Made by a program: the position numbers and the translations under genes
In this document: positions 1 to 38,466 of the stretch, in pieces
Numbering within the stretch: the first letter of the stretch is position 1
Layout: each line of letters begins with the position of its first letter
The notes under the pieces: model-generated
Seen by the model: only the letters and a program-made list of their open reading frames with translations
Databases searched by the model: none
Told to the model about the DNA's origin: nothing
Origin: a virus
Virus record (IMG/VR): IMGVR_UViG_3300045988_129428
Direction: 5' to 3' (one strand)
DNA: 38,466 bases

Positions 1-69
1 CAATTTCTTGTAACCCTTGCCTTTTCTATATTACATAATTTAAATTAAGCAATAATTTCAGATACAACA
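1..69. repeat. Terminal direct repeat, left copy (identical to 38398..38466)
   Basis: Read directly: the first 69 nt equal the last 69 nt. The match is cut off by the window edge. Confidence 0.95.
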
Positions 70-182
70 CCTGAACCTACTGTACTAAAAGTATGCAATT
101 TGATTGTTCTTAAAGTTTATAAAAGTATTGATAATTAAGCATTTTGTTTTCATGTTTTTTATAAAGTTTTATAATTATTCAA

Positions 183-210
183 AACTGAGTCGGGAAAAAG
201 TCGGGAAAAT
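183..210 (+). repeat. 28-nt direct repeat AACTGAGTCGGGAAAAAGTCGGGAAAAT, copy 1; candidate att or integrase arm site
   Basis: An exact second copy at 38340..38367 overlaps the integrase stop codon. Each copy holds two tandem AGTCGGGAAAA units 11 nt apart. Confidence 0.8.
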
Positions 211-229
211 CGCTGTAAAAAACTTACAT

Positions 230-451
230 TTATTTTTTATCAAGCAATCCTAATAAATAAATTCTAGAAAACACTTCAACATTATCTAAAATCATTTTTG
301 TTTCTTCCTCACTAAATAATTTTTCATTTAATTTTACTCTGTTTTTTATTATTTCTGTTATTTCCATATTCTTTCTCCATTCTTCAAAATGGAAACGCGT
401 TTCTTTTTCTATTTGATTAAATTGTATCACAAATTTCTGAGTTGTCAACAA
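230..451 (-). CDS. Hypothetical small protein
   Basis: 73-codon ORF whose track start is TTG with no clear RBS. An internal ATG at 367 preceded by GGAGA would give 45 aa. No recognisable motif. Confidence 0.3.
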   Translation of the reverse strand: MLTTQKFVIQFNQIEKETRFHFEEWRKNMEITEIIKNRVKLNEKLFSEEETKMILDNVEVFSRIYLLGLLDKK

Positions 452-456
452 AAATA

Positions 457-504
457 TTTCGACAAAATGCAGTGATTCCAGGCTTTTTAGAGTATTTGTC
501 GAAA
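457..504. promoter_or_regulatory. Inverted pair of TTTGTCGAAA boxes (457..466 reverse, 495..504 forward) in a divergent intergenic region
   Basis: Read directly. The same TGTCGAA core recurs at 1167..1184. CG-containing motifs are rare in this AT-rich DNA. Confidence 0.5.
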
Positions 505-619
505 AATAAGTGTGCTTGTATTAGGCATTTCAAGTTTTAAATAGTTCGCTGGGAGCGAAGAATAGAATTTTATAAATAATTATAATAAAATTTGAGCATA
601 ATAACTTTAGAGGTAATTT

Positions 620-943
620 ATGTTTGTTTTTATTATAAAAAATGTTAGAGAATCTAAAAATATAACTTTATATAGATTAATGAAATTAACTGGTCTTTCT
701 TATTCTTATCTTTCTGAATTAGAAAATAACAAGGTATTTAATCCCAGTTTAAAAACTATGTACACAATTGCCACTGCTCTTGATGTCAAAGTAGATGATT
801 TATTTTATAGTGAATTAGATTTGAAAAAGCTACGTGCAGAAATGCACAATAGAATTGAGATTTTTGGACTAGATTCAAAAGAAGTTCTTGAAGTTAGTCA
901 AATTATAGATCTACTTATAAATGTCAAAATGAAAGAGAGCTAA
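620..943 (+). CDS. XRE/SinR-like HTH regulator with Spo0E-like C-terminal domain
   Basis: RBS AGAGGT lies upstream of the ATG. The N-terminal LSYSYLSELENNKVFNPSLKTMYTIATALDV resembles the SinR HTH (SYLSSIERN..NPS). The C-terminal LKKLRAEMHNRIEIFGLDSKEVLEVSQIIDLLIN matches the Spo0E-family helical hairpin (SQELDxLI signature). Confidence 0.8.
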   Translation: MFVFIIKNVRESKNITLYRLMKLTGLSYSYLSELENNKVFNPSLKTMYTIATALDVKVDDLFYSELDLKKLRAEMHNRIEIFGLDSKEVLEVSQIIDLLINVKMKES

Positions 944-959
944 CTAAATATTAGCTCTC
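935..959. terminator. Hairpin between convergent genes (GAGAGCTAA-7 nt-TTAGCTCTC)
   Basis: Perfect 9-bp inverted repeat spanning both stop codons. There is no strong U tract on either side. Confidence 0.4.
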
Positions 960-1120
960 ACTTCTTTGCAGAGTTCGTTAAAATTTTTATTGCTTATATA
1001 TCGTAAACTTTCAGCAGTCAATACGTTATTTTTAATTGCATACTTGTCCCATTCTTTTTTGCTTAATATCTTTGGTAATTCTCTCATCTTTCGTAGTGAT
1101 TTTTGATACATTCTTTTCAT
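944..1120 (-). CDS. Hypothetical small protein
   Basis: The ATG at 1120 is preceded by GGGAG; the track start at 1129 is GTG. 58 aa, basic, no recognisable motif. Confidence 0.45.
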   Translation of the reverse strand: MKRMYQKSLRKMRELPKILSKKEWDKYAIKNNVLTAESLRYISNKNFNELCKEVRANI

Positions 1121-1166
1121 CTTAATCACTCCCTTAATTTATTATAGCACATTTAGCAAAATATTT

Positions 1167-1184
1167 GTGTCGAAGCTTGTCGAA
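1167..1184 (+). promoter_or_regulatory. Two direct TGTCGAA boxes (GTGTCGAA, CTTGTCGAA)
   Basis: Read directly in the second divergent intergenic region. Same core as 457..504. Confidence 0.45.
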
Positions 1185-1328
1185 CGAAAAATTGCGTAAA
1201 ATCAAGGAAAAATCGACGCTCCAGAATCGATTTTAAGGCGTTTTTATTTCTTAGACAACAAGTTATATGGCTCAAAAAAAGAGTCGAAAAAGTCTTTTTT
1301 TAATTTTTAAACTTTTTTTCAAAAAGTA

Positions 1329-1357
1329 TTGACAAGTCGTAACGACTTTGTTATAAT
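1329..1357 (+). promoter_or_regulatory. Consensus sigma-A-type promoter with a palindromic operator in the spacer
   Basis: TTGACA (1329..1334), 17-nt spacer, TATAAT (1352..1357). The spacer contains the palindrome AGTCGT-A-ACGACT (1335..1347). Confidence 0.7.
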
Positions 1358-1389
1358 ATAATCAAGTTAAGCGAAAGGGGAATCTTAGG

Positions 1390-1605
1390 ATGGAAAAATT
1401 TATAGAAAAAGAAACTGAAAAAGCATATTTAGTGAATGTTAAGGTTGAAAATGTAATTTTAGATAAAGAAAAAATTATCAAAGTCTGGATTCCCAAAAGT
1501 GCAATTACCATAAAAGGACATGAAATTCGTATTGCGTCATGGATAATTCAAAAAAATATAATAAGACAAGATGGAGATACTTTCAAGGGTTTTGTTATCG
1601 CATAG
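1390..1605 (+). CDS. Hypothetical small protein
   Basis: ATG preceded by AAAGGGG. First gene downstream of the consensus promoter. 71 aa. Confidence 0.6.
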   Translation: MEKFIEKETEKAYLVNVKVENVILDKEKIIKVWIPKSAITIKGHEIRIASWIIQKNIIRQDGDTFKGFVIA

Positions 1606-1616
1606 GAGGTTAAAAA

Positions 1617-2078
1617 ATGGAAAAAAGAAAAGCAAATATAATTTTTAACAAAAATGGTCAAGGTTTTACTACAATAAAAATCACATTACCAGTAGGCTGG
1701 ATTAGAGAGATGGGCTTCACAGAAAATGATAAAAAAGCTGTTATAGAGTTTAAAGATAAAGAAATTAAAATTAAAAAGGAGATAAAAGAAATGAATAGAT
1801 TTGAAATTATTGAAAAAATGTTTGAAAAACTTAATATTATTGTAGATGGTAGAGAAATTTGGAATTTAATTGAAAATGATATAAATTCAAATGGAAAAAT
1901 GGACGGAGTTCATTCTATTGAGTTGGGAAAATTGGGTGATAATAGAGATTTATGTTTTGCAGAAGTTGAAATTAAAATGAATTATTCAGAAGAAGATGAT
2001 ACTTATGTTACTGATATAGAGATTCTATCTATTAGTAATAGCAAAGAAGTTATTTATCCCGAAGATATTGAAGTGTAA
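1617..2078 (+). CDS. AbrB/SpoVT-like (looped-hinge) DNA-binding domain protein with an unknown C-terminal domain
   Basis: RBS AGGAGG. The N-terminal TTIKITLPVGWIREMGFTENDKKAVIEFKDKEIKIKK fits the SpoVT-AbrB pattern (v.iPk.ir..lg...gd.v.i....i.i). Confidence 0.65.
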   Translation: MEKRKANIIFNKNGQGFTTIKITLPVGWIREMGFTENDKKAVIEFKDKEIKIKKEIKEMNRFEIIEKMFEKLNIIVDGREIWNLIENDINSNGKMDGVHSIELGKLGDNRDLCFAEVEIKMNYSEEDDTYVTDIEILSISNSKEVIYPEDIEV

Positions 2079-2184
2079 GTGAATAATTAAGTAAAATAAG
2101 CTAGGCATTATTTTCCCAAAAATCCTTGATAATATTATATAAAGTATGTTATTATATAATATATAAATTAAAAAGGGGCAATAT

Positions 2185-3129
2185 ATGAAAGAAAGTAAAA
2201 ATGAAAATAATTTACCGATGAACTGGCTTAATTTTTGGAAATATTTCAGATTTCCCGTTTCGTTAATATTATCATTTATGAATATTTCTTCGGTTATTTA
2301 TTTAATAAATTTAAATAATGCTACAGTTTCCGCTAAAACGTTAATTGCAATACTTATAGATATTTTAATTTTGATTTTTATATCTGTAACTTATGCTTTT
2401 TTCTTGGCTCGTAAATCTATATCGTACAAGATATTTATTTGTTACTTAATTATAATAGAATTGATTTCGACTCCAATTTTAAATATAGTAACTAAATATT
2501 TATATATTGGCTTTCCTACACTTCCAGAACTTATTACTGAATGCGCTTTTACTGTAGTTATATGGGGACTTGTATGGATATTGCCTAATTATATATATTT
2601 CAGTAAACGTGAAAAATATTTTGATAAAAAAAATGATGAATTAGATTTAGATGTTGATAAAATCAAAAAACAAGAGGAAACTGCTGATGCAAAAAGCGAA
2701 GAAGTCCAAAAGCACACTTTTCCTACTTCAATAGAATTTATTCATGAAAACACAAAAAATTTAAAGATAAACAATAAGTTTATAACATGTTTAATACTTA
2801 TAATTGTTGAAACAATAGCAATTTTAATACTTGGAATATTTCTTTTTAAAGAAAAGAGTACTGCTGATAATCAAATGGCTAAAATAATTTCTCTTAATTC
2901 AGAAATAAAGGAACAACGTAGTTCTGCTAGTTTATATAAAACATTGTATAATGAGCAAGAAGATAAGGTAAAATTCATGGACGACCATGTTGTAATTGTA
3001 CCAGAATATACTAATATTTATCACAAATATGAATGTCAATACCTTGACTTAACAAATGGAGGATATATATTTAATCCTGAAAATGCTGAAGCTCAAGGAT
3101 ATAAGGCTTGTAAACATTGTAATAAGTAA
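2185..3129 (+). CDS. Multi-pass membrane protein with a cytoplasmic coiled-coil and a C-terminal Cys/His motif
   Basis: RBS AAGGGG. Several hydrophobic helices lie in the first ~150 aa and another near aa 200-225. The C-terminus is IYHKYECQYL...GYKACKHCNK. Confidence 0.7.
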   Translation: MKESKNENNLPMNWLNFWKYFRFPVSLILSFMNISSVIYLINLNNATVSAKTLIAILIDILILIFISVTYAFFLARKSISYKIFICYLIIIELISTPILNIVTKYLYIGFPTLPELITECAFTVVIWGLVWILPNYIYFSKREKYFDKKNDELDLDVDKIKKQEETADAKSEEVQKHTFPTSIEFIHENTKNLKINNKFITCLILIIVETIAILILGIFLFKEKSTADNQMAKIISLNSEIKEQRSSASLYKTLYNEQEDKVKFMDDHVVIVPEYTNIYHKYECQYLDLTNGGYIFNPENAEAQGYKACKHCNK

Positions 3130-3139
3130 ATAATATATT

Positions 3140-3171
3140 AGAACCCAGGCTAAATAAATAGTCTAGGTTCT
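3140..3171. terminator. Bidirectional terminator hairpin between convergent genes
   Basis: AGAACCCAGGCT-8 nt-AGTCTAGGTTCT (imperfect), followed by TTTTAGTTTTT on the plus strand. Confidence 0.55.
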
Positions 3172-3179
3172 TTTAGTTT

Positions 3180-6100
3180 TTAATAATCATATGAACCATC
3201 TGGAAATTCTTTATCTGGTTTATTAAGTGTTACCCCTGCAAATTTACTCATAATTTCTAGTTTTTCTTTTACTGTCCTGTTTGGCATATTTCTTACATAA
3301 TTTTCTACTATTTCTCTATCTGAAGCATTTCTTGGTCTATATTCTAATGCATATAAAATAAGTTTTTGAGTGTATGTAGCTCCTTTTATTGAGTAAATAT
3401 AATCAAATACTTTGTCTTTTTTGCTTCCTGTTATCGACTTTCCATTAACTGTTCCATCGTCTTTCTTATCTGCTTTAAATTCTTGTGCTTTATATTGTAA
3501 GTACTTACTCATATTTAAGCCCGAGCCTGTAAAAGATTCTTTAACTATATCATATTTTGTATCCTTTTTTCCTAGCGAATTTTCATATATTGCCTTTTTA
3601 GTTTTTTCATCATATTTACTATTGGCAAGAACCTCTAATTTTTCTGAATCTTTGTCTAATCCTTGTGTGTTAGCTAAAAATTCAAAATAATTGCTAGTAT
3701 TGCCACCGGTTTTTTTAATAGCATTGGTTACTTGTGATAATGTACTCTGTTCATTCTTTAAACAATTTTGTCTGGCATAATCAATTTTTACTTGTTCTGT
3801 ACTATAACTATATATTTTTTCTATTGCTAATTGCTTTTGAGAATCGGACAATTTTTTATATCCATCGGAATTTATTAAATTCTTTAATAATTCATATGAA
3901 GTTTCTCCAAATTGTTTTTTATATTTAGCAAATTCTTTTGATGTCATAACATATTTCTTTTTATCTATTGTCAGATTCTTGTTTATAGTATCAGGGAATA
4001 CTGAACTTTCTCCAGTATTCTCATACACCTTAGTAATCTCTTTGTCTACATTGTTTGAATTTAATTCTTTTCTTGCCCATGGAAATACTGCATTTTCCAA
4101 TGCTCTTAAAGCAATGTTATCTGATTGTTTCTGTTCTTGTCCCCATATATCTGTTTTTATTGGAAGTTTTTGTCTTAATCCTGGAATTTTATTCATTATT
4201 TGAGTTCTTGTTGTATCTATTGCTTTTGGTAATACACCTGTTTTTGTCGAAGTAGTATTTCTTTCATATTCATCAGTTGTTTTAGCAATTTGACCTAAAG
4301 CTGTTGGTATAAATTGATTTACGTATGATTTAATTGAATTTGTTCCTATACCAGCCAACATTTTTGAACTTCCTTGATCATAGCTTTTAAGTGCAGATGT
4401 CAAACCACTAAGCATAGACATTTCAGTCATTGGGTTCATTGCATTACTAAATGAATCTAAGATGTTCATTGATGCGTCAACTACTTTGTTATAGTATTCA
4501 TCCTCATCACTAGAAGATGTTTTCTTTTCTTTTTGAGTTTTCATTAATTCATAACATTCTGCTCCTATAAATAACGGAATGCCTGATGGAGCAAGCCAAT
4601 CTAATGAGTATGTATTGTTTCCAATTGTTATTGCATAGTTTTGACTGCCTCTTCCTTCTTCAAATTTTTCCTTGTCTTCATCATCGCTTCCAGTTGCCTT
4701 TAAGACTCCACAGTTTGCAAGAGCATATCCCACTAATGCTATTCCTGTTCCTGTTAATCCTTTAGAAATGTTGTCTATATATTTATTAGCTGTAATATTG
4801 CCTTTTCTTAGTTGAACTGTATCATATACTGCACTTTTTACTAAACCAACTGGGCTATATTCTAGTCCAGCTTTTGCGACATTTATAGGTGTTTTTTTGA
4901 ATGGCAATGTAGCATCTAATACAAACTTTGAGAATTTGTTCTTATTAGATAATTGATTTATCAACGAAGCTAATTGACTGTCTTGATGAAATGTAGCTTC
5001 TTTCGCTTGTTCAATAGCAAAATTTCTTGCTTTTCCTAGCTGTTGGTCTGTTATAGTGTCTGGAGTTAATTTGTTTGCAGTCATATATTCTGATAGAGCT
5101 TTCACATAGCCTGCTTTTAATCCCCAACCATCTTCCGCTTCTAGTGCTTTATTATTTAAGTCAAACGCTTTTCCAATTGTATTTTCCATTGCATCGCTTT
5201 TAAATGTACGCATATTATTTTCTAGTCTAGTTTTGGGATTATATTTATTTTCATTCAAACCTAGTCTGTCAACAACATTTTCTATATCTGCCTTAGCAAA
5301 TGCTTTTACTTCTTTGCTAGCTGGAATTACGGTATGATTTCTTTCCATGTCTGGATTTATTTTACTTACCGCACTTTCTATTCCTCCTGCAACTTTATTC
5401 TTTATTCCTTGTACTCCCCCCATTGCTGTATTTCCTACAATGTTTCTTATATGGGTTCTAGGATTAGCCAACATTGAGAAATATCTCCAGGCATCAATTT
5501 TTTGTGCCGTTGTTTTTGTTAATTGTTGTCCTAACTCTTTATATACTTCATTTAAGTTTTGTTCTAGTACTTTAGCGTTTTCAGAATTAGTAATTTTGTT
5601 TAGCATTTCTGGTGTCAATTTAAATTGTTCCGCATCTTCTCCTCTTGTTCTTTTTAAGTCTTTGTTCATTTTGTCTACTGACCTTTGCAACCACACTGCT
5701 TGACCTTCTGGAGTTTGATGATTCAATAAAGACATTGCTTGTACTGTTTGACCTGCTGTTGTTCCTGCCATTGCTGTTGCTTGAATGGCATCTTGCAATT
5801 TTGATTTATTACCAGTTTTAGAATAATATTGTATTAACCTTTCTCCTATTGCTATGTCTTCAGCCTTTATAGTACCTCCAGTAGTTGCTCTTGATAGTAA
5901 AGACGATAATTCACTATCAGCTCCAGTTGTTGATATTCTGTCATCAGCTAATTCTAATTGTTTTGAGTTGGATTCTGGAACATAAGTATCAGTTCCCATT
6001 AAACTTTTAGCAATTGCCTTTGCTTCATCAGTTGTATAGTTACTTTTTATTATTGACTCATAATGCTTTCTTCTTTTTTCGCCCTCTTTCTTCTGTTTAG

Positions 6101-9100
6101 TCCACTCGCCAGTTTCTAATTCATTTGACTTATGTGTTGTTTGAGCTTGTTTATTTTCCTGTGTCTTGGTATACGAATTAGCATTACTTGCTTTTTGTAC
6201 TAATATATCCTGCATATTAGTTCTTGTTCCAGAAGCTTTGAAATTATCTTCTAAATACTTTTGCCACGAACCACTCTCTTTTTGTATAGAATATCTATTA
6301 TTCTCTGGAAAATAACCAAATTCATTTATATCATCTCCGCCCCATAAAATATCTTTTGCTTTTACTTTAAGTTCTAAAATATTTCCTTTTCCATCTAACT
6401 GTGAATTATTGTGTAATTCTGCATATTTTTTTGATGGAGTAACCCAATCTCCAAAATTTATTTCATTTCCTGGTGTTGCTCTATATATCATAATCTCTGC
6501 ATCAGGTTTTTTTCTAACTTTTTTCAAAGCATTGAGAGATTCAATATTATAATCTTCTCTCATATTAATATACCATTCTGGATGTTCGAAAACCCCATCC
6601 ATATTTCTTTCAAAATTAGAAGCATTTCCATATTCTTCTGATGGTCGATGAGTCATCATATAATCCGTTTTGTTTTCCGCTTTGTTTGATTCTAGATATA
6701 TTTCACTGTTTGTCGACTCACTGTTATTAACTATATATTCAGCAATATCCGTTCCTAATGTTTTTTCTAACGAATGCTTATCAATAAATGAACCATCATA
6801 AGTTATTTTTCCTGAATTGTTTACCGCTTGTACATAATACACTCCATCTTCTCTTGTTCTAAAAAACAAAGTACTTGCATTATTTAAATTTTCATTTCCT
6901 GTTACATCAAATCTTTTGTCTTGCATAGAAAAAGAACCTGAATTGTTTTCAGATTCTTGCATAGAATATTTAGTAGTAGTATTGACATCTTTGGTTTGAG
7001 GTGCTATACTATCTTTAATAGAAGAGTTAGCAACGTTGGAATATTGTATTCTTTCATTGAAATCTAACTCTTCATTTTTTTTGTATATTTGTTCAAAATT
7101 ATTTTTATTTATATAATTATCTAAATTGTTTCTCCCATAAACACTTTTTATTTGGTTTTCATCTATAAATACATTGTTGTATCTTCCATTGCCATTTATT
7201 TGTATTGGTATAACAATTTCTTTTCCATTATTATCCTTAAATTCTGTAACTACTAAATAATTATTTTCACTTGTTTTATATATAGCTTGTGGGGAGTCTA
7301 AGTTATCAATTGCTTTAATCAATAAATCTTTTCCTAATCCATGGTAATTTACATTCTTAGTTGGCAACCCCAAGTTTTCTGCTTCTTGTAGTGTATAAAT
7401 TGTGCTTTTTATATGTTTTTGAGTAATTAACATTGGTAAATTATCTACTCCATTATCTACCAGTATTTGAGGAGTATAATCCCTTGCTTTTACTTGAGTA
7501 TTTGATTGTAATTGATTATTTAGTGCTTTATCTATTTCACTTGAAAAATTTTCACTTATGTGATAATTTTCCGTATTTTTTAATTCACTATTGCTATTAT
7601 ATGCCTGTGTCCATTTATTGTATAAATCTTCTACAAATTCATTCTGGTTTTTATAGCCTCTAAATTGGTGCCATAAATATTTTATTTCATTATAAATCTT
7701 TTTAAAGAACGATGGATTTGTGTTTGCTACATTGTTAATAAATTCCTGATTTCCAAATAGCTGTGCTGAGACATCTGCTAGTGCTTCTTCTGTTATTTCA
7801 GTAGAATTGTAGTTACCTAATAGTTGTTTTACTGATGTATCAAATTCTACATTACTTTTTCTGTAATTCTCTACAATATTTAGCATTTCTTTTGTTCCAA
7901 TTGCATGTGTCAATTCATGTATTGCTATAAATTCTCCTGCTCTGTTAGAATTAGGGTTTATTGTTATTGTTCCATTAGCATATGAACCATTGACAACTCT
8001 TCCATCTGGAGTTTTTAGTTCTCCATCTAGTCTTATATCTATATCTTTATCTGTTATAATTTTCTCTAACATGTCAATATAAGCATGAGATTCTTTTGAA
8101 TTATCAAAATATTTACTTGCATCTTCTCTTAAATTGTTTATTTTAGCATTGTCGCTTTTTTCATATTGATAACTTTGTGTCAAAAATTCTTTGTTATTTT
8201 CTACAGCTATAGTATTTGTTATATCATTTGTTAAAGAATTATTTTTTCTAGTTTCATTCACAGCATTATTTATTGTATTTACCCACTCGTCTGATGTAAA
8301 TTTCTGAAAAGCTACAGATGTTTTTGATTGACTATCATATTGTGTTATACTTTTACTTGGCTCTATATCGAACCAACTTTTATATGCAATTTGCTCTATC
8401 TCTGCATTGCTTTTGTTAGCTATTCTCTTGCCAATCTCGTCTGCAACTGTCAACCATTGCTTTACAGTTCTTCTTCCATTTCTATTAGTAGGTGTCATAT
8501 CTAGTACTTCATTTACCTCTGTTGAATCATAGATATTAGTATCATTCTTATACTGCATATACTTTTTTCTTCTTGCTTGGTCATTTTTAGAATCTATTTT
8601 TGTGTCTAATCTATTTGCATCTTCTAAAGAGTTAATATTTTGCCTTATTGAACCAATATCTGCATCTGATACTTCATTCATGTTGTTTAATACATCTAAC
8701 ATCATTGTTTTATAATCTTCTGATATATTACTATTTGTTATTTCATTACCTGCTATTTGTTTCAATTGATTTGAGTATGTATTTTCTTTGTTTACTGCCG
8801 GTAAAGAGTTCTGTTCTACATTTATGTTATTATTTTCTTTTATTGCTTCTATAGAACCTTTTATTACTTCTTCTACATTTATTTTACCACTATTTTGAAT
8901 ATCTTTCATTGCTGTTTTTATTTCATTTTGTGTTACTGCTTGTCCATTATTATGTTTGTTTACAACATTTACAGCACTACCAATACCAGCACTAACTCCT
9001 GATAACAATACTGCACTTAATGCTCCATCTATACCCGAATTAATCATTCTTTGCCCCATATTATTCCAATCGGCGCTTTCTTTCCCACCAGTAATTGTTG

Positions 9101-10055
9101 CTGTTAATTCGCTAAGTGGTTCCATGATAGCTTCTTGCGCAAAGTTTTCAGTAATGTCTAAGCCATAGCTACCTAATATCTCTTTACTTAATTCATGTCC
9201 AGTTGCTAATTTAACTCCTTTGTTAAGCATATTACCAGATATTACTGCTTCTGTCCCACCTTCTAATGTTCCCATTATACTTGCATATCCAAATGCCTCA
9301 TCTTCTTTCATTCCTCTTGCTTTGGCATCATCTAAGTAACTACCTCCTGCTGAAGTCATAAACATTGCTGTACTTAAAGCTCTCGCTCCTGGTACTGGTG
9401 CTAAAGCTACTGCCATAGGCAGGGCATTATTTCCTATAGATGGTGCTAATTCAGCCAACTTAGTGCCTAAAAAATTATTAGTTTTAGAAATATTATTTTG
9501 AATAGTGTTCGTTCTCCATTTTTCTATGTCTGCATTGTTAAGTTCTTGATTTGTTTTTGCTATTGGATTTAGTGAACTGTGAATTTTTTCACCTAATGTA
9601 TTACCTACTATTTGTCCGACTTTGTCTGAAAATTCTTTATTCTTAGTCGCTCTATTTAACAATCCTCTAATAATTGTACTTGTTGCTTTTTTAGTGGCTA
9701 TTTTATTACCTTCGTTCATATACTTACTCATATTAGGAATAACATTTTCTATTCCCATTCCAATATTACCTAAAACACCTGTCACATTATCTATTGTATC
9801 TGTAAAATTATTGCTTTCTCTGAATTTCTTTAAATTTTTTGTTTCCTGCTGTGATGCAATTTTTACTCTTGGAAAATCGATTGATGAACTTCTATCATAT
9901 ACTGGCATTTCGTTTTTTGGCTTACTCATGTTTGCAGTTGGTAAATCCATTGAAATTTTGCTATTTGTATTATTTTTATTTTTGCTCATAAAATCCAACA
10001 ATTCTTTTGCTTTTTCTTTTTCTTCATCAGACAATTCATATATTTTTTTTGCCAT
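3180..10055 (-). CDS. Giant (2291 aa) multidomain protein; candidate virion-delivered polyvalent or ejection protein with a zincin (HExxH) domain
   Basis: RBS AAGGAGG. Uninterrupted 6.9-kb ORF. Gly/Ala-rich hydrophobic segments occur at aa ~200-370 and ~1766-1785. HELTH at aa 713-717 (nt 7905..7919). A conserved-looking C-terminal module includes LPFKKTPINV (nt 4878..4907). Confidence 0.9.
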   Translation of the reverse strand: MAKKIYELSDEEKEKAKELLDFMSKNKNNTNSKISMDLPTANMSKPKNEMPVYDRSSSIDFPRVKIASQQETKNLKKFRESNNFTDTIDNVTGVLGNIGMGIENVIPNMSKYMNEGNKIATKKATSTIIRGLLNRATKNKEFSDKVGQIVGNTLGEKIHSSLNPIAKTNQELNNADIEKWRTNTIQNNISKTNNFLGTKLAELAPSIGNNALPMAVALAPVPGARALSTAMFMTSAGGSYLDDAKARGMKEDEAFGYASIMGTLEGGTEAVISGNMLNKGVKLATGHELSKEILGSYGLDITENFAQEAIMEPLSELTATITGGKESADWNNMGQRMINSGIDGALSAVLLSGVSAGIGSAVNVVNKHNNGQAVTQNEIKTAMKDIQNSGKINVEEVIKGSIEAIKENNNINVEQNSLPAVNKENTYSNQLKQIAGNEITNSNISEDYKTMMLDVLNNMNEVSDADIGSIRQNINSLEDANRLDTKIDSKNDQARRKKYMQYKNDTNIYDSTEVNEVLDMTPTNRNGRRTVKQWLTVADEIGKRIANKSNAEIEQIAYKSWFDIEPSKSITQYDSQSKTSVAFQKFTSDEWVNTINNAVNETRKNNSLTNDITNTIAVENNKEFLTQSYQYEKSDNAKINNLREDASKYFDNSKESHAYIDMLEKIITDKDIDIRLDGELKTPDGRVVNGSYANGTITINPNSNRAGEFIAIHELTHAIGTKEMLNIVENYRKSNVEFDTSVKQLLGNYNSTEITEEALADVSAQLFGNQEFINNVANTNPSFFKKIYNEIKYLWHQFRGYKNQNEFVEDLYNKWTQAYNSNSELKNTENYHISENFSSEIDKALNNQLQSNTQVKARDYTPQILVDNGVDNLPMLITQKHIKSTIYTLQEAENLGLPTKNVNYHGLGKDLLIKAIDNLDSPQAIYKTSENNYLVVTEFKDNNGKEIVIPIQINGNGRYNNVFIDENQIKSVYGRNNLDNYINKNNFEQIYKKNEELDFNERIQYSNVANSSIKDSIAPQTKDVNTTTKYSMQESENNSGSFSMQDKRFDVTGNENLNNASTLFFRTREDGVYYVQAVNNSGKITYDGSFIDKHSLEKTLGTDIAEYIVNNSESTNSEIYLESNKAENKTDYMMTHRPSEEYGNASNFERNMDGVFEHPEWYINMREDYNIESLNALKKVRKKPDAEIMIYRATPGNEINFGDWVTPSKKYAELHNNSQLDGKGNILELKVKAKDILWGGDDINEFGYFPENNRYSIQKESGSWQKYLEDNFKASGTRTNMQDILVQKASNANSYTKTQENKQAQTTHKSNELETGEWTKQKKEGEKRRKHYESIIKSNYTTDEAKAIAKSLMGTDTYVPESNSKQLELADDRISTTGADSELSSLLSRATTGGTIKAEDIAIGERLIQYYSKTGNKSKLQDAIQATAMAGTTAGQTVQAMSLLNHQTPEGQAVWLQRSVDKMNKDLKRTRGEDAEQFKLTPEMLNKITNSENAKVLEQNLNEVYKELGQQLTKTTAQKIDAWRYFSMLANPRTHIRNIVGNTAMGGVQGIKNKVAGGIESAVSKINPDMERNHTVIPASKEVKAFAKADIENVVDRLGLNENKYNPKTRLENNMRTFKSDAMENTIGKAFDLNNKALEAEDGWGLKAGYVKALSEYMTANKLTPDTITDQQLGKARNFAIEQAKEATFHQDSQLASLINQLSNKNKFSKFVLDATLPFKKTPINVAKAGLEYSPVGLVKSAVYDTVQLRKGNITANKYIDNISKGLTGTGIALVGYALANCGVLKATGSDDEDKEKFEEGRGSQNYAITIGNNTYSLDWLAPSGIPLFIGAECYELMKTQKEKKTSSSDEDEYYNKVVDASMNILDSFSNAMNPMTEMSMLSGLTSALKSYDQGSSKMLAGIGTNSIKSYVNQFIPTALGQIAKTTDEYERNTTSTKTGVLPKAIDTTRTQIMNKIPGLRQKLPIKTDIWGQEQKQSDNIALRALENAVFPWARKELNSNNVDKEITKVYENTGESSVFPDTINKNLTIDKKKYVMTSKEFAKYKKQFGETSYELLKNLINSDGYKKLSDSQKQLAIEKIYSYSTEQVKIDYARQNCLKNEQSTLSQVTNAIKKTGGNTSNYFEFLANTQGLDKDSEKLEVLANSKYDEKTKKAIYENSLGKKDTKYDIVKESFTGSGLNMSKYLQYKAQEFKADKKDDGTVNGKSITGSKKDKVFDYIYSIKGATYTQKLILYALEYRPRNASDREIVENYVRNMPNRTVKEKLEIMSKFAGVTLNKPDKEFPDGSYDY

Positions 10056-10066
10056 AATCGGCCTCC

Positions 10067-11254
10067 TTATTTATTGGTATAATATTTTATAACCTGCTCT
10101 ACTGATGTAAAATTTTTACCTGAATAACTATCATGTATAATAGCTTCATTTGAACTTCCTGTTCTTCTCCATGGTGGAATACCTGTATTAGGTTTTAAAT
10201 TATTTAAAACTTGTTGTAAAGTCACCTTATGGTTAGAAGAATTTTCATCTTTATTTTCTTTTTTACTATCGTCTTTAAAGCCTTTATTATTTTGAGAATT
10301 GCTTGAAAAGGTTTTATAAGTTTTAGAACTGCTTGAGCTTCTTGAACTACCCGAGCTAGTAGCTTTTTTTTTTGACAATTCATATTGTTTTAACGCTAAA
10401 TCATATTCTTTTTGCCATTGACTATCCGCAACCTTATCTCTACTTACTTGATAATTATAATCTCTATTATTCATTGTTTTTGTATAATCATAATTTGCAA
10501 AATTCATATAATTGCTTAATGCATCTTGATATTTTTGATATGCTAATTGATTGCCATATTTTTGTAACTCTAGTTTTGCATTTTCAATATCAGCTAACAA
10601 TTCGTTTTCTTTTGTTATGTATTGTAATTGTGTATTATTTAATTCTTGATTTATATTTTGAATTGATTTATCTCTATTGGCTTGCAATGAAGCTAAATTA
10701 TTGCCATAAGCATTCTCAATGTTTGCATATGCACTTCCCACAGTTCCTGTTTTGTCTAAACCTGCTTGCGACAATTGTTGTTCCATTGATTTTTTTGCTA
10801 GCATAGAATTAATGTATGCTTGTCTAGCATTATCATTATATGCTTGCATTACATCATCTTTTTGTGCATTTATTTGATTTGTTGCTATTTGTTGTTGGCT
10901 TGCTAATGCATTTTTTCTATTTTCAGCTATTTTTTCATATTGTGCTAGTAATGCTTGCGAATCATTTCCAACATTTGATGTAGCTTTATTTGCGTAATCT
11001 TCTGCTAGCTGTTGTGTTGTTTTTGTAGGTTGAGTAGGTTGAGCCTGAGTTGTTTGTGTTGGTTGTGTAGCAACTGTAGTTCCAGTAGTTTTAACTGTAT
11101 TTGTTTGTCCTGGTAATTTTAACGTATTTCCCGTATATATCAAGTTAGCATTTTTTATATATGGGTTTAGTCCCATAAGAGTACTTACACTTGTATTATA
11201 TCTTTTTGCTATTCCGCTTAATGTATCTCCACTTTTTATTTTATATGTTGACAT
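10067..11254 (-). CDS. LysM-domain protein with Thr/Gln/Pro linker, long coiled-coil and Ser-rich region
   Basis: RBS AGGAGGG. N-terminal [46 protein letters not shown] is a canonical LysM. Confidence 0.85.
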
Positions 11255-11273
11255 CTTTCCCTCCTAAAAAATA

Positions 11274-11294
11274 AGCTAGGCATATAGCCTAGCT
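11274..11294 (-). terminator. Rho-independent terminator after the endolysin gene
   Basis: AGCTAGGC-5 nt-GCCTAGCT, followed on the minus strand by TTATTTTTT. Confidence 0.7.
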
Positions 11295-11295
11295 A

Positions 11296-12261
11296 TTATT
11301 TCATTTGAATACCATCAATTGTATGACCAAAGATTCCTGCGTAACTTTCTGTTCCTGTTTCTGTTTTGCTGTTTACCCAATTTAGCCATCCATCCTCAAT
11401 TGTATGTACTCTGTAATCTACATGGCCTTTTGTTGATTTAATTTTAATACAGTCAATAGATTGTCCATAAATTCCAGCGTATGAGTTTGGATTGCTCCTA
11501 TCATTTTTCTTGTAATTTTTAGAATTTACTTTATCTAGCCAGTTTCCATTTTTTATATGAGCTTGAACTGTAATTTCTCCATACTCTGGTTTACATCTTA
11601 ATCCACTTATTGCTTTTCCATACAAACCTGCATATCCTTCGTCTGAGCTATCACATTTATTTACTTCTGGTAACCATTCTCCAGCATAGGCTTGGTATGT
11701 AATTACTCCTGTATAATCAGGTTCTGGCGTTGGCTCTGGTATTGGTTTAATCTCTTCATCACAAGCTGGTCTGCCATATCCTGCGATATAATCTGCTCCA
11801 ATAGGATAATCCCATTTTGCTACTTCGCTATTTCCTGAGTTGCCTTCTATCGTGTAAACTCTGCCATTCTCTATTTTATAGACTAAACCTGTGTGATATA
11901 TATCTCCTGCTTTTCCAAAGAAGATTTGGTCGCCTACTTGTGGAGTATTAAACAATCTTCCTTTTTGTTTATAAAAATTCATTGAAAAACTACAGCCTGC
12001 ACCTGTTGATTTCTTTGGTTGGCATAGTAATTCTAATGCTTTATCTACTCCATAAGCTTGTACAAAGCACCAGTCTACAAAAATATCGCACCAATCGTAG
12101 CCATTTTTCTTGCCGTTATAAAATCCAGAAATATTATCTAAATCTCTGGCATATTTATTATATTTCCCACTTATATTTGCTGTTTTGTTATCAAGTTGTG
12201 AATTACTCTTTTTTCCTTTATAGCCCACTTCTGCTAGAGCTATTTCTATTGCTTTATTCAT
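11296..12261 (-). CDS. Endolysin: N-terminal CHAP domain plus three ChW-like cell-wall-binding repeats
   Basis: CHAP signatures GYDWCDIFVDWC and GDIYHTGLVY..VYTIEGNSGN. The C-terminus has three repeats ending YAGLYGKAISGL, YAGIYGQSIDCI and YAGIFGHTIDGI, each with a conserved W. Confidence 0.85.
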   Translation of the reverse strand: MNKAIEIALAEVGYKGKKSNSQLDNKTANISGKYNKYARDLDNISGFYNGKKNGYDWCDIFVDWCFVQAYGVDKALELLCQPKKSTGAGCSFSMNFYKQKGRLFNTPQVGDQIFFGKAGDIYHTGLVYKIENGRVYTIEGNSGNSEVAKWDYPIGADYIAGYGRPACDEEIKPIPEPTPEPDYTGVITYQAYAGEWLPEVNKCDSSDEGYAGLYGKAISGLRCKPEYGEITVQAHIKNGNWLDKVNSKNYKKNDRSNPNSYAGIYGQSIDCIKIKSTKGHVDYRVHTIEDGWLNWVNSKTETGTESYAGIFGHTIDGIQMK

Positions 12262-12265
12262 AAGA

Positions 12266-12466
12266 TTATTCTCCTTTATTTTTGTAATTGATATTTGAGA
12301 TGCCTAATACTGCGCCCATAAAAGTTGTAACTGCTGTCATTATTGTTAGAACTATGTCAGTACAGCCAACATTAAAGCAATTAAGTATTACACCTGTCAA
12401 CGTTGTTAGAGCTGGTAAAAATACTAATGTGATCCATTTTAGTACATCATAAACTTTGTTACTCAT
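12266..12466 (-). CDS. Holin (small two-TM protein, Dp-1/phi-LC3-like pattern)
   Basis: The ATG at 12466 lies 7 nt after AAGGAGAG; the track start at 12472 is TTG. VLKWITLVFLPALTTLTGVIL and a second TM helix. Sits directly upstream of the endolysin. Confidence 0.75.
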   Translation of the reverse strand: MSNKVYDVLKWITLVFLPALTTLTGVILNCFNVGCTDIVLTIMTAVTTFMGAVLGISNINYKNKGE

Positions 12467-12468
12467 AA

Positions 12469-12825
12469 TCAATCTCTCCTTTCCTTCAAAATTATCAAGT
12501 CTTCGTGTATTGTCTGAAACCCTGCTATCGCTCGTTCATCATGTTGTTTAAATTCTGTATTGGTATTGTCCATGCTTGTTTTTAACAAATTTAAGCTTTC
12601 TGCTATATTCCTATTGGATGCTGACAGTTCGCCCAACAGCTTACTAGTCGCTTCTCGTTCTGCTTTTTTCTCTTCTTGTTCTTCCTTCCTTTTAACTTCA
12701 TCTTGTGTTTCTTTATCTTTTCGGTCTTTTCTGTCAAGGTACAAAAATACAATAAAAAGAACAGCCATAGTAACTGTTCCGCCGTTTGCAAGAAGAATAT
12801 TTATGAGATTATTCGTTTCTTCCAT
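12469..12825 (-). CDS. N-terminally membrane-anchored, highly charged coiled-coil protein; BhlA/UviB- or XhlA-like lysis accessory protein
   Basis: RBS AAGGAGA. One TM helix (GGTVTMAVLFIVFLYL), then a Lys/Glu-rich helix. Located immediately upstream of the holin. Confidence 0.6.
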   Translation of the reverse strand: MEETNNLINILLANGGTVTMAVLFIVFLYLDRKDRKDKETQDEVKRKEEQEEKKAEREATSKLLGELSASNRNIAESLNLLKTSMDNTNTEFKQHDERAIAGFQTIHEDLIILKERRD

Positions 12826-12839
12826 AACTTTCTCCTTTC

Positions 12840-14873
12840 CTAATTTTTTAGATAAACATATCTTATATGAAATGTGTTTGTGACGCTCGAACCTGTTGGA
12901 TTATATAAGGCTATATCTCCACTGATTGCAGGTCTAACTTGAACATAACCATTACTTGCACCACTTCCATAATATACACTACAAGCAATACAAGTAAATC
13001 CTTCTACTGTTGGAACTGTCACACTTGCATATTCATAACTTTTAGAAGCAATTGTTTTTGAAAAACTTAAATCTTTATATATAATACTGCTTAAAGTATT
13101 ACCATTTACTAATATATTTTTATTAAAATAAAATGGTATATTAGCTGAATTGTAAATATGGCAACAGCTTGAATTTTGTGAGCCTATTGTTACAGTATTG
13201 TTATTACTCGTTGATTTTAATAGTCCTGCTTCCGCTACAATTCCAGCTCCGTGAATGTTTGAATACCCATTTTGTCCATTTTTAAAATAATAATCTGTTA
13301 CCGCAGTGCTAGTATTATCGCCTTCTCCAGACCTCCAATTAAAATAAATAGTAGATGGAGAACTTTTAGGTACAAAATTCACTTCATTTGTTCTCGTCAC
13401 AAAATTATTTAAAGGCGAATTTAGTAAACCTGTTAATGTTCCCCCGGCAGTCGTAATAACTCTTTTGCCATTCTCATTAAGCGCTCCATTTACATTTATA
13501 TCATCTTTTCCTATATCAATAATAGGTAATCCTCTTGTGACGGTGGCACTATATGTGTTACTCATAAAGTAATCATTTAACACAAATTCAAAATTAAACG
13601 CTTCTGTATAGCTGAAATTCTTTCCTAGTTCTCCTGAAAAAGTAAAGTTGTTGCCAGTTCTTGTTGCTGTTACCGTGGTATAATTTCCCCAGCTTGTATC
13701 TGTCGACTTTTTATATCTCCATTTTAATTCGAAACTATTGGTTTTCGCACCAAAACTTCCATTAAAGCACAAACCTTGAACGCTTGCGTTTATTGTGTTT
13801 GAGGTAGTGCTTGGTCTATTCAATATTACACCTGTTATGACAGGCTTAATATATTCTACTAATGTTTTAGTTACTGTAGCACTTGCACTTAAGCCTCTAC
13901 TATCAATACAGCTCAAGTTGAATGTACCGCTATCTACTGCATTTATTGTTGAGGTTGCAGTAGTTTTGGTTTGACTACCATTTACAACTTTTACTAAAGA
14001 AATTGTCGCACTATTCTTAGCTGTTGCCGTTATAACTACTTTTGCGTTTGATATATATCTAATTAGTTTATTTTTATCTCCTGTTGCAGTTATTGCTGAA
14101 GTATTTGTATCTTCTACTGTACCAGCAATCGTTGGATTACTATTTACAACAAAGGCATTGAATGTACAAGTTGATGTTCCAATTAGTGTATTTCCTGAAT
14201 ATGTGCTACAAGTTATTGTTCCTTTCCCTGAATTTGCATTTGGTATTTTTGTATAAAAAGATGTTGGAATTGTCCATCCTATACTTGTACTTGATGTCTT
14301 AGTTGCAATTGTTCCTGTTAATCCTTGAAAATTATATTCAAGTGTATGAGTAAATGTTGAACTTGCTCTGTTAATATTTATTGTAGTTGCACTTCCAATG
14401 TTGCCATCTGCGCAAGTTACAGAACTTTTTCGTGCTATTGTTGGCAATTCTACTGTCTTGCTTATTGTTCCATTTGGATAATAGCTATCTAACTTGCCAT
14501 TGAAAGAAAAAGTTATTACAATTGATTTTTTTCCGTTATTTAAATGAGAAATTGTTATCGGAAACCCTTCCGTATTTTGAGAAAGGTCTAATACTTGTTT
14601 ATAACTATTTGAATTTATATTGTAACTAGGATGTTTTGTTGTTGTATATATTTGTGTTTGACTACCGTCTGAATTTATTCCTTTTACGGTAAAAACACAA
14701 TTTGATGTTGAGTTGAATGGGCGATATGTGCTGTTATTTCTCTTAACGTAGCCTTGTACTGCTATAATTTTTGTTTCATTTGTAGCTATGTCTTGCTCAT
14801 ATCTCACGTCAACAGCTAGATTAAATCCGTTTGCTGGAGTTGCTATATTCCCATTAAAACTAATTGTTTCCAT
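12840..14873 (-). CDS. Tail fiber or receptor-binding protein (Ser/Thr/Asn-rich beta-repeat protein, DUF859-like N-terminus)
   Basis: RBS AGGAGG. 677 aa, last structural gene before the lysis cassette. Composition is typical of fiber or Ig-like repeats. Confidence 0.6.
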   Translation of the reverse strand: METISFNGNIATPANGFNLAVDVRYEQDIATNETKIIAVQGYVKRNNSTYRPFNSTSNCVFTVKGINSDGSQTQIYTTTKHPSYNINSNSYKQVLDLSQNTEGFPITISHLNNGKKSIVITFSFNGKLDSYYPNGTISKTVELPTIARKSSVTCADGNIGSATTININRASSTFTHTLEYNFQGLTGTIATKTSSTSIGWTIPTSFYTKIPNANSGKGTITCSTYSGNTLIGTSTCTFNAFVVNSNPTIAGTVEDTNTSAITATGDKNKLIRYISNAKVVITATAKNSATISLVKVVNGSQTKTTATSTINAVDSGTFNLSCIDSRGLSASATVTKTLVEYIKPVITGVILNRPSTTSNTINASVQGLCFNGSFGAKTNSFELKWRYKKSTDTSWGNYTTVTATRTGNNFTFSGELGKNFSYTEAFNFEFVLNDYFMSNTYSATVTRGLPIIDIGKDDINVNGALNENGKRVITTAGGTLTGLLNSPLNNFVTRTNEVNFVPKSSPSTIYFNWRSGEGDNTSTAVTDYYFKNGQNGYSNIHGAGIVAEAGLLKSTSNNNTVTIGSQNSSCCHIYNSANIPFYFNKNILVNGNTLSSIIYKDLSFSKTIASKSYEYASVTVPTVEGFTCIACSVYYGSGASNGYVQVRPAISGDIALYNPTGSSVTNTFHIRYVYLKN

Positions 14874-14874
14874 C

Positions 14875-15846
14875 TTATCCTCCTATCCAGTGAATATGAG
14901 TTCTTTTCTCACTATTTACAGTTGTTTTCATAAGTTTTAAATACCCCATTTCCACTTCACCTGTTGCTTTTAAGTCCGCTGTTTCCATACCATCTTTGTC
15001 GTATTTCGCTATCTGTTTTCCGTATGCATACATATAAGTACCAGTATTGTTCATTGTCGTACTAAATTCGCTATCTGATTTACCTACACTTACACCACTT
15101 TCATTTATATCAACAGTTGTATTTTTTACAGACTTTACGCCTTCATTGTTTATTTGGTCTATTTGCACTTGCAAACCTTGTGCAGTAGTTGTTACTGTCG
15201 TTTGTTGCTGCTTGATGATGTCTATATCATCTTTAAATGTTTGATTTTCGGCTTCGATTTGTTCAGCTGTTAGATAGTCATTGTTTAGTCTAGTTGTCGT
15301 TTCAGTTACTTGTGAAGATATTTGTCCTAAATTTGTGGATATTTCAACCGTTCTCTCCGTTATATCATTGAAATTATTGTCTATTTCTTCTTTCATAGAA
15401 TCTACATAATCAATAGTGCTATATGATACTTTCTTCTTCCAGTCGCTTTCTTCGTAGCCCTTTCTCCCAACAGTAGTAACTAATATCTCTCCTCTCTTTC
15501 CTTCCGGGTGGTCTGTATCAGATTGTAAAATCCACATATCTCCTGCATTATAGTTTTCTGGCTTTGTTAGATAAGTTTTATTCTTGTTTTTTGCTTCTTC
15601 TTTTGCTCCACTTTCTGTTGTCCAATCTTCGTCATTATATAATCCTATTGTTCTTGTATTTATACAGGTATATACTATATTTCCATCTATCCAAGTATCT
15701 CCCTCATAATATGGAGGATTAGGTTTTGAACCATAGTTCCTGCTAACATTTTCATACTGAGAATTAATTTTCTCTTCGGCACTTGATAACCTTTTATTTA
15801 GATATCCTAGATTAACTGAATCTTCATCATATTTAGGCTCTCCCAT
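14875..15846 (-). CDS. Tail fiber or spike protein with central coiled-coil
   Basis: The N-terminal EDSVNLGYLNKRL resembles the conserved fiber N-terminal motif (D.vNk.yl). Its stop is 1 nt from the next gene's start. Confidence 0.55.
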   Translation of the reverse strand: MGEPKYDEDSVNLGYLNKRLSSAEEKINSQYENVSRNYGSKPNPPYYEGDTWIDGNIVYTCINTRTIGLYNDEDWTTESGAKEEAKNKNKTYLTKPENYNAGDMWILQSDTDHPEGKRGEILVTTVGRKGYEESDWKKKVSYSTIDYVDSMKEEIDNNFNDITERTVEISTNLGQISSQVTETTTRLNNDYLTAEQIEAENQTFKDDIDIIKQQQTTVTTTAQGLQVQIDQINNEGVKSVKNTTVDINESGVSVGKSDSEFSTTMNNTGTYMYAYGKQIAKYDKDGMETADLKATGEVEMGYLKLMKTTVNSEKRTHIHWIGG

Positions 15847-15847
15847 C

Positions 15848-17686
15848 TTAATCTCCTTTATAATAACTTCCTACTGTATAAACAACACATATAGAATTAA
15901 AGTTCATATTAGTATTTTCTTTGTTTTCAACATATAAAGAAAAGAAAGAAAGCTTTTTTGCTTTCTTTCTGACAATTGTTGTTTTGGGATATGTTGAATT
16001 AGTATAAACTTTAGACAATACCTGTTTATCTCCATTTTTTAATCTATATCCTATATCTAATTGAGAATTTGTAGGGTTACTTGATATAGCAACCCTTTTT
16101 ATATTCTTTTTATTTGCTATATTATTTAAGTCTAATATAACAGAGTTCCATTCCGCTTCTACATTTTTTGTATTATCTTTAAATCTATTTTCATCGCTAT
16201 TATCTCTAAACTTACATATATTTCCGTATTTATCTCCAAAATACAATTCATTATTCCACACAAACCATATTCTTACAGGTAAATTAGTCCAATAAAACCA
16301 CTCATACTGATAATTACTATATTTTGAATTACTATTAGTTGTTTTGAATCTACTATCTGCTACATAAACATGATCGTTAATTGCTAAGTAATATTTTCCA
16401 TCATTTGATATTCCTACTGCGTTCTTTAAATTAGGTTCTTGCTTCAATTTTGCATCAATATAGTAGCTCTTATGATATACATATATTTCATCTGACAAAG
16501 TTGCTGTATTTAATGCAAATACACCGTTTGCAGTTAATATCAAAGGCTCGTTTATTAATGTATCATGTGCATAATTACTTATATTTCCTTCACCTTTTAC
16601 GCTACCTTCAATATTAAATCTCTCTTCTCCATTAAATGTTGCATATCCTATTCTAAATAAAGTCGCATCTGTATCTGATACATCTTTTAATGCTGCCATT
16701 TTCCCATCGTTCAATCTGACTAATCCTGTTAGTGGTACAACTTCTAAACCTGCTACAATTGTATTATCTGCCGATATGTATGTAACATTATTAATATGCG
16801 AATAACTTATTATATTTGGCAAATCTGGGTTTCCTGCCATAAATACCCTATTGTTGGCTCCTGCATATCCATACACACACATCATACTACATTTGTTTAT
16901 TTGAGATTTATTGCTCTCAATTATTTTTTTATATTTAATTCTTACATTATCTCTATTATCTATTACTGGTTTTCCAACTGCTGAACTAAATATAACTTGT
17001 CCTTTACTTAAATCTACCCTATAATCTCCATCATTTACTTTTTTTATAACCCATTCAGCATTTTCATTCAAAACTTCTACTAATTCTACAGATGTTATAT
17101 TTGTATCGTCTAATTGATATGTTGTATCAGTTTCTGTACTTGTGAATAAATTGATTCTACTGTCTGACATCAAATTTACTTGCTCATAGATTTGACTTGC
17201 TAATCCATTAGGAGCTCTTGCTATCTGTGTTGTAGGAATATATCCTATTTCGTCTAAATATTTGACTTTATTACTACTCTCTAACAAGTTATATACTATT
17301 GCTCTTTTTCCGTCCAAAATAAGCAATTTTGAGTTAATTATAACTCCTTGTGATATAGTATTTGCTAGTCCTGTTAATATCTCTGTATAACTGCTAAAAT
17401 CTGTTTTCATTTCATATAGTTTAGTACCACAATGTACAATAAAAAACTCTCCTGACACCGTGTCTACATTCCATATTCCGTTAATGTTAGCTTTTTGTCC
17501 TAAGTAAGCTAACACTTTATATCCGTTTCTTTTTTCTATTGTTCCATTGTTATTTATAAAATTATATCCTCTAGGGCTTCTTCTTTTATCTATATCGGAT
17601 ATTGAAGAGCTGAAATCTACACCCAAAAATCCTGTTAAATTTGCTTCGTATGTTGTTGGACTTGAAGGAACATTAAAGTTTGCCAT
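15848..17686 (-). CDS. Large tail structural protein (possible nozzle or tubular protein)
   Basis: 612-aa beta-rich protein placed between the adaptor-like gene and the fibers. Assigned by position only. Confidence 0.45.
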   Translation of the reverse strand: MANFNVPSSPTTYEANLTGFLGVDFSSSISDIDKRRSPRGYNFINNNGTIEKRNGYKVLAYLGQKANINGIWNVDTVSGEFFIVHCGTKLYEMKTDFSSYTEILTGLANTISQGVIINSKLLILDGKRAIVYNLLESSNKVKYLDEIGYIPTTQIARAPNGLASQIYEQVNLMSDSRINLFTSTETDTTYQLDDTNITSVELVEVLNENAEWVIKKVNDGDYRVDLSKGQVIFSSAVGKPVIDNRDNVRIKYKKIIESNKSQINKCSMMCVYGYAGANNRVFMAGNPDLPNIISYSHINNVTYISADNTIVAGLEVVPLTGLVRLNDGKMAALKDVSDTDATLFRIGYATFNGEERFNIEGSVKGEGNISNYAHDTLINEPLILTANGVFALNTATLSDEIYVYHKSYYIDAKLKQEPNLKNAVGISNDGKYYLAINDHVYVADSRFKTTNSNSKYSNYQYEWFYWTNLPVRIWFVWNNELYFGDKYGNICKFRDNSDENRFKDNTKNVEAEWNSVILDLNNIANKKNIKRVAISSNPTNSQLDIGYRLKNGDKQVLSKVYTNSTYPKTTIVRKKAKKLSFFSLYVENKENTNMNFNSICVVYTVGSYYKGD

Positions 17687-17687
17687 A

Positions 17688-18119
17688 CTAATATACCTCT
17701 TCTATACTTTCTTGATTTTCTACATTGATATATAAATCTTGTAATCCTACTTCAAATTCATTTCTATATGCGGTCGCCTGTGATATATCATCATCTTTAT
17801 ATAACTGACTAGCAATATATAAAGGAATTAGCACACAAGCTTCTTCTGGTAGTTCTATTTCGTAAGCATCTTTCGTTGTATTATCTATTTTAGTAATACT
17901 CGTTTTATTATATTTTTTATTTTCCTCATCATACTTATATAAGTTCATTACATATGGTTTAATTCTCTGTATAGCTTCATTTGCGACTGCTGGCATAGCA
18001 CTCAAGTACCATTTACAGTCATCATCATTTCTTAATTCTGTCAAATTGTTTACTGTTATAGGCTCATCTTTTGCAAACATCTTTTGTAGTGATATTATTT
18101 GTATTTCTCCCCAAGTCAT
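17688..18119 (-). CDS. Putative head-tail adaptor or head completion protein
   Basis: The ATG at 18119 lies 7 nt after GGAGG; the track start at 18131 is GTG. Assigned by position downstream of the capsid gene. Confidence 0.4.
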   Translation of the reverse strand: MTWGEIQIISLQKMFAKDEPITVNNLTELRNDDDCKWYLSAMPAVANEAIQRIKPYVMNLYKYDEENKKYNKTSITKIDNTTKDAYEIELPEEACVLIPLYIASQLYKDDDISQATAYRNEFEVGLQDLYINVENQESIEEVY

Positions 18120-18184
18120 ATTTTCCTCCACTTCTGCTAGAATCGAACTAGCTTATTCCTTTTAAAGTGATATATTAGGCTAGA

Positions 18185-18403
18185 TTATACTAGCCCTGCA
18201 TTTCTTAATTGCTCAAAAACTGGTCTTGTTACATCAGTTTCTTCGCCTCTTACTATTTTTGCATATTTTTCATTAATACCTACAATGATTTCTTTATCCT
18301 GTGGGTTTAATTTATCTATCGGAATCAATATTTTAATTGTTTCTTCGTTCTTATTCTCTTTTTCTGTTTTCTTTATTTCTTGTTCAATTTTTTTAGTAGC
18401 CAT
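18185..18403 (-). CDS. Small Lys/Glu-rich virion-module protein
   Basis: RBS GGTGGAG. 72 aa, located between the capsid terminator and the adaptor-like gene. Confidence 0.55.
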   Translation of the reverse strand: MATKKIEQEIKKTEKENKNEETIKILIPIDKLNPQDKEIIVGINEKYAKIVRGEETDVTRPVFEQLRNAGLV

Positions 18404-18450
18404 TTTTTCTCCACCTTTCTTATTCTCTTTTTCTGTTTTATAAAAATGAA

Positions 18451-18466
18451 GGGGCTTTTACGCCCC
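18451..18466 (-). terminator. GC-rich hairpin terminator just after the major capsid gene
   Basis: GGGGC-6 nt-GCCCC, followed on the minus strand by TTCATTTTTAT. Confidence 0.6.
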
Positions 18467-18472
18467 CCTGTG

Positions 18473-19435
18473 TTAGGCTTTTACACCTGTTTCAACTCTT
18501 ACTAAAGCAAGAGGTTGAGTAATAACAGCTGTAAAACAGTTTTTCCAACCAACACTTGCTCTTTGGTTTAATGGATCTGAAGTACCTGCAGAACCGTTAG
18601 GTTTTACTATAATTTCAGGCTTTCCTGCTCCACCTTCTAGGTCAACACATGCATAAGCATCTTTACCATATGCGTACGCAATATGTACAGCTATCTTTGT
18701 GCTCTCTGCTGAACTATTAACAACAGATAAGTTAGTTGTCTCAAAGAATTTCATACCATGCATTTTTCCAAGTTCGCCTTTAACCATTTGTTCTGGTTTT
18801 GCATATTTAGAAACATCAACCCATGAACTATCACTCATTAAATCATAAGCGATGTCTGGGTCAACTTGCATGTGATAGAAGCCATCTGCAAATCTTTTAG
18901 CATTTGCATTTTTTAATTTTCTTACAATTTTTTTGATGTCTTCTGCAGTTAAATTTTTAGTTGTAGCAGATTCTAATCCTGCTCTTGTTGTTGCACTTCC
19001 AGCAAAATACACATTTGTGCCTCCAGCAATCGCTGTTTGAATACGAGTATCAACAACATTTCCTGCTTCTTCTCCAAGTAATTCTGAGGTTTCAGTAATA
19101 ACAGGGTCAATACCTGTCATTTGAATTAAGTCAGAAAATTCTACGAAGTCGCCTTCTTGTGCAACAGTTGCTGTTACTGTTGTAATATTTAAGTTGTTTC
19201 CGTCTGGTGTTTTACCTTCTGTTAAAGAAGATGTTGGTGCAGTTAATGAATTAAATTTTCTAAAATTCATTGTTCTACCTGAATTTTTAGGTAATTTTTT
19301 CTTCATTGCATCCTTATAAAAGTTTAGTTGTGGTAATAATCTTGTTAATAGTGTTTTCTCATAAAAAGTCTTATCCTCTGCTGATAATTGATTTTGGTTT
19401 GTTACATTGGTTATAACTTGTGTTTTTGTAGCCAT
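18473..19435 (-). CDS. Major capsid protein (HK97 fold, N4-gp56-like family by N-terminal pattern)
   Basis: RBS GGGAGG. 320 aa, follows the scaffold gene. LPKNSGRTMNFRKFNSL and TEGKTPDGN resemble N4-gp56-type capsid proteins. Confidence 0.7.
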   Translation of the reverse strand: MATKTQVITNVTNQNQLSAEDKTFYEKTLLTRLLPQLNFYKDAMKKKLPKNSGRTMNFRKFNSLTAPTSSLTEGKTPDGNNLNITTVTATVAQEGDFVEFSDLIQMTGIDPVITETSELLGEEAGNVVDTRIQTAIAGGTNVYFAGSATTRAGLESATTKNLTAEDIKKIVRKLKNANAKRFADGFYHMQVDPDIAYDLMSDSSWVDVSKYAKPEQMVKGELGKMHGMKFFETTNLSVVNSSAESTKIAVHIAYAYGKDAYACVDLEGGAGKPEIIVKPNGSAGTSDPLNQRASVGWKNCFTAVITQPLALVRVETGVKA

Positions 19436-19499
19436 TTTAATTTCCTCCCTTATTTTTAATTTTTTGGCATTAAAAAATAGCTACTTATCTTGTAAGTAA

Positions 19500-20312
19500 C
19501 TATTTAAGTTCGCCGTCTTTGGCTTTTTGAATATATTTCTCAAATTGTTCATTCGACATACTGTTCCAGTCTAGGTCTTGAACTTCTGTATCTTCAATTG
19601 CACCTGGTGTAGTCGAATTATTAGCTACAATTTGCTTTGCTGTATCAACTGATTTCTTTTCAAACTTGCTTATGAATTTTTGATAGTCTTCATATATTTG
19701 TGCTAGTGACACAGTACCTATCTTTCCACTTGCAAAACTATTAAAGTCCTCGTCTTTAGTAAGCTCTTGTAGCTTCTCAACTGAATATTTATCAACAAAA
19801 TCTTTAGTATCATTTTGATACCAAATCTCTTGTTTGCTTTGTTCTTCAGCTTTTATTTTGGCTTCAGCTTCTTTTCTAGCTTTGTCCTTTTGAAGTTCCC
19901 TATAGCCTGTTATAGGGTCTTCTCCTTTTGAATCTAATTCATACATATCTAGGTATTCTTGTACGTCGTATTCATCTTTGATAATTTGTCCTGTATAAGG
20001 ATTGTTTCTTCCAATGTATGATTGTACCTTACCTTGATTCAGTCCTTGCTCGTATGCTTCTTTTCTTGCCTGCTCAATCTGCTTTTTAGCATCTTCTTGA
20101 GCTTTTCTACGAATACTTGCATATTTTGCATTTTCTTCATTAGATTGCTTTTCTGTCTCTTGTTCTTCTTGCTCTTCTACCTCTTCTACTTGCTCAGTAT
20201 CTTGTTCAGAAACTTGCTCAGTAGTTTCAGTTTCATTAGCAGTATTTTCAACCACTTCTTCTTGTTCAGCGACTTCAAGATTGTTTACGCTTTCATTTAC
20301 TTCTTCTTCCAT
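19500..20312 (-). CDS. Scaffolding protein
   Basis: 270 aa, very acidic Glu-rich N-terminus and coiled-coil. Positioned between the portal and capsid genes. Confidence 0.55.
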   Translation of the reverse strand: MEEEVNESVNNLEVAEQEEVVENTANETETTEQVSEQDTEQVEEVEEQEEQETEKQSNEENAKYASIRRKAQEDAKKQIEQARKEAYEQGLNQGKVQSYIGRNNPYTGQIIKDEYDVQEYLDMYELDSKGEDPITGYRELQKDKARKEAEAKIKAEEQSKQEIWYQNDTKDFVDKYSVEKLQELTKDEDFNSFASGKIGTVSLAQIYEDYQKFISKFEKKSVDTAKQIVANNSTTPGAIEDTEVQDLDWNSMSNEQFEKYIQKAKDGELK

Positions 20313-20404
20313 AAGTATCCTTTCTATTATGAGATTTTTACGCTATTCACTGCGAATTTATATAAAAAAATAACTCTGTAGAGAGTTACTGTTTATATCA
20401 TTGT

Positions 20405-22150
20405 TTATTGCCCTGCATTTGCAGATACTGGTGTTTCTGCTTGTTGAATTATTTGCATCACATACTGTAATATTTGTGGGTTTTGCGCTATTTTCTGACT
20501 TATTTCAGGTGGTAATAATTGTTTCTTTCTTATTTCTTTTAGTTTAGCCTTAAATGGCATTGCTGTTTCTGGATATAAATCTATATAATCATCAAATGTT
20601 ATATCTCCTCTTTGTAACGCTTGTTCCAATAAATTGATTGACAGACTCTCACTATATGCACTTCCTGGTCCAACGTCTACAGTTGTCTCAAAGTCTATAT
20701 CTCTATATATCGCTCCATTAAACACATTGGTTTCTACATTGTTATCTTCTTCTACCATATACTCCGTATCAAAATTATAATAAGCCTTAAAGAATTGCTC
20801 CCATACTCTTGCTATTTTTTCGTGTACTCTCCAAAATCTCTTTTGAATATCTTCAATAGGTACTTTAGCTTGTGTTTGTAGTGCTACTATAGCGCTACCG
20901 CTCATATTTTTACCTAGCACTTCTCCATTTGCCACTTCTGTTGCTCCTGTAACAACTCTTGTTACTTCTAATAACTTGTCTGATATGGTTATAGGCATAC
21001 TACTAAAAGCTGGTGGATTTAAGTACTTAATTCCATTAAACATGGGGCTATAATCTGTTATTACTTCTCCTGGTTTATTTGTTATTGTCTTACCCTGCAG
21101 TGCTCTCGGATGTAATATAACTTTAGGAAATCCCATATTTTGGCTTGCCATTTGCATCATTGCATAATTAAAGTTAATAGCTTTTTGCGTAGGGATAAGT
21201 TGTTCTACTTCTCCTATACCATAAATGCTTTTTTCTCTTTCCTCGTGGTTTCCTACCACAATAGGATATAATGACATCTTATATTGAGAATGTTCTGGTT
21301 TATCTATATCAACTGCCTCGTTGTCTTCGTTCGTCTTATCTTCTTCATCTATATCTAACTTAACTTTTGTCGCATCTGGCGTTAATGGTGTTTCAGGTTG
21401 TACTATCATATTTTTACAACTTTTAATATAATATACTTCCCCATTTTTCCTAAAATATCGTGTAAGCACTGTCGCATATTCTTCTCCGTCTTGCTCTTCA
21501 TAATCGTAATTTCTCTCGCTGTCGTCATCAGATGTTATTAGTTCTATTTCTGTTTTGCTTATTCCATTTTTCTCTGCTATCTTTTTTAGTGTTTGTACAT
21601 TCTCTCGACTTTGAATAATAATCCACTTTTGTTTTTGCTCGTCTTTTTGCTTTGGATTAGCAAATACGATGTTTAAACAGTCTATTATTTGACCATTTAG
21701 CCCACCATCAAATTTTGCCATTCCAGTTGTGCTTTCTCTATCCCAGAAGTAATGAAATACATAAGTTCCTTTTTTAAGCCCGTCTAATATTGCTCTGTCG
21801 TCTAAGTCTTCTTGTTTAATCTCTTTTCTGATATGATTAGCAAAACTAGTAAAAGCACTAGCTCCCTTAGTTGCTATGTCTGACTGATCTTGACTATATA
21901 CTAATGGTTTATATATTGTTGATATTTTACTCGATAGGATATTTGCTTTTTTACCATTTACTATATATTTAATAATGTTGATTACCGGCCTTGGCATATT
22001 CTTTGTTTTTTCTGTCGCTTGTGGCCATTGCCTTCCTTCAAAGAAATCTACGCTTTGTTCACAAGTTTCTTTTAATCTCAATTTCTTTTGATAAGCTAAA
22101 CCTTGTTCCCAGTCGTTCCAAATTTTACTTGCTAATTCTTCTCTAGTCAT
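20405..22150 (-). CDS. Portal protein
   Basis: RBS AAGGAGAG. 581 aa, downstream of TerL. N-terminal FFEGRQWP motif is typical of portal proteins. Confidence 0.75.
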   Translation of the reverse strand: MTREELASKIWNDWEQGLAYQKKLRLKETCEQSVDFFEGRQWPQATEKTKNMPRPVINIIKYIVNGKKANILSSKISTIYKPLVYSQDQSDIATKGASAFTSFANHIRKEIKQEDLDDRAILDGLKKGTYVFHYFWDRESTTGMAKFDGGLNGQIIDCLNIVFANPKQKDEQKQKWIIIQSRENVQTLKKIAEKNGISKTEIELITSDDDSERNYDYEEQDGEEYATVLTRYFRKNGEVYYIKSCKNMIVQPETPLTPDATKVKLDIDEEDKTNEDNEAVDIDKPEHSQYKMSLYPIVVGNHEEREKSIYGIGEVEQLIPTQKAINFNYAMMQMASQNMGFPKVILHPRALQGKTITNKPGEVITDYSPMFNGIKYLNPPAFSSMPITISDKLLEVTRVVTGATEVANGEVLGKNMSGSAIVALQTQAKVPIEDIQKRFWRVHEKIARVWEQFFKAYYNFDTEYMVEEDNNVETNVFNGAIYRDIDFETTVDVGPGSAYSESLSINLLEQALQRGDITFDDYIDLYPETAMPFKAKLKEIRKKQLLPPEISQKIAQNPQILQYVMQIIQQAETPVSANAGQ

Positions 22151-22152
22151 CG

Positions 22153-22365
22153 TTACTCTCCTTTCACTTCTCCAGTCATATACTCGTCATATATATTTGT
22201 TTCTTGATTTGTTTTTTCTGGACCGTTTAGCCATTCGTTGAAAATCTGTTCTGCTGATGCTTGTTTTTCTGTTGCTTCTTTCTTGTCTGTTTTTTCAACA
22301 ATTGTTTTGTATATAAATGGTGCTATTCCTAACACATAACCTACTACTACTGCTATTAATACCAT
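22153..22365 (-). CDS. Small membrane protein
   Basis: N-terminal TM helix MVLIAVVVGYVLGIAPFIY. Overlaps the TerL 3' end by 10 nt. Confidence 0.5.
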   Translation of the reverse strand: MVLIAVVVGYVLGIAPFIYKTIVEKTDKKEATEKQASAEQIFNEWLNGPEKTNQETNIYDEYMTGEVKGE

Positions 22366-23702
22366 ATATCTTCATCCTCCTCTTCTGTTTGTAATTCAAA
22401 AGGTAACTCTTGTTTTTTTTGCATAAAAATAGGCTCTTGTGTCCAATAAACACAAAAACCTCTTATTGCATCCACAGAATGCGTCAACTCGTGTGGTTCG
22501 TTTGCTATATCTCCAACTCTTTTCTCATCATGTTGTACTTGTGGCAAACATCTTATTAAGTTCTTACAAGTATTAAATATTTTTAATCTAGCTGTCATAC
22601 AACCTTGTTCGTCTTTATACGGCTTTAGCCATTCTTTCATTTGAAGCCAACCCTGTATTCTATCATTGTTTGTTTTATATAGTGTTACGTCTCCCTCTTC
22701 AAATATATCTGCTGTGCTCTTACCTGTTTCTTTGTGTCTATTCCAAAGGTCTGGTGGTGCTAAATACAAATATATCGGTTCGTTTGTCATTTCTTTTATT
22801 TTATCTCTAGCTTGTGATACTAATAAATTACTTTCGTAGACCTCTCTAAACACATATGCGTTATTATTATAATCTACCGCTATCCAATAACCAGCTAACT
22901 TATCTAATCCATAGTCCATTGCAAAATAGATATACCAGTCTTTTGGTATTTCAAATGGTTCTATTACATGTATATCTCTTTTAAATTCTGTAAAGAATTG
23001 TCCTTCAAATATATCCCAGTCGCCATAAAGCATTGCCTTTTTTCTATCTTCTGGTAAACTCTCTAATGCTTTTACATAGTCAGGATCATTCTTCATTATA
23101 TATTCATTCTCATAAACCAATGCTGGAATAAAGTTATATTCTTCTGGATTTTCATTTTCTGTATAATCTCTATCTATAAACAATCTTTTAACCCACGCGT
23201 GTCCAACTCCACCAGGGTTACAAGTCAAATACATTCTTGGCTTAATTTGTTTTTTGCATTGTCCTGATAACCTGTTGCTTTCTTTTAAGCAGTTGAATTG
23301 AAACTCTGTAAAATGTGTAGCTTCTTCAATGAATATTGCCTCATATGCTTGTCCTTGATATTGAAGTACATCTGCTTCATTATCGCAATATCCTAATACA
23401 ATTCTACTGCTATTAGGGAAATCAAATACTTTCTCTTGACTTTTGTATTGAGCTATTCTGTCGTTTTGCTTGCATTTTAATTCTTTCTGTAATGGCATTA
23501 CATGATTTTCTCTAAGTTCATTTAGTGTTCTTCTTAAAAGTAATATTTGAATACCCGGATAATATAATGCTAACAATACAGCTTTTATTCTTGCTACATA
23601 TGACTTGCCTCCACCTCTTGCACCACCATAGCAAGTATATTTTGCTTTACTTTTACAAAATTCTTCTTGCTTTGGATACAATTTAGGTACAATATATTCC
23701 AT
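22356..23702 (-). CDS. terL: Terminase large subunit
   Basis: Walker A YGGARGGGKS, Walker B-like AIFIEEATHF, and a C-terminal nuclease-type region. Its start overlaps the TerS stop (TAATG). Confidence 0.9.
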   Translation of the reverse strand: MEYIVPKLYPKQEEFCKSKAKYTCYGGARGGGKSYVARIKAVLLALYYPGIQILLLRRTLNELRENHVMPLQKELKCKQNDRIAQYKSQEKVFDFPNSSRIVLGYCDNEADVLQYQGQAYEAIFIEEATHFTEFQFNCLKESNRLSGQCKKQIKPRMYLTCNPGGVGHAWVKRLFIDRDYTENENPEEYNFIPALVYENEYIMKNDPDYVKALESLPEDRKKAMLYGDWDIFEGQFFTEFKRDIHVIEPFEIPKDWYIYFAMDYGLDKLAGYWIAVDYNNNAYVFREVYESNLLVSQARDKIKEMTNEPIYLYLAPPDLWNRHKETGKSTADIFEEGDVTLYKTNNDRIQGWLQMKEWLKPYKDEQGCMTARLKIFNTCKNLIRCLPQVQHDEKRVGDIANEPHELTHSVDAIRGFCVYWTQEPIFMQKKQELPFELQTEEEDEDIWY

Positions 23703-24205
23703 TATTGCGATAATTCCTCTACTTTCTTATCCATTTTTATATTTATATCTGTATTTGATGTGCTTTCTCCTTTGGCTAGTGCACGTTTATCATACATTGT
23801 TCCTATTGCTACTGCCAATTCTTTTAAACTATACAACTGCATTCCTGCTATTTTAGCAACTAATGCTTTTTTCTTTGTCTCGTTCATTTCTTTTTTATCT
23901 GTCATCCATATCTCATCGATTATTTCTTCTAACTCATTTTCATGTTCTGTTGCTAAATCTATTCTTTGTTCCATTAAATTTGTTGCCTTGTTTATTATTC
24001 GTGTAGCTGTTTCCGCAAATTCTTCCTTTTTTTGTATGCATAGTTTTGTAAATTCTTCTTTGTCTTTATTCTCTTTATATATTTTTTCTACTGTCTTTAC
24101 AGGTATGTTTAATTGTCTTGATGTTTCGTTGAAATTATTTGTACTAAACATACTTATCATTATCTTATATATAGTTTCATTATCTGTTTTCTTCCCTTTT
24201 GCCAT
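23702..24205 (-). CDS. terS: Terminase small subunit (HTH N-terminus)
   Basis: The ATG at 24205 follows GGGTGA; the track start at 24214 is GTG. Position and size fit TerS. ETSRQLNIPVKTVEKIY looks like an HTH. Confidence 0.55.
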   Translation of the reverse strand: MAKGKKTDNETIYKIMISMFSTNNFNETSRQLNIPVKTVEKIYKENKDKEEFTKLCIQKKEEFAETATRIINKATNLMEQRIDLATEHENELEEIIDEIWMTDKKEMNETKKKALVAKIAGMQLYSLKELAVAIGTMYDKRALAKGESTSNTDINIKMDKKVEELSQ

Positions 24206-24321
24206 TTTATTCACCCACTTTGTTTTGTCTTTATTGTAGCTTCATCTACTTCTTCTATGGTCCACTTTGTACCATTTATTCTAAATTCCATATTATACTC
24301 CTATTTATTTCTTTAACATAT

Positions 24322-24351
24322 AAAAAGAGACACTGAAATAATCAGTGTCTC
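24322..24351 (-). terminator. Rho-independent terminator of the GC-rich gene
   Basis: GAGACACTG-7 nt-CAGTGTCTC, followed on the minus strand by TTTTT. Confidence 0.75.
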
Positions 24352-24359
24352 CGTTTTGA

Positions 24360-24587
24360 CTACTTTTTGTAGTGCTGCCCGTTTCTGTTTACTCCCTCGT
24401 GAGAGTGTCCGTCAGGGCTGCTGGAGTCGGGGAAATATACGTTGATAGAGTTCGGAGTTTCCTTGATAGTGCCACTCCCGCAAGGATAAGTGAACTTACC
24501 TATGCCTGCGTCCAGGATGTCATCCTCGAGAGTCTGCTGACCCTCTTTGCTGGTTCCATACGAACCATCCCAATAGTCTTTTCCCAT
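24360..24587 (-). CDS. Compositionally foreign 75-aa Gly/Ser/Asp/His-rich protein (inserted accessory gene)
   Basis: AGGAGG lies 7 nt before the ATG at 24587. About 51% GC by hand count over 24401..24580, against 20% in the next 60-nt line. Codons end mostly in C/G, unlike the rest of the window. Confidence 0.65.
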   Translation of the reverse strand: MGKDYWDGSYGTSKEGQQTLEDDILDAGIGKFTYPCGSGTIKETPNSINVYFPDSSSPDGHSHEGVNRNGQHYKK

Positions 24588-24653
24588 AGTAGTCCTCCTG
24601 CACATTTGTGCGTCCGAATTGTTAATAATGTACCGTATTGTACATCATTACTT

Positions 24654-24682
24654 ATTATAGCACTTTATTTTAGTTTTGTCAA
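24654..24682 (-). promoter_or_regulatory. Perfect consensus promoter driving the GC-rich gene
   Basis: Minus strand: TTGACA (24682..24677), 17-nt spacer, TATAAT (24659..24654). Confidence 0.75.
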
Positions 24683-24847
24683 TTATGTAAATCTTTTTTC
24701 TTCCTTATCTTCACATATAGGTTTGTATTCACATATATTACATTGCTTTTCATCTTCGACAACGCACTTTTGTGTCTTCTTGTTTGCGTATGCTTTTCTT
24801 ATTTTGTATTCCTCATCGATGTATGACGCTATTATACTACCTCTCAT
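24683..24847 (-). CDS. Possible 54-aa Cys-containing protein
   Basis: The ATG at 24847 follows AAGAGGT. Four Cys residues (KC..7..CNIC..5..C). Below the ORF-track size cutoff, so found by hand. Confidence 0.35.
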   Translation of the reverse strand: MRGSIIASYIDEEYKIRKAYANKKTQKCVVEDEKQCNICEYKPICEDKEEKRFT

Positions 24848-24948
24848 CTAAATACCTCTTTTGTGTTTATATTATGCTCTATGTAATGCTATTTACTTTA
24901 AGCCGTTATCAGCTAAATAAGTTCTGTAGCACTACATACAAAATAATA

Positions 24949-24977
24949 GCAAAAGAAGCATATTATTAGTATGCTTC
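24949..24977 (-). terminator. Rho-independent terminator ending the leader downstream of the late-activator gene
   Basis: GAAGCATA-7 nt-TATGCTTC (24955..24977), followed on the minus strand by TTTTGC. Confidence 0.6.
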
Positions 24978-25140
24978 CTCAGAAACTCCTTCTACTACTT
25001 GGTAGATGAGTAAATTGCAATATGTAAGGGATTTTAATTTTATTTTCAACGCAGGTATCCCTACTTTATACTGCGCATATCTAGGAGCGACCTAGCTACT
25101 GGTATAATAATTTATTTAGTATTATTATTATCTTTTATAT

Positions 25141-25226
25141 GGCACATTTCTGTGCCTGCCCGCTTGATAGGGCAAAGTTTAAGGAGCTAGATTTCTCTAA
25201 CTCCTTTTTGACCTACTACTATTTTA
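25141..25226. other. Cluster of three GC-rich hairpins
   Basis: GGCACA-tttc-TGTGCC; TGCCC-8 nt-GGGCA; GGAGcTAGA-tttc-TCTAaCTCC followed by TTTTT on the plus strand. Confidence 0.5.
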
Positions 25227-25237
25227 ACACATTTTTT

Positions 25238-25265
25238 TGTCAAAAAAGGGTCAATTTTGGGTCAA
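25238..25265 (-). promoter_or_regulatory. Three phased TTGAC(C/A) boxes with 11-bp period; candidate late promoter or activator site
   Basis: Minus strand reads TTGACCCAAAA TTGACCCTTTT TTGACAAAAAA, then TGTGTTAAAAT. The first box overlaps the ArpU-like stop codon. Confidence 0.45.
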
Positions 25266-25666
25266 CTTTTTTTTAATTCTTTATAAACGGCATATACTAA
25301 GTCCCTTTTTCTTCTTTTGTATGTTTCTTCACTAACCCCTAAACCGTCTATTACTTCCCATTTTGTTTTGCTTTGTATATATAAGTTTTCAAATATGTAT
25401 TTACTATCTTTATTAAGCAGCTCCACTGCTTGTACTACTGCTTTGTATTCTTTTATTGCCTTCTGTAAATGTTCATTTTCTTGCAATTCTACCACTGCCT
25501 TTAATGTTCTGTCTGATACTGAATAAGGTGCTTTAGGCATTCCGTCTAATACTGGAGATCCTATGCTCATTATATCTGCTCTTATATTTATGATCTTTAT
25601 GCAATTATAGTTATATCTCTTTAAACATAAACTTGCTTCTTTGTATTCTTCATTGCTTAGTCTCAT
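25262..25666 (-). CDS. ArpU/RinA-like late transcriptional activator (sigma region-4-like)
   Basis: The ATG at 25666 follows GAAGGAGG. Pattern Y..C..I......I..IGSPVLDGMPK..........V.EL....L.....Y, with a C-terminal HTH-like VSEETYKRRKRDLVYAV. Last gene of the early operon, upstream of packaging. Confidence 0.6.
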   Translation of the reverse strand: MRLSNEEYKEASLCLKRYNYNCIKIINIRADIMSIGSPVLDGMPKAPYSVSDRTLKAVVELQENEHLQKAIKEYKAVVQAVELLNKDSKYIFENLYIQSKTKWEVIDGLGVSEETYKRRKRDLVYAVYKELKKS

Positions 25667-25853
25667 TTGTATCCTCCTTCTGTTTGTTTTTAATTTGTTC
25701 TCTAATAAGTTCATCGTTAAACTTATCCAATATGTTGTATGCTTTATTTAGTTTTTTCTGATTTTCTCTTCTCTTTTCGTTATTAAAAAAGTCTACTGTT
25801 TCTATCTCATACATAGCTTTTTTAATTATCTCTTGCACGTGCTTAATTGTCAT
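25650..25853 (-). CDS. Hypothetical small protein
   Basis: The ATG at 25853 follows GGAGGT. Co-directional early-operon ORF. Confidence 0.5.
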   Translation of the reverse strand: MTIKHVQEIIKKAMYEIETVDFFNNEKRRENQKKLNKAYNILDKFNDELIREQIKNKQKEDTNETKQ

Positions 25854-25866
25854 ATGTACCTCCATT

Positions 25867-26268
25867 TTATTTGATTTCTTTTGCTTTATTTTCAAAATAT
25901 TGTTTGATACAGTCTTTGCAATCTAATTCTCCTGAATTTGTGTCACAATTTACTTCTTTGCATATATCTTCGTCAATATCTAAATTCATAATATAATAAG
26001 TCATTTGTTCTATTATTTTATCTTTTTGTTCCATTTCTTGTTTTTGCCATTTCATGTATTCATCTAATGCCTTTTCATTTTCTTTTTGTAGTTTTTTTAT
26101 AAATTCTTGCAATATTATCATTTCTCTATCGTGATATATCTGTTTTGCTATTTTGTCATATAAATTTTCTGTATTTATTGTGTTTTCTATTTCTTGATTA
26201 CTTATTATAGGAATGTTTATTTTTATTTCATTATCTACTTCTTTCTTGTTTATACTATTTTCTTCCAC
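25867..26268 (-). CDS. Hypothetical coiled-coil protein (C-terminal CxxC, IKQYFENKA motif)
   Basis: Best start is the GTG at 26268, 5 nt after AGGAGGG; the track start at 26310 lacks an RBS. Start is uncertain. Confidence 0.5.
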   Translation of the reverse strand: MEENSINKKEVDNEIKINIPIISNQEIENTINTENLYDKIAKQIYHDREMIILQEFIKKLQKENEKALDEYMKWQKQEMEQKDKIIEQMTYYIMNLDIDEDICKEVNCDTNSGELDCKDCIKQYFENKAKEIK

Positions 26269-26479
26269 TTTTTCCCTCCTCATAAAATTTCTCTGCTTGG
26301 TCATAATCAATCATAGTTAATACTGAACACATAGTTTCATAAGACATTTTATTTATTTCTTTCATAGTTTTTCCTTTAATAATGCCTCGTGTCATTACCA
26401 AAGAATTTCTTATAACCATAAATAATGCTAATTTATATTTATTTTTCATTTTATTTAATATTTCTTCTCTTTCTTCCAC
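26255..26479 (-). CDS. Hypothetical small protein
   Basis: GTG start 8 nt after AGGAGG. Confidence 0.5.
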   Translation of the reverse strand: MEEREEILNKMKNKYKLALFMVIRNSLVMTRGIIKGKTMKEINKMSYETMCSVLTMIDYDQAEKFYEEGKSGRK

Positions 26480-26491
26480 TTAAAATACCTC

Positions 26492-26668
26492 CTAAAATAT
26501 AATAAAATTATGAATACTATCTGTATATTCTTTATATTCTCGCCCCTCATTTATAGATATTTTGAAATCATATTCGCCATTTTCTATTACTGGTTCAATT
26601 TTTGTTACTATTCCACTATGTTTGCCATCTTTTGTTGTTAATCTATCTCCAATATTAAATCCTCTCAT
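26492..26668 (-). CDS. Hypothetical small protein
   Basis: The ATG at 26668 overlaps the upstream stop (ATGA). 58 aa. Confidence 0.5.
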   Translation of the reverse strand: MRGFNIGDRLTTKDGKHSGIVTKIEPVIENGEYDFKISINEGREYKEYTDSIHNFIIF

Positions 26669-26874
26669 TTTATCCACCCCAATTCCTCTACTTTTTTATT
26701 TATTGCTTGTAGTTCTTGCATTGATATTGCTGGTGTATTACTTCCATCATATTTTATTGCTATTGCTTTTTTATTAAGTATAAATAAAATACACATTGTG
26801 TTACTTTGCTCATCATATTGATAATAGCCTTCATATTTATCGGTTGTATGCTTTTTGTATCCGTAACTCTTCAA
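26665..26874 (-). CDS. Hypothetical small protein (paralog-like to 27513..27734)
   Basis: TTG start without an obvious RBS. Same length class and same N-terminal MK..GY pattern as 27513..27734. Confidence 0.4.
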   Translation of the reverse strand: MKSYGYKKHTTDKYEGYYQYDEQSNTMCILFILNKKAIAIKYDGSNTPAISMQELQAINKKVEELGWIK

Positions 26875-26882
26875 ACATTTTA

Positions 26883-27134
26883 TCAGCTGTTTTCATTATT
26901 TATCACTCCTCTCAATTTTTCTCTTTCAATCTGTTGTTTTTCTTCCTTAGTGTCTTGTAATTTTAATAAAAAGTATGTATATATATAATCTAAATTTGTA
27001 CTTCTGCTTGTATCTATTCCTAGTACTTTTAAGGCACTCATTAATTCTCTCGTTTTTAATATACAATTTTTTATAACATCATTTTCGCACTTACATTCTT
27101 TTCCAAATTCTATTTGTATTGTTTTTATGTCCAT
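26883..27134 (-). CDS. Hypothetical small protein
   Basis: RBS GAGGAG upstream of the ATG. Confidence 0.55.
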   Translation of the reverse strand: MDIKTIQIEFGKECKCENDVIKNCILKTRELMSALKVLGIDTSRSTNLDYIYTYFLLKLQDTKEEKQQIEREKLRGVINNENS

Positions 27135-27141
27135 CTCTTAT

Positions 27142-27258
27142 TTACTCCTCCTCATCTTCTTTAATACAATATATAAAATATACTATGCCTTGCCTTACAT
27201 AAATAAACTCTTGTTTATCACTAGTTCGTATAAGTCTTCCGTTACTATTTTTACTCAT
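27142..27258 (-). CDS. Possible 38-aa protein
   Basis: Hand-found ORF MSKNSNGRLIRTSDKQEFIYVRQGIVYFIYCIKEDEEE. It fills the gap between flanking genes and overlaps the upstream gene by 8 nt. Confidence 0.3.
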   Translation of the reverse strand: MSKNSNGRLIRTSDKQEFIYVRQGIVYFIYCIKEDEEE

Positions 27259-27508
27259 ATTTTATTTGCTCCTCTCTCTTTAATTCATTTTCGTATGCTT
27301 TCTTTAAATCTACTTGTCCTATAAATTCACAATCTTCTTCTGTGGCCGTGTATTCAGAATATATTGCAACACTCTTTCCGTATTCTCCCGTCTCAAATGT
27401 TTCTAATACATATCCAAATTCATCTTCTTCGCCTAATGCAAACCTTATTATTACTTCTTTATCTTTGTCAAACTTATTTAATTTTTCTATCAATTCTTTA
27501 ACTTTCAT
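27251..27508 (-). CDS. Hypothetical acidic small protein
   Basis: RBS AAAGGAG upstream of the ATG. Confidence 0.55.
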   Translation of the reverse strand: MKVKELIEKLNKFDKDKEVIIRFALGEEDEFGYVLETFETGEYGKSVAIYSEYTATEEDCEFIGQVDLKKAYENELKREEQIKYE

Positions 27509-27512
27509 AACT

Positions 27513-27734
27513 TTACTCCTTTACCACTAATCCTGCTTGGATTAAATCTTGTGTATATTCTTTTATTTTTTCTTCTTCTCCGCTATACCCTATATAATCT
27601 CCCCAGTTGCTATTTTTTCTTTTTTTAAATACTAAAATTTTTCTATCAAAAATGTTTATCTGAACTTGATAATCTTTTTCATATTTTCTGTAATAATTAT
27701 CATATTCTAATAATTCGTATCCGATATTTTTCAA
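27513..27734 (-). CDS. Hypothetical small protein
   Basis: TTG start and no in-frame ATG. Co-directional, tightly packed. Confidence 0.4.
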   Translation of the reverse strand: MKNIGYELLEYDNYYRKYEKDYQVQINIFDRKILVFKKRKNSNWGDYIGYSGEEEKIKEYTQDLIQAGLVVKE

Positions 27735-27763
27735 GTTCTTTTAAATCTACATCATCTCTTATT

Positions 27764-28267
27764 TTAAACATATCTATTCTCCTCCTCTGCTTTATTTTCA
27801 AAGTATCGTTTTATTTGATTATCTGTATCATCAAAATATTTACCTTCATAACTCCAATGTGGTTCTCCAGATATTAAATTTAAGAATTGATTACATTTGT
27901 GTTCTTGACCTTGATTGAATAAATCTACATCATGTTTTTCGTCTCGTCTAACTCTTTTACAAAATGCTTTAAATTGTCTACATTCTTTTTCGTATTCATT
28001 TATTATCTTATCTTTCTTTTTTAAATCTTCTATTACATTAAGATAATCATTTTTATATTGATATTCTAATTTTGTATGTAATTTTAATGATTTATCTTTT
28101 TCTTCTATTTCTGCTTTTTGGTTTTCTAATAAATTTAAAACTGTTTCTATTGCGTTATTTACTTTGTCTGCTTCATCAACAATATAATTATTTTGTTCAA
28201 TCATTCCACATAAAAAGAATTTTATATCTATTCTTCTTAATATTTCTATTGCTTCTTTATTGTTCAT
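27764..28267 (-). CDS. Hypothetical coiled-coil protein (C-terminal IKRYFENKA motif)
   Basis: RBS GGAGGAG. Overlaps the upstream gene by 11 nt. Confidence 0.6.
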   Translation of the reverse strand: MNNKEAIEILRRIDIKFFLCGMIEQNNYIVDEADKVNNAIETVLNLLENQKAEIEEKDKSLKLHTKLEYQYKNDYLNVIEDLKKKDKIINEYEKECRQFKAFCKRVRRDEKHDVDLFNQGQEHKCNQFLNLISGEPHWSYEGKYFDDTDNQIKRYFENKAEEENRYV

Positions 28268-28682
28268 TTTCTCCTCCTACTTTATAGCAATTAGCCATAT
28301 AAATTTCTTTTGTTAGTATTGTTTTTATGTCTTTTAATTTAACTTCATCATGTCCATTGTCAAAACTAGCAACATTATTATTTTTGCCTAGCCCTTTATA
28401 TATTACTTTTATTCCGTTTACAATATCTCCAAATTCTATTAAGTCTATTAGCTGTTTACTGTGTTTTACTATATAGTCTAAAATTGTCCATAATCCATTA
28501 TCTAATATATATATTGTTTGATATAATTCTGTGTCTTTATTAAGTCCTAATCTTATTTCAACTACCTTTCCTATATTTCCTTTATTAGTTCTCACATATT
28601 CGTTTACTTCTATCTCATTTCTATCTGCTTTGTTCATCTTCCTTGTAGCCTTTAATTCTTCTTCATCTAAATCAAATGCCAT
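28257..28682 (-). CDS. Hypothetical protein
   Basis: RBS GGGAGG. TAATG overlap with the upstream gene. Confidence 0.6.
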   Translation of the reverse strand: MAFDLDEEELKATRKMNKADRNEIEVNEYVRTNKGNIGKVVEIRLGLNKDTELYQTIYILDNGLWTILDYIVKHSKQLIDLIEFGDIVNGIKVIYKGLGKNNNVASFDNGHDEVKLKDIKTILTKEIYMANCYKVGGENEQ

Positions 28683-29023
28683 TATATTTCCTCCCTTGTA
28701 ATAATTTTCAAATTTAAATCTGGATACTTATACTCAAATAATTTCTGCTTAATCTTAAATGTCTCTGTTTTCATTCCTTTTGTGTCTTCTACAATTGTTT
28801 GTCCATTTTCCTCGTAAACAAAATCTGCTATGTATTCTATTTTTCTATGTGTCTTGCCATTTTTCTTGAATCCTTCTTGTAATAGAAATGGTACTTGCAG
28901 TCTTAAGTTACTTATCTGTTTTGCTCTCTGCAACAGCTTTAATTCTTTATATCTTGTTGCTTCCAAATTACTCTCAAACATTATGTTATCTACTACTATT
29001 TTTCTGTTTCTGTACTTGTTCAT
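28682..29023 (-). CDS. DUF1064-type protein (PD-(D/E)xK-like putative nuclease or resolvase)
   Basis: KYRNRKIVVDNIMFESNLEATRYKELKLL...IEYIADFVY...IVEDTKG..T..FKIKQKL matches the DUF1064 pattern. Confidence 0.7.
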   Translation of the reverse strand: MNKYRNRKIVVDNIMFESNLEATRYKELKLLQRAKQISNLRLQVPFLLQEGFKKNGKTHRKIEYIADFVYEENGQTIVEDTKGMKTETFKIKQKLFEYKYPDLNLKIITREEI

Positions 29024-29696
29024 CTTTTGCCTCCTCTAGTATAAATTCCTTTATGAATCTGTTTGCATATTCTGGTGCTATTAAACTTCGTTCTGTTTTA
29101 TTACTTGTTCTCTCTATGTTTTTCTTTTTATTCCAAGTATAAGCCTCAAAAATTATGTTATACTTTGGCTCACAATTTATGAACCAGAATTGTGTTGGTT
29201 TTTCAAAATAATCCCCTCGCAGAGTTCTATCTTTATCTATAATTTTACTTGGTATAGCCCAATATTTAACCAAATAATGTGTTGTGCTGTATGGATTTTC
29301 TATTATCAATGGTATCTTTTTTCTAATACAAACTATTGCCAACTTTGTTATCATCTCATACATTAACTCTAATTCTTTGTGTAATTTTAAATCATTTTCT
29401 AGTTTTTGCTCATCTGTCCACTTTTTCTGTTGAAATGCTGTTCCTCTAAAGTGCATTTGAACTTGGTCTTCAAATCTTACGCAAGGAAAAAATGCCAATA
29501 TTGTATCTTTTTCTGTTATATTACCAAATATACTTTTTTGTTTGTCGTATGCTTTTTCTATTTCTTTAAATAAATCTATTACTATATCTGTCTCTCCAAA
29601 TTCATCTTGTATATCATAATCAAAAGCTTCATAGCCTAGTTTTTTAAATTCATTTTTGAATGTTCCACTCTGTTCAAAAAAGCAATAAAATTTCAT
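28986..29696 (-). CDS. Short C5-cytosine-methyltransferase-like protein
   Basis: The ATG at 29696 follows AGGAG; the track start at 29732 is TTG. Motif I-like FFEQSGTF..FKKLGYEA, motif IV-like FFPCVRFE, motif VI-like LIIENP. No obvious target-recognition domain. Confidence 0.45.
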   Translation of the reverse strand: MKFYCFFEQSGTFKNEFKKLGYEAFDYDIQDEFGETDIVIDLFKEIEKAYDKQKSIFGNITEKDTILAFFPCVRFEDQVQMHFRGTAFQQKKWTDEQKLENDLKLHKELELMYEMITKLAIVCIRKKIPLIIENPYSTTHYLVKYWAIPSKIIDKDRTLRGDYFEKPTQFWFINCEPKYNIIFEAYTWNKKKNIERTSNKTERSLIAPEYANRFIKEFILEEAKDEQVQKQKNSSR

Positions 29697-29848
29697 TTTT
29701 TCTTTAGCTCCTCTCGTAATTTTTCTTGCCAATTCTCTATTCCTGGTACAAAACCTTTACATCTCATTACTGGCTTATAGTCTGTATCTCCTTGTTTGTT
29801 ACAGCCTAGACAGTAATAACATAGTGTATTCTTTTCTATTTGTTTCAT
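29693..29848 (-). CDS. Possible 51-aa Cys-rich protein
   Basis: Hand-found ORF MKQIEKNTLCYYCLGCNKQGDTDYKPVMRCKGF.... Its stop overlaps the next start (ATGA). Confidence 0.4.
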   Translation of the reverse strand: MKQIEKNTLCYYCLGCNKQGDTDYKPVMRCKGFVPGIENWQEKLREELKKK

Positions 29849-29851
29849 AGG

Positions 29852-30073
29852 CTAGTCCTCTGGCATATTGTACACTTTAGCATCTATCTCATACCAATGT
29901 GCAATATCTCTTAATATTTCTTCTGCTCTTTCTTCTGTATCATACTCTGCTATACAATAGAAATCGCCTCTACCAAAATTAGCATCAACTGAAATTCTAT
30001 TTTCTTCCCTGTTTATCATTTTCACATTATCAAAATTTATAATATCTTCTCTATCTTGACTTACAATTATCAT
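29852..30073 (-). CDS. Hypothetical small acidic protein
   Basis: RBS AGGAGG upstream of the ATG. Confidence 0.55.
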   Translation of the reverse strand: MIIVSQDREDIINFDNVKMINREENRISVDANFGRGDFYCIAEYDTEERAEEILRDIAHWYEIDAKVYNMPED

Positions 30074-30082
30074 AACTACCTC

Positions 30083-30403
30083 CTAATCTATTCTTGGAAT
30101 ATGTTCGTAATTCAATGCCTCAAATCCTGACTGTGTTCTCTCATATACTGCTACTGTCTTACCTGTATAATCGCATTTCTTTTTACCTATTGTTTTTACA
30201 TATCCCATTTTCTCTAATTCTGTTAATCTTGGTGCTGTATAATTCCTCTCTGTTGTATTTGTAAAACCTAAATCAAATAGTTCTACTGCTAATTCCTTTG
30301 CTGTTTTAGGTTTCTCCAATCTATTTAAAATTTGTATATATCTTATTTTTGCTTTATCTTGTATGTCATTAAAACTCATTTGTCTTGTTTCTGCTGTAAT
30401 CAT
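30083..30403 (-). CDS. Winged-helix DNA-binding protein
   Basis: KTAKELAVELF....TERNYTAPRLTELEKMGYVKTIGKK looks like an HTH plus wing. Confidence 0.5.
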   Translation of the reverse strand: MITAETRQMSFNDIQDKAKIRYIQILNRLEKPKTAKELAVELFDLGFTNTTERNYTAPRLTELEKMGYVKTIGKKKCDYTGKTVAVYERTQSGFEALNYEHIPRID

Positions 30404-30410
30404 TTGTTAA

Positions 30411-31217
30411 TCACACTCCTTTATTTGCATATAAGCTATTCAAGTTGTTATATTGTCGTTGGTCATAGTTGTTATAGCTTTTACTTGCATTTTTATTTTC
30501 TTGTTTTGTGCTTTGAAACTGCTTGTCCTCTTTTTCTGCATCTATAACACTTTTAATTCCTTTTTTTGACCAGTTGTTTAGTATGCCTTTTACATACTGT
30601 ATAGTTCTCTTATCAGCTTCTACTGCCTTTCGCATTGCCAAGATTATTAAATCAACTGGCATTTCTTTTAAATAATCTGATAATATTTCTACTCCGTAAG
30701 GTGCTATTAAACCTATGTTGTTATTGTAAAATTCAATAATTTCTTGTAGACCGTCAACACAACTGTCGCCTACTGTTGTTGTTATATTATTATCATTATT
30801 ATCATTCTTTTCATTCTTGTTTGTTGTTATTTGTTTGTTATTTGTTTGTTGATTGTTTGTTATTAAATTGTTAAATTGTTTGTTATTTTGCTTGTTATCT
30901 TCATCTATTTCAAATTGATAATTATTGAATTTTTCAATAGTTATCAAAGTGTTTTTGTTTGTTGTTTTTATTGTTATTTCGTGTGTTGATTTTAGCTTTT
31001 TTAGTGCTGTTCTTGTCTGTTGAATTGTTAAACCTACATCATCTGCAAGATGTTCTATTGATGTTAGCTTTTGTCCTCTTAAAATAGTTTGTCCTTTCCA
31101 TTGTTTTTCTTTATGGTTAGCAGTTAGTAAGAGATGAAGAAATACTACTTTTACATTTATGTCGTTGTACCATTCCCAATCAACTAATTTTCTATGTACT
31201 TTTATCCAACCTTCCAT
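30411..31217 (-). CDS. Replisome organizer (N-terminal winged helix plus C-terminal DnaD/DnaB_2-like domain)
   Basis: N-terminal WIKVHRKLVDWEWY...SIEHLADDVGLTIQQTRTALKKL. C-terminal FYNNNIGLIAPY....L..YL.......IILAMRKAV....RTIQYVKGILNNWSKKGI. Confidence 0.75.
   Translation of the reverse strand: MEGWIKVHRKLVDWEWYNDINVKVVFLHLLLTANHKEKQWKGQTILRGQKLTSIEHLADDVGLTIQQTRTALKKLKSTHEITIKTTNKNTLITIEKFNNYQFEIDEDNKQNNKQFNNLITNNQQTNNKQITTNKNEKNDNNDNNITTTVGDSCVDGLQEIIEFYNNNIGLIAPYGVEILSDYLKEMPVDLIILAMRKAVEADKRTIQYVKGILNNWSKKGIKSVIDAEKEDKQFQSTKQENKNASKSYNNYDQRQYNNLNSLYANKGV
30817..30884. repeat. Five TTGTTTGTT iterons inside the organizer gene; candidate origin
   Basis: Copies start at 30817, 30831, 30842, 30853 and 30876 (spacings 14, 11, 11, 23). 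Flanked by the AT-rich ATCATT repeats at 30791..30816. Confidence 0.5.
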
Positions 31218-31219
31218 AT

Positions 31220-31393
31220 TTATTCCTCGTCTTCATATTTTTGTACTATTACTGAAAAATCTCGGTCTAATGATAATTCTATCAATCTATCTAAATCTGA
31301 TTTTAATAAATTATCAAATCTAACTCCATCTGCTGAATTTTCTATATAATCATAAGCATTATTAGACTCTATAATTAATGCACTATATTTCAT
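31220..31393 (-). CDS. Hypothetical small protein
   Basis: The ATG at 31393 follows AAAGGAGA. Confidence 0.5.
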   Translation of the reverse strand: MKYSALIIESNNAYDYIENSADGVRFDNLLKSDLDRLIELSLDRDFSVIVQKYEDEE

Positions 31394-31415
31394 TATTTTC
31401 TCCTTTCGCAAAATA

Positions 31416-31443
31416 AAGGGCTAGTTTTTGTTGTCTAGCCCTT
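31416..31443 (-). terminator. Strong hairpin terminator inside the early operon
   Basis: AAGGGCTAG-10 nt-CTAGCCCTT, followed on the minus strand by TATTTTG. Confidence 0.6.
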
Positions 31444-31454
31444 GTTGTCTTAAT

Positions 31455-31820
31455 CTATTCTTTTACTATTTTTATTGAATATCCTAATTCTTTTTCTATT
31501 TCAGCTATTGTCATTTCTTTTTTGTTGCAATTTTTTATTATAATTCTATCTCTTAATTCTTTCAAAATTTTTTCGTCTAAATTCTCTATTTGTGTATAAT
31601 TAATGATTTTATAGGTTGATATTCCAACAATTTTTCCGTTTTGTGTACTACATCCCCAACCATATATACAATCATCTACAACAATATTAATACTTGAATG
31701 ATTTTTTCCTATTGTATAAACAATATCTCCTACACATAATTGTCTTCCTAAAGAATCTTTAAATACTGGTTTACCAATTTCTCCTGATTCTTCTCCATTC
31801 ACATATAAAACTTTTTTCAT
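31455..31820 (-). CDS. Hypothetical protein
   Basis: The ATG at 31820 is 6 nt after AGGAGGA; the ATG at 31826 is also possible. Confidence 0.55.
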   Translation of the reverse strand: MKKVLYVNGEESGEIGKPVFKDSLGRQLCVGDIVYTIGKNHSSINIVVDDCIYGWGCSTQNGKIVGISTYKIINYTQIENLDEKILKELRDRIIIKNCNKKEMTIAEIEKELGYSIKIVKE

Positions 31821-31831
31821 TTTCATTCCTC

Positions 31832-32122
31832 CTATAAATAATTTTTACCATATCTTAATCTAAATTCTTCTTCTGTTTTATTGTAATATTCTTGCCAAGT
31901 CTTTTGAGCAACTACTTTCAACCACTCCCATTGTTTAGGATTTAAGTGGATTGAGTCATTACCAGTCCTGTGTTGATACGGCATAATGAATATTACTAAT
32001 CCATCTTCTATTGACTTATCTCTGTTGCCTGTTCTACCTTCAAATATTTCATGTCTTTCACTTCCTGGAAATCGCTCTGTTTCGTAATACGGATTTTGTG
32101 GCATTATGCTAAACTCTTTCAT
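31832..32122 (-). CDS. Possible HNH-like (beta-beta-alpha-metal) nuclease module
   Basis: ERHEIFEGRTGNRDKSIEDGLVIFIMPYQHRTGNDSIHLN resembles the phage H-x-F-G-NR...GL...H...H pattern. Overlaps the upstream gene by 14 nt. Confidence 0.35.
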   Translation of the reverse strand: MKEFSIMPQNPYYETERFPGSERHEIFEGRTGNRDKSIEDGLVIFIMPYQHRTGNDSIHLNPKQWEWLKVVAQKTWQEYYNKTEEEFRLRYGKNYL

Positions 32123-32561
32123 TCTCTATCCACCTCAACTTTGCTATTTCATTTGGTGTTAGTGTTGGTATTCCTTGTTGCTCTGCTTCTTGTATAGTAC
32201 CTTCTAAAAGCACATTAAATTCGTTCTTATCCATTTCTGAGCTTCCCTTGTATACTTTATATACTTTAAACTTTACTCCGTTTATACTGGTTTCTCTATC
32301 AAATTCAAAGTATCTTATATAACCTTTTATATCTATGTCGCTTTTTATAGTTATTAATGCTACTTGTGAATAATCTTTAAGCAATCTAAAATGTGTTTCT
32401 TCTTTAGATAATTTCAGTTTGTTTGCTAACTCATTTACTAACACCCAGTAATAAGCGTTTTGTGTTAATGTTCTCTTTTCTTTATGTTCTTTTATTTCAA
32501 ATATTTTTGTTCTTTCTTGATTGAATAACCATTTAAGTAATGTTTCTGCTGTACCTAACAT
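32109..32561 (-). CDS. NinB-like recombination mediator domain protein
   Basis: RBS AGGAGG. RTLTQNAYYWVLVNELA resembles the NinB RSLDQN..LWA motif. Confidence 0.4.
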   Translation of the reverse strand: MLGTAETLLKWLFNQERTKIFEIKEHKEKRTLTQNAYYWVLVNELANKLKLSKEETHFRLLKDYSQVALITIKSDIDIKGYIRYFEFDRETSINGVKFKVYKVYKGSSEMDKNEFNVLLEGTIQEAEQQGIPTLTPNEIAKLRWIENERV

Positions 32562-32574
32562 AGTTACCTCCTAA

Positions 32575-32967
32575 TTAAAATGGCAAATCGTCTGAGCTAG
32601 ATATTTCAAAATCATTAGTAGTGTCTAATGTTGTATCTGCTTGTCCTTCTTTTTTACTATCTGCAAAATATACTTCTTCTGCAATAACTTCTGTTATATA
32701 ATGCTTTTGTCCTTGGTCATCGTCCCAAGTCCTTGTTTGTATTCTTCCAATAACTCCTACTTGTTGTCCTTTTTTAAAGTATTTGCTGACAAATTCTGCT
32801 GTTTTGCTCCAAGCAACTATATTTATAAAATCTGCTTGTTGTTCTCCTTCTTTTGCAAATCTTCTATTTACAGCTAATGTAAAACTTGTTACTTGTGTAT
32901 TTGTTGTTTGTGTATATCTTGTATCTGGATCTTTAGTAAGACGCCCCATTAATATTGTTTTATTCAT
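32575..32967 (-). CDS. ssb: Single-stranded DNA-binding protein
   Basis: The ATG at 32967 follows AGGAGG. MNKTILMGRLTKDPDTRYT... OB fold and an acidic tail ending DDLPF. Confidence 0.9.
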   Translation of the reverse strand: MNKTILMGRLTKDPDTRYTQTTNTQVTSFTLAVNRRFAKEGEQQADFINIVAWSKTAEFVSKYFKKGQQVGVIGRIQTRTWDDDQGQKHYITEVIAEEVYFADSKKEGQADTTLDTTNDFEISSSDDLPF

Positions 32968-33586
32968 TGTTATTTCCTCCTTCAATTTTATTTGGTATAT
33001 CTTTGATTGCTATCATAATCTTTGCATATTGTTCGCTATTTAGCTCTGTTGTATTATTTAAGTTATAATTCTTTTGTAATAATGCTTGTACATTTAAGCC
33101 TTTGTTTTCCATAATTTCTTGTAATCTTTTTGCATCTTCTGCGCTAATTAGTTGATTTTTTGGTTTACTTCCTTCTGGAGTTTCTCCATCTGGATCTTTC
33201 ATTTCTTCTGTTGGAATACAGAATACTTGAAATAGTGCATACTTCATAGCTATTGCCATTGCTTTATTAGTTGCTTTATCTCCACTATCCATTCCTTCTC
33301 CAACTGTTACTGCTTCAATATAAGTTCCATCTTCTGCATAAAAAATATATTTTATTTTGCATATAGAATAAATTAAGTTTCCACCTTTGTTTGTTGTTCT
33401 TTCTTCTCTAGTTTGTTCTAATATTTGAGGAACAATAAATACTTTATTTTTTGATAACAATGGTTGTAAAGTATTCATTACATCATCTATTCCTCTATAC
33501 TTAAATCCTTGAGTTTTATTTGTTTGGTCTTTTCCTATTGCAGGAATTTCTTCCATGATTTTTGTTATACTTTCATAAATATTCAT
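32960..33586 (-). CDS. erf: ERF-family single-strand annealing recombinase
   Basis: IPAIGKDQTN..QGFKYRGIDDV and GEGMDSGDKATNKAMAIAMKYALFQVFCIPT match ERF signatures. Confidence 0.8.
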   Translation of the reverse strand: MNIYESITKIMEEIPAIGKDQTNKTQGFKYRGIDDVMNTLQPLLSKNKVFIVPQILEQTREERTTNKGGNLIYSICKIKYIFYAEDGTYIEAVTVGEGMDSGDKATNKAMAIAMKYALFQVFCIPTEEMKDPDGETPEGSKPKNQLISAEDAKRLQEIMENKGLNVQALLQKNYNLNNTTELNSEQYAKIMIAIKDIPNKIEGGNNNE

Positions 33587-33617
33587 AATAATCTACCTCT
33601 AAATCTAAATAATTCAT

Positions 33618-33758
33618 TTAATTTAACTTTCCTTCATTAAATCTTGATTTTAATTCTTCTTCAAATTCTTTCTTTGTTTGATAATTTATGTCTATTTGTT
33701 TTAATAAACACGCGTAATTTTTTAATAATTCTTCATTACTTAACTCGTGTATTTTCAT
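33618..33758 (-). CDS. Possible 46-aa protein
   Basis: Hand-found ORF MKIHELSNEELLKNYACLL.... Its start overlaps the upstream stop (TGATG). Confidence 0.35.
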   Translation of the reverse strand: MKIHELSNEELLKNYACLLKQIDINYQTKKEFEEELKSRFNEGKLN

Positions 33759-33973
33759 CAAACTACTGCCTCCCAGTATTCTTTTTCTTCTTGCCTTTCT
33801 TCTTGTTCTCTTTGTTTTTGTAATTGTTCTGACACGTCTTCAAATTCGTTTTGTGCTTCATATTTAATTATCTCTAGCTGTTCAATATAATTCTTATCTG
33901 TTAATTCGTCCATTAACGAATTAAGTGAGCTTATTAAATTGTCTAGTTCGTCGTATCTGTCTTGTAGTTCCAT
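33758..33973 (-). CDS. Hypothetical acidic coiled-coil protein
   Basis: RBS AAAGGAAAG upstream of the ATG. Confidence 0.55.
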   Translation of the reverse strand: MELQDRYDELDNLISSLNSLMDELTDKNYIEQLEIIKYEAQNEFEDVSEQLQKQREQEERQEEKEYWEAVV

Positions 33974-34039
33974 TGACTTTCCTTTCTATCTATGTTACAA
34001 TAAGCATAGAGTTCATATATATTTATTATTGAAATCTAG

Positions 34040-34369
34040 CTAGTTTTGAGATTGGTAGTCGCGAACTAGCTCTTTTATTTTGTTTAGAACTATTTTCTCG
34101 CTGTCTACTGGACAAGCAATAGTTCTATCTGCTACATCTTTTAGTAGTTTTTGTAGTTTAGTATTTTCTTTTGTTAAAATAGTGTTATTATGTACATCTA
34201 ATTTTCTTAAATCTTTTAATTGTTTGTTTTCAAAACTTAAATCTCTAACTTGTCTTGCTAATTCAACATTTCTTGAATTTGACTCGTCTATTTTTGTTTC
34301 TAGTGTTTCTTTATAGTACATAAGGCTTATTAATCCAAGTAATATTACTAATGCTAAAAACAATGCCAT
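34040..34369 (-). CDS. Membrane-anchored coiled-coil protein
   Basis: The ATG at 34369 is 9 nt after AAGGAG. N-terminal TM helix ALFLALVILLGLISLMYY. Confidence 0.55.
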   Translation of the reverse strand: MALFLALVILLGLISLMYYKETLETKIDESNSRNVELARQVRDLSFENKQLKDLRKLDVHNNTILTKENTKLQKLLKDVADRTIACPVDSEKIVLNKIKELVRDYQSQN

Positions 34370-34445
34370 TTCCTTCATCTCCTTTCTTCTTATCGAAACT
34401 TTTTTTCGTTCTTTTTTATTTCGTATTCCATTTAATCCTCCTAAG

Positions 34446-34550
34446 CTAAAAACCTATTATAAAGAATACAGCCCATAACAATCCAAATATTGCGCAATAA
34501 ATATATTCTTTAATCTTCTGTTTTGTTTTTTTATTTAGTTTCTTTTTCAT
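34446..34550 (-). CDS. Possible 34-aa membrane peptide
   Basis: Hand-found ORF MKKKLNKKTKQKIKEYIYCAIFGLLWAVFFIIGF. Confidence 0.3.
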   Translation of the reverse strand: MKKKLNKKTKQKIKEYIYCAIFGLLWAVFFIIGF

Positions 34551-34566
34551 TCGTTTTTCCTCCCTT

Positions 34567-34809
34567 CTAAACTAATATTGATTTTGCTTTTTCTAATTTT
34601 GTTTCTGCTTCAATTGCTCTTTTTAATACTGTTTCATATTGTTGATAAGAGACTCCACCATTTTTATAAACTTTTACTTTATATTGATTATTAGTTTTAA
34701 GTCCTTCGAGTTCTCCTTTTAGCAACTGTTTTTTTACTTCTGCTTCTCCTATTCCTGTTTGCTTTGCATAAGCTCTTGCAGATAAATAATAGAATGGTAC
34801 TTCCGGCAT
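34567..34809 (-). CDS. Putative DNA-binding protein (excisionase/HTH_17-like) of the early operon
   Basis: The ATG at 34809 is 7 nt after AAGGAGG. YLSARAYAKQTGIGEAEVKKQLLKGEL is HTH-like. Confidence 0.5.
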   Translation of the reverse strand: MPEVPFYYLSARAYAKQTGIGEAEVKKQLLKGELEGLKTNNQYKVKVYKNGGVSYQQYETVLKRAIEAETKLEKAKSILV

Positions 34810-34838
34810 TACTTCGCCTCCTTTACTCAAACTTCTTC

Positions 34839-35066
34839 TTATTTTATTTCACAAGTATTGCTTGTATTTTCATCTAAAAAAATTTGTGGAAATATATAAT
34901 TTATAGGTTTGTTGTAAAATTGTGACAACTTTATGCAAATCCCTATCTTGGGTGGTTTGTTAGAATTTTCAATGTTCGAATATTGCTGTTGTGTAATTCC
35001 TAAAAACCTTGCTATGACTACTTGTGGTCTATTTCCTCTTAATTCTTTACATTTATTGTTTTTCAT
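34839..35066 (-). CDS. Cro-like XRE-family HTH regulator
   Basis: The ATG at 35066 follows AGAGGTG. VIARFLGITQQQYSNIEN HTH. Divergent from the cI-like gene. Confidence 0.8.
   Translation of the reverse strand: MKNNKCKELRGNRPQVVIARFLGITQQQYSNIENSNKPPKIGICIKLSQFYNKPINYIFPQIFLDENTSNTCEIK
34851..34865. promoter_or_regulatory. Distal operator copy ACAAGTATTGCTTGT
   Basis: Same ACAAG-N5-CTTGT palindrome as the four intergenic operators. Lies in the 3' end of the cro-like gene. Confidence 0.5.
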
Positions 35067-35083
35067 ACTATTCACCTCTTTTT

Positions 35084-35191
35084 ACAAGTTTTTCTTGTTG
35101 TTGCGATTATATTATCACAAGTAAAACTTGTTGTCAATAGTTTTTTACAATTTTTTCTTGTTTTTTATTTACTTATACAAATTTAGCTTGT
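35084..35191. promoter_or_regulatory. Genetic switch region: four ACAAn-N5-CTTGT operators and divergent promoters
   Basis: Operators at 35084..35098, 35117..35131, 35147..35161 and 35177..35191. Leftward promoter TTGACA (35137..35132), 17 nt, TAATAT (35114..35109), with an operator filling the spacer. Rightward promoter TTTACT (35168..35173), 17 nt, TATAAT (35191..35196). Confidence 0.75.
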
Positions 35192-35214
35192 ATAATATTG
35201 TTAGAGGTGTTGAT

Positions 35215-35553
35215 ATGAATAGGATTAGACAATTAAGAGAAGAATTTAAAATTTCTCAAACTGAATTGGGAAAAAAATTAAATAAGACACAACAACAAAT
35301 AAGTTTATATGAAAATGGAACAAATGAATTAGATTTAGATGGTTATATAATTTTATCAGAGTTATTTGGTTGCTGTATTGAATATATAGCTGGTAAATCC
35401 GACATAAGAAACCCACAGCAATCTGACCCACTTGGCCTTGCTAAGGTGGGCTTTAGTATGGACAAATATGTTCCTCCAACAGACGTACAAAGAGAGCAGA
35501 TAAAAGGATTGCTTGAAGTGATATTAAAGGATAATAAGAAGGAGGAAAAATAA
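35215..35553 (+). CDS. cI/ImmR-like XRE-family repressor (no S24 peptidase domain)
   Basis: The ATG at 35215 follows AGAGGTG. The track start at 35128 is a hydrophobic upstream extension across the operators. FKISQTELGKKLNKTQQQISLYENG HTH. Confidence 0.85.
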   Translation: MNRIRQLREEFKISQTELGKKLNKTQQQISLYENGTNELDLDGYIILSELFGCCIEYIAGKSDIRNPQQSDPLGLAKVGFSMDKYVPPTDVQREQIKGLLEVILKDNKKEEK

Positions 35554-35816
35554 TGAGTATAACAACTGAATTTAAAGCAAAGAAATGTTTAAAATGTGGA
35601 GCAACGACTGATCCTGATGACGAAGAAGAACTATTTTGTTCTAAATGTGGCGCTCCTGTTGTAAATCGTTGTTCTGATTATAATTGTAGTAAATTTTTAA
35701 AGGAAGATGCACAATTCTGTAAATATTGTGGTGCTTCTTCTATATTCAAAAATTATGGATTATTTGATAATAGTGCCCCTAAATTTTCAGATAACATAGA
35801 TAATTTACCATTTTAA
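35553..35816 (+). CDS. Double zinc-ribbon protein
   Basis: CLKCG...CSKCG...C....C...CKYCG. Its start overlaps the repressor stop (TAATG). Confidence 0.7.
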   Translation: MSITTEFKAKKCLKCGATTDPDDEEELFCSKCGAPVVNRCSDYNCSKFLKEDAQFCKYCGASSIFKNYGLFDNSAPKFSDNIDNLPF

Positions 35817-36601
35817 TGTATTTACTTTATATTGATGACTCTGGCTCTTGTGATTTAAAAAAAGATGAAATATGTATGAAAAATGGGGGTACAAATTCTA
35901 GATATTTTGTTTTAGGTTCTATATTATTAAAAGCACATGAATTAAATAGAATAGAGCCACAAATTGAATACATAAGAACTTTCTGTTTAGGAGATAATTT
36001 AAAAGAACTAAAACACAGCGTTAAGTCTCAATCTATGCAATGTATAACAAATTGTCATAAAGAAAAATCAGACATTCCCTGTTATAAGAAAAATATTGCG
36101 AACTTAATAAGCTCTTCTGATTGTACAGTTTTTGTTACTTATCAAGATAAATATTTAAATTTCAAAAGTAACTTAGTAAATTCTAAAAATGATATTTACA
36201 GGCTATCTTTTGAACACTTATTAAAGAGTGTTGATGATTATATGTATTATAAAACTATTCAAGAAGATGTTATTGTATTTATAGATAAAAAAGATGGTGG
36301 TTCTGAAAAGGATAAGCTAATATATAAGTCATATAAACAAGCATTATCTAATAAAAAATTATTTAAGGCATTTAATAATACTATCTTTAGCCCTACTATA
36401 AATATTGTCTATTCTCAATTTACTTCTGGCTGTCAATTAGCGGATTTTATTGCAGGTTCAGTATGGAATTTTTTTGAGAATAAAGATAATAAAGAAAAAC
36501 AAAGCGAATTAAAAGAATATACTTCATTATACGCTAATAAGGTATATCAAAGAGACAGAAAAATGATAGGATTAAAGTGCTGTGATAGTCTCTTAAAATA
36601 A
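35816..36601 (+). CDS. DUF3800-family protein
   Basis: N-terminal LYIDDSGS and C-terminal QLADFIAGSVW are the two DUF3800 signature motifs. Its start overlaps the upstream stop (TAATG). Confidence 0.75.
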   Translation: MYLLYIDDSGSCDLKKDEICMKNGGTNSRYFVLGSILLKAHELNRIEPQIEYIRTFCLGDNLKELKHSVKSQSMQCITNCHKEKSDIPCYKKNIANLISSSDCTVFVTYQDKYLNFKSNLVNSKNDIYRLSFEHLLKSVDDYMYYKTIQEDVIVFIDKKDGGSEKDKLIYKSYKQALSNKKLFKAFNNTIFSPTINIVYSQFTSGCQLADFIAGSVWNFFENKDNKEKQSELKEYTSLYANKVYQRDRKMIGLKCCDSLLK

Positions 36602-36609
36602 AAAAAGAA

Positions 36610-36646
36610 TGGAACCTACAACCCATAGGGTCGTTTACAGGTTCCA
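36610..36646. other. GC-rich nested hairpin
   Basis: TGGAACCT...ACCC-ata-GGGT...AGGTTCCA. The T tract is on the minus-strand side only (plus strand has AAAAAAAGAA upstream). Confidence 0.5.
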
Positions 36647-36696
36647 TGTCTGTTAATAATTCTAGTGTTATTATTATAACATATAGAATTACAGTT

Positions 36697-36710
36697 TGTC
36701 AAATTTGACA
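36697..36710. promoter_or_regulatory. Perfect 14-bp palindrome TGTCAAATTTGACA upstream of the ImmA-like/int genes
   Basis: Read directly. It contains TTGACA on both strands and is flanked by an outer inverted repeat CTAGTGT (36662..36668) / ACACTAG (36708..36714). Confidence 0.4.
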
Positions 36711-36757
36711 CTAGTATTTTATTCAATTTTATTAAAATTATTCTTATAGAGGTAATT

Positions 36758-37195
36758 ATGAATTTAAATTATTTATACGATTTAACTGAAAAAGAAAAAG
36801 TAAAAGTATATAACTGGCATATTGAAGATGCTGACGGTGCTTATATCAATATAGATAAGATAAATGCTATTGCTCTGAACTATGATAATATTGGTACTTA
36901 TATAGAAGAAAAGTGTGTATTAGCCGAGGAACTTGGACATTATTATTATGATGCTACTTATTCTTTATACTGTCAAGATTTGCAGGTTATATCAAAGCAA
37001 GAACGAAAGGCTAAAAAGTGGGCATATAATGTTCTTGTTCCTTACGAGGATTTACGCAGAGCAATTAAAAATGGTTTGACAACAGTTTATAGCTTGGCAA
37101 ATTATTTCGAGGTTACTGAGGCTTTTATAAGCAAATGTGTTGCATTTTATATAGAAAAATATGGAGATTTTACAGAAGAAGCATTAAGTTATTAG
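36758..37195 (+). CDS. ImmA/IrrE (M78)-like metallopeptidase with variant motif EELGH
   Basis: [22 protein letters not shown]....[19 protein letters not shown] aligns with the family pattern laHElgH....E.eAn.fA..lLmP, but Glu replaces the first His. Confidence 0.65.
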
Positions 37196-37223
37196 TGTTT
37201 CTTTTTTTAGAAAGGATTTGAAT

Positions 37224-38345
37224 ATGGCAAAGAAAACTAATTATTCTAAAAATGGCAAAAATTATTATAGAATCACAAAAACTATAAGTAAAAAACCTGA
37301 CGGCACTTCAATAAAAAAAGAATTTTACGGTTCCTGCAAAGCGGAAGCTGAAGAAAAAGCAACTAAATATATTAATGATTTAAAGTTAGGATTAATCGAA
37401 AAAGATAAAAAGTATACTATAAATATATTGTTGCCACTATGGTTATATGGAACCAAGAGAAACACAGTTAAAGCATCTACTTTAGACAGCTATGATGGTA
37501 TATACAAAAAATATATTAAGCCTAATGTAATCTCAAATATTCCAATTAATGATATAAAAACTTTAAAAATACAAGAATATTATAATAATTTAGATACAAC
37601 TGCTAGTAATGTTAAAAAGGTTCATAAACTACTTTACCAATTTTTCAATTATTCTGAAAAAGAAGGCTATATAGTTAAAAATCCTTGCAATAACGTTTCT
37701 CTTCCCAAAGAGAAAAAAACAACATTAGAAGTTTTAAAAAATAAATCTAAATTTCAATATTATAGTGAAGATGAAATAAAAAGGTTAAAGGAAGTTTTTA
37801 AAGATAATAAATTCAAAAATGTAGTTTTATTCGCTCTTGGAACAGGTATGCGAAGAGGAGAAATATTTGGACTGCAATGGTCTGACATTGACTTTGAAAA
37901 AAAAGAAATACATGTTATACACAATTTAACATATATGGCAACAAACATCACCGAGACTTCTAAAACTTATCATTTAACACTACAAACTCCAAAAACTGAA
38001 AACTCAATCAGGACTATACCTATGTCAGACAGTATTTATAAACTATTAAAATCAATTTATGACATAAATTCAACTTATGTGTTTTCTCCTAACGACGGGC
38101 ATTTTGATATAAAATATTTTGAAAAAGTTTATAAGAAAAAATTAAAAGAAGCGCATATCGAAAATAAGAACTTTCACGACTTAAGACACACATTTGCAAC
38201 TATGTTATTGGCAAATGGAGCAGATCTTATAACGGTTAAAGAGTTGCTTGGTCATAGTTCAATAAAAACAACAGAAATATATTTAGAAGCATTACCTAAA
38301 ACCAAAGAAGATGTTGTCAATAAAATCAATTTTATTTGTAACTGA
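37224..38345 (+). CDS. int: Tyrosine recombinase (phage integrase)
   Basis: The ATG at 37224 is 7 nt after AAAGGA; the track start at 37218 is [34 protein letters not shown] catalytic signatures. Confidence 0.9.
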
Positions 38346-38367
38346 GTCGGGAAAAAGTCGGGAAAAT
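38340..38367 (+). repeat. 28-nt direct repeat, copy 2 (overlaps the int stop codon)
   Basis: Identical to 183..210. Confidence 0.8.
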
Positions 38368-38386
38368 TTTAAGAAGTACAAAAAAA

Positions 38387-38423
38387 GCAAGGTTTTACAA
38401 TTTCTTGTAACCCTTGCCTTTTC
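38387..38423 (+). terminator. Terminator hairpin after int
   Basis: GCAAGGttTTACAA-tttc-TTGTAAcCCTTGC, followed by CTTTTC. Its right half is also the start of the window (terminal repeat). Confidence 0.65.
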
Positions 38424-38466
38424 TATATTACATAATTTAAATTAAGCAATAATTTCAGATACAACA
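38398..38466. repeat. Terminal direct repeat, right copy
   Basis: Identical to 1..69. Confidence 0.95.

Follow-up and report, generated by a model that had tools for sequence, protein, structure and literature searches.

The DNA analysed here, a single stretch of 38,466 nt from a virus (IMG/VR record IMGVR_UViG_3300045988_129428; hereafter the window), is a circular temperate-phage genome with a 69-bp terminal repeat. Our focus is a gene for a 107-aa fusion of an XRE HTH with a Spo0E-like tail, which is listed together with its surroundings in Table 1. The gene is flanked by the attP/integrase region on one side and by the end of the late operon on the other, so its first placement in a phage accessory island was correct. 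It has its own control region and its own terminator, at the prophage edge. Homology to an integrated relative (L009) starts at window position 178, and across relatives the final gene at the prophage end is invariably that of the cassette, whether the prophage is podovirus-like or siphovirus-like, and at no fewer than four integration sites. A blastn search of window positions 1-3200 against sequenced phages gave no match, and no Rfam family was matched in the window.

Table 1. Positions of the fusion gene, its control elements and neighbouring features in the window.
Feature	Position	Strand	Basis or remark
27-bp repeat ACTGAGTCGGGAAAAAGTCGGGAAAAT, candidate attP arm site	184..210	+	second copy 38341-38367; distinct from TGTCGAA boxes
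45-aa ORF divergent from fusion gene	233..367	-	
Perfect 12-bp palindrome GAAACGCGTTTC, leader of small divergent ORF	392..403		
Divergent promoter TTGACA-16-TACAAT with TG, 11/12 matches, drives small variable ORF	421..448	-	promoter scan
0A box 1, perfect TGTCGAA, 9 nt from divergent promoter -35	458..464	-	motif match
0A box 2, perfect TGTCGAA, extended TTTGTCGAAAAAT	497..503	+	motif match
Palindrome TAGTTCGCTgggAGCGAA, core 545-559, candidate operator of fusion protein	542..565		upstream of -10-like TATAAT
TATAAT, likely -10 of fusion-gene promoter	581..586	+	read from sequence
HTH::Spo0E-like fusion CDS	620..943	+	ATG start, 107 aa; ORF and Pfam
XRE HTH, residues 6-63	about 635-808	+	HTH_26/HTH_3
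Spo0E-like hairpin, residues 65-103	about 812-928	+	PF09388, AF2
SxxxD motif, S93-D97	896-910	+	
Bidirectional intrinsic-terminator-like hairpin overlapping fusion-gene stop codon	935..959		
61-aa gene, downstream of tandem boxes	944..1129	-	
Tandem perfect 0A boxes TGTCGAA-gct-TGTCGAA, 3-bp spacer, upstream of 61-aa gene	1168..1184	+	
Tyrosine integrase	37218..38345	+	phrog_1 E 1e-74; about 350 bp upstream of cassette on circle

Both strings quoted for the protein in the first-pass annotation, SYSYLSELENNKVFNPS and DLKKLRAEMHNRIEIFGLDSKEVLEVSQIIDLLIN, are found in the translation of the gene. Pfam recognises HTH_26 (E 1.2e-11) and HTH_3 (E 1.2e-10), both over residues 6-63, and PF09388 (SpoOE-like; 32.2 bits, E 1.1e-7) over residues 68-102. 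In the AF2 model (pLDDT 80), helices within residues 6-61 are followed by a hairpin (65-82/87-103) with its turn at G83, giving a predicted fold of five HTH helices plus a helical hairpin. The protein has 392 homologous clusters, and 118 of the 120 closest listed share the HTH and PF09388 pair. The two-module architecture proposed from the letters alone is thus real and conserved.

The same proposal held that the tail follows the Spo0E-family consensus and keeps its Ser/Asp signature, and this is borne out: S93 and D97 are present, and the C-terminal half alone scores 34.9 bits against PF09388, above the gathering cut-off of 23 bits and hence above background. SxxxD is the signature of the Spo0E family, with the Asp critical for function (PMC11115286). 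The Ser and Asp are retained in all relatives seen, a count that is partly circular because the search patterns and the family filter included the motif; a few relatives have K, H, R or N in place of the Gln of SQxxD. Among 189 distinct family members, helix 2 of the hairpin is the best-conserved segment (entropy 0.44 vs about 0.9 overall), polar positions included. A single-sequence search of the C-terminal half against the PDB found no match, and the Spo0E structures were reached by profile only: with a profile of 16 C-terminal halves, the top two PDB matches were the Bacillus anthracis Spo0E-like structures 2c0s and 2bzb, in register but with weak E-values (0.022 and 0.11). Aligning the C-domain profile by hhalign to Bacillus subtilis Spo0E gave E 0.0023 over 36 columns; the turn glycine and SQxxDxxIN were among the aligned positions. 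Against 1.84 billion representatives, the C-terminal half had 24 matches, some of them fused-length proteins (about 107-110 aa), the others shorter or with a different head; no canonical Spo0E was evident among them, so that no bridge appeared at this sensitivity. The short database proteins that look like stand-alone C-domains were rejected as such, since they start at internal HTH Met codons and resemble truncated gene calls. At the level of sequence, the C-terminal two-helix hairpin is a member of the Spo0E family.

The head had been labelled SinR-like, and for the architecture this stands: the top Foldseek match of the fusion model is full-length SinR (1b0n_A; 106 columns aligned, 27% identity), and the SinR HTH (N-domain) is among the best sequence matches in a phmmer search of the PDB (E 1.2e-5). 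What does not stand is a hook of the SinI/SinR type. The SinI domain (PF08671) had no match in the fusion protein at E up to 10, and hhalign of the C-domain profile against SinR gave E 0.4 with nothing aligned in the SinR C-domain. The suggested link to the biological role of SinR is also weak, as the HTH is a generic XRE domain (27-38% identity to SinR) whose recognition helix is highly variable within the fusion family, with more than 20 variants.

This variability is informative for the control region. In most relatives a palindrome occupies a constant position (-75 to -81 relative to the ATG). With one exception, the sequence of its arms follows the class of recognition helix and recurs in independent loci. 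Because the palindrome changes with the recognition helix, the element about 75 nt upstream is probably the fusion protein's own operator; the same tracking favours an operator over an RNA hairpin. As the palindrome is unique in the window, we rejected it as a general phage operator. The family also offers a natural series of recognition-helix/operator pairs for work on XRE specificity. A TAtAaT-like element is found at the same position in relatives as the likely -10; no -35 could be recognised for this promoter, and a consensus scan of 504-619 found no good sigma-A promoter. The divergent promoter is conserved in relatives, and its -35 reads TGTCAA on the plus strand, which is a near-0A box. 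The 12-bp palindrome in the leader of the small ORF is kept in most relatives despite the differing ORF downstream.

The TGTCGAA boxes noted in the first reading of the sequence are real: perfect copies occur 7 times in the window vs 1.6 expected, 4 of them within 730 bp around the fusion gene. We took the definition of the 0A box from PMC3485338 and PMC2731898. Among viral relatives (44-96% identity), 68 have enough sequence ahead of the gene to be scored, and every one of them has at least one perfect TGTCGAA within the 260 bp before it; 0A boxes are likewise upstream in 17 of 17 genome and metagenome relatives. Box density is 7.6 per kb in the upstream region vs 0.2 per kb elsewhere, an enrichment of 38-fold. 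The extended consensus is ttTGTCGAAaa (37 boxes) with A/T flanks, and the core of the control region in relatives reads TGTCGAA-aaa-TGTCAA-N9-TTCGACA. The tandem boxes are kept in at least 9 relatives carrying the 61-aa gene. The boxes are invariant while the recognition helix, the integrase (28% identity), the small ORF and the phage backbone all change. They are absent from the immunity/early region of the window and limited to accessory cassettes at the prophage end. In most clades the centre of the palindrome is 13-15 bp away from a box, and the fusion protein and Spo0A may therefore encounter each other on the DNA. Boxes with a 3-bp spacing are sites for Spo0A dimers (PMC2731898), and conservation of the 0A box extends from Bacillus to Clostridioides difficile (PMC3485338, PMC7643835). 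Perfect 0A boxes, invariant upstream in all relatives examined, are new and independent support for the early suggestion that the fusion gene is tied to the Spo0A network. The adjoining tandem site and the spore genes in a host flank support this tie further.

Two neighbours lie downstream. The 61-aa gene has a likely promoter, as judged from its letters, composed of TGcTATAAT and a TCGACA -35-like element 21 nt upstream that a box overlaps. The gene at 1617..2078 had been called AbrB-like and taken to point to the Spo0A network, but no AbrB/SpoVT homology is detectable. It has no match in Pfam, NCBIfam or PDB sequences, and its homologues are without a Pfam domain. Its AF2 model finds nothing significant in Foldseek, where one AbrB model ranks 27th (E 1.1); the order of secondary structure in its N-domain (beta, alpha, beta, beta) is compatible with the AbrB fold, and no more. 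Since only 3 of the 120 fetched loci have it alongside the fusion gene, it says nothing about the network.

A host flank carries the spore genes SASP, sleB and ypeB, and in this single informative flank ypeB is split into two ORFs. A tblastn search with a Spo0A C-domain did not find spo0A in 694 kb of fetched loci. Given that spo0A was not seen, that ypeB is split and that host contigs reach only 1.34 Mb, sporulation in the hosts could be decaying.

Our best explanation, held tentatively and with slightly more doubt than conviction, is that the fusion gene forms a self-contained, autoregulated lysogeny cassette that couples the prophage to host Spo0A~P, its product acting on Spo0A~P through the tail. 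It is probable that the phage senses or damps the spore decision of its gut Clostridia host. The fusion protein would bind the palindrome as a dimer, with the hairpin as dimer interface as in SinR, and so regulate its own promoter. Host Spo0A~P on the invariant boxes would make the two divergent promoters responsive when cells enter stationary phase or begin to sporulate. The conserved polar face of hairpin helix 2 (S86, E88, E91, S93, Q94, D97, N101) may contact the Spo0A receiver domain, and this contact would remove or mask the Spo0A phosphate in the manner of free-standing Spo0E. Spo0A~P would in consequence be kept low in lysogens, and sporulation would be delayed or blocked. Autoregulation combined with 0A-box control would make the cassette a feedback brake, not a constitutive block. 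Several points count against this explanation: sporulation in the hosts could be decaying; the counts of motif conservation are partly circular; solved Spo0E proteins are matched weakly (E 0.02-0.1), and the Gln of SQxxD is not invariant; and with an HTH of 65 aa ahead of it, a helical hairpin would be required for dimerisation in any case, the high hydrophobicity of VLEVSQIIDLLINV being in keeping with a dimer interface.

In an alternative that we regard as rather unlikely, the protein is a transcription factor only. The Spo0E-like hairpin would have been recruited purely for dimerisation, like the SinR hook; the protein would autoregulate and perhaps control cargo or host genes, and Spo0A~P would act through the boxes, with the protein not acting back on Spo0A. 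That full-length SinR is the best structural match, that a short XRE HTH needs a dimerisation domain, that an operator-like palindrome implies a dimer and that helix 2 is very hydrophobic would all be expected on this account, and Spo0E-like proteins, which may serve various functions, are also present in bacteria that do not sporulate (PMC11115286). An interface used purely for dimerisation would be free to drift and co-evolve, yet S86, E88, E91, S93, D97 and N101 are near-invariant across the 189 family members while the HTH specificity residues vary freely, and the exact family signature SQxxDxLIN is kept. A transcription-factor-only protein would also leave it to coincidence that the domain and the boxes independently point to Spo0A.

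It is improbable that the hairpin serves as an input by docking a small antagonist, either a free-standing Spo0E-like protein of the host or a phage peptide, with heterodimer formation releasing the protein from DNA as in SinR/SinI or repressor/AimX logic. Precedents come from SinI, which inactivates SinR through a helical hook (1b0n, the top Foldseek match), and from small anti-repressors that bind related phage XRE repressors (9sf2 and 9iaq, among the PDB/Foldseek matches), and the fusion gene always has a small ORF running divergently from it. However, only the position of that ORF is conserved. Its sequence is of at least five unrelated types, even beside identical fusion proteins, homologues of the window's 45-aa ORF are present in 14 of 120 loci, and it has no Pfam or Spo0E similarity; it is thus no matched partner. 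For want of sequence conservation we rejected it both as a box binder and as a SinI-like partner, and no adjacent cognate antagonist of the SinI type is conserved in the cassette.

We give equally little credence to the idea that the TGTCGAA boxes are not Spo0A sites but bind another conserved factor, the integrase (as arm-type sites) or the fusion protein itself, the Spo0E similarity then having no link to sporulation: the cassette is near attP, and TTCG is common to the boxes and the palindrome of the window's clade (TTCGCT), but the integrase is rejected because the boxes are identical across phages whose integrases are 28% identical and whose integration sites differ, are at least some 280 bp away from the prophage junction and are separate from the repeat GTCGGGAAAA that flanks attP, the fusion protein is rejected because its recognition helix varies and the boxes do not, and the 7-mer, the A/T flanks and the 3-bp tandem spacing are exactly those of the published 0A box (PMC3485338, PMC2731898).

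Returning to a cassette whose tail acts on Spo0A~P, it is tempting to speculate about a more specific form, which we consider doubtful: the fusion protein may be a DNA-tethered anti-Spo0A~P module that, sitting on its operator beside Spo0A~P at the adjacent 0A box, dephosphorylates or evicts Spo0A~P and so acts as a prophage-encoded feedback brake on the initiation of sporulation. Sporulation governs the persistence and transmission of gut Clostridia, and if the tail acts on Spo0A~P, the cassette would be a compact prophage device that tunes it. If the tethered brake were true, a cassette moving among unrelated prophages of abundant human-gut Clostridia would mean that prophage carriage alters commensal spore formation and host-to-host transmission. 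Our literature search found no HTH-Spo0E fusion. Inhibitors of the Spo0E type, regulators of the SinR type and 0A boxes in phages are all familiar individually; the literature searched contains no description of one phage polypeptide that combines a DNA-binding head with a Spo0E module and is encoded behind invariant Spo0A boxes.

Spo0E proteins dephosphorylate Spo0A~P and thereby block entry into sporulation. Similar to the known members of the family (Bacillus subtilis Spo0E/YisI/YnzD, Bacillus anthracis BA5174/BA1655 and Clostridioides difficile Spo0E; PF09388), the C-terminal 40 residues of the fusion pass the family profile cut-off and form a predicted two-helix hairpin, in which SxxxD, within the wider SQxxDxLIN, starts helix 2; the host lineage of the fusion also carries spore genes. 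The known members, however, are free-standing proteins of 40-100 aa, whereas this tail is phage-borne and placed behind the 65-aa HTH of a DNA-binding protein. It is also more hydrophobic, with SQIID in place of SQELD.

With SinR/SlrR of Bacillus subtilis, whose antagonist is SinI, the fusion shares size and layout, namely an N-terminal XRE HTH followed by two C-terminal helices, and SinR is the best full-length structural match to the predicted model. The sin genes are wired to Spo0A, as the fusion cassette appears to be by its 0A boxes. In Bacillus subtilis, sinI is activated by Spo0A. The sin locus of Clostridioides difficile is repressed by Spo0A via a 0A box (PMC7643835). Unlike SinR, the fusion has a C-domain that is not homologous to the SinI/SinR hook, its locus is missing a conserved SinI-like partner, its candidate operator is a variable palindrome and not a SinR site, and its gene is phage-encoded.

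Among phages, free-standing spo0E-like genes are the closest parallel to the tail. They are found in Brevibacillus phages and in prophages with RRNPP quorum sensing, that is, in temperate phages of spore formers, and have been proposed as manipulators of sporulation initiation (PMC4909266, PMC10075063) and as sporulation hijackers (PMC10075063). Those genes are small, separate and controlled by a quorum-sensing receptor next to them, whereas here a single polypeptide comprises both regulator and Spo0E-like module, and the cassette appears to take its input from Spo0A~P itself, through the 0A boxes. For the boxes, the precedent is phi29/Nf, in which perfect and tandem 0A boxes also occur at divergent phage promoters and host Spo0A~P controls phage transcription (PMC2731898). 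The phi29 boxes silence the lytic programme, so that the genome is trapped in the spore, whereas here the boxes occur only in accessory cassettes at the end of the prophage.

The fusion gene runs from an ATG at 620 to a stop at 941–943 and encodes 107 aa; both peptide strings quoted in the first-pass annotation are present in the translation of 620..943. In Pfam, XRE-type HTH models cover residues 6–63 (HTH_26, E 1.2e-11; HTH_3, E 1.2e-10) and SpoOE-like PF09388 covers residues 68–102 with 32.2 bits (E 1.1e-7; gathering cut-off 23 bits), while the C-terminal half by itself scores 34.9 bits. Because both scores are above background, the proposed Spo0E-like tail survives this check and the domain assignment is sound. 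Other, independent evidence agrees, though less strongly than Pfam. With a 16-sequence profile of the C-terminal half, the solved Bacillus anthracis Spo0E-like proteins 2c0s and 2bzb were the top two of 177,635 PDB sequences, matched in register, though at weak E-values (0.022 and 0.11). In hhalign, the profile aligned with Bacillus subtilis Spo0E over 36 columns (E 0.0023), with the turn glycine and SQxxDxxIN lined up; it aligned nothing of the SinR C-terminal domain. On these comparisons, the tail is a homologue of Spo0E rather than of the SinI/SinR hook. AlphaFold2, run on an alignment of 20 sequences (pLDDT 80), predicts an HTH of five helices and, after it, a helical hairpin (65–82/87–103), and the closest PDB fold is full-length SinR (1b0n_A; 106 aligned columns, 27% identity). 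Given this fold match and the Pfam and profile evidence, it is accurate to call the protein "SinR-like" in architecture and its tail Spo0E-like.

Across the 189 full-length distinct family sequences collected, helix 2 of the hairpin (SKEVLEVSQIIDLLIN, residues 86–101) is the best-conserved stretch of the whole protein, with a mean column entropy of 0.44 versus about 0.9 for each domain overall. The polar residues S86, E88, E91, S93, D97 and N101 are near-invariant and Q94 is retained in 178 of the 189, counts that are partly circular because the motif was part of the filter applied to the sequences and of one pattern used to search IMG/VR; homologue sets collected without motif bias contained no counter-examples. 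SxxxD is the Spo0E family signature, its Asp is critical for Spo0E function, and in a published Clostridioides difficile model both Spo0E helices contact the Spo0A receiver (PMC11115286).

Our full model, to which we give slightly less than an even chance, is an autoregulated gene wired to Spo0A: the fusion protein would regulate its own promoter via a palindrome operator, Spo0A would bind the invariant boxes upstream, and the tail would act on Spo0A~P. Alternatively, the tail could be purely structural and Spo0A solely an input to the cassette. Helix 2 is indeed very hydrophobic (SQIID in place of SQELD), and a short 65-aa HTH needs a dimerisation module; however, exposed polar residues are invariant despite drifting DNA specificity, which is more in keeping with a conserved external partner than with self-association alone. 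We consider a purely structural tail the less likely reading, though a serious contender. Effector and dimer roles are compatible in any case. That the tail is instead a docking site for an anti-repressor seems improbable to us.

Of the whole locus, the control region tells us most (see the table), and the divergent promoter region 5' of the fusion gene is kept in every relative. The 0A box, with the consensus TGTCGAA, is A/T-flanked and is recognised alike by Spo0A of B. subtilis and C. difficile (PMC3485338, PMC7643835, PMC2731898). Chance falls far short of explaining how frequent and how conserved the boxes are: TGTCGAA occurs 7 times in the window against 1.6 expected (0 of 100 shuffles reached 7), with 4 copies within 730 bp around the fusion gene. 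All 17 genome or metagenome relatives carry two or three perfect boxes in the same place, and of the 68 IMG/VR relatives whose upstream sequence spans 200 bp or more, every one has a perfect box and 54 have at least two. Over 92 non-redundant loci, the upstream 260 bp contain 7.63 boxes per kb, versus 0.199 per kb elsewhere; 37 boxes together give the extended consensus ttTGTCGAAaa. Distant clades share the core TGTCGAA-aaa-TGTCAA-N9-TTCGACA-aaa-palindrome, in which perfect and near-perfect tandem boxes 3 bp apart overlap the −35 of the minus-strand promoter and a third box lies 13–15 bp from the palindrome centre. A Spo0A dimer occupies tandem boxes 3 bp apart on phage Nf and phi29 DNA (PMC2731898). 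Tandem boxes are also kept wherever the 61-aa gene 944..1129 (−) occurs, in 9 or more relatives. Its TGcTATAAT extended −10 stands 21 nt from a box-overlapped TCGACA −35-like element (1130–1260), a layout that recalls the over-spaced, Spo0A-activated spoIIG promoter.

Coordinates of features in the window
Feature	Position	Strand	Remark
27-bp repeat ACTGAGTCGGGAAAAAGTCGGGAAAAT	184-210 and 38341-38367		each copy with two GTCGGGAAAA units
Small divergent ORF, 45 aa	233..367	−	
Perfect palindrome GAAACGCGTTTC	392-403		leader of small divergent ORF
Strong promoter TTGACA-16-TACAAT with TG	448..421	−	
Perfect TGTCGAA	458-464	−	
Perfect TGTCGAA	497-503	+	
Palindrome TAGTTCGCTgggAGCGAA	542-559		
TATAAT	581-586		no recognisable −35
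Ribosome-binding site, then ATG			after TATAAT of fusion gene
Bidirectional terminator	935-959		end of fusion gene
Tandem perfect boxes TGTCGAA-gct-TGTCGAA	1168-1184		upstream of 61-aa gene
Perfect consensus promoter TTGACA-17-TATAAT with TG	1329..1357	+	ahead of 71-aa and 153-aa ORFs (1390..2078)
Predicted membrane protein, 314 aa	2185..3129	+	
Giant MuF_C-type protein, 2291 aa	3180..10055	−	after lysis genes
Early genes, portal, capsid, tail, endolysins		−	
CI-like repressor	35128..35550		lysogeny module
ImmA-like protease			lysogeny module
Integrase	37218..38345		lysogeny module

What binds the boxes can be narrowed by what changes around them. They are identical across differing phage backbones. 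They stay constant while the fusion protein's recognition helix shows more than 20 variants, while the integrases of the window and of L003, a related locus, are only 28% identical, and beside at least five unrelated small-ORF types, even next to identical fusion proteins; this constancy argues against all three, fusion protein, integrase and small divergent ORF product, as the binder. The palindrome, which occurs once in the window as TAGTTCGCTgggAGCGAA, instead tracks the recognition helix, and the pairings reappear in independent loci, with one exception (L054): SYSYLSE goes with arm TTCGCT in the window clade, SRAYL(F/Y)D with TGACGCT (four loci), SRTYLRx with ATATGGAACT (five loci), NRxYLxQ with TGTTGCT (four loci), SRSYxSE with TGTCGCT or TCGCT, and SKPYLIL with GTAACTG. 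Most simply read, the palindrome is the fusion protein's candidate operator, giving autoregulation, and the boxes would belong to an invariant host factor, with Spo0A the obvious candidate; we see little chance that they are not Spo0A sites.

The ACTGAGTCGGGAAAAAGTCGGGAAAAT copies lie 213 bp apart between the integrase stop and the cassette, flanking the attP region, and homology of an integrated relative to the window begins at 178. The GTCGGGAAAA and ACTGAGTCGGGAAAAAGTCGGGAAAAT repeats are probably attP arm or core elements, and GTCGGGAAAA is a better candidate than the boxes for integrase arm sites.

The divergent slot is always filled by an ORF of 42–51 aa (relatives L001-L017) with the same promoter and leader, and the ORF sequences fall into at least five unrelated types, making the position look like a swappable cargo slot. 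The Gram-positive LexA box is GAAC-N4-GTTC; the GAAACGCGTTTC palindrome resembles it, yet differs, and is kept in most related loci even with an unrelated ORF behind it. Nine loci (L078, L081, L087, L090, L096, L098, L052, L059, L008) have a TTGACA-17-TATATT promoter about 130–260 nt upstream of the fusion gene, followed after about 70 nt by a strong hairpin and T-run (GAGATAG...CTATCTCTTTTTT), upstream of the boxes. This unit looks like a small RNA gene; Rfam gave no match within the window.

A Spo0A C-domain query found no match in 694 kb of fetched loci. However, the host flank of one relative, L118, carries spore-specific genes 6–8 kb beyond the prophage end: an alpha/beta-type SASP (PF00269, 29.1 bits, cut-off 22), a SleB-type hydrolase (127 bits) and YpeB (YPEB_N, 137 bits; YPEB_PepSY1-2, 150 bits). 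Such genes belong to endospore formers, and every endospore former uses Spo0A (PMC11115286). The ypeB gene (L118, 1744-3121), adjoining sleB and the SASP gene, is split into ORFs of 243 and 214 aa, which is either an assembly frameshift or decay of host sporulation genes. Given this split and host contigs of at most 1.34 Mb, the lineage may be small-genomed or losing sporulation.

The neighbouring gene 1617..2078 (+), annotated as AbrB-like and taken as pointing to the same network, encodes 153 aa that show no sign of homology to AbrB: Pfam (E up to 10) and NCBIfam give no match and PDB sequences no relevant one, its 15 homologues have no Pfam domain, and its AlphaFold2 model (pLDDT 83) matches no known fold significantly, an AbrB model ranking 27th (E 1.1). 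The protein joins an N-module (residues 1–57, phrog_2329) to a C-module; the former is also found with other C-domains, and the latter alone as 95-aa proteins. Of 120 loci, 3 have its gene close to the fusion gene. The Spo0A-network interpretation thus gains from the boxes and the host spore genes and loses the AbrB argument.

Bases 1–69 are identical to 38398–38466, and this exact 69-bp terminal direct repeat indicates a circular temperate-phage genome, probably complete at about 38.4 kb and 29.9% GC. The fusion gene lies on the strand opposite the late genes, with attP on one side and the end of the late operon on the other. For the giant protein, relatives carry MuF_C, ParB_N (weak), ART-PolyVal or LPD38 domains; it is of the polyvalent type typical for some gut phages. 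The 1390..2078 ORFs probably do not depend on the late operon for their expression. The C-terminus of the predicted membrane protein weakly resembles an Ada zinc-binding domain (E 8.6e-4; 19.7 bits, under the cut-off of 23).

We found 392 homologue clusters, the Pfam domain pair being the same in 118 of the 120 listed, and 76 IMG/VR loci at 44–96% identity. Their sources are metagenomes of the human gut and MAGs bearing the label uncultured Clostridia or Clostridium; GC is about 29%. In integrated copies, the fusion gene is always the outermost phage gene, adjoining host DNA, at no fewer than four sites (an NMT1-type ABC transporter locus, murA/EPSP-synthase, an ABC-F gene and tadA-dnaX-recR). 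Carrier prophages differ in morphology module (giant MuF_C protein versus tape-measure protein and Dit), and the adjacent cargo is Fic, PIN_3, SocA_Panacea or the window's own four ORFs. Because sites, modules and cargo all vary, the gene is a mobile accessory cassette, bearing out the "phage accessory island" first proposed. Directly downstream, relatives carry Fic (L019/L028), PIN_3 with a 53-aa partner (L105-L113) or SocA_Panacea (L002/L116), all toxin-like or defence-like cargo, which makes this prophage end an accessory-gene hotspot.

Free-standing Spo0E phosphatases and SinR/SinI are already published. We found no description of an HTH::Spo0E fusion in the literature searched, and databases call the protein an XRE-family regulator, nothing more specific. 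A published survey of Spo0E orthologues covered proteins of 40–100 aa (PMC11115286) and would have missed the 107-aa fusion because of this size range. What was found is specific, occurs widely in an important habitat and lends itself to direct testing. Among known systems, Spo0A controls the C. difficile sin locus via a 0A box (PMC7643835), phi29 and Nf carry 0A boxes (PMC2731898), Brevibacillus phages have free-standing spo0E-like genes (PMC4909266), and spo0E-like genes beside phage quorum-sensing receptors have been proposed as sporulation hijackers (PMC10075063).

Follow-up and report, generated by a model that had tools for sequence, protein, structure and literature searches.

[quoted passage not shown] The best explanation of its layout is that a divergent protein of the IVP-D class makes up the C-terminal ~1000 residues, that the first ~490 residues contain a second constant module, and that the ~800 residues in between form a cargo bay whose occupants here are a MuF-C/PBECR domain, flanked by a zincin-like HExxH domain on one side and by a domain of unknown function on the other. 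Proteins of this ejection type are known; the present branch is large and undescribed. A preliminary description of the window had proposed a packaged ejection protein or polyvalent effector, a reading now favored by a Pfam MuF_C match, by the cassette repertoire and by the position of the gene in the internal-core slot of most relatives; its polyvalent part follows from the MuF_C match and from the cassettes of near-identical relatives.

The giant gene and its surroundings

The gene and its immediate neighborhood comprise the following features:

3180..10055, minus strand: giant ORF, candidate polyvalent IVP-D-type ejection protein (2291 aa, ~258 kDa)
10062..10068, minus strand: ribosome-binding site AAGGAGG, 6 nt ahead of the ATG at 10055
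10067..11254, minus strand: partner gene (395 aa), with an N-terminal LysM domain and a conserved helical core (aa ~110–395)
11274..11294, minus strand: terminator-like hairpin, with the endolysin gene on one side and the partner (LysM) gene on the other

The giant ORF is a single uninterrupted frame that occupies 17.9% of the window (6876/38466). Both this frame and the strong ribosome-binding site had been recognized in the preliminary description, and all the motif strings quoted there are found where it had placed them. The AAGGAGG sequence overlaps the stop codon of the partner gene (10069–10067), which suggests that the two genes are translationally coupled. Public assemblies contain a protein identical to the giant ORF product (P0001), which has three Cys in 2291 residues.

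The DNA is that of a prophage encoding a tyrosine integrase. Its hosts are uncultured Clostridia MAGs, where the preliminary description had spoken of Clostridium podophages, and, judged by the portal (34% identity), the cultured phages nearest to it are Bacillus megaterium podophages of the genus Pagevirus. As previously claimed, tube, sheath and tape-measure families have no match among its structural ORFs; outside the structural and lysis genes, which were scanned separately, the largest ORF (375 aa) is the integrase. That the giant protein could itself be a conventional tape measure, a tail fiber or another external tail protein is suggested by its great length, by Gly/Ala-rich hydrophobic helices like those of some tape measures and by a few BFVD tape-measure entries with non-significant E-values (0.09–0.19). 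We regard this as very improbable, because the protein matches no such family in Pfam, PHROGs or NCBIfam, the phage has no tube, sheath or chaperone genes, the tail fibers have genes of their own (p323 and tail677), and the domain content of the giant protein is enzymatic.

The constant N and C modules

The giant protein consists of three parts, an N module, an exchangeable middle (aa ~490–1300) and a C module. The constant parts map as follows:

9516..10055, minus strand: Lys/Asn-rich N-terminal region, poorly conserved (aa 1–180, low pLDDT)
8586..9515, minus strand: conserved N module, alpha-helical and Gly/Ala-rich (aa 181–490)
3183..6155, minus strand: conserved all-alpha C module (aa 1301–2291)
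3780..5549, minus strand: C-module core, homologous by profile to the C-terminal ~600 aa of Autographiviridae IVP-D (aa ~1503–2092)

The N module belongs to no known family, and neither a Pfam nor a PHROG model covers it. It contains two moderately hydrophobic helices (aa 203–232 and 337–362), which include the strings ALPMAV...SAGG (aa 211–238) and GALSAV...GSAV (aa 344–362). The hydrophobic stretches noted earlier are thus present, but they are of moderate strength (Kyte–Doolittle 19-residue maxima of 1.25, 1.63 and 1.48). Except for aa 344–362, the hydrophobic segments of the protein fall under the usual transmembrane thresholds, which weighs against an ejection role; the moderately hydrophobic helices of the constant modules, together with the all-alpha C module and the total of three Cys, were nevertheless counted in its favor.

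The ~900-aa C-terminal module of the preliminary description proved to be a real conserved unit: it occurs in 8,953 protein clusters, invariably at the extreme C-terminus, in proteins that are mostly 1,500–3,200 aa long. Its core contains the motifs AWRYFSMLANPRTHIRN (aa 1522–1538), ATFHQDS (1687–1693), LPFKKTPINV (1717–1726) and YSLDWLAPSGIPLF, as well as a hydrophobic helix (aa 1767–1787), and the string YSLDWLAPSGIPLFIGA lies at aa 1816–1832. The module has no match in Pfam, PHROGs or the PDB. It is predicted to be all-alpha; its AF2 model is of low confidence (mean pLDDT 59.9), and a Foldseek search with this model retrieved no PDB entry.

By profile comparison, the C module is a homologue of the IVP-D proteins, which occupy the T7 gp16 slot in Autographiviridae. 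When a 107-sequence alignment of the C module was compared by hhalign with the IVP-D proteins of seven Autographiviridae (ProddE, Gjalp, P60, CRP-114, HTVC304P, Syn5 gp45 and P-SSP7 gp16), the match reached a probability of 99.8% (E 2.3e-27, 538 columns); with five IVP-D phages and no bridging sequence, it was 99.7% (E 7.5e-27). Negative controls (T7 gp16, an IVP-C alignment and the C-terminus of Page gp20) scored 0.1–0.3%. By tblastn, the C module matches a BPP-1-like Bordetella element (2e-15), whose CDS has matches in 78 phage records, those listed being mostly annotated as internal virion protein; at this level, the module is absent from 50,697 GenBank phage records except for one uncultured contig. 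Neither the C module nor the marine IVP-D alignment revealed any similarity to T7 gp16 itself, so that the link to a structurally characterized protein goes through synteny, annotation (in one reference record, IVP-D was "assigned by synteny and size") and the extended family of Hardies et al.

The exchangeable middle block

Between the constant modules lie an optional spacer, three cassettes and two junctions:

8205..8585, minus strand: optional spacer, which some near-identical relatives have and others lack (aa 491–617)
7551..8204, minus strand: HExxH cassette, zincin-like, optional in the family (aa 618–835, pLDDT 80–97)
6987..7550, minus strand: MuF-C (PBECR-clade) cassette (aa 836–1023, pLDDT >90)
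6932..6958, minus strand: junction palindrome AAGAATCTGAA-AACAA-TTCAGGTTCTT, encoding QESENNSGSF (aa 1033–1042) at the cassette border
6300..6929, minus strand: third cassette, PHROG 2579 domain (aa 1043–1252)
6156..6299, minus strand: second junction (RYSIQKESGSWQKYLE...) with the basic linker leading to the C module (aa 1253–1300)

The sole HExxH of the giant protein, HELTH, is located at aa 713–717 (window 7905–7919), within IAIHELTHAIG (aa 710–720), and a conserved EEALAD follows in the same cassette (aa 763–768). A zincin fold is suggested by the motif itself, by the topology prediction and by the profile similarity of the cassette to those of SprT-like type (hhalign 94%, E 1.5e-7). The preliminary description was right about the position of the motif; Pfam, including its MPTase-PolyVal model, and Foldseek gave no confirmation of the fold. 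An HExxH of any kind is present in 85 of 246 full-length relatives (35%), so that autoprocessing by the zincin, as formerly envisaged, cannot be a general requirement.

The second cassette contains the strings LPMLITQKHI (aa 873–882), NYHGLG... (903–926) and LVVTEF... (934–951), and Pfam MuF_C matches aa 900–985 well above the cut-off (E 2.2e-11, 44.2 bits versus 27.6), which bears out the earlier guess of a MuF-C or PBECR module at aa ~860–960. It is predicted to be an RNase-type domain. The globular region noted at aa ~1135–1250 corresponds to PHROG 2579 (aa 1119–1253), labeled "ParB C-terminal domain", a domain that also occurs in mycobacteriophage proteins. Relatives whose N and C modules match at 96–99% identity bear other cassettes at the same position (ART-PolyVal, ParB_N, PBECR5, LPD3, LPD23, DUF3990 and SprT-like zincins), and the DNA breakpoints between near-identical relatives coincide with the cassette borders. 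Cassettes are therefore exchanged between near-identical phages.

Such a content is typical of polyvalent effectors and raises the possibility that the protein is packaged cargo only, in the manner of P1 Dar proteins, T4 Alt and MuF-fused effectors, with N and C modules that serve encapsidation and exit and provide no DNA conduit through the envelope. Consistent with this, two C-module alleles share only 34% identity, against 95% at the DNA level for the remaining virion genes of the phages that carry them, so that the greater part of the module shows no co-variation with the virion chassis, and the host, being monoderm, presents neither an outer membrane nor a periplasm to be crossed. We nevertheless consider cargo alone unlikely: the C module is related to IVP-D, the giant gene occupies the internal-core slot, no other large alpha-helical protein that might form a conduit is encoded by the phage, and the gp16 class forms part of the T7 trans-envelope channel (review PMC8954989).

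Gene order in relatives

In the commonest order among 80 IMG/VR loci, portal, capsid, p612 and partner genes precede the giant gene, which is followed, where downstream genes were identified, by fiber genes and then lysis genes. Synteny among relatives thus places the giant gene, in most of them, between tail-structure and fiber genes, that is, in the T7 internal-core slot; in one locus (L004), from a phage with a P22-type portal, it follows a Gp10_C tail-hub protein. Similarly, in the reference Autographiviridae, the matched IVP-D protein is encoded directly before the tail-fiber gene. In relatives, a conserved partner homologue of ~300 aa is encoded directly ahead of the giant gene; the partner protein matches nothing known, and its LysM domain is found in the subclade of the window.

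In the window itself, the giant gene stands after the lysis genes and behind the hairpin, a position typical of accessory genes that counts against the ejection reading. The unusual placement reported earlier is therefore genuine, but the rearrangement is confined to the subclade and is not a family property; likewise, the terminator-like hairpin exists, but it lies ahead of the LysM gene rather than immediately in front of the giant gene, and these two genes form a tightly coupled pair downstream of it. This location, beside a variable accessory region at the prophage end, together with the toxin-like look of the cassettes, would fit a "moron", expressed alone, for instance from the lysogen, whose polymorphic-toxin-like or defense product is not a virion component. 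This seems improbable, given that most relatives have the pair inside the morphogenesis operon, upstream of fiber and lysis genes, that the 11-nt gap to the upstream gene leaves no space for a promoter and indicates tight coupling, that strand and operon polarity are those of the late genes, that the N-terminus displays no signal peptide-like sequence, and that the C module is of the IVP-D kind.

A possible mechanism and comparison with known systems

From these sequence features, we infer packaging, ejection, channel formation, cleavage and intracellular targets for the cassettes. A few copies of the giant protein would be packaged in the capsid along with the ~300-aa helical partner, whose LysM domain, in the subclade of the window, would bind peptidoglycan. 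At infection, the proteins would exit by way of the portal and tail as largely unfolded, helical chains; the two constant modules of the giant protein may then help to build or gate a DNA path across the cell wall and membrane, and the middle domains would reach the cytoplasm with the first DNA, where their targets may be nucleic acids, proteins or defense systems of the host. The zincin, where present, may cleave the polypeptide into working parts.

There are precedents for such a combination. IVP-D homologues, which include VT2-Sakai orf71, Pseudomonas H66 gp60 and the C-terminus of N4 gp50, host cytoplasm-destined domains, as in N4 vRNAP and H66 gp60 (Hardies et al. 2016, PMC4819975). The IVP-D proteins of Autographiviridae (ProddE gp34, Syn5 gp45, P-SSP7 gp16 and those of pelagiphages and roseophages) share with the C module ~540 profile columns, located in their C-terminal part as in the giant protein, and the motifs ...NPxTHxxN..., PFxKTPxN and YSIxxGD...P; they are also alpha-helical and encoded, as in the relatives of the window, before the tail-fiber gene. 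The giant protein is, however, 1.5–1.9 times longer; its N module is unrelated to theirs, and it has three enzymatic cassettes inserted. Its phage is temperate with a monoderm Clostridia host, has a single ~300-aa helical partner in place of recognizable IVP-B and IVP-C genes, and, in the window, carries the giant gene relocated after the lysis genes.

The phage-type polyvalent proteins described by Iyer et al. 2017 (PMC5512222) likewise combine several unrelated enzymatic domains in one late-gene polypeptide, with MuF-C/PBECR and zincin-like domains here and ART, ParB and LPD cassettes in orthologues, and show the same extensive architectural mosaicism; here, the anchor is an IVP-D-type C module plus an N module instead of a MuF domain, a portal domain or N4 vRNAP. 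By description, the giant protein also resembles gp47 of the Stx phage phi24B, a 2811-aa protein of a short-tailed phage with LPD5, LPD1, LPD38 and MuF-C domains, which is abundant in virion proteomics and is proposed as an ejection protein (bioRxiv 10.64898/2026.04.10.717836). The cassettes differ, no match to LPD38, LPD1 or LPD5 was found in the giant protein, and its host is Gram-positive.

Within Pagevirus, gp20 of Bacillus phage Page, an LPD38 protein of 1679 aa, displays no detectable sequence or profile similarity to the giant N or C module, and its C-terminus does not match the IVP-D alignment. Its gene is located where the structural genes end and is preceded by one for a peptidoglycan-active protein (SLT and NlpC/P60), as the giant gene is by that of the LysM partner, and the gp20 family has a constant C-terminal ~800 aa, with ART-PolyVal or RelA/SpoT domains in some members.

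The giant gene and its prophage

The giant ORF runs uninterrupted from 3180 to 10055 on the minus strand, encodes 2291 residues and is by far the largest ORF, taking up 17.9% of the window; a ribosome-binding site, AAGGAGG, lies 6 nt ahead of its ATG and overlaps the stop codon of the upstream gene. These figures agree with the preliminary description, which had reported a strong ribosome-binding site and a share of about 18% of the genome, and all the peptide strings quoted there are present at their places, HELTH at aa 713–717 being the sole HExxH of the protein. An identical protein is found in public assemblies, including a 194,887-bp human-gut metagenome scaffold within which the window is an integrated prophage. 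The late genes, all on the strand of the giant gene, are listed here in order, with a hairpin and the integrase.

Features of the prophage (window coordinates)
Small terminase
Large terminase
Portal protein, 581 aa
Acidic scaffold-like protein
HK97-type capsid protein
Small adaptor-like proteins
15848–17686, minus: 612-aa "virion structural protein"
Two fibre-like proteins
Dp-1-type holin
11296–12261: CHAP endolysin
11294–11274: terminator-like hairpin, after the endolysin gene and before the LysM gene
10067–11254, minus: 395-aa LysM protein (the partner)
3180–10055, minus: giant gene
37218–38345: tyrosine integrase, 375 aa

Beyond the late genes and the integrase, no ORF of the window exceeds 314 aa. 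The giant gene has the strand and operon polarity of the terminase, portal, capsid and tail genes, which is the late-gene setting of polyvalent proteins. It was also said to lie behind a terminator; the hairpin is indeed there, but it separates the endolysin and LysM genes instead of directly preceding the giant gene, which follows the LysM gene after an 11-nt gap.

No match to a tube, sheath or tape measure was found in the window, as had been noted from the sequence. The closest cultured phages by portal (34% identity) are the Bacillus megaterium podophages Page, Pony and Pascal, and Page is short-tailed by electron microscopy (PMC3990757). A tape measure protein was considered for the giant gene and rejected: there is no family match, and tube, chaperone and distal-tail genes are missing. 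Profile searches, which might have exposed a conventional tape measure or tail fibre, gave no tape-measure match.

Searches with the giant gene as a single query found little. Its DNA had no megablast match among GenBank phages, and tblastn of the whole protein against phages matched only the PHROG-2579 domain, mostly in mycobacteriophages. NCBIfam yielded a noise match only; the PDB sequences yielded nothing with the single protein and only poly-Q artefacts, such as huntingtin, with the family profile. A profile-free scan of genome contigs with the single sequence, whose reach is below that of an alignment query, retrieved three loci.

Two constant modules flank a mosaic middle

Mapping the BLASTP segments of 271 relatives onto the giant protein revealed a three-part design, with a constant N module (aa ~181–490, 33–98% identity), a mosaic middle and a constant C module (aa ~1254/1301–2291, 33–100% identity). 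In the middle, four blocks are present or absent independently: aa 491–617, 618–835 (HExxH), 836–1040 (MuF-C) and 1041–1254. Relatives that are 96–99% identical in the N and C modules carry different Pfam domains between them, among which are ART-PolyVal, ParB_N, PBECR5, LPD3, LPD23, DUF3990 and a second zincin type (SprT-like/DUF6782/M78). At the DNA level, prophages that share 91–98% identity with that of the window part from it completely and precisely at aa ~478–487, 604, 619, 1039–1042, 1252–1253 and 1303–1305, similarity being regained beyond.

The AlphaFold2 model of aa 180–1254 consists of compact, confidently predicted domains: the HExxH block has a pLDDT of 80–97, the MuF-C block is above 90 and the third block forms two halves at 81–93, while the N module is helical and less confident. 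When this 1075-residue multidomain model was run against the PDB with Foldseek, nothing scored below E 0.14; note that the second match, suggestive but non-significant, was the cyanophage A4 pre-ejectosome. A [KR]YS[MILV]Q linker was considered as a cleavage site common to the whole family, but it is present in no more than 42 of the 246 members and is therefore a subclade feature.

Domains of the middle region

The only Pfam domain detected in the giant protein is MuF_C (PF18819), at aa 900–985, with 44.2 bits for a gathering threshold of 27.6. The corresponding domain of the AlphaFold2 model spans aa 839–994 (pLDDT >90), and the best BFVD matches of the cassette are MuF-C proteins. The suspicion that aa ~860–960 were a MuF-C or PBECR module was thus correct. 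MuF_C is a clade of the PBECR predicted RNases, of which Mu's own copy is inactive (Iyer et al., PMC5512222). Likewise, the globular region anticipated at aa ~1135–1250 coincides with the only PHROG match, family 2579 at aa 1119–1253, a small domain of unknown function also found in mycobacteriophage ParB-like proteins.

The HELTH motif lies on a predicted helix (706–719) preceded by three predicted strands (673–699), and a conserved EEALAD (aa 763–768), on the helices that follow, supplies a candidate third ligand. Pfam gave no match to this cassette even at E 5, nor did it match any curated zincin model (Pfam) or solved zincin structure (Foldseek against the PDB with the 1075-residue multidomain model). 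The SprT-like, DUF6782 and M78 matches of relatives could not be used in its support because the HExxH cassette on which they fall is of a second, distinct type, so that the window's cassette was re-tested by profile comparison. Aligned by hhalign with the Pfam-recognised zincin cassettes of the giant-protein family (SprT-like, DUF6782, M78 and MPTase-PolyVal), it scored 94% (E 1.5e-7) through the strand and HExxH helix, the two cassette alignments having shown no overlap in single-pass searches. From the motif, the predicted topology and the profile–profile match, the HExxH block is likely, though not proven, to be a zincin-like domain. The zincin motif seen at aa 713–717 in the preliminary description thus gains a profile similarity, but matched no Pfam model and no PDB structure. 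Its proposed role in autoprocessing does not generalize: an HExxH of any kind upstream of the C module is found in only 85 of the 246 full-length family members, so that the family as a whole cannot depend on this domain for self-processing.

At least two disparate domains, MuF_C and the zincin-like cassette, are combined in the giant protein, and orthologues carry ART-PolyVal, ParB_N, PBECR5, LPD3 or LPD23. Judged by its sequence, the protein has the tested characters of a phage-type polyvalent protein.

The C module is homologous to internal virion protein D

The C module has no match in Pfam, PHROG, NCBIfam or the PDB sequences. When 1.84 billion cluster representatives (clusters at 50% identity) were searched exhaustively with HMMER, 8,953 proteins were retrieved at E <= 1e-3 and 3,661 at E <= 1e-30, mostly 1,500–3,200 aa long among the matches listed, and always with the module at the C-terminal end, a median of two residues lying beyond it. 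The ~900-aa C-terminal module discerned by eye is therefore a real unit, recurring both in the relatives and in these 8,953 representatives. Its AlphaFold2 model (aa 1254–2291) is almost wholly helical, with a mean pLDDT of 59.9 that reaches 80–90 only in the last ~290 residues, and Foldseek against the PDB gave nothing below E 0.25.

A bridge to known phages came from plasmid records, where tblastn of the C module had a single match (E 2e-15), in a 39-kb Bordetella bronchiseptica "plasmid". [quoted passage not shown] An HMM of 107 non-redundant C modules directly scored the IVP-D of ProddE (8.6e-10), CRP-114 gp40 (7.6e-8) and Gjalp gp35 (5.7e-6), E-values being computed with the database size set to one million. 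Without the Bordetella bridge, hhalign aligned the C module with the C-termini of five Autographiviridae IVP-Ds at 99.7% (E 7.5e-27, 513 columns). Against seven full-length IVP-Ds, including Syn5 gp45 and P-SSP7 gp16, it scored 99.8% (E 2.3e-27, 538 columns, corresponding to aa ~1503–2092 of the giant protein). The IVP-D HMM itself recognises Syn5 gp45 (3e-107) and P-SSP7 gp16 (1.5e-50), and the alignment pairs motifs that had been picked out beforehand, namely AWRYFSMLANPRTHIRN, EATFHQ, LPFKKTPINV and YSLDWLAPSGIPLF. Controls run by the identical procedure (T7 gp16, an IVP-C alignment and the C-terminus of Page gp20) remained at 0.1–0.3%.

T7 itself lies outside the reach of these comparisons. 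T7 gp16 was not matched by the C module in hmmsearch and reached 0.1% in hhalign, and no similarity to T7 gp14, gp15 or gp16 was detected. The marine IVP-D alignment does not match T7 gp16 either, in agreement with the literature (PMC8954989, PMC4819975): P-SSP7 gp15 and gp16 were "assigned by synteny and size", and Hardies et al. united the extended IVP-D family, with BPP-1 Bbp10, epsilon15 gp17, H66 gp60, VT2-Sakai orf71 and the C-terminus of N4 gp50 as members, only by stepwise joining of HMMs (PMC4819975). At the level of sequence profiles, then, the C module is homologous to the IVP-D proteins and falls within the extended IVP-D class.

In the Bordetella record ("plasmid pA", NZ_CP132331.1, 39,087 bp, PLSDB), genes for terminase, portal, capsid, Bbp16 cement protein, holin, lysozyme and integrase belong to what is evidently the genome of a BPP-1-like phage. 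There, the IVP-D-like gene appears as two overlapping coding sequences, 16231–18069 and 18060–19208, which may reflect a frameshift.

Gene order in related loci

Scanning IMG/VR with the family alignment identified at least 488 contigs, and synteny was examined in the best 80, almost all of 43 kb or less. The commonest order in these 80 loci is portal, scaffold, capsid, adaptor, 612-aa protein, ~300-aa partner and giant gene. Where downstream genes were identified, the giant gene is followed by fibre-like proteins and then by lysis genes (L053, L056, L022, L029 and L044); in L004, a more distant relative with a P22-type portal, a Gp10_C tail-hub protein immediately precedes it, and more tail genes and an endolysin come next. 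In relatives with identified flanking genes, such as L053, L056, L022, L029 and L004, the giant gene sits between tail-structure and tail-fibre genes, but in the window and its subclade it does not. This slot is that of T7 genes 14–16 and of the P22 ejection genes, and in the reference Autographiviridae the matched IVP-D protein is encoded immediately ahead of the tail-fibre gene. Among the best 80 loci, the partner–giant pair follows the fibre and lysis genes only in the window's subclade (L001, L006, L010–L015 and L090–L093), a local rearrangement. The position after the lysis cassette, earlier singled out as unusual, is thus true of the window but is a peculiarity of its subclade.

In about 37 of the 80 loci, the gene directly ahead of the giant gene encodes a homologue of the partner. 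The conserved part of the partner is a helical core (aa ~110–395), the LysM domain being an N-terminal addition of the window's subclade. No similarity of the partner to IVP-B or IVP-C could be detected, and neither the N module nor the partner resembles the IVP-C and IVP-D alignments.

The 612-aa protein accompanies the giant gene in 51 of the best 80 of the at least 488 loci. Its aa 382–550 weakly match a PHROG "amidase", and the protein may act in the tail, as the analogue of a nozzle or tube-B protein, or as a wall hydrolase associated with the virion.

Exchange of cassettes and alleles

The border between the MuF-C cassette and the next one is marked by an inverted repeat inside the giant ORF.

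Junction element (window coordinates)
6932–6958, minus: 11-bp inverted repeat AAGAATCTGAA-AACAA-TTCAGGTTCTT, aa 1033–1042

The repeat encodes QESENNSGSF exactly at this border, with a folding energy of about -12 kcal/mol (z-scores -3.6 to -5.9), and the homology breakpoints with relatives fall at its 3' arm. In other loci, a G-to-A variant (Gly to Asp) makes the stem perfect. The exact 29-nt element is present in 24 IMG/VR contigs, always in frame in giant genes, joined to at least 11 different upstream and at least 14 different downstream sequences. Three roles are conceivable for the palindrome: recombination junction, attenuator within the gene, or linker carried along by hitch-hiking.

Exchange also reaches the C module. 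The relative L093 is 95.3% identical to the window over 11.8 kb, comprising capsid, tail, lysis and partner genes and the first 604 residues of the giant protein; no nucleotide similarity is seen from residue 604 to ~2165, after which the last ~127 residues and the downstream genes are 96.8% identical.

Giant-gene DNA conserved with L093 (window coordinates)
3183–3560, minus: 3' end of the giant gene
8244–10055, minus: 5' part of the giant gene

The C modules of the two phages share 34% protein identity. The first ~600 and last ~127 residues thus travel with the virion chassis, while most of the C module is open to replacement by a distant allele. This pattern suggests that the two ends of the giant protein carry the contacts needed for its incorporation into the virion, and that the exchangeable core of the C module may face the host. 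In other relatives, C-module DNA is the best-conserved part of the locus (96–98%, versus 85–94% elsewhere).

Other genes vary among these phages. The endolysin is swapped among near-identical relatives (CHAP in the window, Peptidase_M23 in L091, Amidase_2 in L006), and a 323-aa fibre-like protein (14875–15846) gives way in L092 to a collagen-repeat protein of 713 aa. Next to the giant gene, a convergent 314-aa ORF (2185–3129, plus) with a weak Ada zinc-binding match is conserved. The stretch between this ORF and an HTH/Spo0E-like regulator (620–943, plus) is variable, holding DUF433 and DUF5615 in L090, SocA_Panacea in L093 and other small ORFs in L091; the prophage end (1–3129) looks like a variable accessory islet, of toxin–antitoxin or defence type.

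Function of the giant protein

In the most likely reading, the product of the giant gene is an ejection protein of IVP-D type and, at the same time, a vehicle for injected effectors. This reading is built on the modular layout, on a C module homologous to IVP-D, on the core-protein slot that the gene occupies in relatives, on the lack of any tail tube or tape measure match and on the exchange of cassettes. Also consistent with an ejection role, although weakly so, are the helical prediction, the presence of only 3 Cys in 2291 residues, the moderately hydrophobic helices at aa 203–232, 337–362 and 1767–1787, and the peptidoglycan-binding partner, which parallels the transglycosylase of T7 gp16-N (PMC8954989). 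By analogy with T7 (PMC8954989), N4 gp50 and H66 gp60 (PMC4819975), phi24B gp47 and the polyvalent-protein concept (PMC5512222), the giant protein would be packaged in the capsid, leave through the portal and play a role in the path of DNA across wall and membrane; its middle domains would reach the cytoplasm, possibly released by the zincin. The packaged ejection or polyvalent effector proposed in the preliminary description is thus favoured by the IVP-D homology, the slot in relatives and the cassettes, packaging and delivery being argued from these known systems.

A broader proposal sees the family as a very large and so far overlooked branch of the T7-type IVP-D ejection proteins, carried by phages that infect monoderm gut Firmicutes and acting as a modular delivery platform whose cargo-bay cassettes (aa ~490–1300) are exchanged between near-identical phages at defined junctions, one of them the conserved 29-nt palindrome (QESENNS[G/D]SF) serving as a recombination or template-switch site; taken as a whole, this proposal is tentative, with a probability of about 0.3.

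Polyvalent injected proteins (Iyer et al. 2017, PMC5512222) and IVP-D homologues hosting cytoplasm-destined domains (Hardies et al. 2016, PMC4819975) have already been described, and phi24B gp47, a giant MuF-C-bearing protein of an Stx podophage, is abundant in virion proteomics (bioRxiv 10.64898/2026.04.10.717836), so that the giant protein belongs to a kind of system already known. Its novelty lies, first, in the branch, which is very large, derives for the most part from uncultured sources and is covered by no Pfam or PHROG model. Second, the hosts of the branch, where known, are monoderm gut Clostridia, whereas IVP-D-class ejection proteins were described for phages of Gram-negative hosts (PMC8954989); more generally, the ejection proteins of short-tailed phages are described almost wholly for Gram-negative hosts and are absent from the phi29-like phages of Gram-positives (PMC8954989). 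Third, an unrelated conserved N module and a cargo bay are joined to an IVP-D C module, and a single helical partner replaces IVP-B and IVP-C.

An IVP-D-type protein thus exists in a large lineage of ~36–42 kb podophage-like prophages of gut Clostridia. Since the C module has no Pfam or PHROG model, these proteins are uniformly annotated "hypothetical", and naming the module would provide thousands of gut phage genomes with a function for one of their largest genes. The lineage also offers a natural experiment, in which a common delivery chassis carries ART, ParB nuclease, PBECR RNase, zincin or unknown cassettes in phages otherwise 91–98% identical in DNA. Such exchange points to injected, early-acting effectors of counter-defence or takeover, and a scaffold this tolerant of foreign domains could serve to deliver proteins together with phage DNA.

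Page gp20 and the LPD38 proteins

Kinship of the giant protein with LPD38-type proteins (Page gp20, phi24B gp47) was considered and rejected. Pfam LPD38 (PF18857) matches neither the giant protein nor any of 31 relatives; BLASTP, like three hhalign runs (<=0.3%) with the C and N modules, failed to connect the giant protein with Page gp20, and the C-terminus of gp20 does not match the IVP-D alignment. In the absence of a sequence link, the resemblance is kept as an analogy only. The design is nevertheless similar: about 800 aa at the C-terminus are conserved across the gp20 family, some members of which carry ART-PolyVal or RelA/SpoT domains, and Page encodes, ahead of gp20, an SLT/NlpC protein that parallels the peptidoglycan-binding partner in the window. 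In the Page genome, gp20 (L003, 19786–24825) is a 1679-aa LPD38 protein encoded after an SLT and NlpC/P60 protein; annotated "hypothetical" in GenBank, it is probably the ejection protein of Pagevirus.

Follow-up and report, generated by a model that had tools for sequence, protein, structure and literature searches.

The window, that is, the whole 38,466-nucleotide stretch of viral DNA that was analysed (IMG/VR record IMGVR_UViG_3300045988_129428), carries on its plus strand a chain of three genes. These encode a cI-like HTH_3 repressor (35215–35553, 112 residues from the ATG; Pfam HTH_3, E 1.9e-11, and the repressor families phrog_8 and phrog_3), a double zinc-ribbon protein of 87 residues, here termed ZnR (35553–35816; Pfam DZR, E 1.2e-7, and Zn_Ribbon_1, E 9.5e-8), and a DUF3800 protein of 261 residues (35816–36601; Pfam PF12686, E 7.2e-13, with 49.9 bits where the cut-off is 21). 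The repressor/ZnR and ZnR/DUF3800 junctions both read TAATG, with a stop/start overlap of a single nucleotide, and open reading frames and junctions agree with the sequence-only reading, which had described the three genes as chained in this way. The ZnR–DUF3800 pair lies upstream of genes for an ImmA/IrrE-type metalloprotease (36758–37195, plus strand; Pfam Peptidase_M78, E 3.1e-9; phrog_87, E 1.8e-25) and a tyrosine integrase (37218–38345, plus strand; Pfam Phage_integrase, E 3.2e-31), and a divergent Cro-like HTH protein is encoded on the minus strand (34839–35075; Pfam HTH_3, E 1.5e-8). From the Pfam matches, an HTH repressor and a Peptidase_M78 protease adjoining the integrase make up an ImmR/ImmA-type module, in which the two form a candidate protease–repressor pair. 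The phage also carries its own SSB (32575–32967, minus strand; PF00436, E 6.1e-36), whose C-terminus reads ...SSSDDLPF, together with an ERF and NinB module. A megablast of the region against 50,697 phage records returned no match.

The repressor–ZnR–DUF3800 operon is preceded by a promoter-like site, TTTACT-17-TATAAT (35168–35196, plus strand; 10 of 12 matches, by consensus only), located 19 nt 5' of the repressor ATG, and a second one, TTGACA-17-TAATAT (35137–35109, minus strand; a consensus match), lies by the divergent Cro-like gene. An internal terminator was looked for in the operon and none was found in the window; with the site at 35168–35196, this makes it plausible here that ZnR and the DUF3800 protein are produced with the repressor from the lysogenic promoter, as had been proposed. 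The coupling to the cI-like gene holds for the window but is not a conserved property, as many related loci have a gap or further genes between the repressor and ZnR. A plus-strand promoter scan of the ImmA and integrase region gave no good site.

Comparison with related loci delimits a mobile cassette of about 1.2 kb (35534–36745), which extends from the ZnR ribosome-binding site through the promoter of a small RNA described below and excludes the ImmA-like protease. Loci L016 and L017 have sequence in common with the window only over 35534–36745 (91% nucleotide identity); L016 is without similarity on either flank, where the cassette is bordered by a 202-residue HTH repressor and a serine recombinase. 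In three further loci (L013, L014 and L018) the DUF3800 protein is 90–99% identical to that of the window but the repressor only 45–61%, and by sequence comparison the repressor lies outside the mobile cassette. The proposal that the pair was inserted as a cassette into the lysogeny module is borne out by the breakpoints of L016/L017 at 35534 and 36745 and by two loci, L092 and L094, in which the repressor directly adjoins ImmA and the cassette is placed after both. The cassette has no fixed place within the lysogeny module: the neighbouring recombinase may be of the tyrosine or the serine type and the repressor of the ImmA or the S24 type. It is also found outside recognisable prophage modules (L059–L061, L087/L088) and in the cultured Streptococcus phage Clyde. 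In L092 a ParE toxin gene is present in the same module as the cassette. The co-occurrence of zinc ribbon and DUF3800, suggested earlier as a check, is complete: ZnR is encoded directly upstream in 46 of 46 full-length DUF3800 relatives (at least 30% identity), usually with overlapping stop and start, and for at least 16 of 30 ZnR homologues the longest contigs have the same length as those of the DUF3800 homologues. Pairing, position and RNA recur in dozens of independent contigs, which is more than chance would produce. Sequence comparison thus presents 35534–36745 as a self-contained mobile cassette of ZnR, DUF3800 and a convergent small RNA that are co-inherited, and its insertion between repressor and ImmA means that ZnR and the DUF3800 protein could come from the lysogenic promoter.

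The PF12686 match of the DUF3800 protein covers profile positions 1–148 of 149, with an insertion of about 70 residues, and is above the gathering score. The signature motifs named in the sequence-only reading are present, as LYIDDSGS at residues 4–11 and QLADFIAG at residues 207–214, and Asp-7, Asp-8, Gln-207 and Asp-210 are invariant in 34 relatives. Across clades Asp-7, Asp/Glu-8, Asp-157, Gln-207 and Asp-210 are unchanged; the N-terminal D-E motif, DD in the window, is DE in other clades including the streptococcal one, and one of the two forms occurs in 104 of 147 distant DUF3800 relatives. The AF2 model of the protein (pLDDT 91, pTM 0.91) matches in Foldseek, as the best solved structure, Tk-RNase HII (2dff; E 9.8e-4, probability 1.0, TM 0.41/0.49), as well as a viral DUF3800 protein of BFVD (TM 0.69/0.74). 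The DUF3800 protein is therefore confidently predicted to adopt an RNase HII-like fold with intact carboxylates, and Asp-7, Asp-8, Asp-157 and Asp-210 are its candidate catalytic residues in the model. A putative zinc site (Cys-57, Cys-76, Cys-80 and Cys-89) was rejected, the cysteines being invariant only in the clostridial clade and missing from the streptococcal and other clades. A sequence-profile search of the PDB found no relative, NCBIfam has no family for the DUF3800 protein, and PADLOC-DB 2.0 at E <= 0.01 gave no family for ZnR or DUF3800 and no retron match. The nuclease-like fold anticipated by the earlier reading is thus supported by the model, and, where that reading was aware of no assigned role for DUF3800, the literature links the family to non-coding RNAs, retrons and Cas12a2/Cas12a3.

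ZnR displays eight invariant cysteines (Cys-12, Cys-15, Cys-29, Cys-32, Cys-40, Cys-45, Cys-56 and Cys-59); the motif SIFxNYGL is conserved as well, and the linker is disordered. NCBIfam gave only sub-threshold zinc-ribbon matches, and the low confidence of the AF2 model (pLDDT 67) makes it unsuitable for fold comparison. The C-terminal tip, DNIDNLPF-COOH (35790–35813, plus strand), resembles the tip of SSB in sequence comparison. Leu-85, Pro-86 and Phe-87 are invariant or nearly so among 29 homologues, more distant clades end in ...DISDDDLPF, ...SDEDLPF or ...TEDIPF, and an acidic tip closed by (I/L)PF is retained on ZnR in all clades examined. Among the 177 open reading frames of the window, ZnR and the phage SSB are the only two with an LPF C-terminus. 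The Gram-positive SSB-Ct is IDISDDDLPF, and the S. aureus SsbA tail DISDDDLPF is reported to be usually conserved among Gram-positive SSBs (PMC5531588). ZnR and SSB are alike in having a disordered linker on a nucleic-acid-binding module, an acidic stretch and an (I/L)PF-COOH end (PMC5872125, PMC5531588), and the DISDDDLPF tips of the streptococcal ZnR proteins are identical to the S. aureus SsbA motif (PMC5531588). In contrast to SSB, ZnR has no OB fold or PF00436 match, its Pfam matches being to zinc ribbons only, and the tip of the window's ZnR is less acidic. Known clients of the SSB-Ct include RNase HI (PMC6410769). The LPF tip might alternatively serve, by analogy, as a ClpXP degron, a function demonstrated for SsbA, but only in certain S. 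mutans strains (PMC5143411). A ...PF ending is also found on three of the 147 distant stand-alone DUF3800 proteins, in two of them as [DE]IPF. Literature searches returned neither an SSB-tail mimic acting in phage defence nor a prophage system of this kind.

The third component of the cassette is a predicted small RNA gene on the minus strand, convergent with DUF3800. Its promoter, TTGACA with an 18-nt spacer and TGnTATAAT (36702–36673, minus strand; 12 of 12 matches plus an extended -10), is the best-scoring site in the region, and places the start of a class A RNA of about 65–70 nt (36597–36666, minus strand) composed of a 5' tail, a two-helix hairpin and a U-run. The tail, ACUAGAA followed by about 14 variable nt, is unpaired over some 20 nt and precedes the scaffold hairpin, whose structured core (36606–36651, minus strand; P1 of 9 bp plus 3, a 5' internal loop GUAA, P2 of 7 bp and a UAU loop) folds at -22.8 kcal/mol with z = -4.18 against shuffles. 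The terminator, a U7 run (36600–36606, minus strand), overlaps the DUF3800 stop codon (36599–36601) by 2 nt. The GC-rich hairpin noted previously after the gene pair is thus real, but had been misread: T-run and 12/12 promoter are both on the minus strand, and there is no T-run in the plus-strand sequence 3' of the hairpin, so that it forms the 3' part of a small RNA gene in convergent orientation and is not a plus-strand operon terminator, and the misreading had concealed the third component. A palindrome, TGTCAAATTTGACA (36697–36710), forms two back-to-back -35 boxes or an operator; similar palindromes are seen in eight related loci (L001, L002, L013, L014, L018, L055, L058 and L089) and absent from L016, L022 and L096. 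Class A RNAs also occur in L013–L018, L055, L057, L058 and L087, and a class A pattern scan of IMG/VR matched only six contigs, those that have the DUF3800 gene. In an alignment of six distinct class A sequences 97.9% of cells are paired (30–52% in slid controls) with three compensatory pairs, and the G-U pairs are consistent with the minus strand only. As a simple hairpin, the class A RNA might be hardly more than a terminator.

Almost all relatives whose downstream sequence can be read carry a small RNA in the equivalent position and orientation, and the RNAs behind DUF3800 genes fall into at least five structural classes. The A-run follows the DUF3800 stop directly in almost every relative, lying 6–13 nt further on in L028 and L030, and small-RNA promoters with 10–12 of 12 matches are present at the equivalent position in most, those of L003, L004, L028, L036 and L040/L041 being below threshold. 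Three- and four-way junction RNAs occupy the equivalent site in relatives, classes B and C being multi-helix with conserved junction nucleotides. In class B (17 sequences) 96% of cells are paired, against 34–44% in slid controls, 12 of 19 pairs show compensatory changes and none of 500 shuffles was as good; RNAalifold independently recovers the three-way junction, and the conserved G-U pairs at columns 12–60 and 14–32 fit the minus strand only. Class B leaders measure 0–9 nt or are replaced by an extra hairpin. The class B covariance model matches only behind DUF3800 genes (E 1e-13 to 7e-20) and does not detect the window's class A RNA even at E <= 10, so that the homology of the two classes rests on their position. 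A looser class B pattern retrieved 12 IMG/VR contigs and was discarded: 11 of them represent one GC-rich tail-fibre gene family without DUF3800, hence chance matches multiplied by homology, and the three of the 12 that were put to the covariance model (L075, L079 and L081) score only 17–22 bits, compared with 57–79 bits at true sites. Rfam 15 has no match for the window's small RNA at E <= 10, nor for the related loci (none in 17 at the gathering score and none in 8 at E <= 1), and the RNAs accordingly represent further classes of DUF3800-associated RNA.

Read together from sequence, these features most likely describe a lysogen-expressed nuclease/RNA complex that would act in phage defence or as a toxin–antitoxin. 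The defence or superinfection-exclusion role proposed earlier is argued from position and by analogy. The best overall explanation, to which we give about an even chance of being right, is an RNA-controlled nuclease module carried as a prophage moron, toxin–antitoxin- or defence-like. In the lysogen, a ribonucleoprotein would assemble from ZnR, the DUF3800 protein and the small RNA, in which the presumably abundant RNA, and perhaps also ZnR, would keep or tune the nuclease in a harmless state. The SSB-like ZnR tip could dock on the DUF3800 protein, or link the complex to SSB-tail-binding proteins at replication and recombination intermediates. An infecting phage would upset this balance, either because the short RNA disappears once transcription is shut off or because SSB-coated DNA and SSB-binding phage proteins arise in large amounts, and the freed nuclease would cut nucleic acid, leading to abortive infection or exclusion. 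A more specific version is offered tentatively, as possible rather than probable: ZnR would mimic the SSB tail and so tie an RNase H-like nuclease, loaded with RNA, to the SSB interactome. The complex would sense phage replication or recombination via SSB-coated DNA or SSB-tail-grabbing phage proteins, with the small RNA as brake.

A selfish addiction toxin–antitoxin, with DUF3800 as stable toxin and the small RNA and/or ZnR as labile antitoxin, would stabilise the prophage or just spread, playing no anti-phage role. Its anatomy would be that of the defence reading, the cassette passes from element to element by itself and also occurs beyond recognisable prophage modules (L059–L061, L087/L088), L092 has its ParE toxin gene in the same module, and an LPF degron (PMC5143411) would make ZnR labile. 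Most well-flanked loci, in contrast, sit in the lysogeny module adjoining the integrase, the classical place of lysogen-expressed exclusion genes, and we consider pure addiction unlikely; addiction and defence are not mutually exclusive and so are hard to tell apart by sequence.

The cassette might instead regulate the lysogeny and induction of the phage itself. In this reading the strong convergent promoter and hairpin would insulate ImmA and integrase from read-through of the repressor operon, and the nuclease and ZnR would process nucleic acids of phage or host at induction (R-loops or primers at the phage origin, for instance), the SSB-like tail joining the replisome. The small RNA is antisense to any read-through, no good plus-strand promoter of ImmA and integrase was found, the back-to-back -35 palindromes occur where ImmA follows, and an RNase H fold with an SSB-like tail suits the replication biology of a phage that has SSB, ERF and a NinB module. 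Yet the RNA travels with ZnR–DUF3800 whatever follows (ImmA, tyrosine integrase, serine recombinase or non-phage genes), and the conserved junction nucleotides and multi-helix folds of classes B and C exceed the needs of an insulator. Moreover, related phages differ only in presence, absence and placement of the cassette, as for accessory genes, and the genes belong to the lysogenic rather than the early lytic operon, which leaves this explanation distinctly unlikely.

An RNA-guided or RNA-templated nuclease, in which the 5' tail of the small RNA would direct the RNase H-like enzyme to complementary nucleic acid, is suggested by the unpaired class A tail before its scaffold hairpin, by the RNA guides that RNase H-fold nucleases use (RuvC domains of TnpB and Cas12) and by the DUF3800 that accompanies Cas12a2/Cas12a3 (PMC10910872). 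It is nevertheless very improbable: the class B RNAs have no such tail, the complement of the class A tail within the operon, at -13.0 kcal/mol, is not better than chance (background -10.7 +/- 1.6), and the 261-residue protein is without recognisable guide-binding domains. A two-protein operon closed by a plus-strand terminator and devoid of an RNA component is barely credible, for although the hairpin lies directly 3' of the DUF3800 stop and could well terminate or pause transcription of the plus strand as well, promoter and T-run are on the other strand, a plus-strand reading turns the G-U pairs into A-C mismatches, and covarying three- and four-way junction RNAs stand at the equivalent site in relatives.

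The link between DUF3800 and structured RNA has stood since 2017, with no functional hypothesis offered in the main text of its description (PMC5737381). The cassette presents this association in compact form, with a fixed architecture, an obligate second protein bearing a recognisable interaction motif and a lysogen-expressed setting, and thus provides a testable handle on the unexplained DUF3800 nuclease/ncRNA link. Phage Clyde (PQ720432) is a cultured, inducible Streptococcus suis phage, which makes RNA detection, toxicity tests, phage challenge and pull-downs feasible. Were the cassette a defence system, it would be of a new, RNA-containing type and shed light on what DUF3800 does in type VII retrons and at Cas12a2/Cas12a3 loci. 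Were the SSB-tail-mimic reading true, it would supply the first mechanism for orphan DUF3800-associated ncRNAs and an anti-phage system of a new, RNA-containing kind, widespread among prophages of Clostridia and Streptococcus.

Among the nearest known systems are the DUF3800-I to -XI, drum and skipping-rope RNAs. The main text of their description ties DUF3800 to 11 ncRNA motifs with terminators, on either strand (PMC5737381). As in the cassette, a structured small RNA adjoins the DUF3800 gene, possibly on the opposite strand and with a Rho-independent terminator end, and several unrelated-looking folds serve related proteins (PMC5737381, main text). The present clade is distinguished by RNAs that no Rfam 15 model matches and, relative to the motifs as presented in that main text, by an obligate zinc-ribbon partner bearing an SSB-like tail, a fixed convergent layout with a consensus promoter and a seat in the prophage lysogeny module; partner, layout and location go unmentioned there (PMC5737381). 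A literature search on drum and skipping-rope RNAs found nothing functional.

In type VII retrons, which combine a reverse transcriptase, msr/msd and DUF3800, the latter is the predicted RNase H2-like effector (PMC7736814), and the homologue in phage Clyde has been flagged by DefenseFinder as retron VII DUF3800 (10.1101/2025.01.07.631744). Both systems combine a predicted RNase H2-like DUF3800 protein with a structured nucleic acid partner, and the retron protein is considered a defence effector (PMC7736814). In contrast, Pfam scans and gene tables of the window and related flanks contain no reverse-transcriptase domain, retron DUF3800 lacks the Q of QxxD that is invariant here as Gln-207, and the partner in the cassette is a plain transcript with its own predicted promoter. 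DUF3800 is similarly an accessory of Cas12a2/Cas12a3 loci, where the RNase H-like domain of TPR-DUF3800 accompanies an RNA-containing immune effector (PMC10910872; 10.64898/2026.01.16.699850). The cassette, unlike these loci, has no TPR domain, cas genes or CRISPR array.

In ToxIN-type III toxin–antitoxin systems, borne on mobile elements, a constitutive small structured RNA restrains a nuclease and is lost on infection. The logic proposed for the cassette may be analogous to this abortive infection, and carriage on mobile elements is common to both. ToxI-type antitoxins are tandem repeats upstream of the toxin and on the same strand, and the toxin is an RNase of the ToxN/AbiQ fold; the cassette in contrast has one copy of a convergent RNA, an RNase HII-like protein fold and an additional protein. 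Sie2009 and Ltp are lysogen-expressed exclusion genes located between repressor and integrase in Gram-positive prophages, encoding membrane proteins or lipoproteins that block DNA entry. The cassette has the same lysogeny-module position and expected lysogen expression, whereas ZnR and the DUF3800 protein contain no hydrophobic or signal segments and are accompanied by an RNA.

Three genes of the window are chained on the plus strand: a cI-like repressor of 112 aa (35215–35553; Pfam HTH_3, E 1.9e-11), the 87-aa double zinc-ribbon protein ZnR (35553–35816; Pfam DZR/Zn_Ribbon_1, E about 1e-7) and a 261-aa protein (35816–36601) that is a bona fide DUF3800 member (Pfam, E 7.2e-13, 49.9 bits against a cut-off of 21). 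In the ORF list and the sequence both junctions read TAATG, each a 1-base stop/start overlap. A promoter-like site, TTTACT-17-TATAAT (35168–35196, plus), lies 5' of the repressor and the promoter/terminator scan of the chain found no terminator-like site inside it. Thus the TAATG-chained set with the named domains described by the sequence-only reading is entirely present, as are the YIDDSGS and QLADFIAG motifs of the DUF3800 protein, both invariant among 34 relatives. A Cro-like HTH gene (34839–35075; Pfam) diverges from the chain, and the interval at 35109–35196 carries two divergent promoter-like sites, TTGACA-17-TAATAT on the minus strand and TTTACT-17-TATAAT on the plus strand, a predicted genetic switch of classical layout. 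A Peptidase_M78 (ImmA/IrrE-like) protein (36758–37195) and a tyrosine integrase (37218–38345) are identified by Pfam beyond the DUF3800 gene, and the cassette sits where both of its proteins can be expressed in the lysogen. Elsewhere in the window, a further ORF of 87 aa lies downstream of the Cro-like gene (34567–34830, minus); it gave no Pfam match and is 91% identical in the related loci L014, L032 and L033. The replication/recombination module holds an SSB, an ERF-family annealing protein and a weak NinB-like match (32575–32967, 32960–33586 and 32109–32561, all minus), and a 2291-aa ORF (3180–10055, minus) and the next ORFs of 395 and 321 aa are probably tail, host-interaction and lysis genes.

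The hairpin behind the DUF3800 stop reads as part of a gene on the opposite strand. It has no T-run on the plus strand, and the A-run before it is a minus-strand U-run (36600–36606) that overlaps the DUF3800 stop codon by 2 nt. The sole perfect site of the promoter scan lies on the minus strand just right of the hairpin: TTGACA at 36702 and a TATAAT that ends at 36673 match the consensus at 12/12 positions, and the 18-nt spacer between them carries a TG extended −10. Transcription from it would yield a 65–70-nt RNA that opens with the 5' tail ACUAGAAUUAUUAACAGACAU and closes with a U7 run. The hairpin between them would have two helices (P1, 9+3 bp; P2, 7 bp), a GUAA internal loop and a UAU loop, and the predicted fold has −22.8 kcal/mol (z = −4.2 against shuffles). 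The perfect palindrome TGTCAAATTTGACA (36697–36710) overlaps the −35 box of this promoter and may represent two −35 boxes placed back to back or an operator. Relatives in which ImmA succeeds the cassette (L001, L002, L055, L058, L089) have comparable palindromes, which are absent in L016, L022 and L096; no good −10 box serving ImmA/int was seen on the plus strand.

The nuclease-fold protein, the zinc-ribbon protein with its SSB-like tip and the separately promoted structured RNA are co-inherited, as the relatives show. The protein search gave 84 DUF3800 relatives, and loci were drawn from GTDB genomes, IMG/VR and metagenomes, with an exact look-up of 12 homologues. When the window's proteins are compared with these loci by tblastn, the ZnR gene lies immediately 5' of DUF3800 in 46/46 full-length relatives of at least 30% identity, which bears out the proposed pairing of the two families; the ZnR stop and DUF3800 start mostly overlap, and the three loci that lack ZnR match only in part. 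The contigs of at least 16 of 30 ZnR homologues equal in size those of DUF3800 homologues. Among DUF3800 proteins at 20–25% identity (Rhizobium and others) no ZnR is detectable by tblastn. The opposite-strand RNA layout recurs in nearly every locus with enough downstream sequence: most loci have a promoter matching 10–12 of 12 consensus positions at an equivalent location (none at threshold in L003, L004, L028, L036 and L040/L041), followed by a 60–100-nt GC-rich structured segment and a U-run at the DUF3800 stop or a few nt beyond.

The RNAs fall into at least five structural classes (A–E). The two helices of class A (window, L013–L018, L055, L057, L058, L087) are kept in 97.9% of cells against 30–52% in slid controls, with compensatory changes at three pairs among only six distinct sequences. 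Class B (n=17) forms a three-way junction with the invariant junction nucleotides GGGUAGU, AYGYAGA and CGCC, which RNAalifold recovers unaided with 11 of 18 pairs compensatory. In our own structure 96% of cells are paired (34–44% in slid controls), double changes are seen at 12 of 19 pairs, and 0/500 shuffles attain any of five measures. The class B strand is settled as minus, because the conserved G-U pairs (columns 12–60, U-G in 16/17; columns 14–32, G-U in 11/17) are A-C mismatches on the plus strand. The class B covariance model finds 18 sites only in 485 kb (57–79 bits), all directly behind DUF3800 genes, and does not detect class A, and when 2.9 million IMG/VR contigs are scanned with a class A pattern, the six contigs returned are exactly those that carry the DUF3800 gene. 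Class C is a four-way junction of streptococcal prophages, including phage Clyde (6/28 pairs compensatory, n=5 sequences), and classes D and E are additional folds. The Rfam 15 search matched no family, described DUF3800 motifs included. A loose class B core pattern, GGGTAGTNNCCC...GGNNNAYGYAGA, also occurs by chance in a GC-rich tail-fibre-like gene family of IMG/VR (L075–L084, L086), a caution for pattern-based RNA searches.

The DUF3800 structure model (pLDDT 91, pTM 0.91) is closest among solved structures to archaeal RNase HII 2dff (E 1e-3, prob 1.0) and among viral proteins to another DUF3800 protein (TM 0.69/0.74), and the RNase H-like match agrees with published predictions (PMC7736814, PMC10910872). 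Residues D7, D/E8, E64, K66, K112, D157, N196, Q207, D210 and E221 are invariant in all ZnR-linked clades and fit a putative active DEDD-type site, their catalytic roles being suggested by positions at strand ends and in a helix of the model. Four cysteines, C57, C76, C80 and C89, are invariant in the clostridial clade and lie in an insertion (residues 57–103, window about 35984–36124) that is missing from the Pfam profile and the streptococcal clade and modelled at lower confidence (pLDDT 66–89); they may form a clade-specific metal site. The two ribbons of ZnR contain eight Cys, all of them invariant. The protein also has a conserved SIFxNYGL motif and a linker that varies and is modelled at low confidence, and it finishes in an invariant C-terminus, where acidic residues precede (L/I)PF-COOH in every clade (DNIDNLPF in the window; DISDDDLPF, SDEDLPF, SEDLPF or TEDIPF in others). 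By its residues this end bears the hallmark of the C-terminal tip of bacterial SSBs (DDDIPF in E. coli, IDISDDDLPF in Gram-positives; PMC5872125, PMC5531588), which docks SSB onto many genome-maintenance enzymes, RNase HI among them (PMC6410769). Of the 177 window ORFs with 40 aa or more, only two finish in LPF: ZnR and the phage SSB (32575–32967, minus; PF00436, E 6e-36), whose last residues are SSSDDLPF. Among distant stand-alone DUF3800 proteins 3/147 end in PF, two of the three in [DE]IPF (P0179, ...YEEIPF; P0210, ...YYDIPF; P0182, ...GYNPF). In some lineages an SSB-tip-like C-terminus is thus fused to the DUF3800 nuclease itself, a hint that tip and DUF3800 are functionally linked. The LPF of ZnR may instead be a ClpXP degron, a role demonstrated for the SsbA of certain S. 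mutans strains and in no other bacteria (PMC5143411).

The cassette was proposed to be an insertion, and the comparison of loci upholds this. L016 and L017 have only 35534–36745 in common with the window (91% nt), a stretch running from the ZnR ribosome-binding site to just past the sRNA promoter, and there it is flanked on one side by an HTH repressor of 202 aa and on the other by a large serine recombinase; ImmA is missing. In L013, L014 and L018 the cassette is 84–95% nt identical and the repressor protein only 45–61%. Placement also varies: the cassette lies between repressor and ImmA-int (window, L055, L058), between repressor-ImmA and int (L092, L094), or after an S24 LexA-like repressor and other genes and before int (L065). 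Translational chaining to cI holds for the window and is particular to this phage group, not a general trait. Clyde, an isolated temperate phage of Streptococcus suis, and the prophage Javan291 have the cassette in the stretch from the CI-like repressor to the integrase, with both cassette proteins annotated as hypothetical. The clade is rare: among 1.84 billion representatives, 12 clusters match at E <= 1e-30 and 30 at E <= 1e-10. The repressor-to-integrase interval holds other accessory genes, a ParE/Gp49 toxin gene (L092, 1119–1370, plus), a 250-aa gene (L094 and L095, 1375–2127, plus) and a SHOCT-domain gene (L065, 1017–3139, plus), which suggests a moron hot spot. Prophage contig L028 of IMG/VR has two tRNA genes (4000–4073 and 4381–4454, plus) 550–1000 nt upstream of the cassette. 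Non-prophage contexts are few (L059–L061, L087/L088). In L059 and L061 (about 1480–3745) the cassette, outside a recognisable prophage module, neighbours a beta-CASP/metallo-beta-lactamase RNase-like gene, a MutS_I fragment and a bAvd/23S_rRNA_IVP gene of the kind found in diversity-generating retroelements. The cassette of L060 (1974–2775), likewise outside such a module, lies beside TnpV and DUF6075 genes.

We infer that ZnR, the DUF3800 protein and the sRNA form a ribonucleoprotein in which the sRNA, perhaps with ZnR, would restrain or direct the nuclease. An infecting phage would perturb this complex, perhaps through loss of a short-lived RNA or through abundant SSB-coated DNA and SSB-tail-binding phage proteins, and the nuclease so released would bring about exclusion or abortive infection. 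Exclusion genes of Gram-positive prophages are classically located in the position that the cassette has here. The mechanism draws on this location, on the way retrons and Cas12 loci repeatedly pair DUF3800 with structured nucleic acids, and on a DefenseFinder call in Clyde; by analogy, the superinfection-exclusion or defence role proposed by the sequence-only reading is plausible. That call falls on the DUF3800 homologue of the phage (10.1101/2025.01.07.631744). A pure addiction module and an action in the phage's own lysogeny or replication control are rivals to the exclusion mechanism. The reading as an RNA-guided nuclease is weakened, as class B has no tail and no target was found. The protein-only operon first proposed is contradicted by the minus-strand promoter and U-run, the three co-inherited parts and the structured RNA classes; its conserved gene pair stands, within an anatomy of three parts that includes the minus-strand sRNA gene.

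Among known systems, the cassette is not a type VII retron, since domain scans and gene tables of the cassette and its flanks show no reverse transcriptase, nor is it a ToxIN-type system; PADLOC has no entry for it, and its RNAs belong to none of the described DUF3800 RNA motifs. It is best filed under the already known and functionally unexplained DUF3800–ncRNA association, which becomes directly testable in a cultured phage. New relative to that association are the obligate ZnR with its SSB-like tip, the fixed convergent architecture, the RNA classes and the prophage moron setting.
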